A model generated the notes under the pieces. The model made no database searches. It was not told the DNA's origin and was given only the letters and a program-made list of their open reading frames with translations. A DNA stretch of 18,618 nt from IMG/VR virus record IMGVR_UViG_2778261163_000001. The stretch is one strand, 5' to 3'. The position numbers were made by a program, and so were the translations under genes. Of the stretch, positions 1-18,618 are shown one piece after another. Positions within the stretch are counted from its first letter, which is position 1. Each line of letters opens with the position of its first letter. This DNA is from a virus. Lineage: Duplodnaviria; Heunggongvirae; Uroviricota; Caudoviricetes.

Positions 1-574
1 CATCCGCGACAGCCGGACCGCTATAACCGCACTCGTCACCGCGATAGGTCCAGGTGCAGGTGTTGGCCAGCATGATACGTCCCGGAAAAACAGCGCCGTC
101 CGTTTCCGTCGGCGTGGACAGTACAAAAGAGGCACTCACCGCGCTCAGTTCGCTGCACTGCTCGATGCGCCAGCGGCTGATCACCTCCTGCTCCGGATCG
201 GCGTCACTGTTTCCGTTGACGAAGTTCACCGCATCCAGAAAACGGGCGTAAACCTTACGCCGGACCACCGTTCCGCCGACCAGACTCTGCAGATCTTCCG
301 CCATCCCGGTGACCATACCGTACAGGTTAGAAACCGTCAGCGTGGGGCGCGTACTGGTGCCTTTGCCATTCAGTTCAAAACCACTCCCCTGAATGGGATA
401 CGGCTGATACTGTCGCCCCTGCCAGGTGACCGGCTCACCTTTTTCGTTCTGCTCATTACAGAAAAAATAACGTTCTCCACCGACCTCTGTCAGGTCGATT
501 TCCCAGAGCACCACGCTGGCCGACTGCTCCGCACGAATGCATTCATTCAGCGTTTCCTGTTGTATGTCCTGCAT
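1..574 (-). CDS. L: minor tail protein L, 5' portion only (gene runs off the window start)
   Basis: Minus-strand ORF starting ATG at 574..572, overlapping the stop of the M-like gene (ATGA). My own translation reads [72 protein letters not shown]..., which I recognise from memory as near-identical to phage lambda gpL. No stop inside the window, so it is absent from the ORF track. Confidence 0.85.
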   Translation of the reverse strand, partial: MQDIQQETLNECIRAEQSASVVLWEIDLTEVGGERYFFCNEQNEKGEPVTWQGRQYQPYPIQGSGFELNGKGTSTRPTLTVSNLYGMVTGMAEDLQSLVGGTVVRRKVYARFLDAVNFVNGNSDADPEQEVISRWRIEQCSELSAVSASFVLSTPTETDGAVFPGRIMLANTCTWTYRGDECGYSGPAVAD

Positions 575-912
575 CAGATCACCACTTCGTCAAACTGACA
601 CGAAAAATCGGTATAGGTGATATGTTCTGTCGCTGACCACGTTCGACACACCACTCTGATTTTTCTGTTAATACCCGGCGGGCGCCAAAAAAAAGATTTA
701 TAGCCTTCATGCCGGGCTAAAAATTCTTCAAATGAATCACGTTCATTCGCCTCAACTTTGAAATCACAGGTGAAAACGCGCAGAGAATGATTAAGTCCAT
801 TTGGACTTCGTTGCTCATAACCATCACCAAATCTTACAGTTTTTATCGATGGTTTATTTTCTGTTTTCATTCCATCCTCTGGTAACCAGTGAAATTCTTC
901 CGTATTAGCCAC
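574..912 (-). CDS. M: minor tail protein, lambda gpM-like
   Basis: 112-aa ORF with GTG start at 912 preceded by GGGGGA; overlaps the tape measure stop. Contains VRFGDGY and ends ...QFDEVVI, resembling lambda gpM (ends ...EQVVN) at similar length. Position between tape measure and L matches lambda order H-M-L. Confidence 0.75.
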
Positions 913-3900
913 TTAACATTCCCCCATCACGTCGCATATTTAACAGATTGCCCTGCACCCGCTGATCAACCATCCCCATAAGTGCTTTTATTGCCTGAGG
1001 GCCAATCTCTCCATTCTGGCCGTCATTTTGAATAGTGATTTGGTATACAGGGGCATAGGTAATATCTCCGCCTCCATTACCACTTTTACTATTAATAGCT
1101 CTGACACCAAGAGAACCATCGGAAGTTCGTGTTAATGGCATAATGGCTTCCGGTCCAGCCTCACCAAAAACACCAGCCCCTTTTGCAAAAGCAAAAAATT
1201 GCGGGGAATCATAAATACCGTTCGAATACGTGCTCAATGACGGAGACTCATAAACACCGCCCTTTGCATTCGGAATAAATTTACTAATAGCACTCCCGAT
1301 AGTTCCTAAAATCCCCCCAGAAGAACTGTTACTAATGCTGTCGAAAATCCCAGTAATTGAAGCCTTTAATGCTATTCGACTAAGATCCGAAATCACGGAA
1401 GTAGCGAAAGAACGAAAATTTGCCTTGCCTGTCGTGACAAAATCACCCAGCGCATCGGTCATTCCATCAAACATCTGAGTCGTGGTTGATTTTATCTGCT
1501 CACTGATATCCTTAGTGTCATCCAGCCAGTTATTGAATCCCTGGGAGGCACCACTAACCCAGTCTCCTGCCTGAATATCGAGCTGCTCGTTTTTCTGTCT
1601 GACAATTTCTTTTTCCCGTTCCAGAGCATCATTCAGAGCCTGCATTTTCTCTTGAAAAACATGATCTGACATTCCACGGGATTTATCTGCATAGTCACGT
1701 TCAAGTTGCAGACGCTGATTGTTATATCCATGTTCAATCCGCAGTAATTCCTGCTGGCGTTGCTGATTTTTATCGCCAACCCCATAACCAGCAATCTGAA
1801 TATCATACCCCTGCTGACGATTATCAATCGAAGCCTGCAATGAATCACGCCATGCTGTTATTTCGGCGGATTCCTTGATTAGCCTGTTATTTTTTTCAAT
1901 CGCAACATTTTTCTCCATCAACGTGGTTATTTCTTCCCGGTGTAAGAGAAGCGATTTCTGATCCTGGGTTAATTTCGATGATGGTCGTGACTCTAGGTCG
2001 GCAATCCGCTGACGCCACTTAACCAGTTCCTGTTCAGAGGAACTTAATTTAACGGTCAACTCAGCTTGTGAACTTAGTAACGCATTCTGTTGATTCAGAT
2101 GATCAATCATTCGTTGGGCTGCATCATCAGAATAACCTTTCGCCTTTGGTTGCTTTGGATCTTTATAACGCTCATTTATTTGAGCGATAAGATTATTATA
2201 TTCTTCCTTTGAATACTGATTCTTTAGCTTTTCCAGTTTTGCAAGTTCACTAGCTCTCTGCTGCTCCCGGGTCTGATATTGTTTTGAAAAGGCATCTGCT
2301 CTCTGTCTGAGTTCAATTCCTTCCTGTTGTCGCTTGTTGTAATCGTTTATTGATGAATTTAGTACGTCCTGAGCAATTTTTTCTGCTTGAAGTACGCCCA
2401 ATTGCTGCTTTAATCGTGCCAGCCTTTTATTTTGAGCTCCGCCATCTCCAATGCCACCTAACCCGAAAACTCCGGGTCGGGTATTTTTTTCTATTTCATC
2501 AATTTGACGGAGAACATCTGAGATTTTTTGATCAAGGGAGGCCTCACGGCCAATATCCAGCATGGAATCCCATGCCCATTTTGCGGAGTCTGCGACAGCT
2601 TTCCATGCAGTCTCAAGATAACCAAGATTTTCTTTAATCTGGTTGGTGCGCTGGATCATTGAGGATGAGTATTCTTCTGTCGCAATGCGGGCGGCCTCCT
2701 GCTGGTTCCCTTCATCCTGTAGCGCCTTAATCTGGTTATAAGTCGCAAGTGTCAGAAAATGGTACTGATCATTAAGTTTTGATATGGCACTGACAGGATC
2801 CTTTGCAATTTCATTGAAGTCATTAACCAGTTGTTCGGTTGATATTCCTGTTACTTCGCTCGTTTTTACTATCGCTGTCGTCACTTGCTCCAGCGAACTG
2901 CTCGCTACCTTTCCCGAACGCACAAGCTGATTTAATACTGCCGCCGCAGCACCAGTTGTCGAATCAGCCGCATTCCCGGCACGTTGAGCTATATCGCCCA
3001 ATTGCCCGCTGGTTGTCCCCAACTGATTTCCGGTAAGAATAAGAGATTTATTAAATTCGTCCTGCTCCTGAGAGCCTTTATAGTAAGCCAGTCCTAAGAC
3101 CCCAACGGCTGCTGCGGCCAGGGTAAAAGGATTAATTAATCCCAGCACATAAGAACCTACACCTTTGATCGCCGGGCCAATCCCACCGAACATATCTTTT
3201 AGCTGGCCGCCCTGCTGCATTAACACCATAAATGGCGACTGACCAGTGGACAACCCAACAACAATATCCGTCATTTGTGCAGGCAACATGCGCATAGCAA
3301 AAGCCGTTTGTTTTGCCGACATTCCGGTTTTGCTTAATTGTGATTGAGTAACCTCAAGCTCACTCCGCATAGCACGAAGTTTTCCAGAAAGCTCCTCATA
3401 CATTTCAGGAGAAAGCATCCCCTTAGCTTTTGCTTCATTGAGCTGTTTCTGTTGTTCTACCAGACGATTAAAAGCAGTTCCGACAGGATCAAGTTGAGCA
3501 ATCAGACGTTGCAAAGCAACAACCTGTTCATCATGCGCTTTTGCTGCTTCTCGCTCTGCCTGAGCCTCTCCGGTAAGCTCTCGCCGTGTTTCCTGTATTT
3601 TTCGGCTATAATTCTCAAACTGAGAACCATTTATTTTCCCGGATGCAAACGCAGCATTAAGTTCATCATGCTGTTGTTCAAGATTTCTTAGCGCCGCAGC
3701 CAGAGGGTCGATCTTGTCCAGCATTCTTTGAAAGGCCTGAGCCTGCGCTTCCTGCTGGGCGGCAGCAAGTTTTCCGGCCTTCTCGGCTTCTCTCTGCGCT
3801 TGCGCAACCCCGCTCAATTCCTCTGTGGTTTCATTAAGTTTACGGACAAGAAATTCATATTCTTCTTTATCAATAAGCCCTTTATCGAAAAATTTCTTTA

Positions 3901-4138
3901 ATTCAGAATAGCGTCGACCGACAGTATCAATTGCGGCACCAACTGGATCAATAGCTGCTTTTAATTTTGCGAGCGCGTTCTTCTCATCTTCTGTTGCCTT
4001 AGTCACTTTCCCTGCGCTATTTGCAGCAGTTTCCCCAGCCTGCGTCATTTTGACTAATGAGGAGGTCAGATTGTCAGCATTATTTTTCGCTCCAGTGCTA
4101 TCAATAATTATTGCGAGACGCGAGGTTTGCTCTGCCAT
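905..4138 (-). CDS. tail tape measure protein
   Basis: 1077-aa ORF, ATG at 4138 with AGGAG upstream. Highly alpha-helical, Ala/Gln/Glu-rich N-terminal half with three degenerate ~60-70 aa repeats ([15 protein letters not shown]... / [15 protein letters not shown]... / [15 protein letters not shown]...); Gly-rich C-terminus. Sits immediately downstream of the frameshifted chaperone pair, as in siphovirus tail modules. Confidence 0.9.
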
Positions 4139-4151
4139 TTATTAAAACTCC

Positions 4152-4182
4152 TGACAACAAAAAACCCACCGCGAAGTGGGTT
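4152..4182 (-). terminator. putative intrinsic terminator in the chaperone/tape-measure intergenic gap
   Basis: On the minus strand: AACCCAC-TTCGCG-GTGGGTT hairpin followed by TTTTTTGTTGT. The plus-strand reading has no U-tract, so it is oriented for minus-strand transcription. Confidence 0.45.
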
Positions 4183-4303
4183 TCAGGCGACATAATAGTA
4201 GATATAGCGATTACGAGGCCACGCAATGCTTTTCTCCAGGAGCATCATCGATTTAATTAAAGACACCATCACATCTCTGTAACAGAGTGTACGTAATTAA
4301 CAA

Positions 4304-5073
4304 CTACACACACTGCTCCTGAAAATACTGGTCATCCAGTGCAAAGATCACTGCTTCAAATTCATCGCGCTCAATCAATACCGGATGAGTGGCTAAATAT
4401 TCATTTATCTCTGTCAGAGATAAAGGCAAAGGCACCCCAGCCATTCCAGCATAACGTCGGGCACGGGATATTACCGAATAGGCGTACAACAACTCCTTAA
4501 GCACCGGGTCTATTTCTGGTTCCGGTATCGGTGGCAACCTGAGTTTTTCTCGCTTCCATCTTGCCTTTTCCCCCCTTTCTCCCCCGAACTCCGATAACCA
4601 CCGCTGGGCAGCTATGGCTTTTTTATCGTATCCTGCTTCTGCTGCTCTTTACCCTGGGCGATGCTGGCTGCTTCTGCAAGGATCTGCCAGTACAACTCTG
4701 GATTCTGCTTAAGCAGCGCGATCCCTCGTTCTGCCGTATATTCCAGTGCAACCTCAACACCATTAACCAGTTCACCAACCCCTTTCCAGTCTTTCAGCAG
4801 ATAACGAGCGGCATTATCAATGAGTAAATCATCAACAGAATCCACCTCGGAAACCTTTGAAATATCAAACTCCTTCGTTCCGACGTGCAAACTGGCATCC
4901 ATTTTCTCAATGTGGCGACGGATTAATGCATTACGGGAGCGATACTGATCGTTATCGCTGCTTGCCACCAACAGTTTTAACCCGTCTACAGGTTTTAAGT
5001 CCTTCATTGGCGTAAACCAGCGTTCTCCACCAATGATAATTTTCTGATTAAGAATAAACATCCATAACCTCAT
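4304..5073 (-). CDS. tail assembly chaperone frameshift product (gpGT-like), made by a -1 shift at 4618..4624
   Basis: After a -1 slip at A AAA AAG the reading frame stays open with no stop (..AIAAQRWLSEFGGERGEKARWKREKLRL..) and runs in frame into the track ORF 4304..4537 (PPIPEPEIDPVLKELL...). I checked this codon by codon. The 4304..4537 ORF has only a TTG 'start', consistent with expression solely as a fusion. Predicted product about 256 aa. Confidence 0.7.
4612..5073 (-). CDS. tail assembly chaperone (lambda gpG-like, short form)
   Basis: 153-aa ORF directly upstream of the tape measure gene, ending ...DTIKKP-TAG with the slippery heptamer A_AAA_AAG two codons before the stop. Confidence 0.75.
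   Translation of the reverse strand: MRLWMFILNQKIIIGGERWFTPMKDLKPVDGLKLLVASSDNDQYRSRNALIRRHIEKMDASLHVGTKEFDISKVSEVDSVDDLLIDNAARYLLKDWKGVGELVNGVEVALEYTAERGIALLKQNPELYWQILAEAASIAQGKEQQKQDTIKKP
4618..4624 (-). other. programmed -1 ribosomal frameshift slippery heptamer A_AAA_AAG
   Basis: Plus-strand CTTTTTT at 4618..4624 is AAAAAAG on the minus strand, in the 0-frame register A AAA AAG, followed by a G-rich stretch (GGGGGAGAAAGGGGGG). Confidence 0.7.
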
Positions 5074-5121
5074 TCAATGCGTCCCCCTGTAGGGCAGTAC
5101 CACAGGAGGAATAACGGAAAA

Positions 5122-6084
5122 TCAACTAATCGCCTCAGCACTGGCTTTTGCGATCACGGCAGCCGGGGAATTTTTTTTTCTGGTTATCGTAGGTGCTTCA
5201 TCTGCTGCGGTAATGCTCAATTGAACCTGGATAATGTCGCTATTACCCCCATCAGGCCATTCACCTGACACCTGAACCTTCGGGAAACTGAAAGTGTATG
5301 CCCCCTCTCCATTCGAAAGCGTGAAGCTGAACGGAACTGTTTCTCCAGTCAGTGTTTTACTCCAGATTTCCCACGCGGCTTTAGACCATGAAAGCGTCAC
5401 CGTACCGGACGGTGTAAAAGTAGTCGGAATATTTGCTCCTGCATAAGGCGAGCCAGTCCCGATACAACGCTGTGTCTGGAGTTTGTTATCGAACTGAATA
5501 TCAAAACTGTCGATACAAAAACCGTTACCTCCGGCAACACCATTCAGGCTTACTGCTGAAACCTCCTTAAACGAATAACGTAGCTTTCCTGCACTATCCA
5601 CAGGTTCGCCTTTGATAAAATTCGTATCATCGGCCTTTGATTCCCAGTCCAGTCCGGCAAAGGTTACGGTCGCTGTAATATCGCCGTCGTTAGGGATCTG
5701 CATTTTCCATGAGCCAACCTGCGCTCCTCTGACGACAGAGGCAATTCCGACATCGGACGCATAGGTCGCCAGAGAAAATGTTATTCGCTCATTCCCCATT
5801 GTCAGAGAATCGCCTGACCATTCCGCGCCGAAACAGGATGCAAGAAAATCATCATGTTGACCCCAGCGAAATTTGGTACCAACATCACCGCCGACATCCA
5901 CAGTGCCAGGCGTCGCCCCCTGAGCCATCCGGGAGCCACCAATCTCATTATTTTCGCCTTTATTCTGGGTGGGTTTTACTCCCCAGCTTGTGCGTTTTAA
6001 TAAACTCCAGTCACCACTTGCTGGCGTAGTGCCTGCAACCGTCTCCCGGATAAATGCCGAGATAACCTTTGCACCTGAACTCAC
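5122..6084 (-). CDS. major tail (tube) protein
   Basis: 320-aa ORF with GTG start at 6084 preceded by AGGAGG at 5-nt spacing. Gly/Thr/Ser-rich, beta-rich-looking sequence. Assigned by position between the head-tail joining genes and the chaperone/tape-measure genes; no specific family recognised. Confidence 0.65.
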   Translation of the reverse strand: MSSGAKVISAFIRETVAGTTPASGDWSLLKRTSWGVKPTQNKGENNEIGGSRMAQGATPGTVDVGGDVGTKFRWGQHDDFLASCFGAEWSGDSLTMGNERITFSLATYASDVGIASVVRGAQVGSWKMQIPNDGDITATVTFAGLDWESKADDTNFIKGEPVDSAGKLRYSFKEVSAVSLNGVAGGNGFCIDSFDIQFDNKLQTQRCIGTGSPYAGANIPTTFTPSGTVTLSWSKAAWEIWSKTLTGETVPFSFTLSNGEGAYTFSFPKVQVSGEWPDGGNSDIIQVQLSITAADEAPTITRKKNSPAAVIAKASAEAIS

Positions 6085-6110
6085 AGGAGCCTCCTATGTC
6101 ATTAATTGCG

Positions 6111-6503
6111 CTAGAGCGCGCGATATGGAATTTGAAGATTAAGCTGGAACCAGCCATTCTTTTCGCCAACGGCTATTGAGGAAACAGCCTGGTAACTGAG
6201 ACGATCGTCATCCTGAAACTCAAACAGTTCCCGCAATTTATCGGCTGTCTCAGTAATGAGTTTTGAACCAGAACCTGCGGGGACAAATAACTGAATAATG
6301 ATTATCCCCGTGCGATAAACAACCGGCCCCGCGCCAATTTCATTAACTCCAGCCTGCCCGGGAATATTACTTAACCGCGCCCAGATTAACTTACCGGAAG
6401 GATCGAACGTTGGCCCGTTCGGATACAATACATCTTTTCCATCAATAATCGTCTGTGCCGTCATTCTGGAAATAACCGTATTTCTGATTTCAGTAAACTT
6501 CAT
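6111..6503 (-). CDS. tail terminator / tail completion protein (by position, lambda gpU-like)
   Basis: 130-aa ORF immediately upstream of the major tail gene; its start overlaps the preceding gene (ATGA). Confidence 0.5.
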   Translation of the reverse strand: MKFTEIRNTVISRMTAQTIIDGKDVLYPNGPTFDPSGKLIWARLSNIPGQAGVNEIGAGPVVYRTGIIIIQLFVPAGSGSKLITETADKLRELFEFQDDDRLSYQAVSSIAVGEKNGWFQLNLQIPYRAL

Positions 6504-6880
6504 TTGTAAGCCTGTAAAACACCATGAAAAGCGTTGGCATACACTCCAGTTGGCGCTTGTTGTGAATGACCGTTTTCAAGAGCCTCTGCATAAGGAAGGT
6601 TATTCTGGATATAAATAACCCCGTAATTTGCAGCTTTCGAAATAACCCCGATCCCACGCTGAACAGCAATCGTACCGTTCGGATCCACGTTATCAGATAT
6701 ACCAAAATCGGGATGCTGTAACGACACCAGGTTGTTATTTCTGAAACGTCCGGTATCAACCGGAGCAGCAATATCAATAGCAGTAAGAATCTGCATAGCG
6801 ATGTAGCGAATCTTCAGCCCTACATCTTCCTCAATCATCCCGGCAAATATTGACGGTTCTATATCCCATGCCTTTGCCAT
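6500..6880 (-). CDS. tail component / head-tail joining protein (HK97 gp10-like by position)
   Basis: 126-aa ORF, tightly packed in the run of four small genes between capsid and major tail. Confidence 0.5.
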   Translation of the reverse strand: MAKAWDIEPSIFAGMIEEDVGLKIRYIAMQILTAIDIAAPVDTGRFRNNNLVSLQHPDFGISDNVDPNGTIAVQRGIGVISKAANYGVIYIQNNLPYAEALENGHSQQAPTGVYANAFHGVLQAYK

Positions 6881-7264
6881 TTACGCTCTCCTTAACTGGA
6901 TAGAGTAAACTGATGCGGAAGGATCTACACTTGCTGTAATTACCTCGTATCGTTGTAACTGCCTTGATACAGGATCATAAATCTCAATAATATGGTCGAC
7001 AGCTGGTTTATCCGTAACCTCGCATACCAGAGCGGTTAATTTAAGGTCACCATGCAAAATATTAATCCCATCAATTCTGCCCAGCTTATAACGTGTCAAC
7101 ACGCCTCGCCCGGTATAGATTGCGGTGGATTCGCCGCCAGTTTCCGTCACAGGATCCCAGTGCCGGTGCGTAACGTAAGAACCAGAAAAATCACTCACGG
7201 CGTCCGCTAAATCCTCATCAAAAGCAGCGGCAACCTCTGACTGAATCTCTTCACGAAGCCCCAT
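6881..7264 (-). CDS. head-tail joining protein (head closure / stopper by position)
   Basis: 127-aa ORF; abuts the upstream gene with a 1-nt overlap and is contiguous with the next. Confidence 0.5.
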   Translation of the reverse strand: MGLREEIQSEVAAAFDEDLADAVSDFSGSYVTHRHWDPVTETGGESTAIYTGRGVLTRYKLGRIDGINILHGDLKLTALVCEVTDKPAVDHIIEIYDPVSRQLQRYEVITASVDPSASVYSIQLRRA

Positions 7265-7659
7265 TATCCCCCCCTCACAACCCTGACTTGTGAGCGACTA
7301 AGTCCGTACGGTTTCAGCAGTGCTATCGCAAGCTGTAAATCGGGTTCAAGCAATGCAGTGCTGTTTGCTGGCAACTCAGAAAATGATTTCGATACACTGA
7401 CCCCGTCAGCCGACACGGCTTTACTGATAACAACGCCAGAATCATTTTTCTGCTGAAACAACTTACCGAATGAGGCAATTCTGGCTGCATATGCTCCCGC
7501 AAGTTTTACCTCTTCCGGAATACGGGATGGGTTAATTTTCAGGTTGAAGCCATTAAGCCAGGCATTAGCCATTAAAACAGCTTTATTTTTAGCGTTCTCA
7601 CTCGTCCAGGCGTTCCCAAACGCATTATCAACGTCATCACAGGTCACGTAAGTGATCAT
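7264..7659 (-). CDS. head-tail connector / adaptor protein (by position)
   Basis: 131-aa ORF, ATG at 7659 preceded by AGGAG at 6-nt spacing; first of the four small head-tail genes after the capsid gene. Confidence 0.5.
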   Translation of the reverse strand: MITYVTCDDVDNAFGNAWTSENAKNKAVLMANAWLNGFNLKINPSRIPEEVKLAGAYAARIASFGKLFQQKNDSGVVISKAVSADGVSVSKSFSELPANSTALLEPDLQLAIALLKPYGLSRSQVRVVRGG

Positions 7660-7662
7660 GTG

Positions 7663-7839
7663 TTACTCCTGAGTTTTCCAGCCCATAGCCTTCCAGTTGT
7701 CAACTTCATCAGGATGAACATTAGCGATAGTTGGTGCGCCGGGAAACATCTGATAATCGGTCACCATAACCACTAACTCAATTTGCGTTTTTTGTGCGGC
7801 TTCACGCTGTGCTCTTTGCTCTTTAGTTAATCCGGCCAT
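7663..7839 (-). CDS. small hypothetical protein (58 aa), not in the ORF track
   Basis: Found by my own translation: ATG at 7839..7837 to TAA at 7665..7663, giving MAGLTKEQRAQREAAQKTQIELVVMVTDYQMFPGAPTIANVHPDEVDNWKAMGWKTQE. Preceded by a G-rich stretch; its 3' end carries the AGGAG Shine-Dalgarno of the next gene and stops 3 nt before that gene's ATG. Confidence 0.4.
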   Translation of the reverse strand: MAGLTKEQRAQREAAQKTQIELVVMVTDYQMFPGAPTIANVHPDEVDNWKAMGWKTQE

Positions 7840-7848
7840 ATGCCCCCC

Positions 7849-7871
7849 ATTAAAAATGGGGCCGAAGCCCC
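7849..7871 (-). terminator. putative intrinsic terminator just downstream of the major capsid gene
   Basis: Minus strand, 20 nt after the capsid TAA: GGGGC-UUCG-GCCCC hairpin (5-bp GC stem, UUCG tetraloop) followed by AUUUUUAAU. Confidence 0.5.
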
Positions 7872-7881
7872 GTTTGAATGT

Positions 7882-9021
7882 TTAACCAAGAATCAGACAA
7901 CCATGTGCCGGCTTCACTGATGAAACACCCCATGCCAGTCCAACTTCATAGCGCACCTGGCGATACTGACGATACAGTGCAATCTGGAACGTAATCCCTG
8001 AAATCGGGTCCGTAACATTCATTACATCATCAGCATTATCGCCACCTTCCGGCATTGCCGGAGTACGGGATGCCAGCAGAAACGCGTTGCGATCAAACGC
8101 CATATTTGCAGTAAAGGCCCCAACAACTGTGATGGCAGTATCATCGGCCAGATCCTGACGCAGTCCGGGCGCTGCAAGAGTAATCAGATTGCTGGTCGCT
8201 GCTGCCACAACATACTGATTCGGATCACCAGCGAACGTAACAATCTGACCTGCAGAAATACTCCCCGAACCAGTATCAATGGAAATAAGAACATCGCCTT
8301 CTTTTTTCTCTCCATTCACGAGATAACCAGTTGCAGCAACCTTTGGCGCTCGTTTCACACCTGCCGAACTGTGAATATTGAATCCCTCCAGACGCCCCAA
8401 CACGCCCTCACGCAGTAGCTGTTCAGTGCCGGATTCATTCACTTTAAACAATACAGACTGTTTTCCGCGCAAATTAGCAATGGCAGTGGAGCCAAGCACC
8501 ATCTGCAGATCGGTTGTCGGTGCGCCGTTATCCTCCAGAACCTGACGAGCCAGAGCAGCATCAGAAAGATCATCTTTAACACCAAACGGCGTTGTCCCTG
8601 CGGTTCCCACGGCGCGGGAAGCACCGAAATACAACGCACCAAGATCAGCCTCAACCTCGTTTGCAAGGGCGCGAAAAGCCTGCTTGAACTGATCAGCCAG
8701 AATGGTGTTGTAAGTCCCTGAAGGGCCAAGAGCCAGTTGTTCTTCACCATTCCATTTAACCGGTGCCATTTTGGATTTAGTAATTTTTACATCAACAGTG
8801 CCAATATTTTGATCACCGGTATTCGGAGCTGACGGCCCCGGTACGATATCTTCGGTTTTCGCCTCAGGCGCAACTGGCGCGGTTACCGTCTGATCTTTTG
8901 CTGCGGCGTCAGCTTTTGCGTTTTTTGCTACCGCAGGGATAAAACCTACCTGCTCACGGGATACAACATCCAGGGCGGTATAAATAGTCGGGATCAACCC
9001 GGTCAGGGTATTTCCAGCCAT
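7882..9021 (-). CDS. major capsid protein
   Basis: ORF downstream of the scaffold gene and upstream of the head-tail genes. The track start (9114) is a TTG extension; the likely start is ATG at 9021 (MAGNTLTGLIPTIYTALDV..., 379 aa). Followed by a terminator-like hairpin, as is common after capsid genes. Confidence 0.7.
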   Translation of the reverse strand: MAGNTLTGLIPTIYTALDVVSREQVGFIPAVAKNAKADAAAKDQTVTAPVAPEAKTEDIVPGPSAPNTGDQNIGTVDVKITKSKMAPVKWNGEEQLALGPSGTYNTILADQFKQAFRALANEVEADLGALYFGASRAVGTAGTTPFGVKDDLSDAALARQVLEDNGAPTTDLQMVLGSTAIANLRGKQSVLFKVNESGTEQLLREGVLGRLEGFNIHSSAGVKRAPKVAATGYLVNGEKKEGDVLISIDTGSGSISAGQIVTFAGDPNQYVVAAATSNLITLAAPGLRQDLADDTAITVVGAFTANMAFDRNAFLLASRTPAMPEGGDNADDVMNVTDPISGITFQIALYRQYRQVRYEVGLAWGVSSVKPAHGCLILG

Positions 9022-9119
9022 AATTAAATATTCCTTAAAAATTTGCGTAATTGTGAATAGATGGAGTAATGAGCTATCCAGCCCTGACACCAGCTCCCAT
9101 CCGGAAGCTGACAAATGTG

Positions 9120-9884
9120 TTAATCAACGATTGTGATACCGTCTTTCAATGCGTTTTGCTTACCTGCAACATCCAGTGCATCAAAAGCAGAGCGTTTCAT
9201 CGTTTTCTGACCAATATCATGCTGTGTCGGACGGGAGCCGCCGCCATTGTTGCCACTGGCTTTCAGGATGTAGTCTTTCTGAGGGTAATTTTCGACAAGG
9301 AACTCCAGCGCCTCATCAAACTGCGCCAGTTCGCCAGGCTTCGCGCGGGAATAAATTTTGTTGCCGGAAGCGTCATAAGCAACGATCCTCCCTTCTTCCA
9401 CTTTGAATGCCTGCCCGAAGCGGGCTTGTAATAAATCTGCCGGGATCGCAATTTTATCGGCAATATATTTTGAACCCGCAAAACTACCGCCAATCATAGA
9501 ATCGTAAAGCTGCTTCTCCAGCATCTGAGAGCGTTGCTTTTCTTCATCTAATTGCTGCTGAAAATTTTTCGTAATTTCTGCCTTAACCTGGTCAACCTGT
9601 CCCGCATCGAGCAGCTTTTTCTGGTCGATTTTTGACAGCATTTCCAGTGCCTCGATCGCCTTCTTCGGGTCTTCGATAGCGGCAAACTTAGCCAGTTTTT
9701 CCTCTGCAGCTTCTTTAGCCAGGCGATGATTTTTTGCCTCGCCATTAAGCTCTGTAATTTTTTTTGTCGCCAGCGGTGCATCGAAGCCAATTTCTTTACC
9801 ATCGTCGTGCACATAAACTGGCAGGCCAGCAGTATCAATTTCTGCGTATTGTTTTCCGTTAATCTCGACCGTTTTCAGTTTCAT
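9120..9884 (-). CDS. scaffolding protein (putative)
   Basis: Likely start ATG at 9884 (MKLKTVEINGKQYAEIDTAGL..., 254 aa; the track ORF is extended upstream). Charged, helical-looking middle region (AKEAAEEKLAKFAAIEDPKKAIEALEMLSKIDQKKL...QQQLDEEKQRSQMLEKQL). Position between the minor head protein and the major capsid gene. Confidence 0.55.
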   Translation of the reverse strand: MKLKTVEINGKQYAEIDTAGLPVYVHDDGKEIGFDAPLATKKITELNGEAKNHRLAKEAAEEKLAKFAAIEDPKKAIEALEMLSKIDQKKLLDAGQVDQVKAEITKNFQQQLDEEKQRSQMLEKQLYDSMIGGSFAGSKYIADKIAIPADLLQARFGQAFKVEEGRIVAYDASGNKIYSRAKPGELAQFDEALEFLVENYPQKDYILKASGNNGGGSRPTQHDIGQKTMKRSAFDALDVAGKQNALKDGITIVD

Positions 9885-9941
9885 ATTAGTACCTGGTTTA
9901 AGTCTTCCGACAGTTACGCTGCTCACCATCCGGATCGCAGC

Positions 9942-9969
9942 AATAAAAAAGGCCACCCGAAGGTAGCCT
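9942..9969 (-). terminator. putative intrinsic terminator between the minor head and scaffold genes
   Basis: Minus strand: AGGCUACC-UUCG-GGUGGCCU (8-bp stem with one G-U pair, UUCG loop) followed by UUUUUAUUG, starting about 20 nt after the minor head protein stop. Confidence 0.5.
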
Positions 9970-9988
9970 GTTGTAATAAATGATTTAT

Positions 9989-11104
9989 TTAAATCCCTGC
10001 TTTTCTGAATACCTGTGCATCACGCTCACGGAGCTGCTTCAGCGTCAGCCATTCGCCTTTATCGGTGTAAAATTCATCTGGCGACATACCACCATCCCGA
10101 ATCAGCTTTGCTCGGGTTTCCCCCACAATCTGTTTTTGTCTGGTGTAAGGCTGACGCAAAAACCATTCCCTGTAGGTTGTATCTCCGGCCACCACGCCAT
10201 CCATGCTGGCCCGCTCAGCCGGGGAAATATCGCGAACATCAATACCCAGTTCCTTCGCTGATTTCAGAATGAACGTTTCCGTTGAGCGGCAGCAGAAATG
10301 AATTTTTCCCGGCCCCTGCAAATAAGGCACGCTGTGACCTATAGGTTTATTATTCAGCGTATATTTGAGGCGATCCCTGATTCGACATTGTGGCGTAGTA
10401 CGATTATCAAGCGTTGATAACCATTGCTTACCCTTAATCAAATCATTATTCGCGCTGGCAAAACTCTCACGGGCAGTAGCAGCAAGATGTCCAACCGCTG
10501 TTTTTGCAATGCTGGCCGCATTAGCCCGGCTCATCTGCAATGCACCATCCTGAAATCCCTTACTGACATGTCCCCGAATTTTTCTTGCGATCTGCTCATT
10601 GGTATCCCCCAGCAAAAAACCCTGACGCACTGTATTTGTTATGCGTCTGAGCCGATCCGCCTCAAGATCTGAGGCCCACTCACTGAGCAGTCGTCCCTGG
10701 AATGGTCGCGCCATTGCAGCGGCATAAAGTGCATCAGGAGAGATACCAACCAGAGGGTGAACATCAGCAACAAAATCAGGTAGCATAGAATCAAACAGAC
10801 TTAACTGATAACCAGCCTCATAAATTGCCAGCTCGTTCAGCTCTCCGGAGAGACTGGTAAACATGCTGTTAATAGCAGTGCGGTTAACCTCTCTGACGCT
10901 CGCCAGAAGTGACTCCAGGCGCTTAACGGTAAAACTACCTGGATCGAGGCTGTCCAGTGCTATCAGCAGGCGAGCAGTAAGTTCCGCATCGCTGTCATTC
11001 AGTATTTTCACCATTCTGGCAGCCACGCCAGTGCTATAGCGGGATATCCAGACTGCATGAGCAATTGATTCATCACGCAGCCGTTCATTCACGGTTTGCA
11101 TCAT
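9989..11104 (-). CDS. phage head morphogenesis / minor head protein (Mu gpF / SPP1 gp7 family)
   Basis: 371-aa ORF directly downstream of the portal gene (20-nt overlap). C-terminal region ...WLSTLDNRTTPQCRIRDRLKYTLNNKPIG...GPGKIHFCCRST fits the conserved core of the Mu-F-like family as I remember it. Confidence 0.65.
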   Translation of the reverse strand: MMQTVNERLRDESIAHAVWISRYSTGVAARMVKILNDSDAELTARLLIALDSLDPGSFTVKRLESLLASVREVNRTAINSMFTSLSGELNELAIYEAGYQLSLFDSMLPDFVADVHPLVGISPDALYAAAMARPFQGRLLSEWASDLEADRLRRITNTVRQGFLLGDTNEQIARKIRGHVSKGFQDGALQMSRANAASIAKTAVGHLAATARESFASANNDLIKGKQWLSTLDNRTTPQCRIRDRLKYTLNNKPIGHSVPYLQGPGKIHFCCRSTETFILKSAKELGIDVRDISPAERASMDGVVAGDTTYREWFLRQPYTRQKQIVGETRAKLIRDGGMSPDEFYTDKGEWLTLKQLRERDAQVFRKAGI

Positions 11105-12491
11105 TGATTTCCATCAGCATTACACTCTGATTTTTTAATTCATCGATCACTTCCTCTGGACGGGAATCCTGATCGATAAATTTCAACGCCTGCAACACCC
11201 GAACCGCATCAATCTGACGTATATCACCGCCCTGACGCAATGACTGAACAGCCAGCGCGGAGGATGAGTCAAACACCTGGGCAGATACATCCAGTTCAGT
11301 GCGCACATCCACATTGCCACCGCAACTCTCTCCGATCCATTCCGCCATTATCTGGAGAATATTATCGAGGGCATCTTCGAGGGAGTTCGCCATTGTATAA
11401 AGCGGCGAGTTTTCCTGCATTCGCTCTTCATTAGTCTGATCAACAGATTTGGTGGATGTATTTTCAGCACGCAGAAGTTTAGCGCCGGCATGACGCATCT
11501 GATTTTCCAGCTTCTCAAGTGATGTTTCGCCAGATTCTATCGCTGCGCCACTATGTTCAACATATTCGAGGCCATTTTTTGTTCTGTCCTCAAAAATCGT
11601 AGCGGTGGATGCACCAACCGTCAGTTCTTCATTCCTGTCCAGCCCGTAGGCCACCAGCAATGGAACGCGGGCAACATGAAGAATATTGTCCTGCTCGCTC
11701 TGGCTTTGCCAGTGCTTGATATTCAGCAAGCCAAGATTAAGCAATGGCGGTGTACCACGCATAAATCCTGTTTTCTTCGTGTACAGTGTTACCAGAGGAA
11801 TATCATCACGGCTGGTATTCCATGACTCATGAAGCGTCCAGACAGATTCGCCATTAGTGCCTTCGCTACGTCGATAAATTTCAACTCGACGGGGCATAAT
11901 ATGGCGGATCTGCTCCACCTTCTTCTGCCCGAAATCATCACCATCAATAATGATGACCTCTTTTATACGCAAATCAGTGAGAACAACTTTCCCTTTTTCA
12001 ACTTTCGATTTCCATCCAATAACCTGGCGTGGATTCAGCATCGTAACGTACGGACGACCACCGGTCGCGTTTTCATCGGCTTTTGTCCGAATCTCTTTCA
12101 TATCCGTTCGTGGATAGTCCACCAGCGCATGTGCCACACCATACTGAAATGCGAGGCTGAAAAATTGCTGCGCCCACACATCCAGTCGGCTCCCCTCCAT
12201 GTCGATATTTTCTGCATATTCCCTGATTTTTGCCGGCGTTTCCTCACTCAATACTGTCGGCTCTGCAAATATGCGCCCAATATTTTGCTTGATGCTTTCT
12301 TCATACACAGGAAGTAGCGTAGCCACAGACAGGCGTTTTTTATAAGCGTCTTCATCTTCGTTAGGCCATTTTGGGAGATAATTTTCCCCCTGCCTGCGCA
12401 TTTCAAGCGTACCGCCCATCAGTGCGTCGTTAATATCCCACGCCTCCAGCATATCGTTATAGTCGAGGTTGGGTGTTGATATATCAGCCAT
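11085..12491 (-). CDS. portal protein
   Basis: 468-aa ORF starting 2 nt after the terS-terL pair ends (TAA-TT-ATG), between terL and the minor head protein, which is the canonical portal position. Acidic, large protein. Confidence 0.75.
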   Translation of the reverse strand: MADISTPNLDYNDMLEAWDINDALMGGTLEMRRQGENYLPKWPNEDEDAYKKRLSVATLLPVYEESIKQNIGRIFAEPTVLSEETPAKIREYAENIDMEGSRLDVWAQQFFSLAFQYGVAHALVDYPRTDMKEIRTKADENATGGRPYVTMLNPRQVIGWKSKVEKGKVVLTDLRIKEVIIIDGDDFGQKKVEQIRHIMPRRVEIYRRSEGTNGESVWTLHESWNTSRDDIPLVTLYTKKTGFMRGTPPLLNLGLLNIKHWQSQSEQDNILHVARVPLLVAYGLDRNEELTVGASTATIFEDRTKNGLEYVEHSGAAIESGETSLEKLENQMRHAGAKLLRAENTSTKSVDQTNEERMQENSPLYTMANSLEDALDNILQIMAEWIGESCGGNVDVRTELDVSAQVFDSSSALAVQSLRQGGDIRQIDAVRVLQALKFIDQDSRPEEVIDELKNQSVMLMEINDANRE

Positions 12492-12493
12492 AA

Positions 12494-13795
12494 TTAAATC
12501 CGAAGTGATGTGACTCTTCCGGTCGGTTTGACAATAGGGAATTGCTTAACGATGAAATAACCTCCGGCATCATTCGGGTGATCATTGCCAGATTTTTTAT
12601 CAGGCTCCCCCTTCTCATCCCAGACCTGTTGCTCCAGAGATTCGGCATATAACGGGCAACGCTTCACATTAACTTTATAGCGACGCTCACCATTGGCATT
12701 GCAGAACATTGCATTCATTGAGTTAACGCGATCTTTTACTGGCGGGTTCGAGCTGTTCACCACAACGTTAAAACCAGCCTGCTTAAGCTGGGCTATATCC
12801 GTCGTACTTGCGTTACTTGATTTTCTGGAATCCCCGGAAGCATCTGGATAAATATAAATTTCCCTCACTTTCCGGTAATCATTCCCATCATACAGCCAGA
12901 AGCGTTCTTTAATGATGCGGATCATATCCGGCGTATCGTAGGCATTGATGATTTCAGTTACCGCACATGGAAGCCCCAAACGCAGCACATGGACGATTCC
13001 CGCCATCTTTCCAACGTTAAAATCCATCCCAATATAAATCGGCTCCCCTGGCTGCTCCACTTCTTCGCAATTATTCAGTTTCCGGTCAAACTGATGGTAA
13101 ACAGTACCACTTGTCAGGTTAGTAAACTGTCCTCGAAGATAGGCTTTAATCAGCTCTGGAGGGTATGATTCAAGAAGCGAAGGAATGTAATCTGCTGGCA
13201 GGTTCTTTTCATTATCGAAAGTAGATGCCTGCACTAGACCATACAGTGAGGCCAGCTCTGTTTTTTCACGCACGGCTTTAACAAACTGCTCGTAGACAAA
13301 TTTGAATCCTTCCGGCGTGGTTGTAACGTCAATACCGTTGCGAAGTCCATCAATCTTATAACGCATACGTGCAATTATCTTGCGCCACGCCGTTCTGGCT
13401 TTTTCCTTCGGCAAAATGTCCAGTTCATCCACCAACGCATTACCAATTTTGAAACCGACGATCGTTTGTGGCTTCTCCATCGATCTGCAGATAGTGGTTC
13501 CCCGATACTGGCGTCCGTAATAAAAGTGAACCTCTTTATTTCCCTCATTAATTTTTACGTTCAATCCCCAGTCAGCAGCAACTTCTTCCACTGTAGGGTA
13601 AAAAATATCGCGAATTTGGGGATACGTTGGCGCAAAATATCCCTGATTTATACCTGGATGCTCCCAAATCCCCTTGCATATGCCGCCACACCCAACCCAT
13701 GTTTTGCCCGAGCCAAAACCAGCAATATAGGCTTTAAATTTATGGGGCATTGAAAGAAATCGCGCCTGAGGCACATTAAGCGTCGGAGAGATCAT
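12494..13795 (-). CDS. terL: terminase large subunit
   Basis: Walker A (YIAGFGSGKTW), Walker B-like (NALVDELD), and C-terminal nuclease-type acidic motifs (IGMDFN, YPDASGD, HPNDAGGYF). Likely start is ATG at 13795 (MISPTL..., 433 aa), 8 nt after AAGGAG; the track's 13804 start is GTG. Confidence 0.9.
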   Translation of the reverse strand: MISPTLNVPQARFLSMPHKFKAYIAGFGSGKTWVGCGGICKGIWEHPGINQGYFAPTYPQIRDIFYPTVEEVAADWGLNVKINEGNKEVHFYYGRQYRGTTICRSMEKPQTIVGFKIGNALVDELDILPKEKARTAWRKIIARMRYKIDGLRNGIDVTTTPEGFKFVYEQFVKAVREKTELASLYGLVQASTFDNEKNLPADYIPSLLESYPPELIKAYLRGQFTNLTSGTVYHQFDRKLNNCEEVEQPGEPIYIGMDFNVGKMAGIVHVLRLGLPCAVTEIINAYDTPDMIRIIKERFWLYDGNDYRKVREIYIYPDASGDSRKSSNASTTDIAQLKQAGFNVVVNSSNPPVKDRVNSMNAMFCNANGERRYKVNVKRCPLYAESLEQQVWDEKGEPDKKSGNDHPNDAGGYFIVKQFPIVKPTGRVTSLRI

Positions 13796-14870
13796 CTTCA
13801 TCACTCCTTACTCTGGCATCAACCACATTAATATTGATCGCCACAGGCTGGGGATGTTCATTATCCTCCACCGTTTCGATCTCTTTGCGCAGCTTCTGGT
13901 TTTCTATTCTGCGCCGTTCAATTTCCAGTTCCTGTAGCCGCTTATCTGCACATAATGCCCCGCCAGCAGAAAGCAAACGCAACAATTCACGCCGGGCGGC
14001 AGCCTTATCCTCCAGCAGGATCTCAACACCGTATTTTCCGAGCTTTGACCCTGCATATAATTGCCGCGCATCCCCATCAAGCAGTGTGGTATCAGCCATA
14101 TAAAGCTGTCCCGTTCCCTCACCGCAGCACTTCGGGCAATCCGGATTGGGTATGGCGTTATCAACAAAGCCGAGGCCTCCATATTCCGGCTCGGGTTTAC
14201 CATCTCTGGAGGCCTGTGCCGCAGCCTTATCGAATTCTGCAATATCACGCCACTGGTAGAGATGATTCTCGCCCCAGCAATAACGGCAGTTAACACGGCG
14301 AAATTGTGCCAACTGATTGGGGTCGGCCTGGACAATGGCCATCAACTGGCTCACCAGTAAATCCAGGTCTGCGGTATAGCGTTTCTGGTACTGATTGCGG
14401 AAGTAGCTGATAGCACGATAAACCCTGGCATTTCTAAGCATACGACTGGCGTTGCTGTTAGCTGTCGCACCTTGCCCCTCATAACCGGCTAGTCGGTACG
14501 CCTCTGTCGGCTTTTTACCCTGAGCAACAAGCATCGCAAACTTAGCCTGCTGGTCAGAAATGCCGAATTCATCGGGACAGAACGAAAATTCCTCCGCGTC
14601 GCCTTCATTCAGGCCCGCATCGAATACTGGCTTTTTTTCCTGAGATTTTTCGTTCCGCTTTTGTGCAGTCTGCGCAGATTTTTTCTGCGCACTTTTTTGC
14701 GCAGTTTTGCGCATTTCTGTCTGCGCATTTTTCGGAGTTTTTTTGATGTAACGACGGGCTGTTGCGTAATTCAGTCCCCTTGCTTCACACCATGCCACCG
14801 GAGATATACCGGAGCGGGTGTATTCAGCAATATACTCCTGCTGCAACGCCCCCCAGTCCGGTCTGCTCAT
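13776..14870 (-). CDS. terS: terminase small subunit (long form, with Cys4 cluster)
   Basis: Immediately upstream of terL and overlapping it. Central segment ...SDQQAKFAMLVAQGKKPTEAYRLAGYEGQGATANSNASRMLRNARVYRAISYF... fits the small-terminase HTH pattern. Also has an N-terminal HTH-like region, a Lys/Gln/Ala-rich linker, and a CxxC...CxxC cluster (CRYCWGENH...CPKCCGEG). Confidence 0.75.
   Translation of the reverse strand: MSRPDWGALQQEYIAEYTRSGISPVAWCEARGLNYATARRYIKKTPKNAQTEMRKTAQKSAQKKSAQTAQKRNEKSQEKKPVFDAGLNEGDAEEFSFCPDEFGISDQQAKFAMLVAQGKKPTEAYRLAGYEGQGATANSNASRMLRNARVYRAISYFRNQYQKRYTADLDLLVSQLMAIVQADPNQLAQFRRVNCRYCWGENHLYQWRDIAEFDKAAAQASRDGKPEPEYGGLGFVDNAIPNPDCPKCCGEGTGQLYMADTTLLDGDARQLYAGSKLGKYGVEILLEDKAAARRELLRLLSAGGALCADKRLQELEIERRRIENQKLRKEIETVEDNEHPQPVAININVVDARVRSDEDDLSDA
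14662..14727. repeat. phased array of palindromic TGCGCA hexamers separated by T-tracts, inside terS; candidate pac / terminase-binding site
   Basis: Five exact TGCGCA copies at 14671, 14686, 14698, 14708 and 14722, plus a TGTGCA variant at 14662, spaced 9-15 bp apart with T-runs between them. They coincide with the AQK-repeat linker of TerS. The repeat itself is read directly; the function is inference. Confidence 0.4.
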
Positions 14871-14873
14871 CAG

Positions 14874-15125
14874 TTAGTCCTGATTTTTATCCACCCTGAG
14901 TAGTTCGCGCAGAGCAAAGGCATCCCCTTTTCTGGCAAGCTTAAACAATGCCGCTCGTAACTCGGCTTCACCTTTCGCTCTGCCCTTACGGATGGCCGCA
15001 TAAAAATCTGTCATTGCTTCCCGATTTTCTTTCAGTCGGTTCAGATCAACATCCAGAACGTCAGCGATTTGTTGTGCAGTCATCCGGCACGCTGCCAGAG
15101 ACTCGACTTTCGAATACGGAATCAT
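14874..15125 (-). CDS. small helix-turn-helix protein, function unknown (possibly packaging-associated)
   Basis: 83-aa ORF, ATG at 15125 preceded by GGGGGTGA. Segment TAQQIADVLDVDLNRLKENRE looks like an HTH. Stops 3 nt before the terS start; overlaps the 3' end of the upstream glycosyltransferase-like gene by about 65 nt. Confidence 0.4.
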   Translation of the reverse strand: MIPYSKVESLAACRMTAQQIADVLDVDLNRLKENREAMTDFYAAIRKGRAKGEAELRAALFKLARKGDAFALRELLRVDKNQD

Positions 15126-15993
15126 TTGTCACCCCCATTGATATGCAGGGTGTCTTCTTCCTGTATTTTTCGTGAAGGATTTTTACTGCAGCGTTGTTCC
15201 AGGTGACCTGATGGTGAATGCGTTTATGGCTGGCACCCATCAGTGAAATTTTTACGCACGACGGCGCATACATGACGGAGTAAAAACTTTTAACGTAGGT
15301 TCCGGAATCCAGATACAGCTCGGTCATTCCGCCGCTGTTTTTCTGCGTCTGTTTCTGCCCTAACTGGACAGCACCGATCGTCATAAACAATTCACCACAG
15401 CGACCGAGATTCGTGTACGTATTCACATCCTCGTTAATGCGCCCCATGAATGAGAACGGTCGATCAACCGAACAGATAAAGCTGTTCATTGCCTTGCGTT
15501 TCACCCACGAAGCATGGCCGCCATTGTCACCAAGAAAATCCCCGCCCTGCGACATAGCGATGGAAAGAGCAGGTATTGATTCGTAGTACGCCAGCATTTC
15601 AGAAAGGATCGCATCCAGTTTCCTTATCGGAAAATAGGCCTGGTCATAGTTGCGATCCACCCGAAACTGGAACTCGTGATAATCATCATCGAGCTGAATG
15701 AAGTATTTACACCCGACCAGTTTTGCCAGGTCGAAACAGGCATTACGGGCGTAAAAAATTGAGCGGCGGTCACAGAAATTATCGGCTTCGTCAAAACGAC
15801 TGGCGATATCGGTTTTGGAAAACACCAGCACCTGTTCACCAAATTCAGCCATGTACTGATGCCGTGTCTTATCTTCATCATCAACAACGATAAAAATTTT
15901 CCCGGTATAGCCAGCACGACGCAACGTTCGGTAAGTCAGAACTTTGTCCGGTCGCCCGTGAGTCAGAATAAAGGCGCAAAAATCATCACGCAT
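15061..15993 (-). CDS. GT-A-fold (GT2-like) glycosyltransferase-like protein, soluble
   Basis: Likely start ATG at 15993, 5 nt after GAGGAGGAGG (310 aa; the track start at 16014 lacks an SD). Motif layout typical of nucleotide-sugar GT-A enzymes: N-terminal strand AFILTHGR, acidic pair after strand 2 (KIFIVVDDED), and a DxD motif in the context ARNACFDLAKLVGCKYFIQLDDDYHEF. No obvious hydrophobic membrane segments. Confidence 0.5.
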   Translation of the reverse strand: MRDDFCAFILTHGRPDKVLTYRTLRRAGYTGKIFIVVDDEDKTRHQYMAEFGEQVLVFSKTDIASRFDEADNFCDRRSIFYARNACFDLAKLVGCKYFIQLDDDYHEFQFRVDRNYDQAYFPIRKLDAILSEMLAYYESIPALSIAMSQGGDFLGDNGGHASWVKRKAMNSFICSVDRPFSFMGRINEDVNTYTNLGRCGELFMTIGAVQLGQKQTQKNSGGMTELYLDSGTYVKSFYSVMYAPSCVKISLMGASHKRIHHQVTWNNAAVKILHEKYRKKTPCISMGVTNDSVFESRVSGSVPDDCTTNR

Positions 15994-16777
15994 ATTCCTC
16001 CTCCTCACCACCATGCATGATCTCCACCATGCGCTGCGTCATCCGGACAAATCCATTTTCAATAGCCTGCTGATAATCAATGATCACCAGCGCCGACTCC
16101 TCGAAAAAACACTGAATTTCAGCGGGGGCGTGAGCGTAATAGTCCGCAATTCTGCTGAAATTAAACACCGTGTGACGTTCTGCCGCACACAGGAGGAATT
16201 TCTCAATATCAGGCTCAAGGGAAGCCGAACGTATCCGGCTGATCAGCTCCTGCGTTTTCGTATCGTCGTACAGTTCACTGATATCCGGTTTACCGCCCGA
16301 CGGCTCATAAACAGGCGTATCAATTTTCGTCGTATACGGCTCCTCCTCATTTCCTGTACCGGGCAAAACATCCGTCAACAGTTCATCAATTTCTGTCGGG
16401 ATGAAGCCTGTCAGGGAGACATCAAAATCAGCATTGATTAGGTCCGACAGCTCCATCCGCAACAGATCTTCATCCCAGCCAGCATTCATCGGCAGGCGAT
16501 TATCTGCCAGGCGGTACGCCTTTTTCTGCTCATCCGTCAGGCCAGACAGAACAATGACCGGAACAGAATCCATTTTGAGCATTTCAGCCGCCATAACACG
16601 ACCGTGACCCGCAATAATTTCGCCCTTTTCGTCAATCAGCACCGGATTAGTCCAGCCGAATTGCTTAATACTTTCTACCAGTTGTGCCACCTGCTCAGGG
16701 CTGTGCGTCCTGGCGTTGTGCGCATACGGTGACAATTCTTGTAATGGGCGATAGACTATCTTTAATTTCTCGCTCAT
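15986..16777 (-). CDS. ParB-like nuclease domain (ParB/Srx fold) protein
   Basis: 263-aa ORF, ATG at 16777 preceded by AAGGA. N-terminal ...FGWTNPVLIDEKGEIIAGHGRVMAAEMLKMDSVPVIVL... carries the GHGR motif characteristic of ParB N-terminal / sulfiredoxin-like domains. Acidic C-terminus. Its stop overlaps the glycosyltransferase-like start (ATGCGTGA). Confidence 0.7.
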   Translation of the reverse strand: MSEKLKIVYRPLQELSPYAHNARTHSPEQVAQLVESIKQFGWTNPVLIDEKGEIIAGHGRVMAAEMLKMDSVPVIVLSGLTDEQKKAYRLADNRLPMNAGWDEDLLRMELSDLINADFDVSLTGFIPTEIDELLTDVLPGTGNEEEPYTTKIDTPVYEPSGGKPDISELYDDTKTQELISRIRSASLEPDIEKFLLCAAERHTVFNFSRIADYYAHAPAEIQCFFEESALVIIDYQQAIENGFVRMTQRMVEIMHGGEEEEYA

Positions 16778-16791
16778 ACATCCTTGCTTTA

Positions 16792-16829
16792 TGAATAAAA
16801 CGCACCCCAGCAGCCAGTGCTACTGGGGG
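16792..16829 (-). terminator. putative intrinsic terminator downstream of trkG
   Basis: Minus strand: CCCCAGUAGC-ACUG-GCUGCUGGGG (10-bp stem with one U-G pair) followed by UGCGUUUUAUU, lying between the trkG stop (16915) and the ParB-like start (16777). Confidence 0.55.
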
Positions 16830-16914
16830 CGGAGGTGTTGCTGGTAAAGTTAGGTATTGGATCAATGAGTGAGTCAACATAATATTAAACTCACAATTAT
16901 AAATCAGCCATATA

Positions 16915-18372
16915 TTAGGAGCGCCAAAAAAAACCTGAAAACAATATAATAACAGGATAAATTTCAAGGCGACCAAGAATCATAGCTATGCACATTAAAT
17001 ATTTTGCAATGTCATTAAGCACTCCGAATGACGATGCAGTAGCCCCAAAACCTAATCCCATATTATTAATACATGCAGCCACTGTTGCAAATGATGTAAG
17101 AAAATCATATCCCATACCATTTAACACCAGTATAAAAAACACCGTGAAGAGAGTATAAAGAAAAAAGAAACTCCATACAGACCTCATTACACGATCTGTA
17201 ACTATCTTCCCTCCTACATTTACACTCAACAACGCTCTGGGATGAGAAAGCTGATTTATCTCGTGTTTGCTTTGTTTGAAAAGTATAAGAAATCGAAGTG
17301 ACTTAATTCCACCACAAGTTGAACCTATACATCCCCCAAAGAAACTTGACAACAGCAAAAACACTATCGTGTGCGTGGGCCAGCTTGCATAATCCTGCGT
17401 AGCTAAACCATTATCAGTGAGCATGGAGCTGGCAAGAAAAAACGAATGAATAAAACTTCCATGCAAGTCATACATACCTATATGCCAGACCTGGAAAGAG
17501 GTAACAATGATCACCCCTAAGGCTATTAACAGAAAGAAACGAAGTTCAATATCTCTGATTAAAGGTTTTATCGTTTTCCTGCTAATAACAATATACCAAA
17601 GAGTGAAGTTGAAAGCCGATAGCAGGGAAAAAGAACCAGCCACCAGCTCAACCAAATAGTTATTAAAATATCCGATACTCTCGCTATGAGTTGAGAAACC
17701 ACCAAGCGAAACTGTGGAAATCCCGTGACAAATAGCGTCAAACAAAGGCATTCCTGCAAGTCTATAACAGACAATACAAGCAATACCTAATAAAGAATAA
17801 GTTATCCACAGTGTCCGTGACGTATCGGCCAGGCGGGGAGTGAGTTTGTCATCCTTAAATGGCCCCGGCATTTCTGACTGATAAAGCTTTGCACCACCAA
17901 TACCCAATAATGGCAATACAGCAACCGCCAGAACAATAACTCCTAAACCACCTATAAAATTTAACTGTGACCGATAGTACAAATATGCCCGAGGTAATGA
18001 ACTAACATCATCAATTACAGTTGCTCCTGTTGTTGTTATTCCAGAAACCCCTTCAAACAGAGCATCAATGAACGTTAAATTAAGTTCTGAGTCAATCCAT
18101 AAAGGGAATGCACTAATAACAGAAAACAAAATCCAAAACATTACAATTATAATAAACCCATCACGGGTACGTAATTGAATGCCAGATTTCTTAGTTGTAT
18201 ACCACGCTCCGCCACCAATACAAAAAAATATAACGAAAGTTATAAAGAAAACGAACAGGCTTTTTTCTTTATAAAACAATGCTACAACCATTGGTGGCAA
18301 CATTGAAAGACTATAGAGCCAAACCAGGAACCCACACATATGAGTAACAACTCTTACATGAGATGTATTCAT
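16915..18372 (-). CDS. trkG: Trk-system potassium uptake protein TrkG
   Basis: Polytopic membrane protein with repeated glycine-rich selectivity-filter-like segments (GVSGITTTG, LNFIGGLGVIVL, STVSLGGFSTH, NNMGLGFGA) typical of the TrkH/TrkG/KtrB family. Starting at the ATG at 18372 (MNTSHVRVV...) gives 485 aa, the length I recall for E. coli TrkG; the track start at 18390 is TTG. The region is visibly AT-rich relative to the phage structural genes, and trkG is known to reside in the Rac prophage. Confidence 0.85.
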   Translation of the reverse strand: MNTSHVRVVTHMCGFLVWLYSLSMLPPMVVALFYKEKSLFVFFITFVIFFCIGGGAWYTTKKSGIQLRTRDGFIIIVMFWILFSVISAFPLWIDSELNLTFIDALFEGVSGITTTGATVIDDVSSLPRAYLYYRSQLNFIGGLGVIVLAVAVLPLLGIGGAKLYQSEMPGPFKDDKLTPRLADTSRTLWITYSLLGIACIVCYRLAGMPLFDAICHGISTVSLGGFSTHSESIGYFNNYLVELVAGSFSLLSAFNFTLWYIVISRKTIKPLIRDIELRFFLLIALGVIIVTSFQVWHIGMYDLHGSFIHSFFLASSMLTDNGLATQDYASWPTHTIVFLLLSSFFGGCIGSTCGGIKSLRFLILFKQSKHEINQLSHPRALLSVNVGGKIVTDRVMRSVWSFFFLYTLFTVFFILVLNGMGYDFLTSFATVAACINNMGLGFGATASSFGVLNDIAKYLMCIAMILGRLEIYPVIILFSGFFWRS

Positions 18373-18390
18373 ATCTAAATATTCTTTCAA

Positions 18391-18450
18391 TTATAACCAC
18401 CTTGCTGCAATATTATGATTATACTGTATAAAATTTAACTCCTCTTAGAT
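18391..18450 (-). promoter_or_regulatory. putative trkG promoter region
   Basis: Two perfect TATAAT hexamers on the minus strand upstream of the trkG start (complement of 18390..18395 and of 18418..18423) in AT-rich sequence. No convincing -35 hexamer and no clear Shine-Dalgarno, so placement is tentative. Confidence 0.3.
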
Positions 18451-18491
18451 CTTACTTCACTGTTCCTTATGAAACAATCATCAAAATGAAT

Positions 18492-18618
18492 TGATCCTAC
18501 CCACGTAATATGGACACAGGCCTAAGCGAGGTTCTTGTTTTCAAATTGTTCCGGACTGAGGCCGCCACACCAACTGTGCCGCCGCCACCGATTGTAATCA
18601 CATTCGATATAATTAAAC
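18492..18618 (-). mobile_element. right end of an IS3-like insertion sequence (element continues beyond the window)
   Basis: TGATCCTACCCACGTAATATGGACACAGGCCTAAGCGAG at 18492 matches my recollection of the IS3 terminal inverted repeat (TGATC...TGGACAC...GGCTAAG). Immediately inside is the 3' end of a transposase-like ORF. Recognised from memory, not searched. Confidence 0.6.
18522..18618 (-). CDS. IS3-family transposase (OrfB / integrase core), C-terminal 31 codons only
   Basis: Minus-strand frame with no stop from the window edge to TAG at 18524..18522, translating ...[31 protein letters not shown]. The YN-x-x-R-x-HS...G-x-x-SP-x-x-FE pattern is characteristic of the C-terminus of DDE transposases of the IS3 family. 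Confidence 0.55.

Follow-up and report, generated by a model that had tools for sequence, protein, structure and literature searches.

An intact packaging, head and tail gene set beside trkG in a probable full-length relative of the Escherichia coli K-12 Rac prophage

[quoted passage not shown] The literature already regards this element as the incomplete form of prophages that occur elsewhere at full size. Described relatives include KingRac, Rac-SA53 and Sp10/CP-933R, all of which have the Rac-type integrase, the ttcA site and the Rac-type early region; the late modules of KingRac and Rac-SA53 differ from the present one. KingRac can be induced, yields particles and displaces K-12 Rac in the mouse gut (Frazao et al. 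2019, 2025). For Sp10 and CP-933R, 99% identity to K-12 Rac has been reported for the leftmost 8 kb alone. The cultured lambdoid phage HK639 (NC_016158) offers a further comparison, as its head genes are homologous to those described below and lie in the same order, although it is without trkG and the ParB-like and glycosyltransferase genes.

The DNA analysed, referred to as the window, is a stretch of 18,618 nt on which all genes, hairpins and promoter-like motifs discussed here are on the minus strand, in the order trkG, ParB-like gene, glycosyltransferase gene, terS, terL, portal, head genes, connectors and tail genes as far as a partial L. It is very probably the late operon, with virion and packaging functions, in the full-length Rac lineage of E. 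coli, of which K-12 Rac would be a derivative that has lost about 29 kb through three internal deletions. A complete siphovirus packaging, head and tail set is present (terS, terL, portal, scaffold, capsid, connectors, tube, chaperone pair, tape measure, M and L), in which every gene is uninterrupted and no internal stop codons are found; Pfam and phrog matches, together with frame computation, thus bear out the earlier claim of full-length structural genes attached to trkG. The span originally given for this module, 574-13795, does contain the genes described, but it stops at the start of terL, leaving outside it both terS and trkG, which had been named as members. Stop and start codons overlap or abut at the tape measure/M, M/L, Ad1/Hc1, Neck1/tail terminator, terS/terL and portal/Mu F junctions. 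The window stops within the late region and has no genes for integration, immunity, replication or lysis; the tail tip genes K, I and J, like the fibre genes, fall beyond its start but are present in near-identical genomes.

Alignment to the MG1655 Rac prophage (NC_000913.3, 1411899-1434958), which had been proposed as the means of defining deletion endpoints, yields only two matching pieces, at window positions 16524-18491 (99.49% identity over 1,968 bp) and 3204-4963 (99.94% over 1,760 bp), in the same order and orientation in both elements. The first comprises trkG and the first ~84 codons of the 263-aa ParB-like gene, corresponding to ynaK. The second comprises ydaY, which is the 3' 117 codons of the 153-aa chaperone gene G, and ynaA, which is the first ~311 codons of the 1077-aa tape measure gene, with the K-12 breakpoint at 3203/3204. 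Since each of these three K-12 genes is a truncated form of its full-length counterpart (ParB-like, chaperone or tape measure), K-12 Rac is the derived state and the window its non-decayed relative, as had been suggested. The near-identity to the K-12 segments flanking the K-12 gaps, and the position of trkG between the lysis and late genes, both place the window in the Rac lineage. The stretch absent from K-12 between the two pieces is 11,562 bp long (4964-16525, its placement ambiguous by a 2-bp TT microhomology) and encodes the rest of the ParB-like protein, the glycosyltransferase, both terminase subunits, the portal, all head and connector proteins, the tube and the N-terminal part of the chaperone. 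Also missing from K-12 is the stretch between codon ~311 of the tape measure gene and lom, and a third deletion affects the Q/lysis region. Relative to the full-length copy in strain E275a, with which K-12 is collinear along the entire prophage, the deletions measure 11,562, 8,345 and 9,373 bp, with IS5 in lomR; the junctions have 0-2 bp of microhomology, that of the 11,562-bp deletion being clean with 2 bp. Beyond position 18491, the window no longer resembles K-12 or most genomes.

The potassium transporter gene trkG (16915-18372) encodes a 485-aa protein of the TrkH family (Pfam TrkH, 3.8e-144), shows 99.9% identity to annotated trkG and separates the packaging genes from the lysis cassette. 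Its GC content is low, at 0.37-0.42 against ~0.47 for the rest of the window. The region upstream (18373-18491) contains two TATAAT hexamers (18423-18418 and 18395-18390), though scanning for consensus promoters gave no complete -35/-10 match in it, and a terminator-like hairpin lies just downstream of the gene (16805-16828). With -10-like hexamers and a terminator-like hairpin of its own, trkG may be self-contained cargo, a moron. Late transcription would arrive from the Q/lysis side, passing trkG first, and would then cross the ParB-like and glycosyltransferase genes before reaching terS; terS and terL would be read next, followed by the genes for the portal, the Mu F-like protein, the scaffold and the P22-type coat protein.

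The small terminase gene terS (13776-14870; 364 aa; phrog_51, 9.8e-77; Pfam Terminase_2) is preceded by an ORF for a 69-aa protein (14874-15083) resembling part of a small-terminase family (phrog_309, 1e-17), and is followed by terL (12494-13795; 433 aa; Pfam Terminase_6N and Terminase_6C). The nearest cultured relatives of TerL are in Pseudomonas phage Medea1 (70%) and in Jersey-, Kaguna- and Dhillon-type siphophages (40-51%), and phages of the window type may package their DNA by the headful mechanism. Five TGCGCA hexamers within 57 bp of the 5' part of terS (14671-14727) could be taken as a suggestive hint of a pac site.

Downstream lie genes for the portal (11085-12491; DUF4055; phrog_145, 3.5e-165), a head morphogenesis or minor head protein similar to Mu F and SPP1 gp7 (9989-11101; Pfam Phage_Mu_F; phrog_241, 3.7e-182), a DUF6651 scaffolding protein (9120-9884; Pfam, 1e-60; phrog_206, scaffolding), a 379-aa major capsid protein of the P22 coat type (7882-9021; Pfam P22_CoatProtein; phrog_283, 1.6e-136) and a conserved 58-aa protein (7663-7839; phrog_1514), the position of which suggests that it is head-associated. 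No protease gene was seen, and hence the head looks scaffold-dependent. Amino acid identities to the HK639 counterparts are 69% for the portal, 50% for the head morphogenesis protein, 65% for the scaffold, 75% for the capsid (the HK639 major head protein) and 62% for the small protein (HK639_07). As HK639 is viable with these homologous genes, the head type of the window is one that builds viable phages. Four connector proteins follow: the head-tail adaptor Ad1 (7264-7659; phrog_493, 7e-49), the head closure protein Hc1 (6881-7264; phrog_161), the tail completion protein Neck1 (6500-6880; phrog_169, 2.8e-55) and the tail terminator (6111-6503; Pfam Phage_tail_terminator_5; phrog_179). The annotated layout of the HK639 connector and tail genes is equivalent, but only weak matches are found for Neck1 (38%), the tape measure (28-35%) and M and L (31%), and none of significance for terS, terL, Ad1, Hc1, the tail terminator, the tube or the chaperone.

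The tail would then be assembled in the style of lambda, from a 320-aa major tube protein (5122-6084; Pfam Phage_tube_2, 9e-32), the chaperone pair G and GT, a 1077-aa tape measure (905-4138; Pfam TMP_2, TMP_4 and Tape_meas_lam_C) and the tip proteins M (574-912; 112 aa; Pfam Phage_min_tail, 1.3e-31) and L, of which the 5' part is present before the gene is cut by the window start (1-574; phrog_18/4199, E<=1e-105). The L/M region of lambda is 97% identical to that of the window at the nucleotide level. [quoted passage not shown] Both the phase and the fusion of the lambda-type arrangement are thus present in the computed frames. A terminator-like hairpin (AAACCCAC/GTGGGTTT then a T run) was read from the sequence between the chaperone and tape measure genes (4159-4183); terminators annotated in the tail gene region of HK639 occupy comparable positions.

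The intact form is less rare than first supposed. Among 5,426 complete E. coli genomes, trkG is found in 1,551, the head block in 706 and the K-12 junction in 348, and full-length Rac-type prophages in RefSeq genomes, such as that of E275a (NZ_CP035865.1), have already been annotated gene by gene. The intact Rac form is therefore common and catalogued, and the finding is correct and ordinary. Copies in RefSeq, GenBank and IMG/VR (including E275a, ON470614, ON032529 and a record with an IMGVR_UViG identifier) show 98.9-99.7% nucleotide identity over window positions 1-18491 or over the whole window; the differences are allelic only, with the terS allele of the window being unusually diverged (pS 0.08-0.09), and its last 127 bases differ from most of these copies. 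In the near-identical genomes, which have the Rac int and xis genes and uspF/ompN on the tail fibre side, the module belongs to a lambdoid prophage that looks complete: int, xis, recET, racR, ydaS/T, replication genes, a Q-like gene, holin, endolysin and Rz precede it, and K, I, J, lom, stf and tfa follow.

Virion production by the trkG-carrying Rac type is plausible, and the copy in the window may still be making infectious particles that carry trkG. A rival explanation, considered less probable than not, is that the module looks intact while the prophage is grounded by defects outside it, by missense or regulatory lesions or by its size, spreading vertically, by recombination or by conjugation; the last of these has been argued for such prophages in one review. 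There is no virion-derived record of the window type; the GenBank 'phage' entries containing the module are PHASTER predictions, and one further GenBank record with the module retains chromosomal ydbK, ompN and uspF. The full prophage in E275a is estimated from its coordinates at ~52.9 kb, against 49.6 kb for the HK639 genome, a length that might constrain headful packaging. Among the 26 fully covered IMG/VR copies, 18 have all 20 genes intact and the remaining eight, about a third, have one or two broken; together with a Shigella flexneri copy in which trkG and the ParB gene have indels and stop codons, this indicates that decay is common, and many genomes have independent deletions that retain the trkG side. 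Against the prophage being grounded, a copy in E. ruysiae is 98.65% identical to the window over 18.5 kb and, like the window, has all 20 genes intact, and the genome of E. ruysiae is far more diverged from that of E. coli than this. The structural genes of these two copies differ by more than 100 synonymous changes (114, against 78 non-synonymous), giving a pN/pS of 0.20, and are under purifying selection. The mosaic alleles of terS and the tail genes also suggest continuing exchange with other phages. That the element could be inducible, as the preliminary description proposed, fits the evidence, namely the apparently complete prophage in near-identical genomes, the purifying selection on the structural genes and the occurrence in a second Escherichia species.

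It is very improbable that the window is simply one of the already characterised prophages, for all that KingRac shares the ttcA site and Rac-type early genes and is demonstrably active. The published gene list of KingRac includes no trkG and its late genes are of lambda-type sizes (510, 1929, 204, 1593, 1506, 348, 1029 ... 2580 bp), without a match to the module of the window; this identification was rejected. Rac-SA53 (Jobling 2016) shares only terS, at 83% amino acid and 90% nucleotide identity, and carries LT-IIa toxin genes as cargo at the position between lysis genes and terS held by trkG in the window, with no trkG at the examined locus; for Sp10 and CP-933R, the reported identity to K-12 Rac concerns the left end only. 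The opposite direction of change, in which the short K-12 element is original and later gained the structural module between ynaK and ydaY, is a formal possibility given the mosaicism of lambdoid phages and the allele exchange in terS and the tail blocks, but is scarcely credible, being contradicted by the truncated reading frames of ynaK, ydaY and ynaA, by the conservation of the 263-aa ParB-like gene across distant phages, by the restriction of the K-12 junction to K-12 or laboratory strains among the sampled rows and by the different deletion endpoints of E. coli B and other strains.

The full-length Rac form also contains the whole of the overlapping gene pair between trkG and terS, encoding a 263-aa ParB/Srx-like protein (15986-16777; Pfam ParB_N; phrog_620, 1.1e-90; alignment) and a 310-aa GT-A glycosyltransferase of the TAGT/GREB1 family with an invariant DDD at residues 102-104 (15061-15993; PF20691, 3e-35; phrog_842, 6.8e-104; alignment). 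Lactobacillus phages and one haloarchaeal virus also have a ParB-glycosyltransferase pair upstream of terS, at ~40-47% identity, and in none of these is a TET/JBP dioxygenase adjacent. In the 5mYOX/ParB systems, a TET/JBP-family dioxygenase is encoded beside a ParB homologue (PNAS 2026). The pair in the window was rejected as a ParB-activated DNA modification system of this kind, its partner being a TAGT-family glycosyltransferase and not a dioxygenase; no Tet_JBP match was found in the window even at E<=10, and the annotation of the full prophage lists none either. One speculative and rather unlikely reading is that the two genes form a module of their own, with ParB activating or targeting the transferase, so that phage DNA or some component of the packaging machinery becomes glycosylated during encapsidation.

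KingRac, Rac-SA53 and Sp10/CP-933R show K-12 Rac to belong, as a defective element, to a living family. Were the above reading of the gene pair true, its partner type would be distinct from the thymine dioxygenases dependent on ParB that were reported in 2026, and ynaK of K-12 would be the stump of the module's ParB. If full-length Rac also still circulates as a phage, an E. coli system would be at hand for the study of this pair.

All substantial ORFs in the window are called on the minus strand, and Pfam and PHROG scans resolve them, in transcription order, into trkG (16915-18372), a ParB/Srx-like protein (15986-16777), a TAGT-family GT-A glycosyltransferase (15061-15993), a 69-aa protein resembling part of a small terminase (14874-15083), terS (13776-14870), terL (12494-13795), a DUF4055 portal (11085-12491), a Mu F-like head morphogenesis protein (9989-11101), a DUF6651 scaffold (9120-9884), a P22-type major capsid protein (7882-9021), a 58-aa ORF (7663-7839), the adaptor Ad1, head closure Hc1, Neck1 and tail terminator (6111-7659), the tail tube (5122-6084), chaperone G (4612-5073) with a downstream T frame ending at 4304, a 1077-aa tape measure (905-4138), M (574-912) and the 5' part of L (1-574). 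The preliminary description had claimed intact packaging, head and tail genes with coupling and a frameshift site, and these are present: no internal stop is found from trkG through L, several adjoining genes have overlapping or abutting ends, and the computed slip heptamer A_AAA_AAG at 4624-4618 lies in the X_XXY_YYZ phase that would yield a 256-aa GT fusion. The span then assigned to the module, 574-13795, is correct in its gene description; it ends at the start of terL, so that terS and trkG, both named as members, fall outside it. Rfam and tRNA scans of the window returned no matches.

The annotation of the cryptic Rac prophage in MG1655 runs trkG, ynaK, ydaY, ynaA, lomR::IS5, stfR and tfaR, in agreement with the preliminary description, in which trkG is followed in K-12 by short remnants. 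Alignment limits the K-12 matches to window positions 16524-18491 (99.49% identity) and 3204-4963 (99.94%). The deletion endpoints, defined by aligning K-12 to the full-length copy in E. coli strain E275a (locus L001, whose coordinates are those of the window plus 15000), comprise an 11,562 bp deletion that begins within the ParB gene, ends within the chaperone gene and has TT microhomology of 2 bp at its junction; an 8,345 bp deletion from approximately codon 311 of the tape measure gene into lom, with a blunt junction; and a 9,373 bp deletion from Rz into ydaW, with 2-bp TA microhomology. In addition, lomR is interrupted by IS5 in K-12. The segments that K-12 retains on the replication and immunity side are 99.96% identical to E275a. 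The ParB, chaperone and tape measure genes therefore survive in K-12 as the fragments ynaK, ydaY and ynaA, which establishes K-12 as the derived, deleted form. This supports the window as the non-decayed counterpart of K-12 Rac, as had been suggested from its sequence, with the K-12 names labelling pieces of its full-length genes. These names have also spread onto intact genes: annotation pipelines often label the full ParB-like gene 'ynaK', and at L001 19612-19971 a 119-aa 'ydaY' is annotated in place of the 153-aa chaperone. Upstream of trkG, the alignments with K-12 and with most full-length copies end exactly at 18491, and the last 127 bases of the window are matched in a subset of genomes only; at this mosaic boundary (18491/18492) the trkG cargo block meets alternative ends of the lysis cassette.

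The frequency of the element was assessed over 5,426 complete E. coli genomes, of which 1,551 contain trkG, 706 contain at least 80% of the 11.6-kb block that K-12 lacks, and 694 have 80% or more of the window at a single site. The K-12-type junction is found in 348, and in the matches sampled, all those spanning this junction in a single piece belong to K-12 or laboratory strains. Other trkG carriers, including E. coli B, have different deletion endpoints, with the trkG-proximal side kept in most. Fifteen of 1,562 trkG matches are in records labelled as plasmids. Several hundred copies are present in IMG/VR, most of them prophages predicted in the genomes of isolates; among the 26 near-identical loci covering all 20 genes, every gene is intact in 18, and one or two are broken in the remaining 8. 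Beyond E. coli, one Escherichia ruysiae genome matches window positions 1-18491 at 98.65% identity with every gene intact. In the copy of the Shigella flexneri genome SFBU0723 (L022; 98.4% identity), trkG and the ParB gene are disrupted by numerous indels and stop codons, reflecting either real decay of cargo genes or assembly error; its terS, terL, head and tail genes have no internal stops, and Ad1 has a 1-nt gap.

Rac-like prophages more complete than that of K-12 have been described previously. Jobling referred to 'full-sized Rac-like prophages', a 2019 review described Rac as incomplete in K-12 and intact in EDL933, and Liu et al. placed Sp10 and CP-933R at ttcA; according to work that they cite, both are able to infect K-12. 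Frazao et al. found the Rac-like prophage KingRac to be inducible and particle-forming, and to replace K-12 Rac in the mouse gut. KingRac was considered as the same phage and rejected, because its gene list has lambda-type head genes and lacks trkG. The LT-II toxin phage Rac-SA53 shares terS alone with the module (83% aa identity), and has LT-IIa toxin genes where trkG sits in the window. The literature searched contained incidental gene lists and no explicit account of a trkG-linked intact late region. This region is nevertheless already known, being annotated gene by gene in hundreds of public genomes across RefSeq, GenBank and IMG/VR; as an element of approximately 13% of complete E. coli genomes, it is of minor importance as a new finding.

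Among cultured phages, the lambdoid HK639 has the head genes closest to those of the window, with amino acid identities of 69% for the portal, 65% for the scaffold and 75% for the capsid, the same head gene order, an equivalent annotated connector and tail layout, and terminators inside the tail-gene region. TerL is closest to that of Pseudomonas phage Medea1 (70%), followed by siphophages of the Jersey, Kaguna and Dhillon types (40-51%). As these are presumably all headful packagers, pac-type packaging is predicted for the module. A non-contractile tail of roughly 160-190 nm would be expected from the length of the 1077-aa tape measure. Five of the 11 TGCGCA hexamers in the window occur within 57 bp at 14671-14727, spaced at 10-15 bp in the 5' part of terS. 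The cluster falls in a lysine-, alanine- and glutamine-rich stretch, and could be either a binding array for a pac-type TerS or merely repetitive linker-coding sequence.

Directly upstream of terS, the ParB-like and glycosyltransferase genes (15061-16777) overlap by 8 nt. The transferase belongs to the GT-A TAGT/GREB1 family. In the Lactobacillus phages phi jlb1 (L125 3774-5349) and c5 (L126 3696-5358), an overlapping pair with 38-47% amino acid identity lies immediately upstream of the terminase genes, and in the haloarchaeal virus HHTV-2 (L127 90-1713) the same pair occurs, with terL approximately 3 kb downstream. Invariant residues of the transferase include a DDD motif, and those of the ParB-like protein include GH-R (GHGR/GHTR) and ADN motifs. 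Searching PDB sequences gave no match for the transferase and only weak ParB/Spo0J/Noc N-terminal matches for its partner. Thirty-five other Enterobacterales prophages of this head family lack the pair, which is therefore an accessory and not a component of the packaging machinery. ParB had earlier been proposed to direct DNA-modification enzymes during packaging, and in a 2026 PNAS paper ParB homologues of phages were shown to activate, on DNA, the thymine dioxygenases that are their partners. No TET/JBP dioxygenase is annotated beside the pair in phi jlb1, c5 or HHTV-2, and a lenient Pfam scan found no hidden TET/JBP domain in the window. A glycosyltransferase as the partner of ParB would differ from the pairing with thymine dioxygenases, and stands as a lead.

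In near-identical genomes the module is apparently surrounded by a full lambdoid prophage, preceded by int, xis, recET, kil, sieB, racR, ydaS/T, replication genes, a Q-like gene, holin, endolysin and Rz, and followed by K, I, J, lom, stf and tfa. The structural genes of the window and the E. ruysiae copy differ at 114 synonymous and 78 non-synonymous positions, a pN/pS of 0.20, and other pairs of copies give similar values; the differences have therefore accumulated under purifying selection. Divergence is uneven along the module. The window terS (13776-14870; loci considered L001, L003, L008, L022 and L007) has a pS of 0.08-0.09 against all four Rac copies compared, with adjoining genes much closer; this terS is 90% identical in nucleotides to that of Rac-SA53 over 733 bp, which points to alleles being exchanged among Rac-like phages. 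The block from tail tube to tape measure is identical to some copies, with approximately 4% synonymous-site divergence from others. Such patchiness is the mosaic pattern expected of phages that are still recombining.

Several public records bearing phage names were rejected as proof of virions. GenBank entries in the range ON4705xx-ON4706xx are PHASTER-predicted regions of clinical isolates, and some of the vB_EcoS-...R records among them (ON470581-ON470616, e.g. L003) are cut off inside tail genes. Likewise, ON032529.1 (L004, 'Salmonella phage SPF_0923') still contains ydbK, ompN and uspF from the E. coli chromosome, plus sitABCD, and the IMG/VR copies, being mostly prophage predictions, do not constitute evidence of encapsidation.

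Full-length Rac has candidate cargo besides trkG. Between the gene for Rac tail-fibre assembly and uspF, where K-12 has pinR-ynaE-ynaM, some strains have the iron/manganese transporter operon sitABCD, at 2129-5578 in L001 (E275a) and 3865-7314 in L004; it appears to be further cargo inside the right end of the prophage. A cluster at L001 39274-42347 in E275a encodes a SIR2-family protein, a non-canonical purine NTP pyrophosphatase, an adenosine deaminase and a TetR regulator; it falls in a part of the prophage deleted from K-12, and is possibly defence-type cargo.

In its late region K-12 Rac is not an anciently eroded fossil; the K-12 prophage is an approximately 99.9% identical copy, minus three clean deletions, of one that remains intact in other strains. 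Judging from sequence, it is plausible that an intact, trkG-carrying Rac would be inducible, and natural strains with an intact copy, such as E275a and Z247, are now identified in which phage-borne transfer of trkG, and in some cases sitABCD, would be testable.

Follow-up and report, generated by a model that had tools for sequence, protein, structure and literature searches.

How does a tail gene that is nearly identical to its counterpart in phage lambda come to lie directly beside genes that are foreign to lambda? The question is raised by a stretch of viral DNA of 18,618 nucleotides (IMG/VR record IMGVR_UViG_2778261163_000001, Caudoviricetes), the whole of which was analyzed and is called the window here. 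A preliminary description, made from the sequence alone, had placed a recombination breakpoint near the boundary between the tail genes M and L, joining a lambda-type tail tip to a different tail shaft. The analysis bore this out and located a further crossover inside L. We are highly confident that the locus belongs to an intact Rac prophage and is a recombinational mosaic of two layers; both breakpoints, the extent to which relatives share them and recurrent discordant M/L pairs in other lambdoid phages were directly observed.

Every gene in the window lies on the minus strand (Table 1). M overlaps its neighbours on both sides, the tape measure gene at its own start and L at its own stop, with the L start codon (574–572) and the M stop codon (576–574) sharing the sequence ATGA. 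In the chaperone pair, the slippery heptamer A_AAA_AAG occurs at 4624–4618 in the correct phase, the −1 frame is open to 4304, and residues 3–231 of the 234 in the fused product match PHROG 313 'tail assembly chaperone' (E = 6e-46). No Rfam family matched anywhere in the window.

Table 1. Tail genes, recombination segments and junctions in the window (window coordinates)
Feature	Position	Strand	Remarks
Partial L (tail-tip hub protein)	2..574	-	Codons 1-191 of 232; 3' end beyond window; PHROG 18 minor tail protein
M (distal tail protein, gpM family, Rac-type allele)	574..912	-	GTG start, 112 aa
Tail tape measure protein	905..4138	-	1077 aa; distant gpH homologue
Tail assembly chaperone pair, Rac-type shaft	4304..5073	-	YdaY and -1 frame extension
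Tail tube protein, Rac-type shaft	5122..6084	-	Phage_tube_2 family
Lambda-proper-like patch within L	1..488	-	Lambda alleles at informative sites
Crossover interval of the nested exchange	489..535	-	47 nt without a variable site
Transition zone	536..596	-	Last 22 nt of M, ATGA overlap, first 13 codons of L
Deep mosaic junction	596..597	.	End of all nucleotide homology to lambda

To place the boundary, the window was compared with GenBank phages by megablast. Positions 1–596 aligned to lambda (J02459) 13407–14002 at 97.1% identity, and the rest of the window gave no alignment to the first 24 kb of lambda. When the two sequences were aligned without gaps on the L start codon, identity to lambda was 98.9% over positions 1–535 (6 mismatches), 82.0% over 536–596 (11 mismatches) and 43.4% over 597–912, which is the chance level for DNA. 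The best single breakpoint by maximum chi-square fell after position 596, separating 579 matches in 596 positions from 137 in 316, and none of 300 permutations reached the observed maximum chi-square value. This breakpoint lies 22 nt within the 3' end of M, and the DNA on its upstream-gene side is unrelated to lambda. L has a GC content of 0.577, M one of 0.411 and the tape measure gene one of 0.449, and the value thus changes by 17 points at the boundary. The M/L boundary is an abrupt recombinational module junction, silent sites included; high identity to lambda stops at 596 and extends neither into M nor into the tape measure gene, in agreement with the breakpoint first proposed. No direct or inverted repeats were found in window positions 1–1300, and none of the window's three Chi sites (11651, 12119 and 17640) lies near the junction.

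On the tip side of the junction, the near-identity of L to lambda gpL that had been noticed holds on alignment: 187 of 191 residues (97.9%) are the same, the four differences being R5Q, T13I, M95L and Y124D. The fragment differs from lambda at 13 of 573 nt, and since the differences are few and 7 of the 13 lie in synonymous codons, the conservation extends to silent sites; unequal constraint on the two proteins cannot account for the step. The Pfam family PF05100 (Phage_tail_L) was matched at profile positions 1–164 of 206 (E = 4.3e-82), and membership of the gpL family is established over the N-terminal beta-sandwich (HDI) domain, residues 1–166. The C-terminal iron-sulfur-binding domain of gpL is given as residues 154–232 (PMC10721106); the window covers L only to codon 191, where Cys173 and Cys182 are both present and beyond which the later cysteines of the domain fall. 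The full-length L of a 99%-identical relative, the prophage of strain E275a, is 97.8% identical to gpL.

On the shaft side, M had been credited with motif-level similarity to lambda gpM only. The quoted motifs, VRFGDGY and ...EVV near the C-terminus, are indeed present, but the resemblance goes further: M aligns with gpM at 41.9% protein identity over 105 aa, ungapped (E = 1e-33), and Pfam PF05939 (Phage_min_tail) covers it fully, from position 1 to 108 of 108 (E = 1.3e-31). From its sequence and its place between the tape measure gene and L, M is a full-length gpM homologue, and its closest non-Rac counterpart in the GenBank phage collection, found in Stx phages, shares 50% protein identity. 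The description of the shaft as not lambda-like likewise stood in part. BLASTP found no similarity to the lambda counterparts for the tail tube protein (compared with gpV), the chaperones and the terminator, nor for the connectors, the P22-type coat protein, the DUF4055 portal protein and the terminase. The tape measure protein, by contrast, retains 28% identity to lambda gpH over 853 aligned columns (E = 3e-76) and contains the domains TMP_2 (E = 1.4e-81), Tape_meas_lam_C (E = 3.9e-26) and TMP_4, so that it is a distant member of the gpH family. The genes for packaging, head, connectors, tail tube, chaperones, tape measure and M form one lineage-specific module.

The origin of this module became apparent from finished chromosomes of Escherichia coli, many of which contain prophages 99.4–99.7% identical to the window. 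The Rac markers of K-12 MG1655 are near-identical in the window and in Rac order, with trkG–ynaK matched by window 16524–18491 at 99.5% and ydaY–ynaA by 3204–4963 at 99.9%, which places the window in the Rac family; ynaA corresponds to window 3204–4138, a part of the tape measure gene. In strain E275a, a prophage 99.7% identical to the window is flanked upstream by the Rac immunity and replication genes racR, ydaS, ydaT, ydaU and ydaV and by sieB, continues downstream with L, K, I, J, lom, a side tail fibre gene and tfaR, and adjoins uspF. The prophage of strain MB06172 (99.4% identical) adjoins pinR, uspF and ompN. K-12 Rac likewise has uspF and ompN as neighbours, of which the stretch examined in E275a shows uspF; integration at ttcA, beside uspF/ompN, is typical of the Rac family. 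K-12 Rac, a cryptic prophage, differs from the window in having no DNA equivalent to window 4964–16523, which comprises heads and tail shaft, and it is also missing everything below window 3204 down to lomR, hence the M/L junction itself. The window represents the undeleted version. We thus assign the window, as far as its sequence and gene order can tell, to an intact E. coli lambdoid prophage of the Rac family, whose late (structural) operon it comprises. Intact, inducible relatives of Rac exist, for example KingRac (PMC6731689).

To estimate how widespread the junction is, we searched 5,426 complete E. coli genomes with a query made up of Rac-type M and the adjoining 3' end of the tape measure gene, and separately with 760 nt spanning the junction (at least 80% covered). 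The former query was found in 721 genomes, at 99% identity or more in 670, and the latter in 716, about one genome in eight. Of the 721 genomes with a Rac-type M, 716 have a lambda-type L joined on, as do all 10 GenBank phage records with a Rac-type M. In the prophages of E275a, MB06172 and 683R6, lambda homology begins at the same base, lambda 13407. A non-recombinant parent, with a Rac-type M and another type of L, was found neither in the 721 E. coli genomes nor among the GenBank phages. The M/L junction is standard architecture of intact Rac prophages and an instance of ordinary phage mosaicism. Where the 760-nt junction query matched a genome at all, it did so at a median of 2 places and at up to 7, indicating that exchange partners are common.

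The genes downstream of L lie outside the window and were followed in its close relatives. There, the suggested check whether K, I and J are also lambda-like gave a positive answer for K, I and most of J: L-K-I-J is about 92% identical to lambda overall, mostly 91–99% per 150-nt segment of the alignment, with a divergent stretch within I at about lambda 14900–15200. The likeness does not extend to the end of J. Identity to lambda collapses after lambda 18461–18525, the last 130–150 codons of J differ, and the last 199 aa of the E275a J are only 54% identical to lambda J, as against 96–100% identity to the J of Stx-converting phages and phage Chlobot. The relatives therefore share the lambda L-K-I-J module as L, K, I and most of J, whereas M, the tape measure gene and all upstream genes of lambda are unlike the Rac-type window in DNA. 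As the receptor-binding end of J is unlike that of lambda in these relatives, use of LamB cannot be predicted from the tip; the proposed prediction of LamB or OmpC usage fails in the nearest relatives, E275a lacks the lambda-like J C-terminus that goes with a LamB-dependent host range, and J of the window's own prophage lies beyond the window.

The relatives also revealed that L itself has more than one source. Lambda and 683R6 differ at 51 positions between 1 and 488, at 47 of which the window agrees with lambda, and at 11 positions between 536 and 596, at all of which it has the Rac-lineage base; this switch of allegiance has a Fisher p value of 2.7e-9. The intervening block, 489–535, consists of 47 nt that are identical in five sequences, namely the window, lambda and three Rac relatives. 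Beyond it, positions 536–596 are 100% identical to other Rac-type prophages. Comparison with individual strains gave the same picture: 683R6 and MB06172 match the window at 100% from 489 through the junction and at only about 91–92% over 1–535, with every difference at or below 488. L is thus chimeric, with Rac-lineage alleles at 536–596 and, at 1–488, lambda alleles that most Rac relatives lack. The crossover of this nested exchange falls within 489–535, about 40–85 nt inside L.

The lambda-like patch continues off the end of the window, and a shorter form of it occurs in E275a, which is 99.1% identical to the window over 1–535 and 100% over 536–596; the E275a patch has the same upstream crossover and ends near window position 38. 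Three of the 6 mismatches between the window and lambda in the patch (205, 292 and 383) carry the base of the Rac relatives. The patch is uncommon. Among the matches listed for the junction query, only the top 19 genomes reached at least 97% identity, identity of L to the window did not exceed 0.95 in any of six Rac-type IMG/VR contigs, and in Rac-type prophages, where M is at least 99% identical in 670 of 721 genomes, identity in L ranges from about 91% to 99%. The patch is a minority, recent state superimposed on an older tip of lambda type with about 92% identity to lambda, and the near-identity of L to lambda results from this second, nested exchange, not from the event that formed the boundary.

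Changes of relatedness at M/L are found in other lambdoid phages as well. Compared with lambda at the protein level, phage cdtI has 56% identity in M and 93% in L, and phage Stx2_EH2246 has 45% and 76%, respectively. Around the M stop and the L start, a block of about 25 nt is the same in lambda and Stx2_EH2246, and a version of this conserved island, about 25–30 nt long, is recognisable in cdtI and Rac. The next 13–20 L codons after the island vary in each phage, and high identity resumes at GTGGTGCTCTGGGAAATCGACCTGAC. A 22-nt core of the island occurs in at least 120 IMG/VR contigs. In 94 of these, long enough to use and compared by global alignment, M falls into a lambda-type class, a class about 0.60 identical to lambda M, and the Rac-type class, which is at chance (about 0.5 in global alignment). 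L that is 0.86–0.96 identical to lambda is joined to both the 0.60 and the Rac-type M classes. In all, at least three M classes are found with an L at least 0.87 identical to lambda. A further class has M and L both about 0.75–0.79 identical to lambda, that is, concordant divergence. Two further comparators were set aside: mEp515 has no L directly after M, and HK022 has no island and an L only 32% identical to lambda L. Taken together, the phages and contigs show that the M/L boundary is a recurrent seam and not a one-off event.

Can the pattern be explained with fewer exchanges, or with none? If M evolved much faster than L in a vertically inherited H-M-L block, a step in identity could arise with no recombination. 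In keeping with this, M is always less conserved than L in protein sequence across several lambdoid pairs, as the cdtI and Stx2_EH2246 values show, and the IMG/VR class with about 0.75–0.79 nucleotide identity in both genes diverges concordantly. The difference in rate, however, would have to yield 13 differences in 573 nt of L, 7 of them in synonymous codons, next to M DNA at the chance level of 43%, and silent-site rates cannot differ so strongly between adjacent, overlapping genes. Neither the 17-point change in GC content at the boundary nor the finding that Rac relatives with 99% identical M have L alleles 9% apart agrees with unequal rates, and we regard this explanation as extremely improbable. 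Lambda DNA is a common laboratory contaminant and vector, and the segment that is 98.9% identical to laboratory lambda (1–535) sits at the very end of the window, where lambda DNA might have been joined to a Rac-like contig by assembly or contamination. Such an artefact is scarcely credible given that 716 independently finished E. coli chromosomes and 10 GenBank phage records share the junction, that the complete E275a genome has the patch with the same upstream crossover, and that the patch differs from lambda at 6 positions, at three of which (205, 292, 383) it has the Rac-relative base.

A simpler recombinational history would have a single crossover inside L, at 489–535, with 536–596 merely conserved and an ancestral Rac tip that was not of lambda type. 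With no more than 82% identity to lambda, positions 536–596 could owe their conservation to function, since they hold the M C-terminal motif, the ribosome-binding site and the first L codons, MQDI, which recur in Stx2_EH2246 and cdtI. Against a single event stand 683R6 and MB06172, which are free of the patch and nevertheless have L-K-I-J about 92% identical to lambda, starting from lambda 13407. As these patch-free relatives possess a lambda-type tip, such a tip is general in the lineage, and the patch was added to it in a second event; we therefore consider the single-crossover history very unlikely and retain the two-layer mosaic.

In this mosaic, an old join at 596/597, common to all Rac-type prophages, linked the Rac module to a lambda-type tip, and a recent homologous replacement brought lambda-proper-like sequence into L of the window's prophage. 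The exchanges may have proceeded by mismatch-tolerant homologous recombination between co-resident or infecting lambdoid genomes, with RecA or the single-strand annealing recombinases of the phages (Rac RecET, lambda Red) as catalysts, and may have started within short conserved sequences, for instance the island at the M stop and L start. Recombination of lambda with K-12 Rac takes place in tail-fibre homology of 88% identity, mainly via Red-beta, and Rac RecET is a related system that possibly contributes to recombination between lambda and Rac (PMC3945230). Hybrids would survive if the seam coincides with a structural interface, M being kept with the tube and L-K-I-J being kept together. 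In lambda, gpM forms a hexameric distal tail ring, one face of which docks electrostatically on the gpV tube, while on the opposite face its E-loops touch the trimeric ring of gpL/gpJ (PMC10721106). We consider it roughly an even chance that this combination of homologous recombination, short conserved seeds and interface viability is the actual mechanism. The role of the island as a recombination site is inferred from sequence, and its conservation could be purely functional, reflecting the FxxVV C-terminus of M, the coupling of L translation to that of M and the ribosome-binding site. For the old join, illegitimate recombination with subsequent selection is an equally possible origin.

A more far-reaching and rather doubtful possibility is that the island, together with the invariant block 40–85 nt inside L, constitutes a dedicated recombination linker for swapping whole tail-tip and host-range cassettes between unrelated shafts, which differ in their tube, chaperone and tape-measure families. 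Swaps of this kind would be possible because the interface of M with L/J is permissive, an L/J ring of lambda type still accepting an M of 42% identity. The M/L boundary would then offer engineers a predictable joint at which the tails of siphophages could be retargeted.

That modules of lambdoid phages meet in mosaic joints is textbook knowledge, and Rac and lambda are a classic recombining pair. The finding is therefore already-known biology, and hundreds of finished E. coli genomes already contain the same junction in annotated form. The value of the window is that it displays the deleted part of K-12 Rac, a phage with its own head and shaft on a lambda-type tip. It also marks the M/L boundary, the interface between distal ring and hub in lambda, as a natural point for exchanging tail tips between different shafts, which is relevant to the engineering of phage host range and to prophage typing by tail genes.

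The junction resembles the lambdoid junctions described by De Paepe et al. 2014 (PMC3945230) in its abrupt switch between near-identical and unrelated sequence at a gene boundary and in the short zone of diverged homology at its edge. The partners are also the same as in that work, where Rac and lambda exchange tail genes experimentally (PMC3945230). The documented exchanges between lambda and Rac lie in stf/tfa (PMC3945230), whereas that of the window lies at M/L, in a part of Rac that is missing from K-12, and, unlike the stf/tfa exchanges, it is accompanied by a second, nested crossover inside L.

The tail assembly chaperone of Rac is encoded by what the RefSeq records examined annotate separately, as two genes: ydaY, whose 3' end reads ...ACC ATA AAA AAG CCA TAG, and a downstream 'hypothetical protein'. 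A slippery heptamer, A_AAA_AAG, lies at window 4624-4618 in the right phase for -1 slippage, and past ydaY a further ~105 codons are open in the -1 frame, as far as 4304. Fusion of the two frames gives a product of 234 aa, and PHROG 313, 'tail assembly chaperone', matches it from end to end (E = 6e-46). The combination of an in-phase heptamer, an open -1 frame and a match spanning the fusion indicates that YdaY and the 'hypothetical protein' are parts of one frameshifted chaperone of the G/GT type.

Features of the tail, head and late-operon genes, with coordinates in the window unless a relative of Rac is named
Feature	Coordinates	Strand	Basis
J gene 3' end	L003 36921-37363; L005 30985-31363		nucleotide identity to lambda
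ydaY with -1 frame extension (tail chaperone)	4304-5073	minus	slippery heptamer, open -1 frame, PHROG 313 match
Mu F-like minor head protein, 371 aa	9989-11104	minus	Pfam Phage_Mu_F
TAGT protein and ParB_N-domain protein	15061-16777	minus	Pfam match / RefSeq annotation
trkG (potassium transporter)	16915-18390	minus	gene in late operon

At its far end, in J, the lambda-type tip module stops at a second sharp junction. In L003 and L005, two sequence stretches from Rac relatives in which the module extends to this gene, nucleotide identity to lambda collapses over the last 130-150 J codons, and the receptor-binding end of J in the relatives shares 96-100% identity with its counterpart in Stx-converting phages and phage Chlobot. 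The L-K-I-J block of these relatives is otherwise 92-99% lambda-like around a stretch of ~300 nt in gene I (about lambda 14900-15200), where identity in both drops to 51-73%; this stretch is a small internal mosaic patch. Chi sites (GCTGGTGG) occur on the minus strand at window 11651, 12119 and 17640, all on the coding strand, and none of these three is near the M/L junction. Shuffles predict 0.42 sites against the 3 observed; the observed density is near the average for the E. coli chromosome.

Flanked by packaging genes and by lysis genes, the latter beyond the upstream end of the window, trkG is a textbook 'moron', a cargo gene within the late operon whose GC content is low (0.378 compared to 0.466 across the whole window). 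The interval from trkG to the small terminase gene contains a pair that may serve in DNA modification or anti-restriction. One member, a 317-aa protein labeled 'GREB1-related' in RefSeq, matches Pfam TAGT (TET-associated glycosyltransferase; E = 3e-35), and its gene overlaps the end of that for the other, a 263-aa ParB_N-domain protein; no TET/JBP gene was seen within the window. GenBank record ON470595 annotates the Mu F-like protein as 'NAD+--asparagine ADP-ribosyltransferase', and a C-terminal toxin-like domain is a possible candidate there; Phage_Mu_F is the sole domain found by Pfam.

The ParB_N-domain protein is the full-length form of K-12 YnaK. In K-12, window 16524 is fused directly to window 4963, with one break (16523/16524) falling within the ParB-like gene, so that ynaK is truncated, and the other (4963/4964) inside ydaY, while tape measure homology ends at window 3204 (ynaA fragment, then lomR). 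These three positions are end points of the deletions that made Rac the cryptic prophage of K-12.

Follow-up and report, generated by a model that had tools for sequence, protein, structure and literature searches.

Support for a G/GT-type programmed -1 frameshift at A_AAA_AAG in the YdaY tail assembly chaperone of a Rac-type siphovirus prophage

The G/GT frameshift of tail assembly chaperones is a textbook mechanism, and the practical value of a further case lies in the correction of annotation. In E. coli dnaX, A_AAA_AAG works by the same re-pairing of tRNA-Lys that is proposed here, with a Shine-Dalgarno (SD)-like element 10 nt upstream, a stable hairpin approximately 6 nt downstream, a shift of about 50% and a shorter product. 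Phage lambda is described as needing approximately 30 G per GT (PMC5009743). Among prophages, the published cluster A_AAA_AAG_25, that of the ECs1801/ECs1802 pair of Sakai Sp9 (HK97-like), is marked as a true frameshift case (PMC4066793), and 6-7% frameshifting was obtained in experiments with an HK97-like chaperone cluster (PMC3711429), whose only tie to the ECs1801 cluster is the GeneTack cluster number given in the PMC4066793 supplement. A_AAA_AAG and G_GGA_AAG both belong to the motifs most prone to shifting in E. coli, the former shifting at 0.29% alone, 4.3% when the IS911 elements are present and 39% when the IS3 pseudoknot is, and the latter, similar to A_AAA_AAG, at 0.28% alone and 43% with a pseudoknot (PMC4066793). 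In the Acinetobacter phage vB_AbaS_TRS1 (NC_031098, TRS1_18/19), the join is already annotated as a two-piece CDS (programmed frameshift). A full-text literature search retrieved no paper on a frameshift of ydaY or of Rac-type prophages; the survey of Xu, Hendrix and Duda 2004 was outside the reach of that search and may list the case.

The stretch of DNA analysed here (the window, 18,618 nt, IMG/VR record IMGVR_UViG_2778261163_000001) has all of its long ORFs on the minus strand. Its structural module is of the standard siphovirus type, with a complete head-tail set on one strand, and is arranged in the order small and large terminase, portal, head morphogenesis, scaffold, major head, adaptor, head closure, tail completion, tail terminator, tail tube, two small ORFs, tape measure and minor tail protein. 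The two small ORFs, referred to as G and T, are flanked by the tail tube gene, directly upstream of G (5122-6084, minus strand; Pfam Phage_tube_2, E 9e-32), and by the tape measure gene, downstream of T (905-4138, minus strand; Pfam TMP_2, TMP_4 and Tape_meas_lam_C), and thus occupy the position that defines a G/GT pair. A 165-nt spacer (4139-4303) separates the T stop from the tape measure ATG and holds a terminator-like hairpin followed by a T run (4161-4184, minus strand; 10-bp stem, 4-nt loop, T-rich tail), which lies outside the frameshift signal. One to four additional small genes are found at the position of this spacer in relatives, and in TRS1 a terminator is annotated right before the gene next in line after T. 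As regards the tail tube gene, alternative frames near 5171-5179 yield only 11-12 codons, and one E. coli RefSeq copy of the gene is labelled 'frameshifted' (964 vs 963 nt).

The chaperone region is 100% identical to that of Salmonella phage SPF_0923 and has 98% identity with a group of E. coli phages. Since SPF_0923 is an isolated phage, the split between G and T is compatible with virion production. Of 5426 complete E. coli genomes, 1074 (about 20%) contain the module, which is also present in isolated phages. G corresponds to the Rac prophage gene ydaY. What is left of this prophage region in K-12 comprises the 3' two thirds of ydaY with the heptamer, the T frame, and ynaA, a truncated tape measure gene; the predicted 252-aa GT product would assign a function to this orphan K-12 gene.

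The longest ORF of G starts at ATG 5073 and codes for 153 aa, the length adopted for the chaperone in the first-pass annotation of the window. The ORF itself was retained and its length was revised: ATG 5061, with GAGG six nt upstream, is the likely start of G, as it fits the N-termini of the homologues and the GenBank annotation, unlike ATG 5073, and it gives a G-type tail assembly chaperone of the YdaY family of 149 aa (4612-5061, minus strand, 0 frame). The 3' end of G reads, in the 0 frame, ..CAG GAT ACG ATA AAA AAG CCA TAG. It contains the slippery heptamer A_AAA_AAG (4624-4618, minus strand), which is in the X_XXY_YYZ phase relative to ATG 5061 and likewise to ATG 5073, and whose AAG codon specifies Lys148; the 0-frame stop TAG (4614-4612, minus strand) follows after a single sense codon (CCA) past the heptamer. 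The -1 frame opens past TAA 4651-4649 (from 4648) and its translation is free of stops down to TAG 4306-4304, so that the stop codon sought as a refutation of a continuous frame was not there. The G and T frames overlap by 34 nt, with T in the -1 frame, and the T part of the fusion comprises 104 codons (4304-4618, minus strand), from GCC 4618-4616 to TAG 4306-4304. Across the junction the -1 frame translates as ..KK AIAAQRWLSEFGGERGEKARWKREKLRL PPIPEPE.. (= ..KK AIAAQRWLSEFGGERGEKARWKREKLRLPPIPEPE..), and the predicted GT fusion is 252 aa long, with ..DTIKK joined to AIAAQRW... The first part of the -1 frame (the linker, 4538-4617, minus strand; AIAAQRWLSEFGGERGEKARWKREKLR..) contains no ATG, GTG or TTG and is beyond the reach of canonical starts, the first such codon being TTG 4537, 27 codons past the junction. 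The downstream ORF had been described as lacking an ATG of its own; up to TTG 4537, the -1 frame is free of GTG and TTG as well. The apparent gap between the two ORFs also exists, with a length of 74 nt (4538-4611) rather than 75 nt.

The heptamer alone is not rare, AAAAAAG occurring in 8 copies on both strands of the window vs 6.4 expected. Its context is what sets the site apart: the 19 genes of the window hold 23 in-phase slippery heptamers, and a long -1 extension is present only at 4624-4618 (104 codons vs at most 33 at the other 22). A second in-phase A_AAA_AAG (14631-14637, minus strand) lies within the small terminase gene (13776-14870; 364 aa), at its codon 79, where a -1 shift would terminate after 8 codons.

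In the public records examined, the chaperone is split into 'YdaY' and 'hypothetical protein' with arbitrary starts. GenBank gives G plus a separate hypothetical protein of 61 or 66 aa, RefSeq a 119-aa 'protein YdaY' from TTG 4971 plus a 77-aa hypothetical protein, and no annotated G-T join was found among the GenBank and RefSeq records of the Rac-type phage family examined. The 119-aa RefSeq form is assigned even in intact prophages, and looks like a propagation to them of the truncated K-12 form.

Conservation of the site was analysed in 91 loci of close relatives, drawn from species-representative genomes and IMG/VR. These represent 43 distinct nucleotide versions of the region around the site, which occur in E. 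coli, Shigella, Citrobacter, Klebsiella, Dryocola, Entomohabitans and IMG/VR contigs. The locus search was performed with a 3-sequence fusion alignment, a 7-sequence one being too divergent. A_AAA_AAG was in phase and at the same codon in all 43 versions, followed by a -1 extension of 100-117 aa, with the 0-frame stop 1, 7, 25 or 35 codons downstream. The remaining close loci carry the heptamer too, with the sole exception of a Raoultella locus (L023), where GTG GGA AAG CCT TAG places the lambda-type heptamer, G_GGA_AAG, in exactly this position. In Klebsiella phages (65% identity) the sequence is still A_AAA_AAG CCA TAG. Among more distant relatives, the motif is C_GCA_AAG TAA in Erwinia phage Gungnir39, G_GAA_AAG CCA in Pseudomonas phiPSA1-like phages (32% identity), where G extends 20 further codons, and G_GGA_AAG in Acinetobacter phages. 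Eight metagenomic relatives (25-50% identity), retrieved by a full HMMER scan and then each placed on its own contig, have G_GGA_AAG (5), A_AAA_AAG (1) or G_GAA_AAG (2). In every distant case the motif falls on the conserved Lys codon of a C-terminal [DE]-T-[VI]-x-K, and each of these relatives (Erwinia, Pseudomonas, Acinetobacter and metagenomic; 25-50% identity) has a homologous -1 extension of 104-130 aa. Lys148 does not vary among the 7 fusions aligned, and its conservation is at least 90% in the alignment of 25 G sequences. The YdaY family is a well sampled one, in which A_AAA_AAG, G_GGA_AAG, G_GAA_AAG and C_GCA_AAG plus stop interchange on one Lys codon. The position of the 0-frame stop is not conserved, being found 0, 1, 7, 19, 23, 25 or 35 codons past the Lys codon when all relatives are considered.

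This distribution bears on two other explanations of the split. According to the first, it would be due to a frameshift mutation in a decaying prophage, the pair being the pseudogene of a once-single chaperone gene. Rac-type prophages are often defective, K-12 ydaY is truncated, and one E. coli protein of 240 aa (P0001) has G and T in a single frame, all of which would suit such an origin. However, the two-frame layout is shared by all relatives examined, which belong to several genera and include isolated phages, and the 0-frame tail past the Lys codon is short, variable and low-complexity. The in-frame protein, moreover, forms a single cluster of 5 sequences and appears to derive from a deletion of about 35 nt upstream of the heptamer (..ILAEA joined to GYDKKAIAAQRW..). 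A pseudogene is, on these grounds, extremely improbable. According to the second, the fusion would result from slippage of RNA polymerase on the A run and not from a ribosomal event. Transcriptional slippage is known for long A/T runs, and an additional A in the mRNA would lead to the same protein. The run is just six A long, however, and the G_GGA_AAG, G_GAA_AAG and C_GCA_AAG of the relatives lack a sufficient homopolymer while keeping the A_AAG tRNA-Lys core; because of these two features transcriptional slippage has an exceedingly small probability.

Some loci depart from the common layout. IMG/VR contigs with unusually good E-values were screened for in-frame fusions, and only one deviates (L026, IMG/VR 2513237361_000013, 2438-2760): it has indels in the G/A homopolymer runs 3' of the heptamer, so that its -1 frame ends at 39 codons and the T core is read in the 0 frame. 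An assembly error, or decay of this copy, is the probable cause. Four relatives of the window segment 4612-4990 (P0014, P0015, P0019 and P0040) have unrelated N-termini joined to YdaY; the first three share a common break point right before GLKLLVASSDNDQY, and the ParB-like fusion P0040 joins further in. These chimeric proteins suggest that Rac-like prophages have an endpoint at which deletion or recombination recurs.

The calls of a 61-77 aa 'hypothetical protein' in GenBank and RefSeq imply that T is a separate gene with its own start (TTG 4537 or GTG at about 4492), the heptamer being incidental, and a start at TTG 4537 would retain the conserved T core. The linker was compared in 18 distinct versions over the 25 codons past the junction, a segment out of reach of any start codon. 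Variable columns at positions 1, 2 and 3 of the -1-frame codons were 12/25, 9/24 and 21/24, respectively, and the ratio of synonymous to non-synonymous codon differences was 1291:797 for the -1 frame, as compared with 289:1988 for the 0 frame and 170:1876 for the +1 frame. Third-position variation and the excess of synonymous differences are thus confined to the -1 frame, indicating that the -1 segment codes for protein beginning at the slip site. None of the 43 versions has an ATG, GTG or TTG in the -1 frame between the upstream stop and at least 27 codons past the junction; the first candidate T start ranges from +27 to +58 codons, and in 2 of the 43 the first possible one is an internal Met at +58, beyond the T midpoint. 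With this coding signature and a first start that shifts among versions, independent initiation of T is not a conserved option. Besides the drift of the start and the conservation, as -1-frame protein, of the 27 codons upstream of the TTG, a separate T is opposed by the disagreement of annotators on its start, by the poor context of TTG 4537, which is preceded by AGG alone, directly abutting, and by the fact that the slippery site is either kept or swapped for another slippery site family-wide. We consider an independently initiated T very improbable.

A -1 frameshift at the heptamer remains as the preferred reading. The variety of the motifs prompts for a further, more tentative one, to which we give somewhat less than even weight: the YdaY family may need only the slip at the A-site A_AAG (Lys), with slippage of a single tRNA being enough to produce GT. 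Members with G_GAA_AAG (phiPSA1-like phages and two metagenomic loci) and with C_GCA_AAG directly before the stop (Gungnir39) cannot re-pair the P-site tRNA, and yet have the same start-less T frame. Within the same reading, and with the same reservation, an adjacent stop codon may help single-tRNA slippage in some YdaY members. If this were true, frameshift finders based on heptamers would miss part of the YdaY family.

Homology searches placed G among tail assembly chaperones. G matched PHROG 313 (tail assembly chaperone) with 158 bits (E 4.9e-46), and the 252-aa conceptual fusion with 174 bits (E 8.2e-51), covering profile positions 20-246 of 258. The score against PHROG 8233, a second chaperone family, rose from 16.8 bits for G alone to 34.1 bits for the fusion. 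The T part alone corresponds to PHROG 1189 (125 bits); its match to Pfam PF23812 Phage_TAC_18 (20.5-20.7 bits) is below the gathering cut-off of 27 bits, and among nine relatives this family was hit with 13.5-21.1 bits in four and not at all in the other five. No Pfam match was obtained for G with the Pfam copy scanned, which was an older one without the PF27119 model; however, a precomputed match to PF27119 Phage_YdaY exists in homologues 95-99% identical to G and in all the distant ones looked up. No NCBIfam model matched G or T, and an Rfam scan of the whole window returned no family. The AlphaFold model of G, built on a 25-sequence alignment, had a pLDDT of 84.7. Its best BFVD neighbours were mostly annotated tail or tape-measure chaperones, several of them of fusion length, while a Foldseek search of the model against PDB gave no significant match. 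A PDB sequence-profile search returned a lone histone match (E 0.12), judged spurious. Model-based evidence for the membership of G in the tail assembly chaperone fold is supportive but modest.

A G-rich stretch just 3' of the site had been put forward as a possible stimulatory element, together with the possibility of a pseudoknot or hairpin downstream of the heptamer. The former was rejected, either as stimulator or as G-quadruplex: the run starts about 33 nt past the heptamer, which is too far, and it is driven by the codons for EFGGERGEK, its nucleotides not being conserved. For the latter, folding of the 88 nt 3' of the heptamer gave -19.2 kcal/mol with z = +0.95, no better than shuffled sequences, and the consensus fold of the 18 versions gave -2.7 kcal/mol without any compensatory pair. 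A local hairpin (CCAUAGCUGCC-CAGC-GGUGGUUAU.GG; 4591-4617, minus strand), with a zero-nt spacer to the heptamer, is predicted in the window and in the close E. coli group, more diverged versions folding otherwise; it is not conserved in the Klebsiella, Citrobacter and Raoultella versions and shows no covariation. This hairpin is a possible weak stimulator. Upstream, an SD-like AGGA tetramer (4631-4634, minus strand) lies 6 nt 5' of the heptamer and is a candidate only; CAGGA is kept in the enterobacterial versions but also encodes a conserved Gln-Asp/Glu, and AGGA is missing in the Pseudomonas phages. A dnaX-type signal, in which the SD would lie about 10 nt before the heptamer and a stable hairpin 5-8 nt after it, was not found at the site, where the corresponding distances are 6 and 0 nt. 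No strong stimulator is thus evident, but at most a weak adjacent hairpin and a nearby AGGA. As neither a conserved 3' structure nor a correctly spaced upstream SD was found, the efficiency could be only 0.3%, that of the bare motif; from the published values, the shift at the YdaY site probably occurs at a few tenths of a percent to a few percent.

Taken together, the joining of G and of the start-less downstream ORF by a G/GT-type programmed -1 frameshift at A_AAA_AAG is supported by the gene order, by the frame anatomy, by a slip site kept at the same Lys codon down to 25% identity, by the coding signature of the linker, by the family matches to tail assembly chaperones and, modestly, by the fold matches. 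We regard it as highly probable that a Rac-type siphovirus prophage here encodes its G/GT tail assembly chaperone pair by means of a -1 slip on A_AAA_AAG. The core of the first-pass annotation, namely that the heptamer at the end of the 153-aa ORF joins the downstream ORF by a -1 shift, is borne out by the in-phase heptamer at 4624-4618 and its conservation in relatives; the claim that this is the conserved tail-chaperone arrangement agrees with the gene order, the conserved slip site, the linker signature and the PHROG 313 match.

In the mechanism we propose, most ribosomes translating the YdaY-type G gene would stop at TAG 4614-4612 and release the 149-aa G, while those slipping back by one nt at A_AAA_AAG (4624-4618) would continue in the -1 frame to 4304 and produce the 252-aa GT fusion. 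By analogy with lambda G/GT, the slip would take place with Lys-tRNAs in both the P and A sites, re-pairing from AAA/AAG to AAA/AAA. On the same analogy, many G and few GT molecules may coat the tape measure protein, the T domain may recruit the tube protein, and both G and GT would be absent from the finished virion.

Compared with known systems, the locus has the same heptamer as E. coli dnaX, A_AAA_AAG, and differs from it in its AGGA at 6 nt, in having only a weak zero-spacer hairpin and in a shifted product that is longer instead of shorter. In the ECs1801/ECs1802 pair of Sakai Sp9, G likewise finishes with A_AAA_AAG (A AAA AAG TAG) and is followed by a short -1 ORF and then the tape measure gene; this G is 124 aa long vs 149 aa in the window. 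The possibility that the YdaY family is itself the published prophage cluster A_AAA_AAG_25 was considered and rejected, as no BLASTP similarity to ECs1801 was found, the two being alike in design. TRS1, on the contrary, is a homologue, with a T about 39% identical and the site at the same aligned Lys codon; it differs in using G_GGA_AAG, in a G running 26 codons in the 0 frame past the site, and in the additional genes between T and the tape measure gene. As in lambda G/GT, the pair has the major tail gene on one side and the tape measure gene on the other, the -1 shift is placed close to the G 3' end and leads into a T frame without a start, and the fusion is expected at a low level; the lambda heptamer, G_GGA_AAG, is also used by some members of the YdaY family. 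The locus differs from lambda in the heptamer of the window, A_AAA_AAG, and in that T is followed by a 165-nt spacer, with its terminator-like hairpin, before the tape measure gene begins. The lambda G family was absent from the Pfam, PHROG and NCBIfam scans, G belonging to PHROG 313 and, to judge from its homologues, probably to PF27119 Phage_YdaY. The pair of the window would work like lambda G/GT and has every testable feature that defines the class, with modest support from the fold.

Follow-up and report, generated by a model that had tools for sequence, protein, structure and literature searches.

Genomic context and domain organization of the small terminase

The DNA analyzed here, a window of 18,618 nucleotides, corresponds to a Rac-type lambdoid prophage that is read on the minus strand. 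In that direction trkG (16915-18390) precedes the genes for a ParB_N protein (15986-16777) and a TAGT-type glycosyltransferase (15061-16014), an 83-aa ORF (14874-15125) and the terminase genes, the ParB_N gene lying 1.1 kb upstream. The small terminase gene, terS (13776-14870, minus strand), encodes a protein of 364 aa and is identified by phrog_51 (E=1e-76) and by Pfam Terminase_2 (PF03592; E=1.5e-8), whose cut-off of 26.1 bits it passes with 35.8 bits over residues 122-316; records of related phages annotate the homologous gene as terminase small subunit. It is followed by the large terminase gene, terL (12494-13804, minus strand; Pfam Terminase_6N, E=3.7e-33, and Terminase_6C, E=3.4e-10), the product of which is presumably the nuclease and motor recruited by TerS, and then by the genes for a DUF4055 portal and a MuF-like protein. 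The nearest named relatives of TerL belong to Jerseyvirus, Kagunavirus and Dhillonvirus phages (40-51% identity). These phages are headful packagers; for the prophage itself, headful packaging is a presumption.

The first 45 residues of TerS (14736-14870, minus strand) correspond to a PacA-like N-terminal HTH according to phrog_1711, hhalign and an AF2 model, and are followed by a Lys-rich, low-complexity linker (residues 46-100; 14571-14735, minus strand) that bears the array and over which AF2 confidence drops, from residue 45 onwards. A canonical Terminase_2-type HTH comes next (residues ~105-163; 14382-14558, minus strand), recognized through Pfam, a phrog_641 match over residues 105-162 and a weak match to the Pam5 small terminase 21di_E over residues 108-163 (E=0.14); the core of the protein is of the Terminase_2 kind, with a CxxC...CxxC insert. 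The AF2 model of the N-terminus (residues 1-65), which is of moderate quality (mean pLDDT 73), places helices at residues 6-20, 24-31 and 35-38, and this three-helix arrangement is consistent with an HTH identity. Its recognition helix reads T37-A38-R39-R40-Y41-I42-K43, with the R39 codon at 14754-14756. A Foldseek comparison of the model with the PDB gave no significant match, the best candidates all being HTH domains, and a sequence search against solved structures returned for TerS only the weak Pam5 match at the canonical HTH and for TerL no match. Pfam reported nothing meaningful in the N-terminal 52 residues of the window type. The corresponding 52 residues of the Serratia type match generic HTH families in Pfam.

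Between positions 14662 and 14727, within codons 48-70 of terS, the prophage carries five exact copies of the hexamer TGCGCA and one TGTGCA, and the coordinates in the window thus bear out the six copies described in an earlier note on this sequence. We regard this array, annotated without strand, as a putative TerS-binding recognition element of pac. Read on the coding strand, the copies encode, in order, N48-A49-Q50 (14722-14727), M53-R54-K55 (14708-14713; in another reading frame, as ATG CGC AAA), T56-A57-Q58 (14698-14703), S60-A61-Q62 (14686-14691), S65-A66-Q67 (14671-14676) and T68-A69-Q70 (14662-14667), the last being the degenerate copy, TGCACA in this orientation. The linker is indeed AQK-rich, as the earlier note had it, but the equation of the array with AQK-coding DNA fails for the copy that encodes M-R-K. 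Start-to-start distances are 9, 15, 12, 10 and 14 bp, and T-runs on the plus strand separate the copies. That separation stands, whereas the proposed phasing of about one helical turn holds only loosely, the distances being irregular and varying from 7 to 16 bp across 101 distinct relatives, in which spacings of 7, 9, 10, 12, 14, 15 and 16 bp are common. Over the whole window TGCGCA occurs 11 times against 7.5 expected, five of these occurrences falling inside 57 bp; the only other TGCGCA in terS lies at gene offset +979.

Conservation of the hexamers at the DNA level

Escherichia phages of the vB_EcoS-...R series and Salmonella phage SPF_0923 contain DNA nearly identical to the window, and the 5' region of terS is present in 883 of 5426 complete E. 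coli genomes. Stx-converting phages show the same architecture, as do prophages of Klebsiella, Citrobacter, Serratia, Yersinia and Providencia, and the array-bearing genomes range from 40% to 61% GC. Relatives usually have four to six copies of the hexamer, with up to 10. The copy at 14662, TGTGCA in the window, is an exact TGCGCA in many of them; single copies are missing in many prophages, and the commonest variant has TGTGCA at copy 2. At 45% protein identity, the terS gene of Klebsiella phage 5 LV-2017 holds six exact copies distributed over all three frames (reading TAQ, TAQ, PAQ, LRT, TAQ and CA), and a second cluster is seen at +347 to +424 in Klebsiella, Citrobacter and Raoultella relatives. 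In Rac-SA53 the HTH is deleted and three of the five remaining hexamers are mutated, a single case that suggests decay and carries no statistical weight.

Synonymous resampling of the linker (codons 42-75, the gene's own codon usage, 20000 resamples) yielded 0.54 TGCGCA on average and 4 at most, so that 0 of 20000 resamples reached the observed five. The same procedure returned P<=3e-4 in 12 other divergent terS genes and, as a positive control, recovered the proven pac hexamers of P1 at P=1/20000. Across 115 distinct terS genes the dipeptide A-Q is spelled T-GCG-CA, i.e. (nnT)(GCG)(CAr), at 456 of 506 linker sites (90%), compared with 14 of 199 sites (7%) in the rest of these genes, a count that leaves out the linker and the region of the second cluster. 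The residue preceding the linker A-Q takes 12 identities in these genes, yet its codon ends in T always, and the hexamer copies of distinct relatives are spread over the reading frames in numbers of 417, 102 and 33. The hexamers are conserved as DNA, and the protein code alone is insufficient to account for them. The earlier note had proposed constraint at both the nucleotide and the protein level and had pointed to synonymous positions in related genes as a place to look. Conservation at those positions is what the relatives display, and an AQK linker kept without the hexamers was not seen, the pattern across the 115 genes being the opposite. The nucleotide half of the proposal therefore holds; the protein half was overstated, because the residue before A-Q varies while its codon keeps the final T.

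These results leave little room for the array as a neutral by-product of an AQK linker that grew by replication slippage and has no function as DNA. Tandem Repeats Finder does report periods of 10, 12 and 15, the linker is rich in Lys, Ala and Gln, and its A-runs appear frameshift-prone. Such an origin is nonetheless extremely improbable in the face of the resampling outcome, the bias in spelling, the use of three frames, the retention of the array at 45% protein identity and one instance, described below, in which it is intergenic.

Association of the array with the N-terminal HTH

A set of terS genes was retrieved through the core CRYCWG motif, that is, independently of the hexamers. All 13 genes in this set with a '...NYATARRYIKK' N-domain have at least three TGCGCA between +137 and +203, and no TGCGCA array is present in the four with other HTHs or in the eight that have no N-terminal extension. 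In more distant homologues, among them those of Acinetobacter, Collimonas and Clostridium, the protein begins directly at the canonical HTH and the array is absent. The four genes with other HTHs have different short repeats at the same place; these are GTGGAAAC/GTTTCC in the Serratia aquatilis type and GGGGCA/TGCCCC in the Erwinia/Izhakiella type, both motifs having been picked post hoc, with P-values that are consequently optimistic. The N-domain is found on unrelated TerS cores as well. GER2 combines a 933W-type core with an ARRYIK helix and five TGCGCA, while Yersinia vB_YenM_29.18 and Providencia PSTCR3 pair an AKRYIK helix with TGCGAA/TTCGCA arrays. In 933W itself an ARTRIK helix is accompanied by four [CT]GATCA with a 12-bp period. 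A scan for GATCAT arrays of the 933W type returned only identical 933W-like sequences, and resampling gave P of about 0.1, which is not significant because the I-D-H codons almost force GATCA; the claim for 933W is a weak one.

The reverse search, a scan of IMG/VR for three TGCGCA spaced 3-10 bp, produced at least 121 arrays on at least 120 contigs. Among the matches listed, 76 of 121 fall within an ORF encoding this HTH, at codons 50-90, three more belong to truncated or frameshifted copies of such genes, and the remainder are mostly tandem low-complexity coding repeats or three-copy matches. One locus (L118) has a terS with a different HTH and yet six TGCGCA in the linker. In another (L228), a phage of 40% GC, terS encodes the ARRYIK helix and has no hexamer within the gene; six TGCGCA occupy 57 bp of an intergenic region 1.9 kb upstream, and the array is therefore separable from any coding role. 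As judged from these comparisons, the array tracks the type of N-terminal HTH and not the TerS core.

Co-variation of recognition helix and hexamer

Among the scan matches listed, the recognition helix is [ST]ARR[YH] in 74 of 74 genes with a TGCGCA array. A scan for TGCGAA arrays yielded five loci with this HTH, each of them [ST]AKR[YH] (5/5), and inclusion of the Yersinia and Providencia phages brings the tally for TGCGAA to 7/7. K-type and R-type N-domains are interleaved and are mutually nearest neighbours: the PSTCR3 domain (K) shares 86% identity over residues 1-36 with an R-type domain that has nine TGCGCA, the identity between the Yersinia type (K) and another R-type is 81%, and the domain of a further K-type locus, L350, is closest to an R-type. 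The R/K switch therefore arose several times, each time with a C/A change at hexamer position 5. This co-variation of helix and hexamer is the strongest evidence that the N-domain of TerS may read the hexamer. The PacA helix of P1, TARRYLR, is nearly identical to that of the window, and yet the P1 hexamer is TGATCA; together with the exception at L118, this means that residue 39 alone cannot set specificity, and other residues probably contribute to it.

A structure in RNA, with pairs of hexamers forming hairpins that affect translation or stability of the terS mRNA or that act with U-runs as antisense terminators, might also maintain repeats of this kind. The sense strand at 14640-14760 folds at -32.2 kcal/mol as compared with -20.9 for shuffles (z=-3.85), and the plus strand has four terminator-like hairpins where 1.3 are expected. 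TGCGAA arrays, however, are mostly direct repeats incapable of mutual pairing, and still sit at the corresponding place behind the same HTH; the number of copies and the distances between them vary freely, one array is intergenic, and a scan of the window found no Rfam match. A structure would, moreover, leave the co-variation with a protein residue unexplained, and we consider this origin very improbable.

As a palindrome, TGCGCA resembles the sites of dimeric proteins and type II enzymes, and the array could in principle be bound by a factor of the host, by the ParB_N protein encoded nearby, or by a restriction-modification or methyltransferase enzyme with TGCGCA as its target. The palindrome itself and the position of the ParB_N gene speak for such a binder. 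The ParB_N and glycosyltransferase genes are missing from Klebsiella phage 5 and GER2, both of which have kept the array, and these two neighbours are thereby ruled out. The span of GC content among array-bearing genomes presumably reflects different hosts, whereas the phage-encoded HTH is the same throughout, and the variants that follow the TerS residue, TGCGAA, are not palindromic. A binder other than TerS is accordingly very unlikely.

Homology to PacA and comparison with known packaging signals

The profile of the P1 PacA family, phrog_1711, matches TerS of the window (3.3e-5), of 933W (3.1e-5) and of PSTCR3 (7e-7), in addition to PacA (4e-202). BLASTP aligns NPNTARRYLR of P1 with NYATARRYIK (E=0.004), and hhalign places a profile of 12 N-domains on PacA residues 3-42 at 92.8% probability (E=4e-7). 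The N-terminal HTH of TerS is thus a homologue of the PacA N-terminus. The annotated P1 record places TGATC[AG] hexamers in pacA, at +193 to +232 and at +323 to +379, on either side of the mapped cleavage sites (+275 to +285) and of an IHF site; synonymous mutation of these hexamers lowers the titre about 9-fold (PMC10028697). Both systems have a cluster of TG-NN-CA hexamers in the 5' third of the small-terminase gene, directly after the DNA that encodes the HTH; in both, the copies fall in more than one reading frame and the hexamers exceed what the protein requires. They differ in the hexamer, TGCGCA in the window as opposed to TGATC[A/G], which has no GATC in the former and hence no Dam-methylation control; in the terminase proteins, Terminase_2 TerS and Terminase_6 TerL against PacA and PacB; and in layout, with a single cluster of five or six copies in the window and two (HEX4 and HEX3) flanking the cut site in P1. 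A scan of the window for the IHF consensus found a sole WATCAANNNNTTR match at 10436, far from the array, so that both the second cluster and the IHF site of P1 lack a counterpart near the array.

Among other packaging systems, the R-sites of lambda cosB are short repeats read by the N-terminal winged HTH of gpNu1. The window resembles lambda in having several short repeats and an N-terminal HTH of the small terminase subunit, and differs from it in that the lambda sites are found outside the gene, belong to a cos mechanism that works with IHF and are unrelated in sequence. In SPP1 and SF6, pac (pacL, pacC and pacR) is recognized by the G1P ring of HTH domains. The window would share with them multiple contacts for a TerS oligomer around the 5' end of the gene, A-tract-rich DNA and, as a model, the engagement of DNA by several HTHs of a ring (PMC9611059, PMC4737164); for SPP1 and SF6, however, the binding reported in vitro is weak and largely independent of sequence (PMC9611059), while the window has a discrete, exact hexamer and an HTH additional to the canonical one. 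P22, a headful lambdoid phage, has its signal inside the small terminase gene (PMC9611059, PMC11260489), as is proposed for the window, although the P22 signal is a single asymmetric site of 22 bp in gene 3 instead of a repeat array, and P22 TerS has no such N-terminal HTH, recognition being assigned to other parts of the protein (PMC9611059). The earlier note had drawn its analogy with P22 and SPP1; P1 is the closer analogue.

A candidate pac recognition element of the P1 type

Taken together, the constraint on the DNA, the association with the HTH, the co-variation and the homology to PacA support by comparison the earlier suggestion that this is a pac or terminase recognition site. We estimate at about 0.7 the probability that, in this Rac-type prophage, the TGCGCA array serves as the recognition part of a pac site like that of P1, with a new hexamer. 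The best reading of the array would be as a variant of the P1-type pac architecture, its novel traits being the hexamer, the absence of a Dam site and the single cluster. It was not described in the literature that we searched on TGCGCA and terminases, the pac sites of Rac prophages and of 933W, and repeats or HTHs in terS.

According to this proposal, TerS would carry two DNA-binding modules, the Terminase_2 HTH and the PacA-like N-terminal HTH, the latter on a flexible Lys-rich linker. Each N-terminal HTH of a TerS oligomer may read one hexamer, with R39 as the candidate contact for position 5, and five or six sites, 9-15 bp apart with A/T runs between them, would allow high-avidity, sequence-specific capture of phage DNA. 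Against this proposal stand the irregular spacing, the loss of single copies in many prophages, the lack of a second cluster and of an IHF consensus site, the unusually stable fold of the sense RNA, and the weak and non-specific binding of DNA that small terminases of pac-type phages have mostly shown in vitro (PMC9611059). The bound complex would then recruit TerL for a first cut, presumably nearby, and packaging would probably proceed toward terL, i.e. toward lower window coordinates.

Association with the HTH and co-variation with its helix fit any function that involves binding by TerS, and the hexamers might instead be operators of TerS or of its N-domain, serving self-repression or a block of late-operon transcription, with pac located elsewhere. 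The array does lie inside the gene of the protein presumed to bind it, and in L228 it lies directly upstream of a start codon. Yet the homologous P1 system is a pac site by experiment (PMC10028697), a scan of 14300-15200 found no sigma-70-like promoter, and a regulatory role would be compatible with one in packaging. We thus deem an operator with pac elsewhere unlikely, and favor the array as a packaging recognition element.

Implications for packaging specificity and transduction

The distribution of the array leads us to a broader and more tentative proposal, for which the odds fall somewhat short of even: the PacA-like HTH and the hexamer array may constitute a portable cassette for packaging specificity, about 200 bp long, that has been grafted onto different terminase cores and follows a readable code. 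A DNA-binding domain and its own binding sites would be held in overlapping DNA, where recombination could hardly separate them, and the cassette would be found on at least three unrelated TerS cores, those of the Terminase_2/Zn-ribbon, 933W and PacA types. The code would assign TGCGCA to the ARR helix and TGCGAA to the AKR helix. A pairing of the ARTR helix of 933W with [CT]GATCA may be a further term, but is a weaker one, because the sequences concerned are near-identical and the repeats are not separable from coding.

Sequence-specific recognition of pac by small terminases is still called unclear and controversial in reviews (PMC9611059), and the pac site of a transducing phage as well studied as ES18 is still unknown (PMC11260489). 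The system outlined here offers a discrete, exact and repeated target, a small dedicated domain and a natural co-variation of a single residue with a single base, R39/K39 with C/A at hexamer position 5. If the proposal is true, pac sites and the starting points of transduction would become predictable from sequence across hundreds of prophages of Enterobacterales, Stx phages among them, and the swap of a single residue could re-programme packaging specificity. The predicted position of pac would mark the start of lateral or generalized transduction of neighbouring host genes, and the array sequence could be used to build or to disable transducing particles, as for P1 (PMC10028697).

Repeats inside and outside terS

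In terS genes of the Klebsiella/Citrobacter/Raoultella type (loci L012-L017, L020 and L002), 2-4 further TGCGCA hexamers occur at gene offsets +347 to +424, within the region coding for the canonical Terminase_2 helix-turn-helix (HTH; VAQAIAQ...VRT). This two-cluster arrangement, which sets these genes apart from the window, where the second cluster is absent, parallels the bipartite layout of HEX4 and HEX3, the two hexamer clusters of the phage P1 pac site. The terS gene of Stx phage 933W (L110) encodes an N-terminal HTH homologous to that of the window, with ARTRIK as its helix, followed at gene offsets of about +140 to +185 by four copies of [CT]GATCA with a 12-bp period. The 933W repeats resemble those of P1 and include Dam sites, which makes them a candidate pac site; statistically, they do not separate from an I-D-H coding repeat (P about 0.1).

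Arrays of TGCGCA are also found outside terS. Two 40%-GC phages carry five or six intergenic copies upstream of lysis genes (L228, 9745-9801; L200, 1892-1946), and the terS gene of L228 (7121-7843), located 1.9 kb downstream of the array, encodes the ARRYIK recognition helix and contains no hexamers. Non-coding arrays are likewise present in L165 (10006-10290), L215 (1571-1680) and L142 (10434-10530), none of the three being associated with an identifiable terS gene. Next to the L165 array are a tRNA-like end and an integrase of the P4 type; the array could serve as a group of operators, or it could be a satellite element copying the pac signal of a helper phage. On the plus strand of the window, antisense to terS, four intrinsic-terminator-like hairpins are scored at 14660-14727 against 1.3 expected, and they consist of hexamer pairs followed by T-runs.

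Gene context and integrity of terS

Immediately upstream of terS in the window, an 83-aa ORF (14874-15125, minus strand) matches positions 145-218 of phrog_309, annotated as 'terminase small subunit' (E=8e-23). Between trkG and terS, the minus strand encodes a TAGT-type ('TET-associated') glycosyltransferase and a ParB_N-domain protein (15061-16777). The former belongs to phrog_842, a family named beta-glucosyl-HMC-alpha-glucosyltransferase, and together the two proteins may make up a module for DNA modification. The window showed no gene for a TET enzyme or a methyltransferase.

Among database proteins P0121-P0240, many ORFs (44-84 aa) comprise only the HTH and stop within the A-rich linker, which suggests that its A7-A9 runs are frameshift-prone, be this genuine or sequencing-derived. 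If so, frameshifting would account for the occurrence of hexamers in differing frames. In Rac-SA53 (L001, 3650-3760), the N-terminal HTH has been deleted from a gpO-terS fusion, and three of the five remaining hexamers bear one substitution each (TTCGCA, TGCGCT and TGCCCA). Though anecdotal, this pattern is consistent with relaxed constraint.

What the first reader, a model, noticed from the sequence alone, without database searches (positions are those of the whole stretch)
14874..16777. ParB-like protein plus soluble GT-A glycosyltransferase-like protein (and a small HTH protein) wedged between the trkG moron and terS
Three co-oriented, translationally coupled genes sit just upstream of the terminase genes, a position where lambdoid phages often carry DNA-modification or anti-restriction cargo. 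The 263-aa protein has a ParB/Srx-type GHGR domain. The 310-aa protein has the layout of a nucleotide-sugar GT-A glycosyltransferase (AFILTHGR, FIVVDDED, YFIQLDDDYHEF) with no membrane anchor, so it is unlikely to be an O-antigen GtrB-type enzyme. A ParB-like DNA-binding or nicking domain paired with a soluble glycosyltransferase is consistent with a DNA-targeted glycosylation or anti-defence function, or possibly an abortive-infection or exclusion module. I do not recognise this pairing as a described system.
Basis: partly seen in the sequence, partly recalled or inferred. Interest (0 to 1): 0.75.

Follow-up and report, generated by a model that had tools for sequence, protein, structure and literature searches.

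The report
ParB-tethered phage glycosyltransferase pair
Just upstream of the DNA-packaging genes, this Rac-type E. coli prophage carries a sugar-transferring enzyme of the family that glycosylates phage DNA, together with a dedicated ParB-like partner; the pair recurs in viruses of bacteria and archaea, yet no enzyme that would make the usual hydroxymethyl attachment point on DNA was found with it.

Summary
On the minus strand, three overlapping or abutting genes lie between trkG and terS: a 263-aa ParB/Srx protein (full-length YnaK), a 310-aa soluble GT-A glycosyltransferase and an 83-aa terS-like HTH protein.

The glycosyltransferase belongs to Pfam TAGT (PF20691, E 3e-35), the family of trypanosome JGT, the second glucosyltransferase of phage T6 and the phage 5hmC glycosyltransferases. 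The components are therefore known kinds.

The new result is that this TAGT clade is obligately paired with a roughly 110-aa domain that has no Pfam model (the CTD), usually at the C-terminus of a ParB NTP-binding module:
- 241 of 241 loci found through TAGT have the partner upstream.
- 75 of 75 loci found through the CTD have TAGT downstream.

About 12% of partners are CTD-only and sit in replication modules. One natural GT–ParB–CTD fusion exists. The pair precedes at least five terminase types and occurs in E. coli, Gram-positive, Bacteroidota and haloarchaeal viruses.

I found no TET/JBP dioxygenase or thymidylate-synthase-like hydroxymethylase next to it, or anywhere in Rac-type or Lactobacillus phage c5 genomes.

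Best reading: a ParB-loaded, late-expressed DNA glycosyltransferase whose acceptor is unknown. It is a new variant of a known kind, and directly testable in E. coli.

The parts
15986..16777 (-). ParB-like partner protein (full-length YnaK, 263 aa): NTP-binding ParB/Srx domain, helix-helix segment, disordered linker and C-terminal CTD.
   Evidence: ORF. Pfam ParB_N, 28.9 bits. PHROG 620, E 1e-90. AF2 model with pLDDT 71, with CTP-ParB, Noc and KorB as top structural matches.
16373..16777 (-). ParB NTP-binding domain (aa 1-97) plus helix-helix segment (aa 98-135). Motif residues N21, R23, G57-H58-G59-R60 and N93.
   Evidence: Residues 10-144 match the N-terminal module of ParB-methyltransferase fusions (PADLOC MTase_II, E 2.5e-38; PHROG 498, E 1e-50). 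Motif conservation across 111 partners is given.
15989..16336 (-). CTD (aa 148-263): an invariant Y-[T/S]...P-x-Y motif in a disordered stretch, then a helical domain (R201, Y214, Q222, E226, D234). This is the TAGT-specific partner domain and has no Pfam family.
   Evidence: Alignment; invariant columns; no Pfam hit. 1172 clusters at 50% identity, always C-terminal in the 150 best hits listed. 75 of 75 CTD-selected loci carry TAGT downstream.
15061..15993 (-). TAGT-family GT-A glycosyltransferase (310 aa). Motifs R14 (THGR), D102-D103-D104 and N187-E188-D189-V190. It has a 21-25 aa C-terminal extension specific to the E. coli lineage.
15997..16006 (-). Shine-Dalgarno run GAGGAGGAGG for TAGT, lying inside the 3' end of the ParB gene. 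The TAGT ATG and the ParB TGA overlap as ATGCGTGA at 15993-15986.
   Evidence: Sequence read directly.
14874..15125 (-). Small HTH protein (83 aa), a terS-family paralogue. It is part of the packaging module and not a core part of the pair.
   Evidence: PHROG 309 'terminase small subunit', E 8e-23. It is a member of cluster 3, found at position +1 in 41 of 130 non-redundant loci.
13776..14870 (-). Terminase small subunit (context).
   Evidence: Pfam Terminase_2 and PHROG 51.
12494..13804 (-). Terminase large subunit (context).
   Evidence: Pfam Terminase_6N and Terminase_6C.
16805..16828 (-). Terminator-like hairpin (10-bp stem, 7 G-C pairs, T-rich tail) at the 3' end of the trkG moron, 28 nt upstream of the ParB start.
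16915..18390 (-). trkG potassium-uptake moron (context).
   Evidence: ORF; RefSeq annotation of the identical region.

Best explanation
The pair encodes a two-subunit, DNA-directed glycosyltransferase that acts after replication and before packaging.

Shown:
- The 310-aa protein is a TAGT-family GT-A enzyme with the family's R...DDD...ED catalytic motifs intact.
- Its gene is always preceded by, and translationally coupled to, a gene whose product ends in a dedicated roughly 110-aa domain (the CTD).
- In about 88% of lineages the CTD is carried on a ParB-type NTP-binding module of the same sub-type that is fused to phage DNA methyltransferases.
- The pair is the first unit of the late (packaging) gene block in temperate and small lytic phages. 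CTD-only versions lie inside replication modules.

Inferred:
- The CTD binds TAGT as an obligate subunit. The acidic CTD would sit against the basic C-terminal half of TAGT.
- The ParB module acts as an NTP-gated DNA clamp or loader that gives the enzyme access to double-stranded DNA. This is by analogy with the ParB proteins that activate phage thymine dioxygenases on dsDNA only.
- Late transcription, reading through the trkG terminator, makes the enzyme as concatemeric DNA accumulates. The DNA would then be sugar-decorated before the terminase packages it, which would blunt restriction and similar nucleases in the next host.

Unknown: the acceptor atom. No phage-encoded route to 5-hydroxymethyl- or 5-hydroxy-pyrimidines was found. 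The acceptor is therefore either something already present in ordinary DNA or a group made by an unrecognised enzyme.
For: Family and fold:
- The motifs R14, DDD102-104 and ED188-189 are invariant. They match the R...DDD...EDY/F motif of experimentally active phage 5hmC glycosyltransferases and JGT (bioRxiv 10.1101/2023.12.21.572611). The T6 second glucosyltransferase is also a TAGT (PMC13390438).

Obligate pairing:
- 241 of 241 TAGT-selected loci with room upstream carry the CTD gene on the same strand. 217 are strictly adjacent; most of the other 24 overlap only because of ORF-start calling, and a few have one or more genes in between.
- 75 of 75 CTD-selected loci carry TAGT, 72 of them immediately downstream.
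- One locus has a tandem CTD-TAGT-CTD-TAGT arrangement (L202).
- One natural fusion exists: GT-A(TAGT)-ParB-CTD, P0371.
- Negative control: the T4-like Aeromonas phage 65 TAGT has no CTD.

Link to DNA:
- ParB residues 10-144 match the ParB module of DNA methyltransferase fusions (E 2.5e-38; E 1e-50).
- The closest structures are CTP-bound ParB, Noc and KorB.
- NTP-motif residues are conserved: N21, G57, R60 in 101 of 111, and N93.
- The NBD, helix-helix, disordered linker, CTD architecture is the same as that of the 5mYOX-activating ParBs (PMC13229309).
- CTD-only pairs sit between DNA polymerase A, a beta-clamp-like gene, DnaB, primase-helicase and SNF2 genes.

Independence from terminase type and host:
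- The pair precedes Terminase_2/6N, a Mu-like head type, GpA, Terminase_4/TerL_ATPase and others.
- Hosts include E. coli, Lactobacillus, Nocardia, Porphyromonas, Veillonella, Bacteroides and Haloarcula.

Selection and accessory genes:
- Synonymous sites are saturated while dN is 0.12 for TAGT and 0.32 for ParB, E. coli versus Salmonella.
- Sugar-tailoring accessory genes appear in some loci: NAD-dependent epimerase, a second TAGT, a SAM methyltransferase and radical SAM-SPASM.
Against: - Every characterised DNA glycosyltransferase needs a hydroxyl acceptor made beforehand (5hmC, 5hmU, 5hoC or a sugar). No TET/JBP or ThyA-family gene was found in the complete Rac-type phage or in the complete 31.8-kb phage c5.
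- None was found in eight loci with precomputed Pfam annotation, nor among recurrent neighbour families in 136 non-redundant loci. A ThyA search over about 320 loci found nothing.
- One TAGT-family member, GREB1, glycosylates a protein (PMC7968844).
- The partner protein is strongly acidic (net -25) and has no recognisable DNA-binding domain.
- No complex was modelled and no biochemical data exist.
- My dioxygenase search rested on Pfam annotation, clustering and one recalled seed sequence. A very divergent or distantly encoded hydroxylase is not excluded.
Confidence: 0.5

Rival explanations
1. Protein glycosylation. TAGT glycosylates its own partner on the invariant Tyr148, Thr/Ser149 or Tyr157 of the disordered linker, in the manner of glycogenin or GREB1. 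The sugar would regulate the ParB-like protein or prime a protein-bound glycan.
For: - Y148, [T/S]149, P155 and Y157 are invariant in 111 of 111 partners. They lie in a segment predicted to be disordered, with pLDDT below 50. This is typical of a short linear motif presented to an enzyme.
- The only protein universally co-present with TAGT is this partner.
- GREB1, a TAGT-domain protein, O-GlcNAcylates Thr/Ser of a protein (PMC7968844).
- This reading removes the need for a hydroxymethylase.
Against: - It does not explain why the partner carries a methyltransferase-type ParB module.
- It does not explain why CTD-only pairs sit among replisome genes.
- It does not explain why the module is under strong selection in viruses of all prokaryotic lineages.
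- An invariant motif is equally expected for a docking peptide.
Confidence: 0.17
2. Classical hydroxymethyl-pyrimidine glycosylation. TAGT adds sugar to 5hmU or 5hmC made by an unrecognised or distantly encoded hydroxylase, or to trace oxidative 5hmU. The system would then be an ordinary member of the 5mYOX/ThyS-GT pathways with the first enzyme hidden.
For: - All DNA-active TAGT relatives use such acceptors.
- O'Toole et al. report thousands of contigs retrieved with phage 5mYOX profiles that lack a Pfam TET/JBP annotation.
- Vibrio phage pv27, which has a CTD-only pair, encodes a ThyA-family gene, DHFR and a dNMP kinase elsewhere in its genome.
- Radical SAM-SPASM enzymes accompany 7 of 136 non-redundant loci.
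Against: - The complete genomes of the Rac-type phage and phage c5 have no candidate gene. In c5 the largest unassigned early protein is 209 aa.
- No conserved third gene occurs near the pair in 136 non-redundant loci.
- No ThyA homologue was found in about 320 loci.
- Rac-type phages use the host replisome and nucleotide pools (own knowledge).
Confidence: 0.13
3. The target is neither DNA nor the partner. The pair acts on a nucleotide, RNA or host factor, for example by sugar-capping an immune signalling nucleotide. Alternatively, the ParB protein is a packaging accessory and the glycosyltransferase is cargo that merely travels with it.
For: - ParB/Srx folds bind CTP, ATP or GTP and include small-molecule kinases (PMC12704722; SerK and Srx hits).
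- An Acb2/Tad1-like gene sits directly upstream of the pair in one Salmonella prophage.
- The pair is always next to the terminase in temperate phages.
Against: - The 1:1 obligate CTD-TAGT linkage, the tandem duplications and the fusion argue for one machine rather than cargo plus accessory.
- Five or more unrelated terminase types argue against a terminase-specific role.
- CTD-only pairs are not near terminases.
- No PADLOC hit.
- Anti-defence genes are usually expressed early, not at the head of the late operon (own knowledge).
Confidence: 0.12
4. A decaying remnant: a former TET/JBP-ParB-TAGT cassette that lost its dioxygenase, perhaps when trkG was inserted, and no longer does anything.
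For: - trkG is inserted exactly upstream of the pair.
- From my own knowledge, E. coli K-12 keeps only a truncated ynaK. Only 867 of the 1580 E. coli genomes with a match hold the full cassette.
Against: - The dioxygenase-less pair is the rule in 136 non-redundant lineages, including ones without trkG.
- Synonymous sites are saturated while amino acids are conserved.
- 55 residues are invariant between bacterial and archaeal virus copies.
- 60 of 63 E. coli-type copies have full-length TAGT ORFs.
Confidence: 0.03

Closest known systems
Phage 5mYOX (TET/JBP) - ParB - glycosyltransferase hypermodification clusters (Burke 2021 PMC8256090; Pyle 2023 bioRxiv 10.1101/2023.12.21.572611; O'Toole 2026 PMC13229309)
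   Same: - A JGT-like GT-A glycosyltransferase of the same Pfam family.
- A ParB-like protein with the same NBD, helix-helix, disordered linker, CTD layout and no HTH.
- Frequent position next to terminase genes.
- Sugar-tailoring accessory genes.
   Different: - No dioxygenase, C5-methyltransferase or ThyS-like enzyme is present.
- The ParB-like protein is coupled to the glycosyltransferase, not to a dioxygenase.
- Its CTD is a dedicated TAGT partner: 75 of 75 CTD-selected loci carry TAGT.
- I could not compare sequences with the published ParB176, which was not available here.
Base-J glucosyltransferase (JGT) and T6 beta-glucosyl-HMC-alpha-glucosyltransferase (TAGT family PF20691)
   Same: Same Pfam family, the same GT-A fold, and the same R...DDD...ED motifs.
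   Different: - Those enzymes act alone on 5hmU in DNA or on glucosyl-5hmC.
- Sequence identity to the T4-like members is only 22-24%.
- Those members have no CTD or ParB partner.
- This clade has an invariant V where the published motif has Y/F (EDV instead of EDY/F).
ParB-DNA methyltransferase fusion proteins of phages and plasmids (PHROG 498; PADLOC MTase_II; Kaljevic 2025 PMC12704722)
   Same: The N-terminal 140 residues (NBD plus helix-helix) are the same sub-type of ParB module (E 1e-50 and 2.5e-38). In both cases the module is attached to an enzyme that acts on DNA, and both are enriched in prophages.
   Different: The methyltransferase domain is replaced by the CTD. The enzyme (TAGT) is a separate polypeptide, apart from the rare fusion P0371.
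GREB1 (animal TAGT-domain O-GlcNAc transferase; PMC7968844)
   Same: It has a TAGT-type catalytic domain. PGAP names the window protein 'GREB1-related'.
   Different: GREB1 is a large eukaryotic protein acting on a nuclear receptor. It has no ParB partner and no phage context.
T4 alpha- and beta-glucosyltransferases
   Same: They are phage enzymes that glucosylate DNA after replication to evade restriction.
   Different: They have a GT-B fold, are unrelated in sequence, and depend on pre-replicative 5hmC synthesis.

Membership tests
TAGT, TET-associated glycosyltransferase (Pfam PF20691) | Profile match above Pfam's gathering score | tested here: met
   122.3 bits against a cutoff of 27.5, E 3.3e-35, covering profile positions 4-205 of 205.
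TAGT, TET-associated glycosyltransferase (Pfam PF20691) | GT-A (nucleotide-diphospho-sugar transferase) fold | tested here: met
TAGT, TET-associated glycosyltransferase (Pfam PF20691) | Catalytic motifs R...DDD...EDY/F described for active phage GT-A enzymes and JGT | tested here: met
   R14, D102-D103-D104 and E188-D189 are invariant. The residue after ED is an invariant V instead of Y/F.
TAGT, TET-associated glycosyltransferase (Pfam PF20691) | Genomic association with a TET/JBP dioxygenase or a ThyS-like hydroxymethylase that makes the acceptor | tested here: not met
   None was found in the complete Rac-type phage, in phage c5, in 8 Pfam-annotated loci, or among recurrent families in 136 non-redundant loci. 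A ThyA search was negative.
TAGT, TET-associated glycosyltransferase (Pfam PF20691) | Transfers sugar to 5hmC or 5hmU in DNA | not testable with these tools
   This needs biochemistry or LC-MS.
ParB-CTPase fold (Pfam PF02195) | Profile match and ParB/Srx fold | tested here: met
   28.9 bits against a cutoff of 26.3. A profile search against PDB sequences gave E 1e-11 to Noc and ParB. Foldseek top hits are 6sdk, 7bnr and 7nfu.
ParB-CTPase fold (Pfam PF02195) | NTP-binding motif residues: box I N/R, the GxxR P-motif and box III N | tested here: met
   N21, R/K23, G57, R60 (101 of 111) and N93 are conserved. The catalytic Glu of GERR is replaced by H or N, so hydrolysis is uncertain. Nucleotide binding itself was not testable.
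Canonical partition ParB (ParABS) | HTH DNA-binding domain, a ParA partner and parS sites | tested here: not met
   There is no HTH domain by Pfam or in the AF2 model. TIGR00180 scores 38 bits against a cutoff of 58. No parA gene is in the locus. parS was not searched.
ParB activators of phage DNA-modifying enzymes (O'Toole 2026) | NBD, short structured helix-helix, unstructured linker, CTD architecture without a DNA-binding domain | tested here: met
   AF2 gives NBD 1-97, helices 103-134, disordered 136-155 and a helical CTD 166-255, compared with the description read.
ParB activators of phage DNA-modifying enzymes (O'Toole 2026) | Cognate 5mYOX partner whose dsDNA activity depends on the ParB | tested here: not met
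   The adjacent partner is TAGT, not a dioxygenase.
Known anti-phage defence or abortive-infection systems (PADLOC) | Match to a defence-system protein model | tested here: not met
   The only hit is the ParB N-terminal half to MTase_II. TAGT and the small protein have no hit.
Terminase small subunit family (for the 83-aa protein) | Profile match to a terS family | tested here: met
   PHROG 309, E 8e-23, covering profile positions 145-218 of 319. There is no Pfam hit.

The most novel reading that the evidence does not exclude
The CTD/TAGT enzyme, loaded by its ParB module, puts a sugar directly onto ordinary DNA after replication, on a canonical base or the backbone, with no prior hydroxylation step. 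That would be a chemically new class of DNA modification. It would be encoded by about one in six complete E. coli genomes and by viruses of most bacterial phyla and of haloarchaea.
Probability: 0.2. Interest if true: 0.9.

Novelty: new variant of a known kind. Interest (0 to 1): 0.62.

Why it matters
Phage DNA glycosylation is a major anti-restriction strategy and a source of enzymes for epigenomic tools. All known routes start from a hydroxylated pyrimidine.

This module is very widespread: 1172 CTD clusters at 50% identity, and hosts that include E. coli, gut Bacteroidota and Firmicutes, actinophages and a halovirus. It has the glycosyltransferase and a ParB-type loader but no hydroxylase. 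Either a new acceptor chemistry exists, or a TAGT enzyme has been turned to a protein target.

It also extends the recent finding that ParB folds are reused as partners of DNA-modifying enzymes from dioxygenases to glycosyltransferases. It defines a new partner domain.

It gives a function-level hypothesis for YnaK, a gene of unknown function in the E. coli Rac prophage. The question can be settled with simple experiments in E. coli or with the 31.8-kb Lactobacillus phage c5.

Tried and rejected
- **Dioxygenase or hydroxymethylase search.** I searched for a TET/JBP or ThyA-like gene near the pair through RefSeq/GenBank annotation of complete phages and precomputed Pfam in 8 loci. I also clustered all neighbours in 136 non-redundant loci and scanned every recurrent family against Pfam. 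Nothing was found. The NgTET1 seed is unverified, so that part is a weak negative.
- **Iyer et al. 2013.** I tried to read the paper that defined TAGT. It is not held, so what it says about ParB-TAGT pairs is known here only through O'Toole's citation.
- **Published ParB and 5mYOX sequences.** I looked for them in supplements to compare CTDs. None are held as sequence.
- **PDB sequence search with the TAGT profile.** No solved relative was found.
- **AFDB50 fold search.** It was intended to test similarity to JGT, but the library is unavailable. BFVD was used instead.
- **O-antigen or teichoic-acid conversion (GtrB/TarP type).** Rejected: there is no membrane segment, and 42-47% identity between copies in E. 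coli, Gram-positive and archaeal viruses excludes a host-surface acceptor.
- **Defence or abortive-infection module.** Rejected: no PADLOC hit, the pair occurs in lytic phages, and it lies in the late operon.
- **ydaY of K-12 as the glycosyltransferase remnant.** Rejected: ydaY maps to window 4612..5073, between the tape-measure and tail-tube genes.
- **Vibrio phage pv27.** Only the first 50 kb of the 191-kb genome was read, so whether it has a hydroxymethylase remains open.
Full report
**1. What is in the window**

The window is the late region of a Rac-type lambdoid prophage. The identical DNA lies next to ttcA, intR, recT and ralR in E. coli chromosomes.

All relevant genes are on the minus strand:
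- trkG, 18390..16915
- a 263-aa ParB/Srx protein, 16777..15986
- a glycosyltransferase-like ORF, 16014..15061
- an 83-aa ORF, 15125..14874
- terS, 14870..13776
- terL, 13804..12494
- portal and head genes further on

Homologues and PGAP put the glycosyltransferase start at ATG 15993, giving 310 aa that begin MRDDF. This ATG overlaps the ParB stop codon as ATGCGTGA and follows GAGGAGGAGG. The small gene's ATG at 15125, behind GGGGG, overlaps the glycosyltransferase tail by 65 nt. The terS ATG lies 3 nt after the small gene's stop.

A strong terminator-like hairpin at 16828..16805 closes the trkG moron, 28 nt before the ParB start. Neither protein has a membrane segment.

**2. What the parts are**

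*The 310-aa protein.*
- It matches Pfam PF20691, the TET-associated glycosyltransferase family (TAGT), at 122 bits against a cutoff of 27.5. It matches PHROG 842 at E 7e-104. Newer RefSeq records call it 'GREB1-related protein'.
- R14, D102-D104 and E188-D189 are invariant. They correspond to the R...DDD...EDY/F motifs reported for phage GT-A enzymes that glycosylate 5hmC and for trypanosome JGT.
- The T6-type second glucosyltransferase is also a TAGT.

*The 263-aa protein.*
- It is full-length YnaK, by PGAP gene name.
- It has a ParB NTP-binding domain (residues 1-97), a helix-helix segment (103-134), a disordered stretch (136-155) and a helical C-terminal domain (166-255).
- Its closest solved structures are CTP/CDP-bound ParB, Noc, PadC and KorB.
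- Residues 10-144 match the N-terminal module of ParB-DNA-methyltransferase fusions very strongly: PADLOC MTase_II at E 2.5e-38 and PHROG 498 at E 1e-50.

*The 83-aa protein.* It is a terS-family HTH protein (PHROG 309, E 8e-23).

**3. The pair is an obligate, ancient module**

TAGT relatives of 38-100% identity were collected from IMG/VR and from one genome per GTDB species.

*Forward test.* Of the 246 loci analysed, 241 had room upstream of TAGT. All 241 carried, on the same strand, a gene whose product ends in a conserved roughly 110-aa domain that I call the CTD. 217 were strictly adjacent. Most of the other 24 overlapped only because my ORF calling extended the TAGT start. A few have one or more genes in between.

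*The CTD.* Its motif is YTxKIxxPxYEP, followed by AAxRH, IAxYYAH, Q, E, SALVIID and AIxxGF.

*Reverse test.* 75 new loci were fetched using only the CTD. All 75 carry TAGT, 72 of them immediately downstream.

*Negative control.* The distant TAGT of the T4-like Aeromonas phage 65 has no CTD or ParB nearby.

*The CTD family.*
- It has no Pfam model.
- It comprises 1172 clusters at 50% identity and was at the C-terminus in the 150 best hits listed.
- In 111 aligned partners, Y148, [T/S]149, P155, Y157, R201, Y214, D234 and A238 are invariant. The NTP-motif residues N21, G57, R60 (101 of 111) and N93 are nearly so.

*Variant architectures.*
- About 12% of non-redundant partners are CTD-only proteins of 129-157 aa. 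The Vibrio 191-kb phages are an example.
- One locus has a tandem CTD-TAGT-CTD-TAGT arrangement.
- One database protein, P0371, is a natural fusion of a divergent TAGT to a complete ParB-CTD partner.

*Selection.* Synonymous sites between the E. coli and Salmonella copies are saturated, while dN is 0.12 for TAGT and 0.32 for ParB. 60 of 63 E. coli-type copies have full-length TAGT ORFs.

**4. Genomic context**

After dereplication to 136 loci at 85% identity, nothing upstream of the partner gene is conserved.

Downstream lie terminase genes of at least five unrelated types:
- Terminase_2/6N in Rac
- a Mu-like head type in Salmonella
- GpA
- Terminase_4/TerL_ATPase
- others

Further examples:
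- In Nocardia phage NTR1 the pair directly abuts terL.
- In the lytic cos phage c5 the pair forms the first two genes after the cos site.
- The pair is also present in Lactobacillus phi jlb1, Porphyromonas phages and the haloarchaeal virus HHTV-2.
- The TAGT proteins of E. coli, Gram-positive and archaeal viruses are 42-47% identical.

CTD-only pairs sit instead in replication modules, between DNA polymerase A and a beta-clamp-like gene, or next to DnaB, primase-helicase, DnaC-like or SNF2 genes.

Optional accessory genes are a second TAGT, an NAD-dependent sugar epimerase/dehydratase (7 non-redundant loci), radical SAM-SPASM (7), and a class I SAM methyltransferase that is inserted or fused.

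The window's small HTH gene belongs to a family found at position +1 in 41 of 130 loci. Its link to one terL type is loose. It is a packaging gene, not a core component of the pair.

**5. The missing first enzyme**

Known TAGT-type DNA glycosyltransferases need 5hmC, 5hmU or a sugar already attached to DNA. I found no TET/JBP dioxygenase, C5-methyltransferase or ThyA-like hydroxymethylase in any of the following:
- the complete Rac-type phage
- the complete 31.8-kb phage c5
- eight loci with precomputed Pfam annotation
- the recurrent neighbour families, which are SSB, RusA, VRR-NUC, DnaC-like, PcfJ/K and DUF1367
- a ThyA search of about 320 loci

The published survey of phage glycosyltransferases noted that about 65% of glycosyltransferase contigs lack such neighbours and set them aside. 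Vibrio phage pv27 does carry a ThyA-family gene with DHFR and a dNMP kinase elsewhere in its genome. A classical acceptor therefore cannot be excluded for the large lytic phages.

**6. Mechanism**

*Shown:*
- It is a TAGT-family GT-A with an intact catalytic motif set.
- It has a 1:1 genetic linkage to the CTD.
- The ParB module is of the methyltransferase-fused sub-type.
- The pair is placed late or in replication modules.
- It is under purifying selection.

*Inferred:*
- The CTD is a subunit of, or tether for, TAGT. The partner is very acidic (net -25), and the C-terminal half of TAGT is basic (net +8).
- The ParB module gives the enzyme access to duplex DNA. This is by analogy with ParB176, which is needed by its thymine dioxygenase only on dsDNA and has the same domain layout.
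- DNA is decorated before packaging.

I put 0.5 on DNA-directed glycosylation in this form. Within that, roughly 0.2 overall goes to a truly new acceptor on canonical DNA. The acceptor is unknown.

*Rivals:*
- Self-glycosylation of the invariant YT...PxY motif of the partner, as in GREB1 or glycogenin: 0.17.
- Classical hydroxymethyl-pyrimidine glycosylation with a hidden hydroxylase: 0.13.
- Another small-molecule, RNA or packaging role: 0.12.
- A decaying remnant: 0.03.

**7. Comparison with what is known, and novelty**

The families are known: TAGT (with JGT and the T6 enzyme) and the ParB-CTPase fold. ParB-like proteins in DNA-modification clusters were hypothesised in 2013 and demonstrated for dioxygenases in 2026.

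In the papers I could search, I did not find a description of any of the following:
- the obligate CTD-TAGT pairing
- the CTD as a domain
- its CTD-only and fused forms
- the systematic absence of a hydroxylase

Iyer et al. 2013 could not be read here, so some prior mention of ParB-TAGT neighbourhoods is possible.

I class the finding as a new variant of a known kind, with interest 0.62. A specialist would recognise the components at once. The missing acceptor is a real puzzle, and the system sits in a tractable E. coli prophage present in 16-29% of complete E. coli genomes.

Noticed in passing
window 15061-15125: The E. coli-lineage TAGT carries a 21-25 aa C-terminal extension that is absent from all other homologues, which end near ...KYRK. 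The extension makes TAGT overlap the start of the small HTH gene by 65 nt. In Salmonella the two genes overlap by only 4 nt (ATGA).
   Followed up: partly
window 16805-16828 (minus strand): The trkG moron ends in its own strong terminator-like hairpin (10-bp stem, 7 G-C pairs, T-rich tail), 28 nt before the ParB start. Expression of the pair therefore presumably depends on antiterminated late transcription.
   Followed up: partly
window 4612-5073 (minus strand): The ydaY homologue lies between the tape-measure and tail-tube genes. From my own knowledge of K-12, its adjacent ynaK and ydaY fragments would therefore reflect a large internal deletion that removed TAGT, the terminase and the head genes.
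   Followed up: no
window 9989-11104 (minus strand): The 371-aa minor head protein is annotated 'NAD+--asparagine ADP-ribosyltransferase' in the GenBank phage record ON470595, but 'phage minor head protein' in RefSeq.
   Followed up: no
L006 17837-20316 and L007 8659-11138: Four consecutive GT2-family glycosyltransferase genes lie just after the capsid gene in a phage that also has the ParB-TAGT pair. This could be a separate virion or glycan glycosylation system.
   Followed up: no
L003 3431-5102; L004 8761-9045: Salmonella prophages with the pair also carry a Cas1-like gene next to an AcrVA2-like gene. In L004, an Acb2/Tad1-hairpin anti-defence gene lies directly upstream of the ParB gene.
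   Followed up: no
L101 12749-16165: A 1138-aa portal-like protein appears to contain an intein-like insertion with a homing-endonuclease-like middle part. The same locus has two TAGT genes, a second ParB gene, a sugar epimerase and a radical SAM-SPASM fragment.
   Followed up: no
L202 8463-10909; L181 2970-5117: Tandem duplications of the CTD-TAGT unit in Bacteroidota prophages (CTD-TAGT-CTD-TAGT, and TAGT-CTD-TAGT). They are flanked by DNA polymerase A and a beta-clamp-like gene.
   Followed up: partly
L088 10001-11719; L236 5883-6719: A class I SAM-dependent methyltransferase domain is fused to the C-terminus of TAGT in L088. In L236 it is inserted as a separate gene between the partner and TAGT.
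   Followed up: partly
L327 24857-26251 (Vibrio phage pv27): This large lytic phage has a CTD-only partner plus TAGT. Elsewhere in its genome it encodes a ThyA-family enzyme beside DHFR, and a dNMP kinase at 613-1221. Only 50 kb of the 191 kb was read, so a hydroxymethylase was neither found nor excluded.
   Followed up: partly

Follow-up and report, generated by a model that had tools for sequence, protein, structure and literature searches.

The analysed DNA probably carries the K+ transporter gene trkG as cargo of a Rac-type lambdoid prophage of E. coli, together with a strain-specific copy of IS3 in the spacer upstream of the gene. The window, that is the whole stretch of 18,618 nucleotides, holds an apparently full-length phage late region, trkG itself and, at its far end, the right terminus of the insertion sequence (Table 1). 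The locus is one that has already been described and its IS3 variant is routine and strain-specific; earlier publications have likewise already covered the low GC content of trkG, its foreign origin, its own promoter and its partial repression by H-NS.

The trkG gene and its place in the prophage

The product of trkG scores 414 bits against TIGR00933, the TrkH-family model (cut-off 331), and PF02386 is recorded for a protein identical to it. Against the TrkH equivalog NF008020 it reaches 451.6 bits, below the cut-off of 866, and the gene is therefore the TrkG paralogue and not TrkH. The assembly collection lists the identical protein in 3,712 blocks, and relatives in the phage collection are limited to alleles of at least 99% identity, the next matches (41%) being TrkH. 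Taken with its flanks over 1,968 nt (upstream spacer, coding sequence, terminator and the start of ynaK), the gene is 99.49% identical to trkG of the K-12 Rac prophage. The product serves Na+-dependent K+ uptake (PMC9898762; PMC5811629), with TrkA as its partner in the literature.

The position of trkG is within the late operon, with the Rz/Rz1 spanin genes on one side and the ParB-like, TAGT and terminase genes on the other. In relatives without the IS, Q, holin, lysozyme and Rz/Rz1 are followed by a 137-bp spacer, trkG, a second spacer, also of 137 bp, that contains the terminator, and then ParB_N, TAGT, terS, terL and portal. Downstream of trkG the late genes begin with the ParB/Srx-like gene, for which PF02195 (ParB_N) is recorded in identical relatives while the match to TIGR00180 is weak; the annotation of the relatives is ynaK or ParB, and K-12 ynaK is a remnant of this 263-aa gene. 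Over the 16.8 kb downstream of trkG the late genes of the window look intact in the list of open reading frames. An Rfam scan of 16600..18618 returned a chance snoRNA match only (E = 0.89) and no structured RNA.

Table 1. Features of trkG and its surroundings, in window numbering
Feature	Position	Strand	Details and basis
ParB/Srx-like gene	15986..16777	-	263 aa, full-length; ORF list
Intrinsic terminator of trkG	16795..16828	-	stem 16828..16805 = CCCCAGTAGC-ACTG-GCTGCTGGGG, then TGCGTTTTAT at 16804..16795; consensus scan
Low-GC block, trkG and flanking spacers	16846..18491	.	~36-38% GC; change-point scan, window profile
trkG, TrkH-family K+ transporter subunit	16915..18372	-	ATG 18372..18370, TAA stop, 485 aa
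Rz-trkG spacer	18373..18491	-	119 bp kept of native 137 bp; alignment to IS-less L005 5882..6000
IS3 right end	18492..18618	-	IRR from 18492 (TGATCCTACCCACG...); identity to K-12 IS3A
Outward promoter-like signatures in IS3 right end	18543..18617	-	TTTAAT (18617..18612)-N15-TACAAT (18596..18591); TTGGTG (18573..18568), CAATTT (18548..18543)

A low-GC block closed by a terminator

The first-pass annotation had described trkG as an AT-rich gene whose composition contrasts with that of the phage genes, and had named windowed GC and codon usage as the check. The discontinuity is present: trkG has 38.1% GC versus 47.6% for positions 1..16777, and its GC3 is 32.5% versus a mean of 46.1% for the other 16 CDSs (z = -2.95). 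The upstream spacer, at 18373..18491, has 26.1% GC. A two-change-point likelihood scan of L005, an IS-less relative, delimits a block of ~1.7 kb at 5836..7527 with 36.4% versus 49.3% GC (log-likelihood gain 40). Its limits fall at the Rz stop, 27 bp before it, and just before the terminator, 18 bp ahead of the stem. The coordinates in Table 1 were transferred from L005 into window numbering by alignment, and in the IS-less relatives the block continues for 46 bp more upstream, into the 3' end of Rz.

The hairpin terminator that had been placed downstream of trkG was also recovered, with the stem now narrowed to 16805..16828 plus the T-tract. The stem begins 86 nt past the stop codon and consists of 10 pairs, 7 of them G-C, around a loop of 4 nt; the 130 nt of the trkG 3' region fold at -36.5 kcal/mol (z = -3.5 versus shuffles), and the terminator is conserved in K-12 and in the IS-less relatives. 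The opposite strand is without a T-run, and the terminator is therefore predicted to be active only in the trkG direction. The Shine-Dalgarno sequence and ATG of the ParB-like gene start 12-18 nt past the T-tract. Since trkG is co-directional with the late operon, late transcription must pass this terminator. During lytic growth, Q-antiterminated late transcription would run through it into ParB, terminase and the remaining late genes, and in the lysogen the terminator would shield ParB, terminase and the other late genes from transcription of trkG.

The IS3 end upstream of trkG

Alignments to IS-less genomes reach position 18491 and then end. What follows had been called an IS3-like end about 120 bp upstream of trkG and proves to be genuine IS3: 127 of 127 bases of 18492..18618 agree with K-12 IS3A, where they span 1129..1255 of the element, annotated as 1,255 bp long, and stop at its annotated right terminus. 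The terminal repeat opens with TGATCC and agrees with IRL at 28 of 40 positions. The window contains the last 31 codons of orfB/insF (...EQFENKNLA, then the TAG stop at 18524..18522), read toward trkG and ending 30 bp from the IS terminus; IRR faces trkG, and the transposase frames are co-directional with it. The point of insertion is 119 bp before the ATG of trkG and 18 bp past the Rz stop. Among 5,426 complete E. coli genomes, 3,624 contain this same 127-bp end, at 13,035 places in total.

The visible part of the IS is 127 bp exactly, which resembles a short-read contig ended in a repeat, and the far side of the IS is outside the window; the other IS end, whose recovery the first-pass annotation had proposed, is not to be found in a contig that ends here. 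Given this end of the window, it is an assumption that the IS3 is complete and was inserted in a simple way. The 3-bp target duplication expected from such an insertion is predicted to be ATT in trkG orientation (L005 5882..5884).

The segment has matches in 1,546 E. coli genomes and is uninterrupted in 1,542 of them, and the 220 bp ahead of the ATG are free of interruptions in all 98 retrieved trkG loci whose 5' end is intact. The exact junction between IS3 and spacer is absent from the complete E. coli genomes, the GTDB representatives, IMG/VR and the JGI metagenomes, and IMG/VR likewise had no match to the junction predicted for the IRL side. The IS3 insertion in the trkG spacer is private to the present strain. 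In the wider neighbourhood, within 1.46 kb upstream of trkG, IS3 points its IRR toward the gene in 25 genomes and its IRL in 21, at ~18 different sites, and there is therefore no sign of selection for a promoter-delivering orientation. Selection against IS hits in the spacer was considered and rejected: for ~18 independent sites in 1,460 bp, with a spacer of 137 bp, only ~1.7 hits are expected, and because of this the observed zero is not significant.

Promoter candidates upstream of trkG

Two TATAAT hexamers, which the first-pass annotation had listed upstream of the gene, are indeed present on the trkG strand (18423..18418 and 18395..18390), with ~0.29 expected given the composition of the spacer; an in-frame TTG lies at 18390..18388. 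PWM and consensus scans gave no recognisable -35 element for either hexamer, and the consensus scan of the DNA upstream of trkG in the window gave no promoter-like site. In the native spacer of L005 the sole consensus-like sigma-70 site is TTTAAA-N18-TATGAT (5854..5883, 9 of 12 positions, trkG strand), which overlaps the Rz stop and whose -10 hexamer is cut by IS3 between bases 4 and 5. Every match to the high-affinity H-NS motif has two mismatches, and these matches are uninformative.

In published work trkG is a gene of low GC content and foreign origin that is partially repressed by H-NS (PMC9898762); it has a constitutive RpoD promoter with a gSELEX RpoD site and was 'inserted together with its promoter' (PMC5811629). 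A 509-bp fragment from upstream of the gene drives lux, and K-12 contains trkG mRNA (PMC9898762). According to the literature, lysogens transcribe trkG from a sigma-70 promoter located somewhere within the 509 bp upstream of the ATG (PMC5811629; PMC9898762). Among the transcription-start literature, the supplementary text of Ettwiller 2016, Kim 2012, Mendoza-Vargas 2009 and Adams 2021 has no entry for trkG, and the gene is absent from the main text of Shimada 2014.

Likely effect of the insertion

The insertion leaves in place both TATAAT hexamers and ~68 bp upstream of the distal one, and trkG is most likely still driven from a proximal promoter. At the same time IS3 would put ~1.26 kb between the lysis cassette and late promoter on one side and trkG with all late genes downstream on the other. 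Among the top PWM matches and in the consensus scan, no hybrid of a -35 and a -10 element with 15-19 bp spacing spans the junction of IS and spacer. The outward motifs of the IS3 right end that are seen in the window are the same as those described by Fuqua and Wagner 2025 (PMC12095673), who chose IS ends for undetectable promoter activity. For the right end of IS3 in its wild-type form they detected no promoter activity, and the final 50 bp of this end repressed transcription, lowering expression ~1.9-fold with no effect of an hns deletion; the probability of gaining promoter activity by mutation was highest for this very end, at 0.23 (PMC12095673). The IS end of the window is identical to the wild type and is therefore without a promoter-creating mutation.

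The first-pass annotation had proposed that the IS could truncate, replace or augment the native trkG promoter, and these outcomes fare differently. An IS3 that severs trkG from its native promoter, be it the TTTAAA-N18-TATGAT site at the Rz stop or one further upstream, would make expression lower or dependent on read-through across the 1.26-kb IS. This truncation is possible, as the -10 element is split, and still unlikely. In IS-less DNA the consensus scan gave no other promoter-like site on this strand ahead of the gene, and the split site is also the top PWM candidate; it is contained in the 509-bp reporter fragment, and the spacer is uninterrupted in 1,542 complete genomes versus ~46 IS3 insertions in the adjoining lysis genes. 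However, its agreement with the consensus is 9 of 12, and 6 such sites were found in the region against 6.5 expected from shuffled DNA; its PWM score of 8.7 barely exceeds the 8.0, 7.3 and 7.1 of the candidates kept after the insertion, two perfect TATAAT hexamers lie nearer to trkG, and zero hits in the spacer do not differ significantly from the ~1.7 expected. On balance the evidence speaks against augmentation or replacement of the promoter by the IS. It is very doubtful that the right end of IS3 boosts trkG transcription or takes it over through its outward elements, through transposase read-through or by disturbing H-NS binding upstream, even though the outward signatures TTTAAT-N15-TACAAT and TTGGTG/CAATTT lie within the window, the orfB stop is only 30 bp from a terminus that points at trkG, H-NS represses the gene (PMC9898762) and the IS3 right end was the most prone to gain promoter activity by mutation. 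The wild-type end, which is the sequence of the window, had no activity that could be detected and lowers expression independently of hns (PMC12095673), no -35 of the IS pairs with a -10 of the flank at 15-19 bp, and the orientations of nearby insertions are balanced.

A further alternative, rather unlikely, is that the IS3 end forms the joint of an IS3-mediated deletion or inversion, so that the DNA beyond it is something other than Rz and the lysis cassette. The window ends before the far side of the IS comes into view, decayed variants of the locus are common, and in another relative (L002) an IS3 in Rz1 adjoins a truncated recE without target duplication, a deletion joint from which it follows that the whole Rac early region has been lost. 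Against this, L003 has in this region a simple IS3 insertion (a full 1,258-bp element in Rz with the 3-bp duplication ATA, 105 bp further upstream than that of the window), and the 16.8 kb of intact-looking late genes argue against heavy decay of the prophage; the annotation of the full IS3 copies in both L002 and L003 includes the programmed frameshift. A more far-reaching reading, highly improbable, is that IS3 has rewired an H-NS-repressed trkG, with the -10 split, the right end at -120, the gene IS3-driven or freed from H-NS, and the many IS3 insertions in the upstream 1.5 kb of other E. coli lineages forming a selected hotspot instead of neutral decay. The insertion is most likely another neutral hit in a prophage region often struck by IS3 and no regulatory innovation.

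Comparison with morons and with related prophages

A moron in the sense of Juhala and Hendrix is defined by an empty site in relatives, an own promoter active in the lysogen, a downstream terminator and deviant composition. For trkG, a factor-independent terminator directly 3' of the gene, on the trkG strand only, and a base composition unlike that of the neighbouring phage genes (GC, GC3 and change-points) were found. As regards the empty site, a 1,002-bp query in which the 5' end of ParB was joined to Rz was covered to at least 80% at no place in 5,426 E. coli genomes. The gene is carried by all relatives compared: 80 IMG/VR loci, 10 phage records, the relatives in E. ruysiae and Shigella, and 12 other E. 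coli loci in which the 5' end of trkG is intact. A search for ParB relatives in one genome per species gave, besides distant alphaproteobacterial ParB genes, only Escherichia and Shigella loci, all with trkG. As no trkG-less relative was found, the case that trkG was inserted as a unit is built on its composition and on the comparison with DLP12. The first-pass view of a self-contained moron thus holds in so far as this AT-rich cargo gene of a Rac-type prophage has a terminator of its own and an upstream spacer that is likewise rich in AT, and not as regards an empty site. The term moron itself, applied to trkG, is a relabelling of facts already known.

The bor gene is an accessory gene expressed in the lysogen. 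In DLP12, bor (borD) occupies the slot after Rz/Rz1 that holds trkG here, and the same is true of bor in lambda. The Rz gene upstream of trkG shares 91.5% identity with DLP12 rzpD, a homology that stops ~10 bp before the stop codon, after which each prophage has its own cargo gene. The two cargo genes differ in that bor is a small lipoprotein gene on the opposite strand in DLP12, whereas trkG is a 1.46-kb membrane transporter gene that points along the late operon. Closest of all is K-12 Rac, with the same gene (b1363), the same low GC content and the same place after rzpR/rzoR. However, K-12 Rac keeps only the remnants ynaK and ydaY where the window has a full-length late region (ParB of 263 aa, TAGT, terminase, portal), and its trkG spacer is uninterrupted.

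IS3 is able to activate a neighbouring gene, argE. The window resembles the IS3 'mobile promoter' systems in that the right end of IS3 faces the gene and outward motifs similar to -35 and -10 elements are present. It differs from them in that the junction is without a hybrid -35/-10 pair and the distance from the IS is 119 bp to the ATG and 68 bp to the nearest TATAAT.

Significance

Beyond annotation the locus is of little importance: trkG as a low-GC phage cargo gene damped by H-NS is textbook-level knowledge for K-12, and IS3 insertions are common in Rac-type prophages. The apparently full-length late region makes the moron-like placement of trkG easier to see than in the decayed Rac prophage of K-12. 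With the spacer intact in 1,542 other genomes, the strain that carries IS3 at this site would offer a natural experiment for locating the trkG promoter.

trkG as a cargo gene of the Rac-type late operon

The cargo gene trkG scores 414 bits against the TrkH-family model TIGR00933 (cut-off 331) and does not reach the threshold of the TrkH equivalog model, which is what the paralogue TrkG should do. The DNA between the IS junction and the beginning of the following gene matches the trkG region of the K-12 Rac prophage at 99.49% over 1,968 nt, and it shares 99.96% identity over 2,573 nt with L005, a locus of an IS-less E. coli genome. The AT-richness of trkG relative to the phage genes, noticed in the first-pass annotation, is borne out by a GC content of 38.1% against 47.6% for the phage genes (16.8 kb of the window), by a GC3 of 32.5% against a mean of 46.1% in the window's 16 other CDSs (z = -2.95), and by the 26% GC of the 119 bp preceding the ATG. 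The 38% GC, the foreign origin and the Rac location of trkG have already been published (PMC9898762, citing Schlösser 1991). Within the phage collection only alleles of at least 99% identity occur, all in Rac-like phages, and the next matches are chromosomal TrkH at 41%. An in-frame TTG (18388..18390, minus strand) lies six codons 5' of the annotated ATG and includes the final T of the proximal TATAAT; in one phage record trkG is annotated from the upstream TTG, and a ribosome-profiling study lists trkG among candidate re-annotated start sites, with an inconclusive lacZ test (PMC4909307). Elsewhere, positions 1..400 reach 59.5% GC, well above the remaining window, and belong to an ORF running off its start.

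Features of the trkG region (positions in the window)
Feature	Position	Strand	Details
IS3 right end (IRR)	18492..18618		facing trkG; 127/127 bases identical to the right end of IS3A, the annotated K-12 copy
Distal TATAAT	18423..18418	minus (trkG strand)	perfect hexamer; two such hexamers in all, against ~0.29 expected from spacer composition
Proximal TATAAT	18395..18390	minus (trkG strand)	perfect hexamer
trkG ORF	16915..18372	minus	485 codons; ATG at 18372, TAA stop
Intrinsic terminator stem	16828..16805	minus (trkG strand)	10 bp, 7 G-C pairs, 4-nt loop, then TGCGTTTTAT

Gene order in IS-less genomes and induced Rac-like phages runs from antiterminator Q through holin, lysozyme and Rz/Rz1 to a 137-bp spacer and trkG; another 137-bp spacer, which contains the terminator, then leads to a ParB_N gene, a TAGT-domain gene, both terminase subunits (small, then large) and portal. 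This order makes trkG part of the late operon, positioned directly behind the spanin genes. A two-change-point likelihood scan delimits a low-GC block at L005 5836..7527 (36.4% versus 49.3% GC), whose edges lie 27 bp before the Rz stop and 18 bp before the terminator stem. The prophage DLP12 carries an Rz gene 91.5% identical to the one beside trkG; the homology runs out about 10 bp short of the stop codon, where DLP12 continues with borD. Composition, homology break and terminator together outline a unit of 1.7 kb. The strong downstream hairpin proposed at first reading holds up as a terminator: it begins 86 nt past the trkG stop codon and is followed by a T-tract, and the trkG 3' region has a folding energy of -36.5 kcal/mol (z = -3.5 versus shuffles). 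It works in the trkG direction only, since the opposite strand has no T-run at the hairpin. The following gene begins close by, its Shine-Dalgarno sequence and its ATG (16777) being reached within 12-18 nt. A second hairpin (GUGAGUU..GACUCAC, ~16869..16894, minus strand) lies before it, 21 nt past the trkG stop.

The ParB_N gene and the TAGT-domain gene (PF20691) occupy 15061..16777 (minus strand) and separate trkG from the small terminase gene. Exactly this pair is missing from three IMG/VR loci (L104, L106 and L107), whose sequence passes from a point 10 nt inside the ParB ORF straight to the equivalent of window 15005, so the two genes behave as a separate 1.76-kb unit. In K-12 the ParB gene survives as the remnant ynaK, and ydaY matches the place of the TAGT gene by position only.

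Three of the four usual criteria for a moron hold or are supported for trkG, namely the deviating composition, the downstream intrinsic terminator and an own promoter, the last supported by literature rather than by mapping. The fourth, an empty site in a relative with the flanking genes adjacent, was sought and not found: nowhere among 5,426 complete E. coli genomes is the ParB gene joined to Rz, and trkG is present in the E. ruysiae and Shigella loci, in 80/80 IMG/VR loci and in 10/10 phage records. This leaves the label "self-contained moron" short of the comparison that defines a moron. Calling trkG a "moron-like cargo gene" is fair, though it gives a new name to published facts; the word "moron" applied to trkG was not found in the literature searched.

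The IS3 insertion and its distribution

The IS3-like terminus placed at 18492 was correctly recognized. The match stops exactly at the annotated terminus of IS3A, downstream of insF, and alignments of IS-less genomes run to base 18491 and then stop (matches H36-H40), which together identify the end as IRR, the right terminal inverted repeat. The transposase frames are co-directional with trkG, with only 30 bp separating the stop codon of orfB (18524..18522) and the terminus. The distance to the trkG ATG, estimated at about 120 bp, is 119 bp, and the insertion point lies 18 bp past the Rz stop, between L005 5881 and 5882, where the sequence predicts a 3-bp target duplication, ATT. The identical 127 bp are found 13,035 times across 3,624 of the 5,426 complete E. 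coli genomes. The usual largest k-mer in short-read assemblers is 127, exactly the length of the IS3 portion, and we infer that the window probably stops within a repeat where a contig ended, in the pattern of short-read assembly. The IS3-trkG junction is absent from complete E. coli genomes, GTDB representatives, IMG/VR and JGI metagenomes.

About 1,541 of the complete E. coli genomes carry trkG, and the segment from the Rz 3' end through the spacer to the trkG 5' end is uninterrupted in 1,542 of 1,546 matching genomes, with at least 99% identity in 1,518 records. Fifteen segment matches are on plasmid records, indicating that plasmids or phage-plasmids carry the module too. In the 1.46 kb upstream of the window's insertion point, IS3 is present with IRR facing trkG in 25 genomes (H11-H35) and with IRL, the left inverted repeat, facing it in 21 (among H117-H142, leaving out six matches with the IS in ynaK or trkG). 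These insertions are spread over about 18 different positions within Rz/Rz1 and the lysozyme gene, and the ~46 of ~1,541 genomes, a count that ignores clonal kinship, are well above the ~1 expected from average IS3 copy number. In the 137-bp spacer there are none against ~1.7 expected, which is not significant. IS3 is also seen inside trkG (H137-H139) and inside ynaK (H116, H136, H140, and locus L112). Of the upstream insertions, the one at the E. coli locus L003 is simple, lying in Rz with a 3-bp duplication, ATA. In another, at L002 (strain 2018-05-2CC, 4939..6196), IS3 joins an Rz1 remnant directly to truncated recE; the missing target duplication marks a deletion joint and implies an IS3-associated deletion of the entire Rac immunity and replication region.

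Consequences for trkG expression

K-12 contains trkG mRNA, at a higher level when hns is mutated, and lux is driven by an upstream trkG fragment, which we place as the 509 bp 5' of the K-12 ATG (PMC9898762). Both TATAAT hexamers reported upstream of trkG are present; no recognisable -35 was found for either, and a consensus scan of the window found no promoter-like site 5' of the gene. We infer, and favour, that the promoter is retained despite IS3, the insertion sparing both hexamers and 68 bp 5' of the distal one, a length that can accommodate a -35 and an UP element. That IS3 cuts trkG off from its promoter is less favoured: the -10 hexamer of TTTAAA-N18-TATGAT (L005 5854..5883), the only promoter-like site 5' of trkG on its strand in IS-less DNA, is indeed split, but this site has a consensus score of 9/12, comparable sites in the region show no excess over shuffled DNA (6 versus 6.5), and its PWM score of 8.7 is near those of retained candidates (8.0 to 7.1).

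That the IS3 end itself supplies a promoter, an option raised at first reading, is unlikely. Outward signatures of the right end are present in the window (TTTAAT-N15-TACAAT, TTGGTG/CAATTT), but no IS3-end -35 was found to pair with a -10 in the flank, and Fuqua and Wagner picked this end for showing no detectable promoter activity; its last 50 bp reduce expression ~1.9-fold, probably via a pause or Rho-dependent site, and hns deletion had no effect that they could see (PMC12095673). The absence of orientation bias among the upstream insertions also argues against selection for promoter delivery. A regulatory role of IS3 at trkG is unproven and, on present evidence, unlikely.

The initial observation is thus confirmed and its identification of the parts is right. 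Read most simply, this dispensable prophage region is a frequent landing site of IS3, and the window, whose insertion site is not seen elsewhere, records one more such event; the essentials of trkG here had been described before, the IS3 allele being a private variant.
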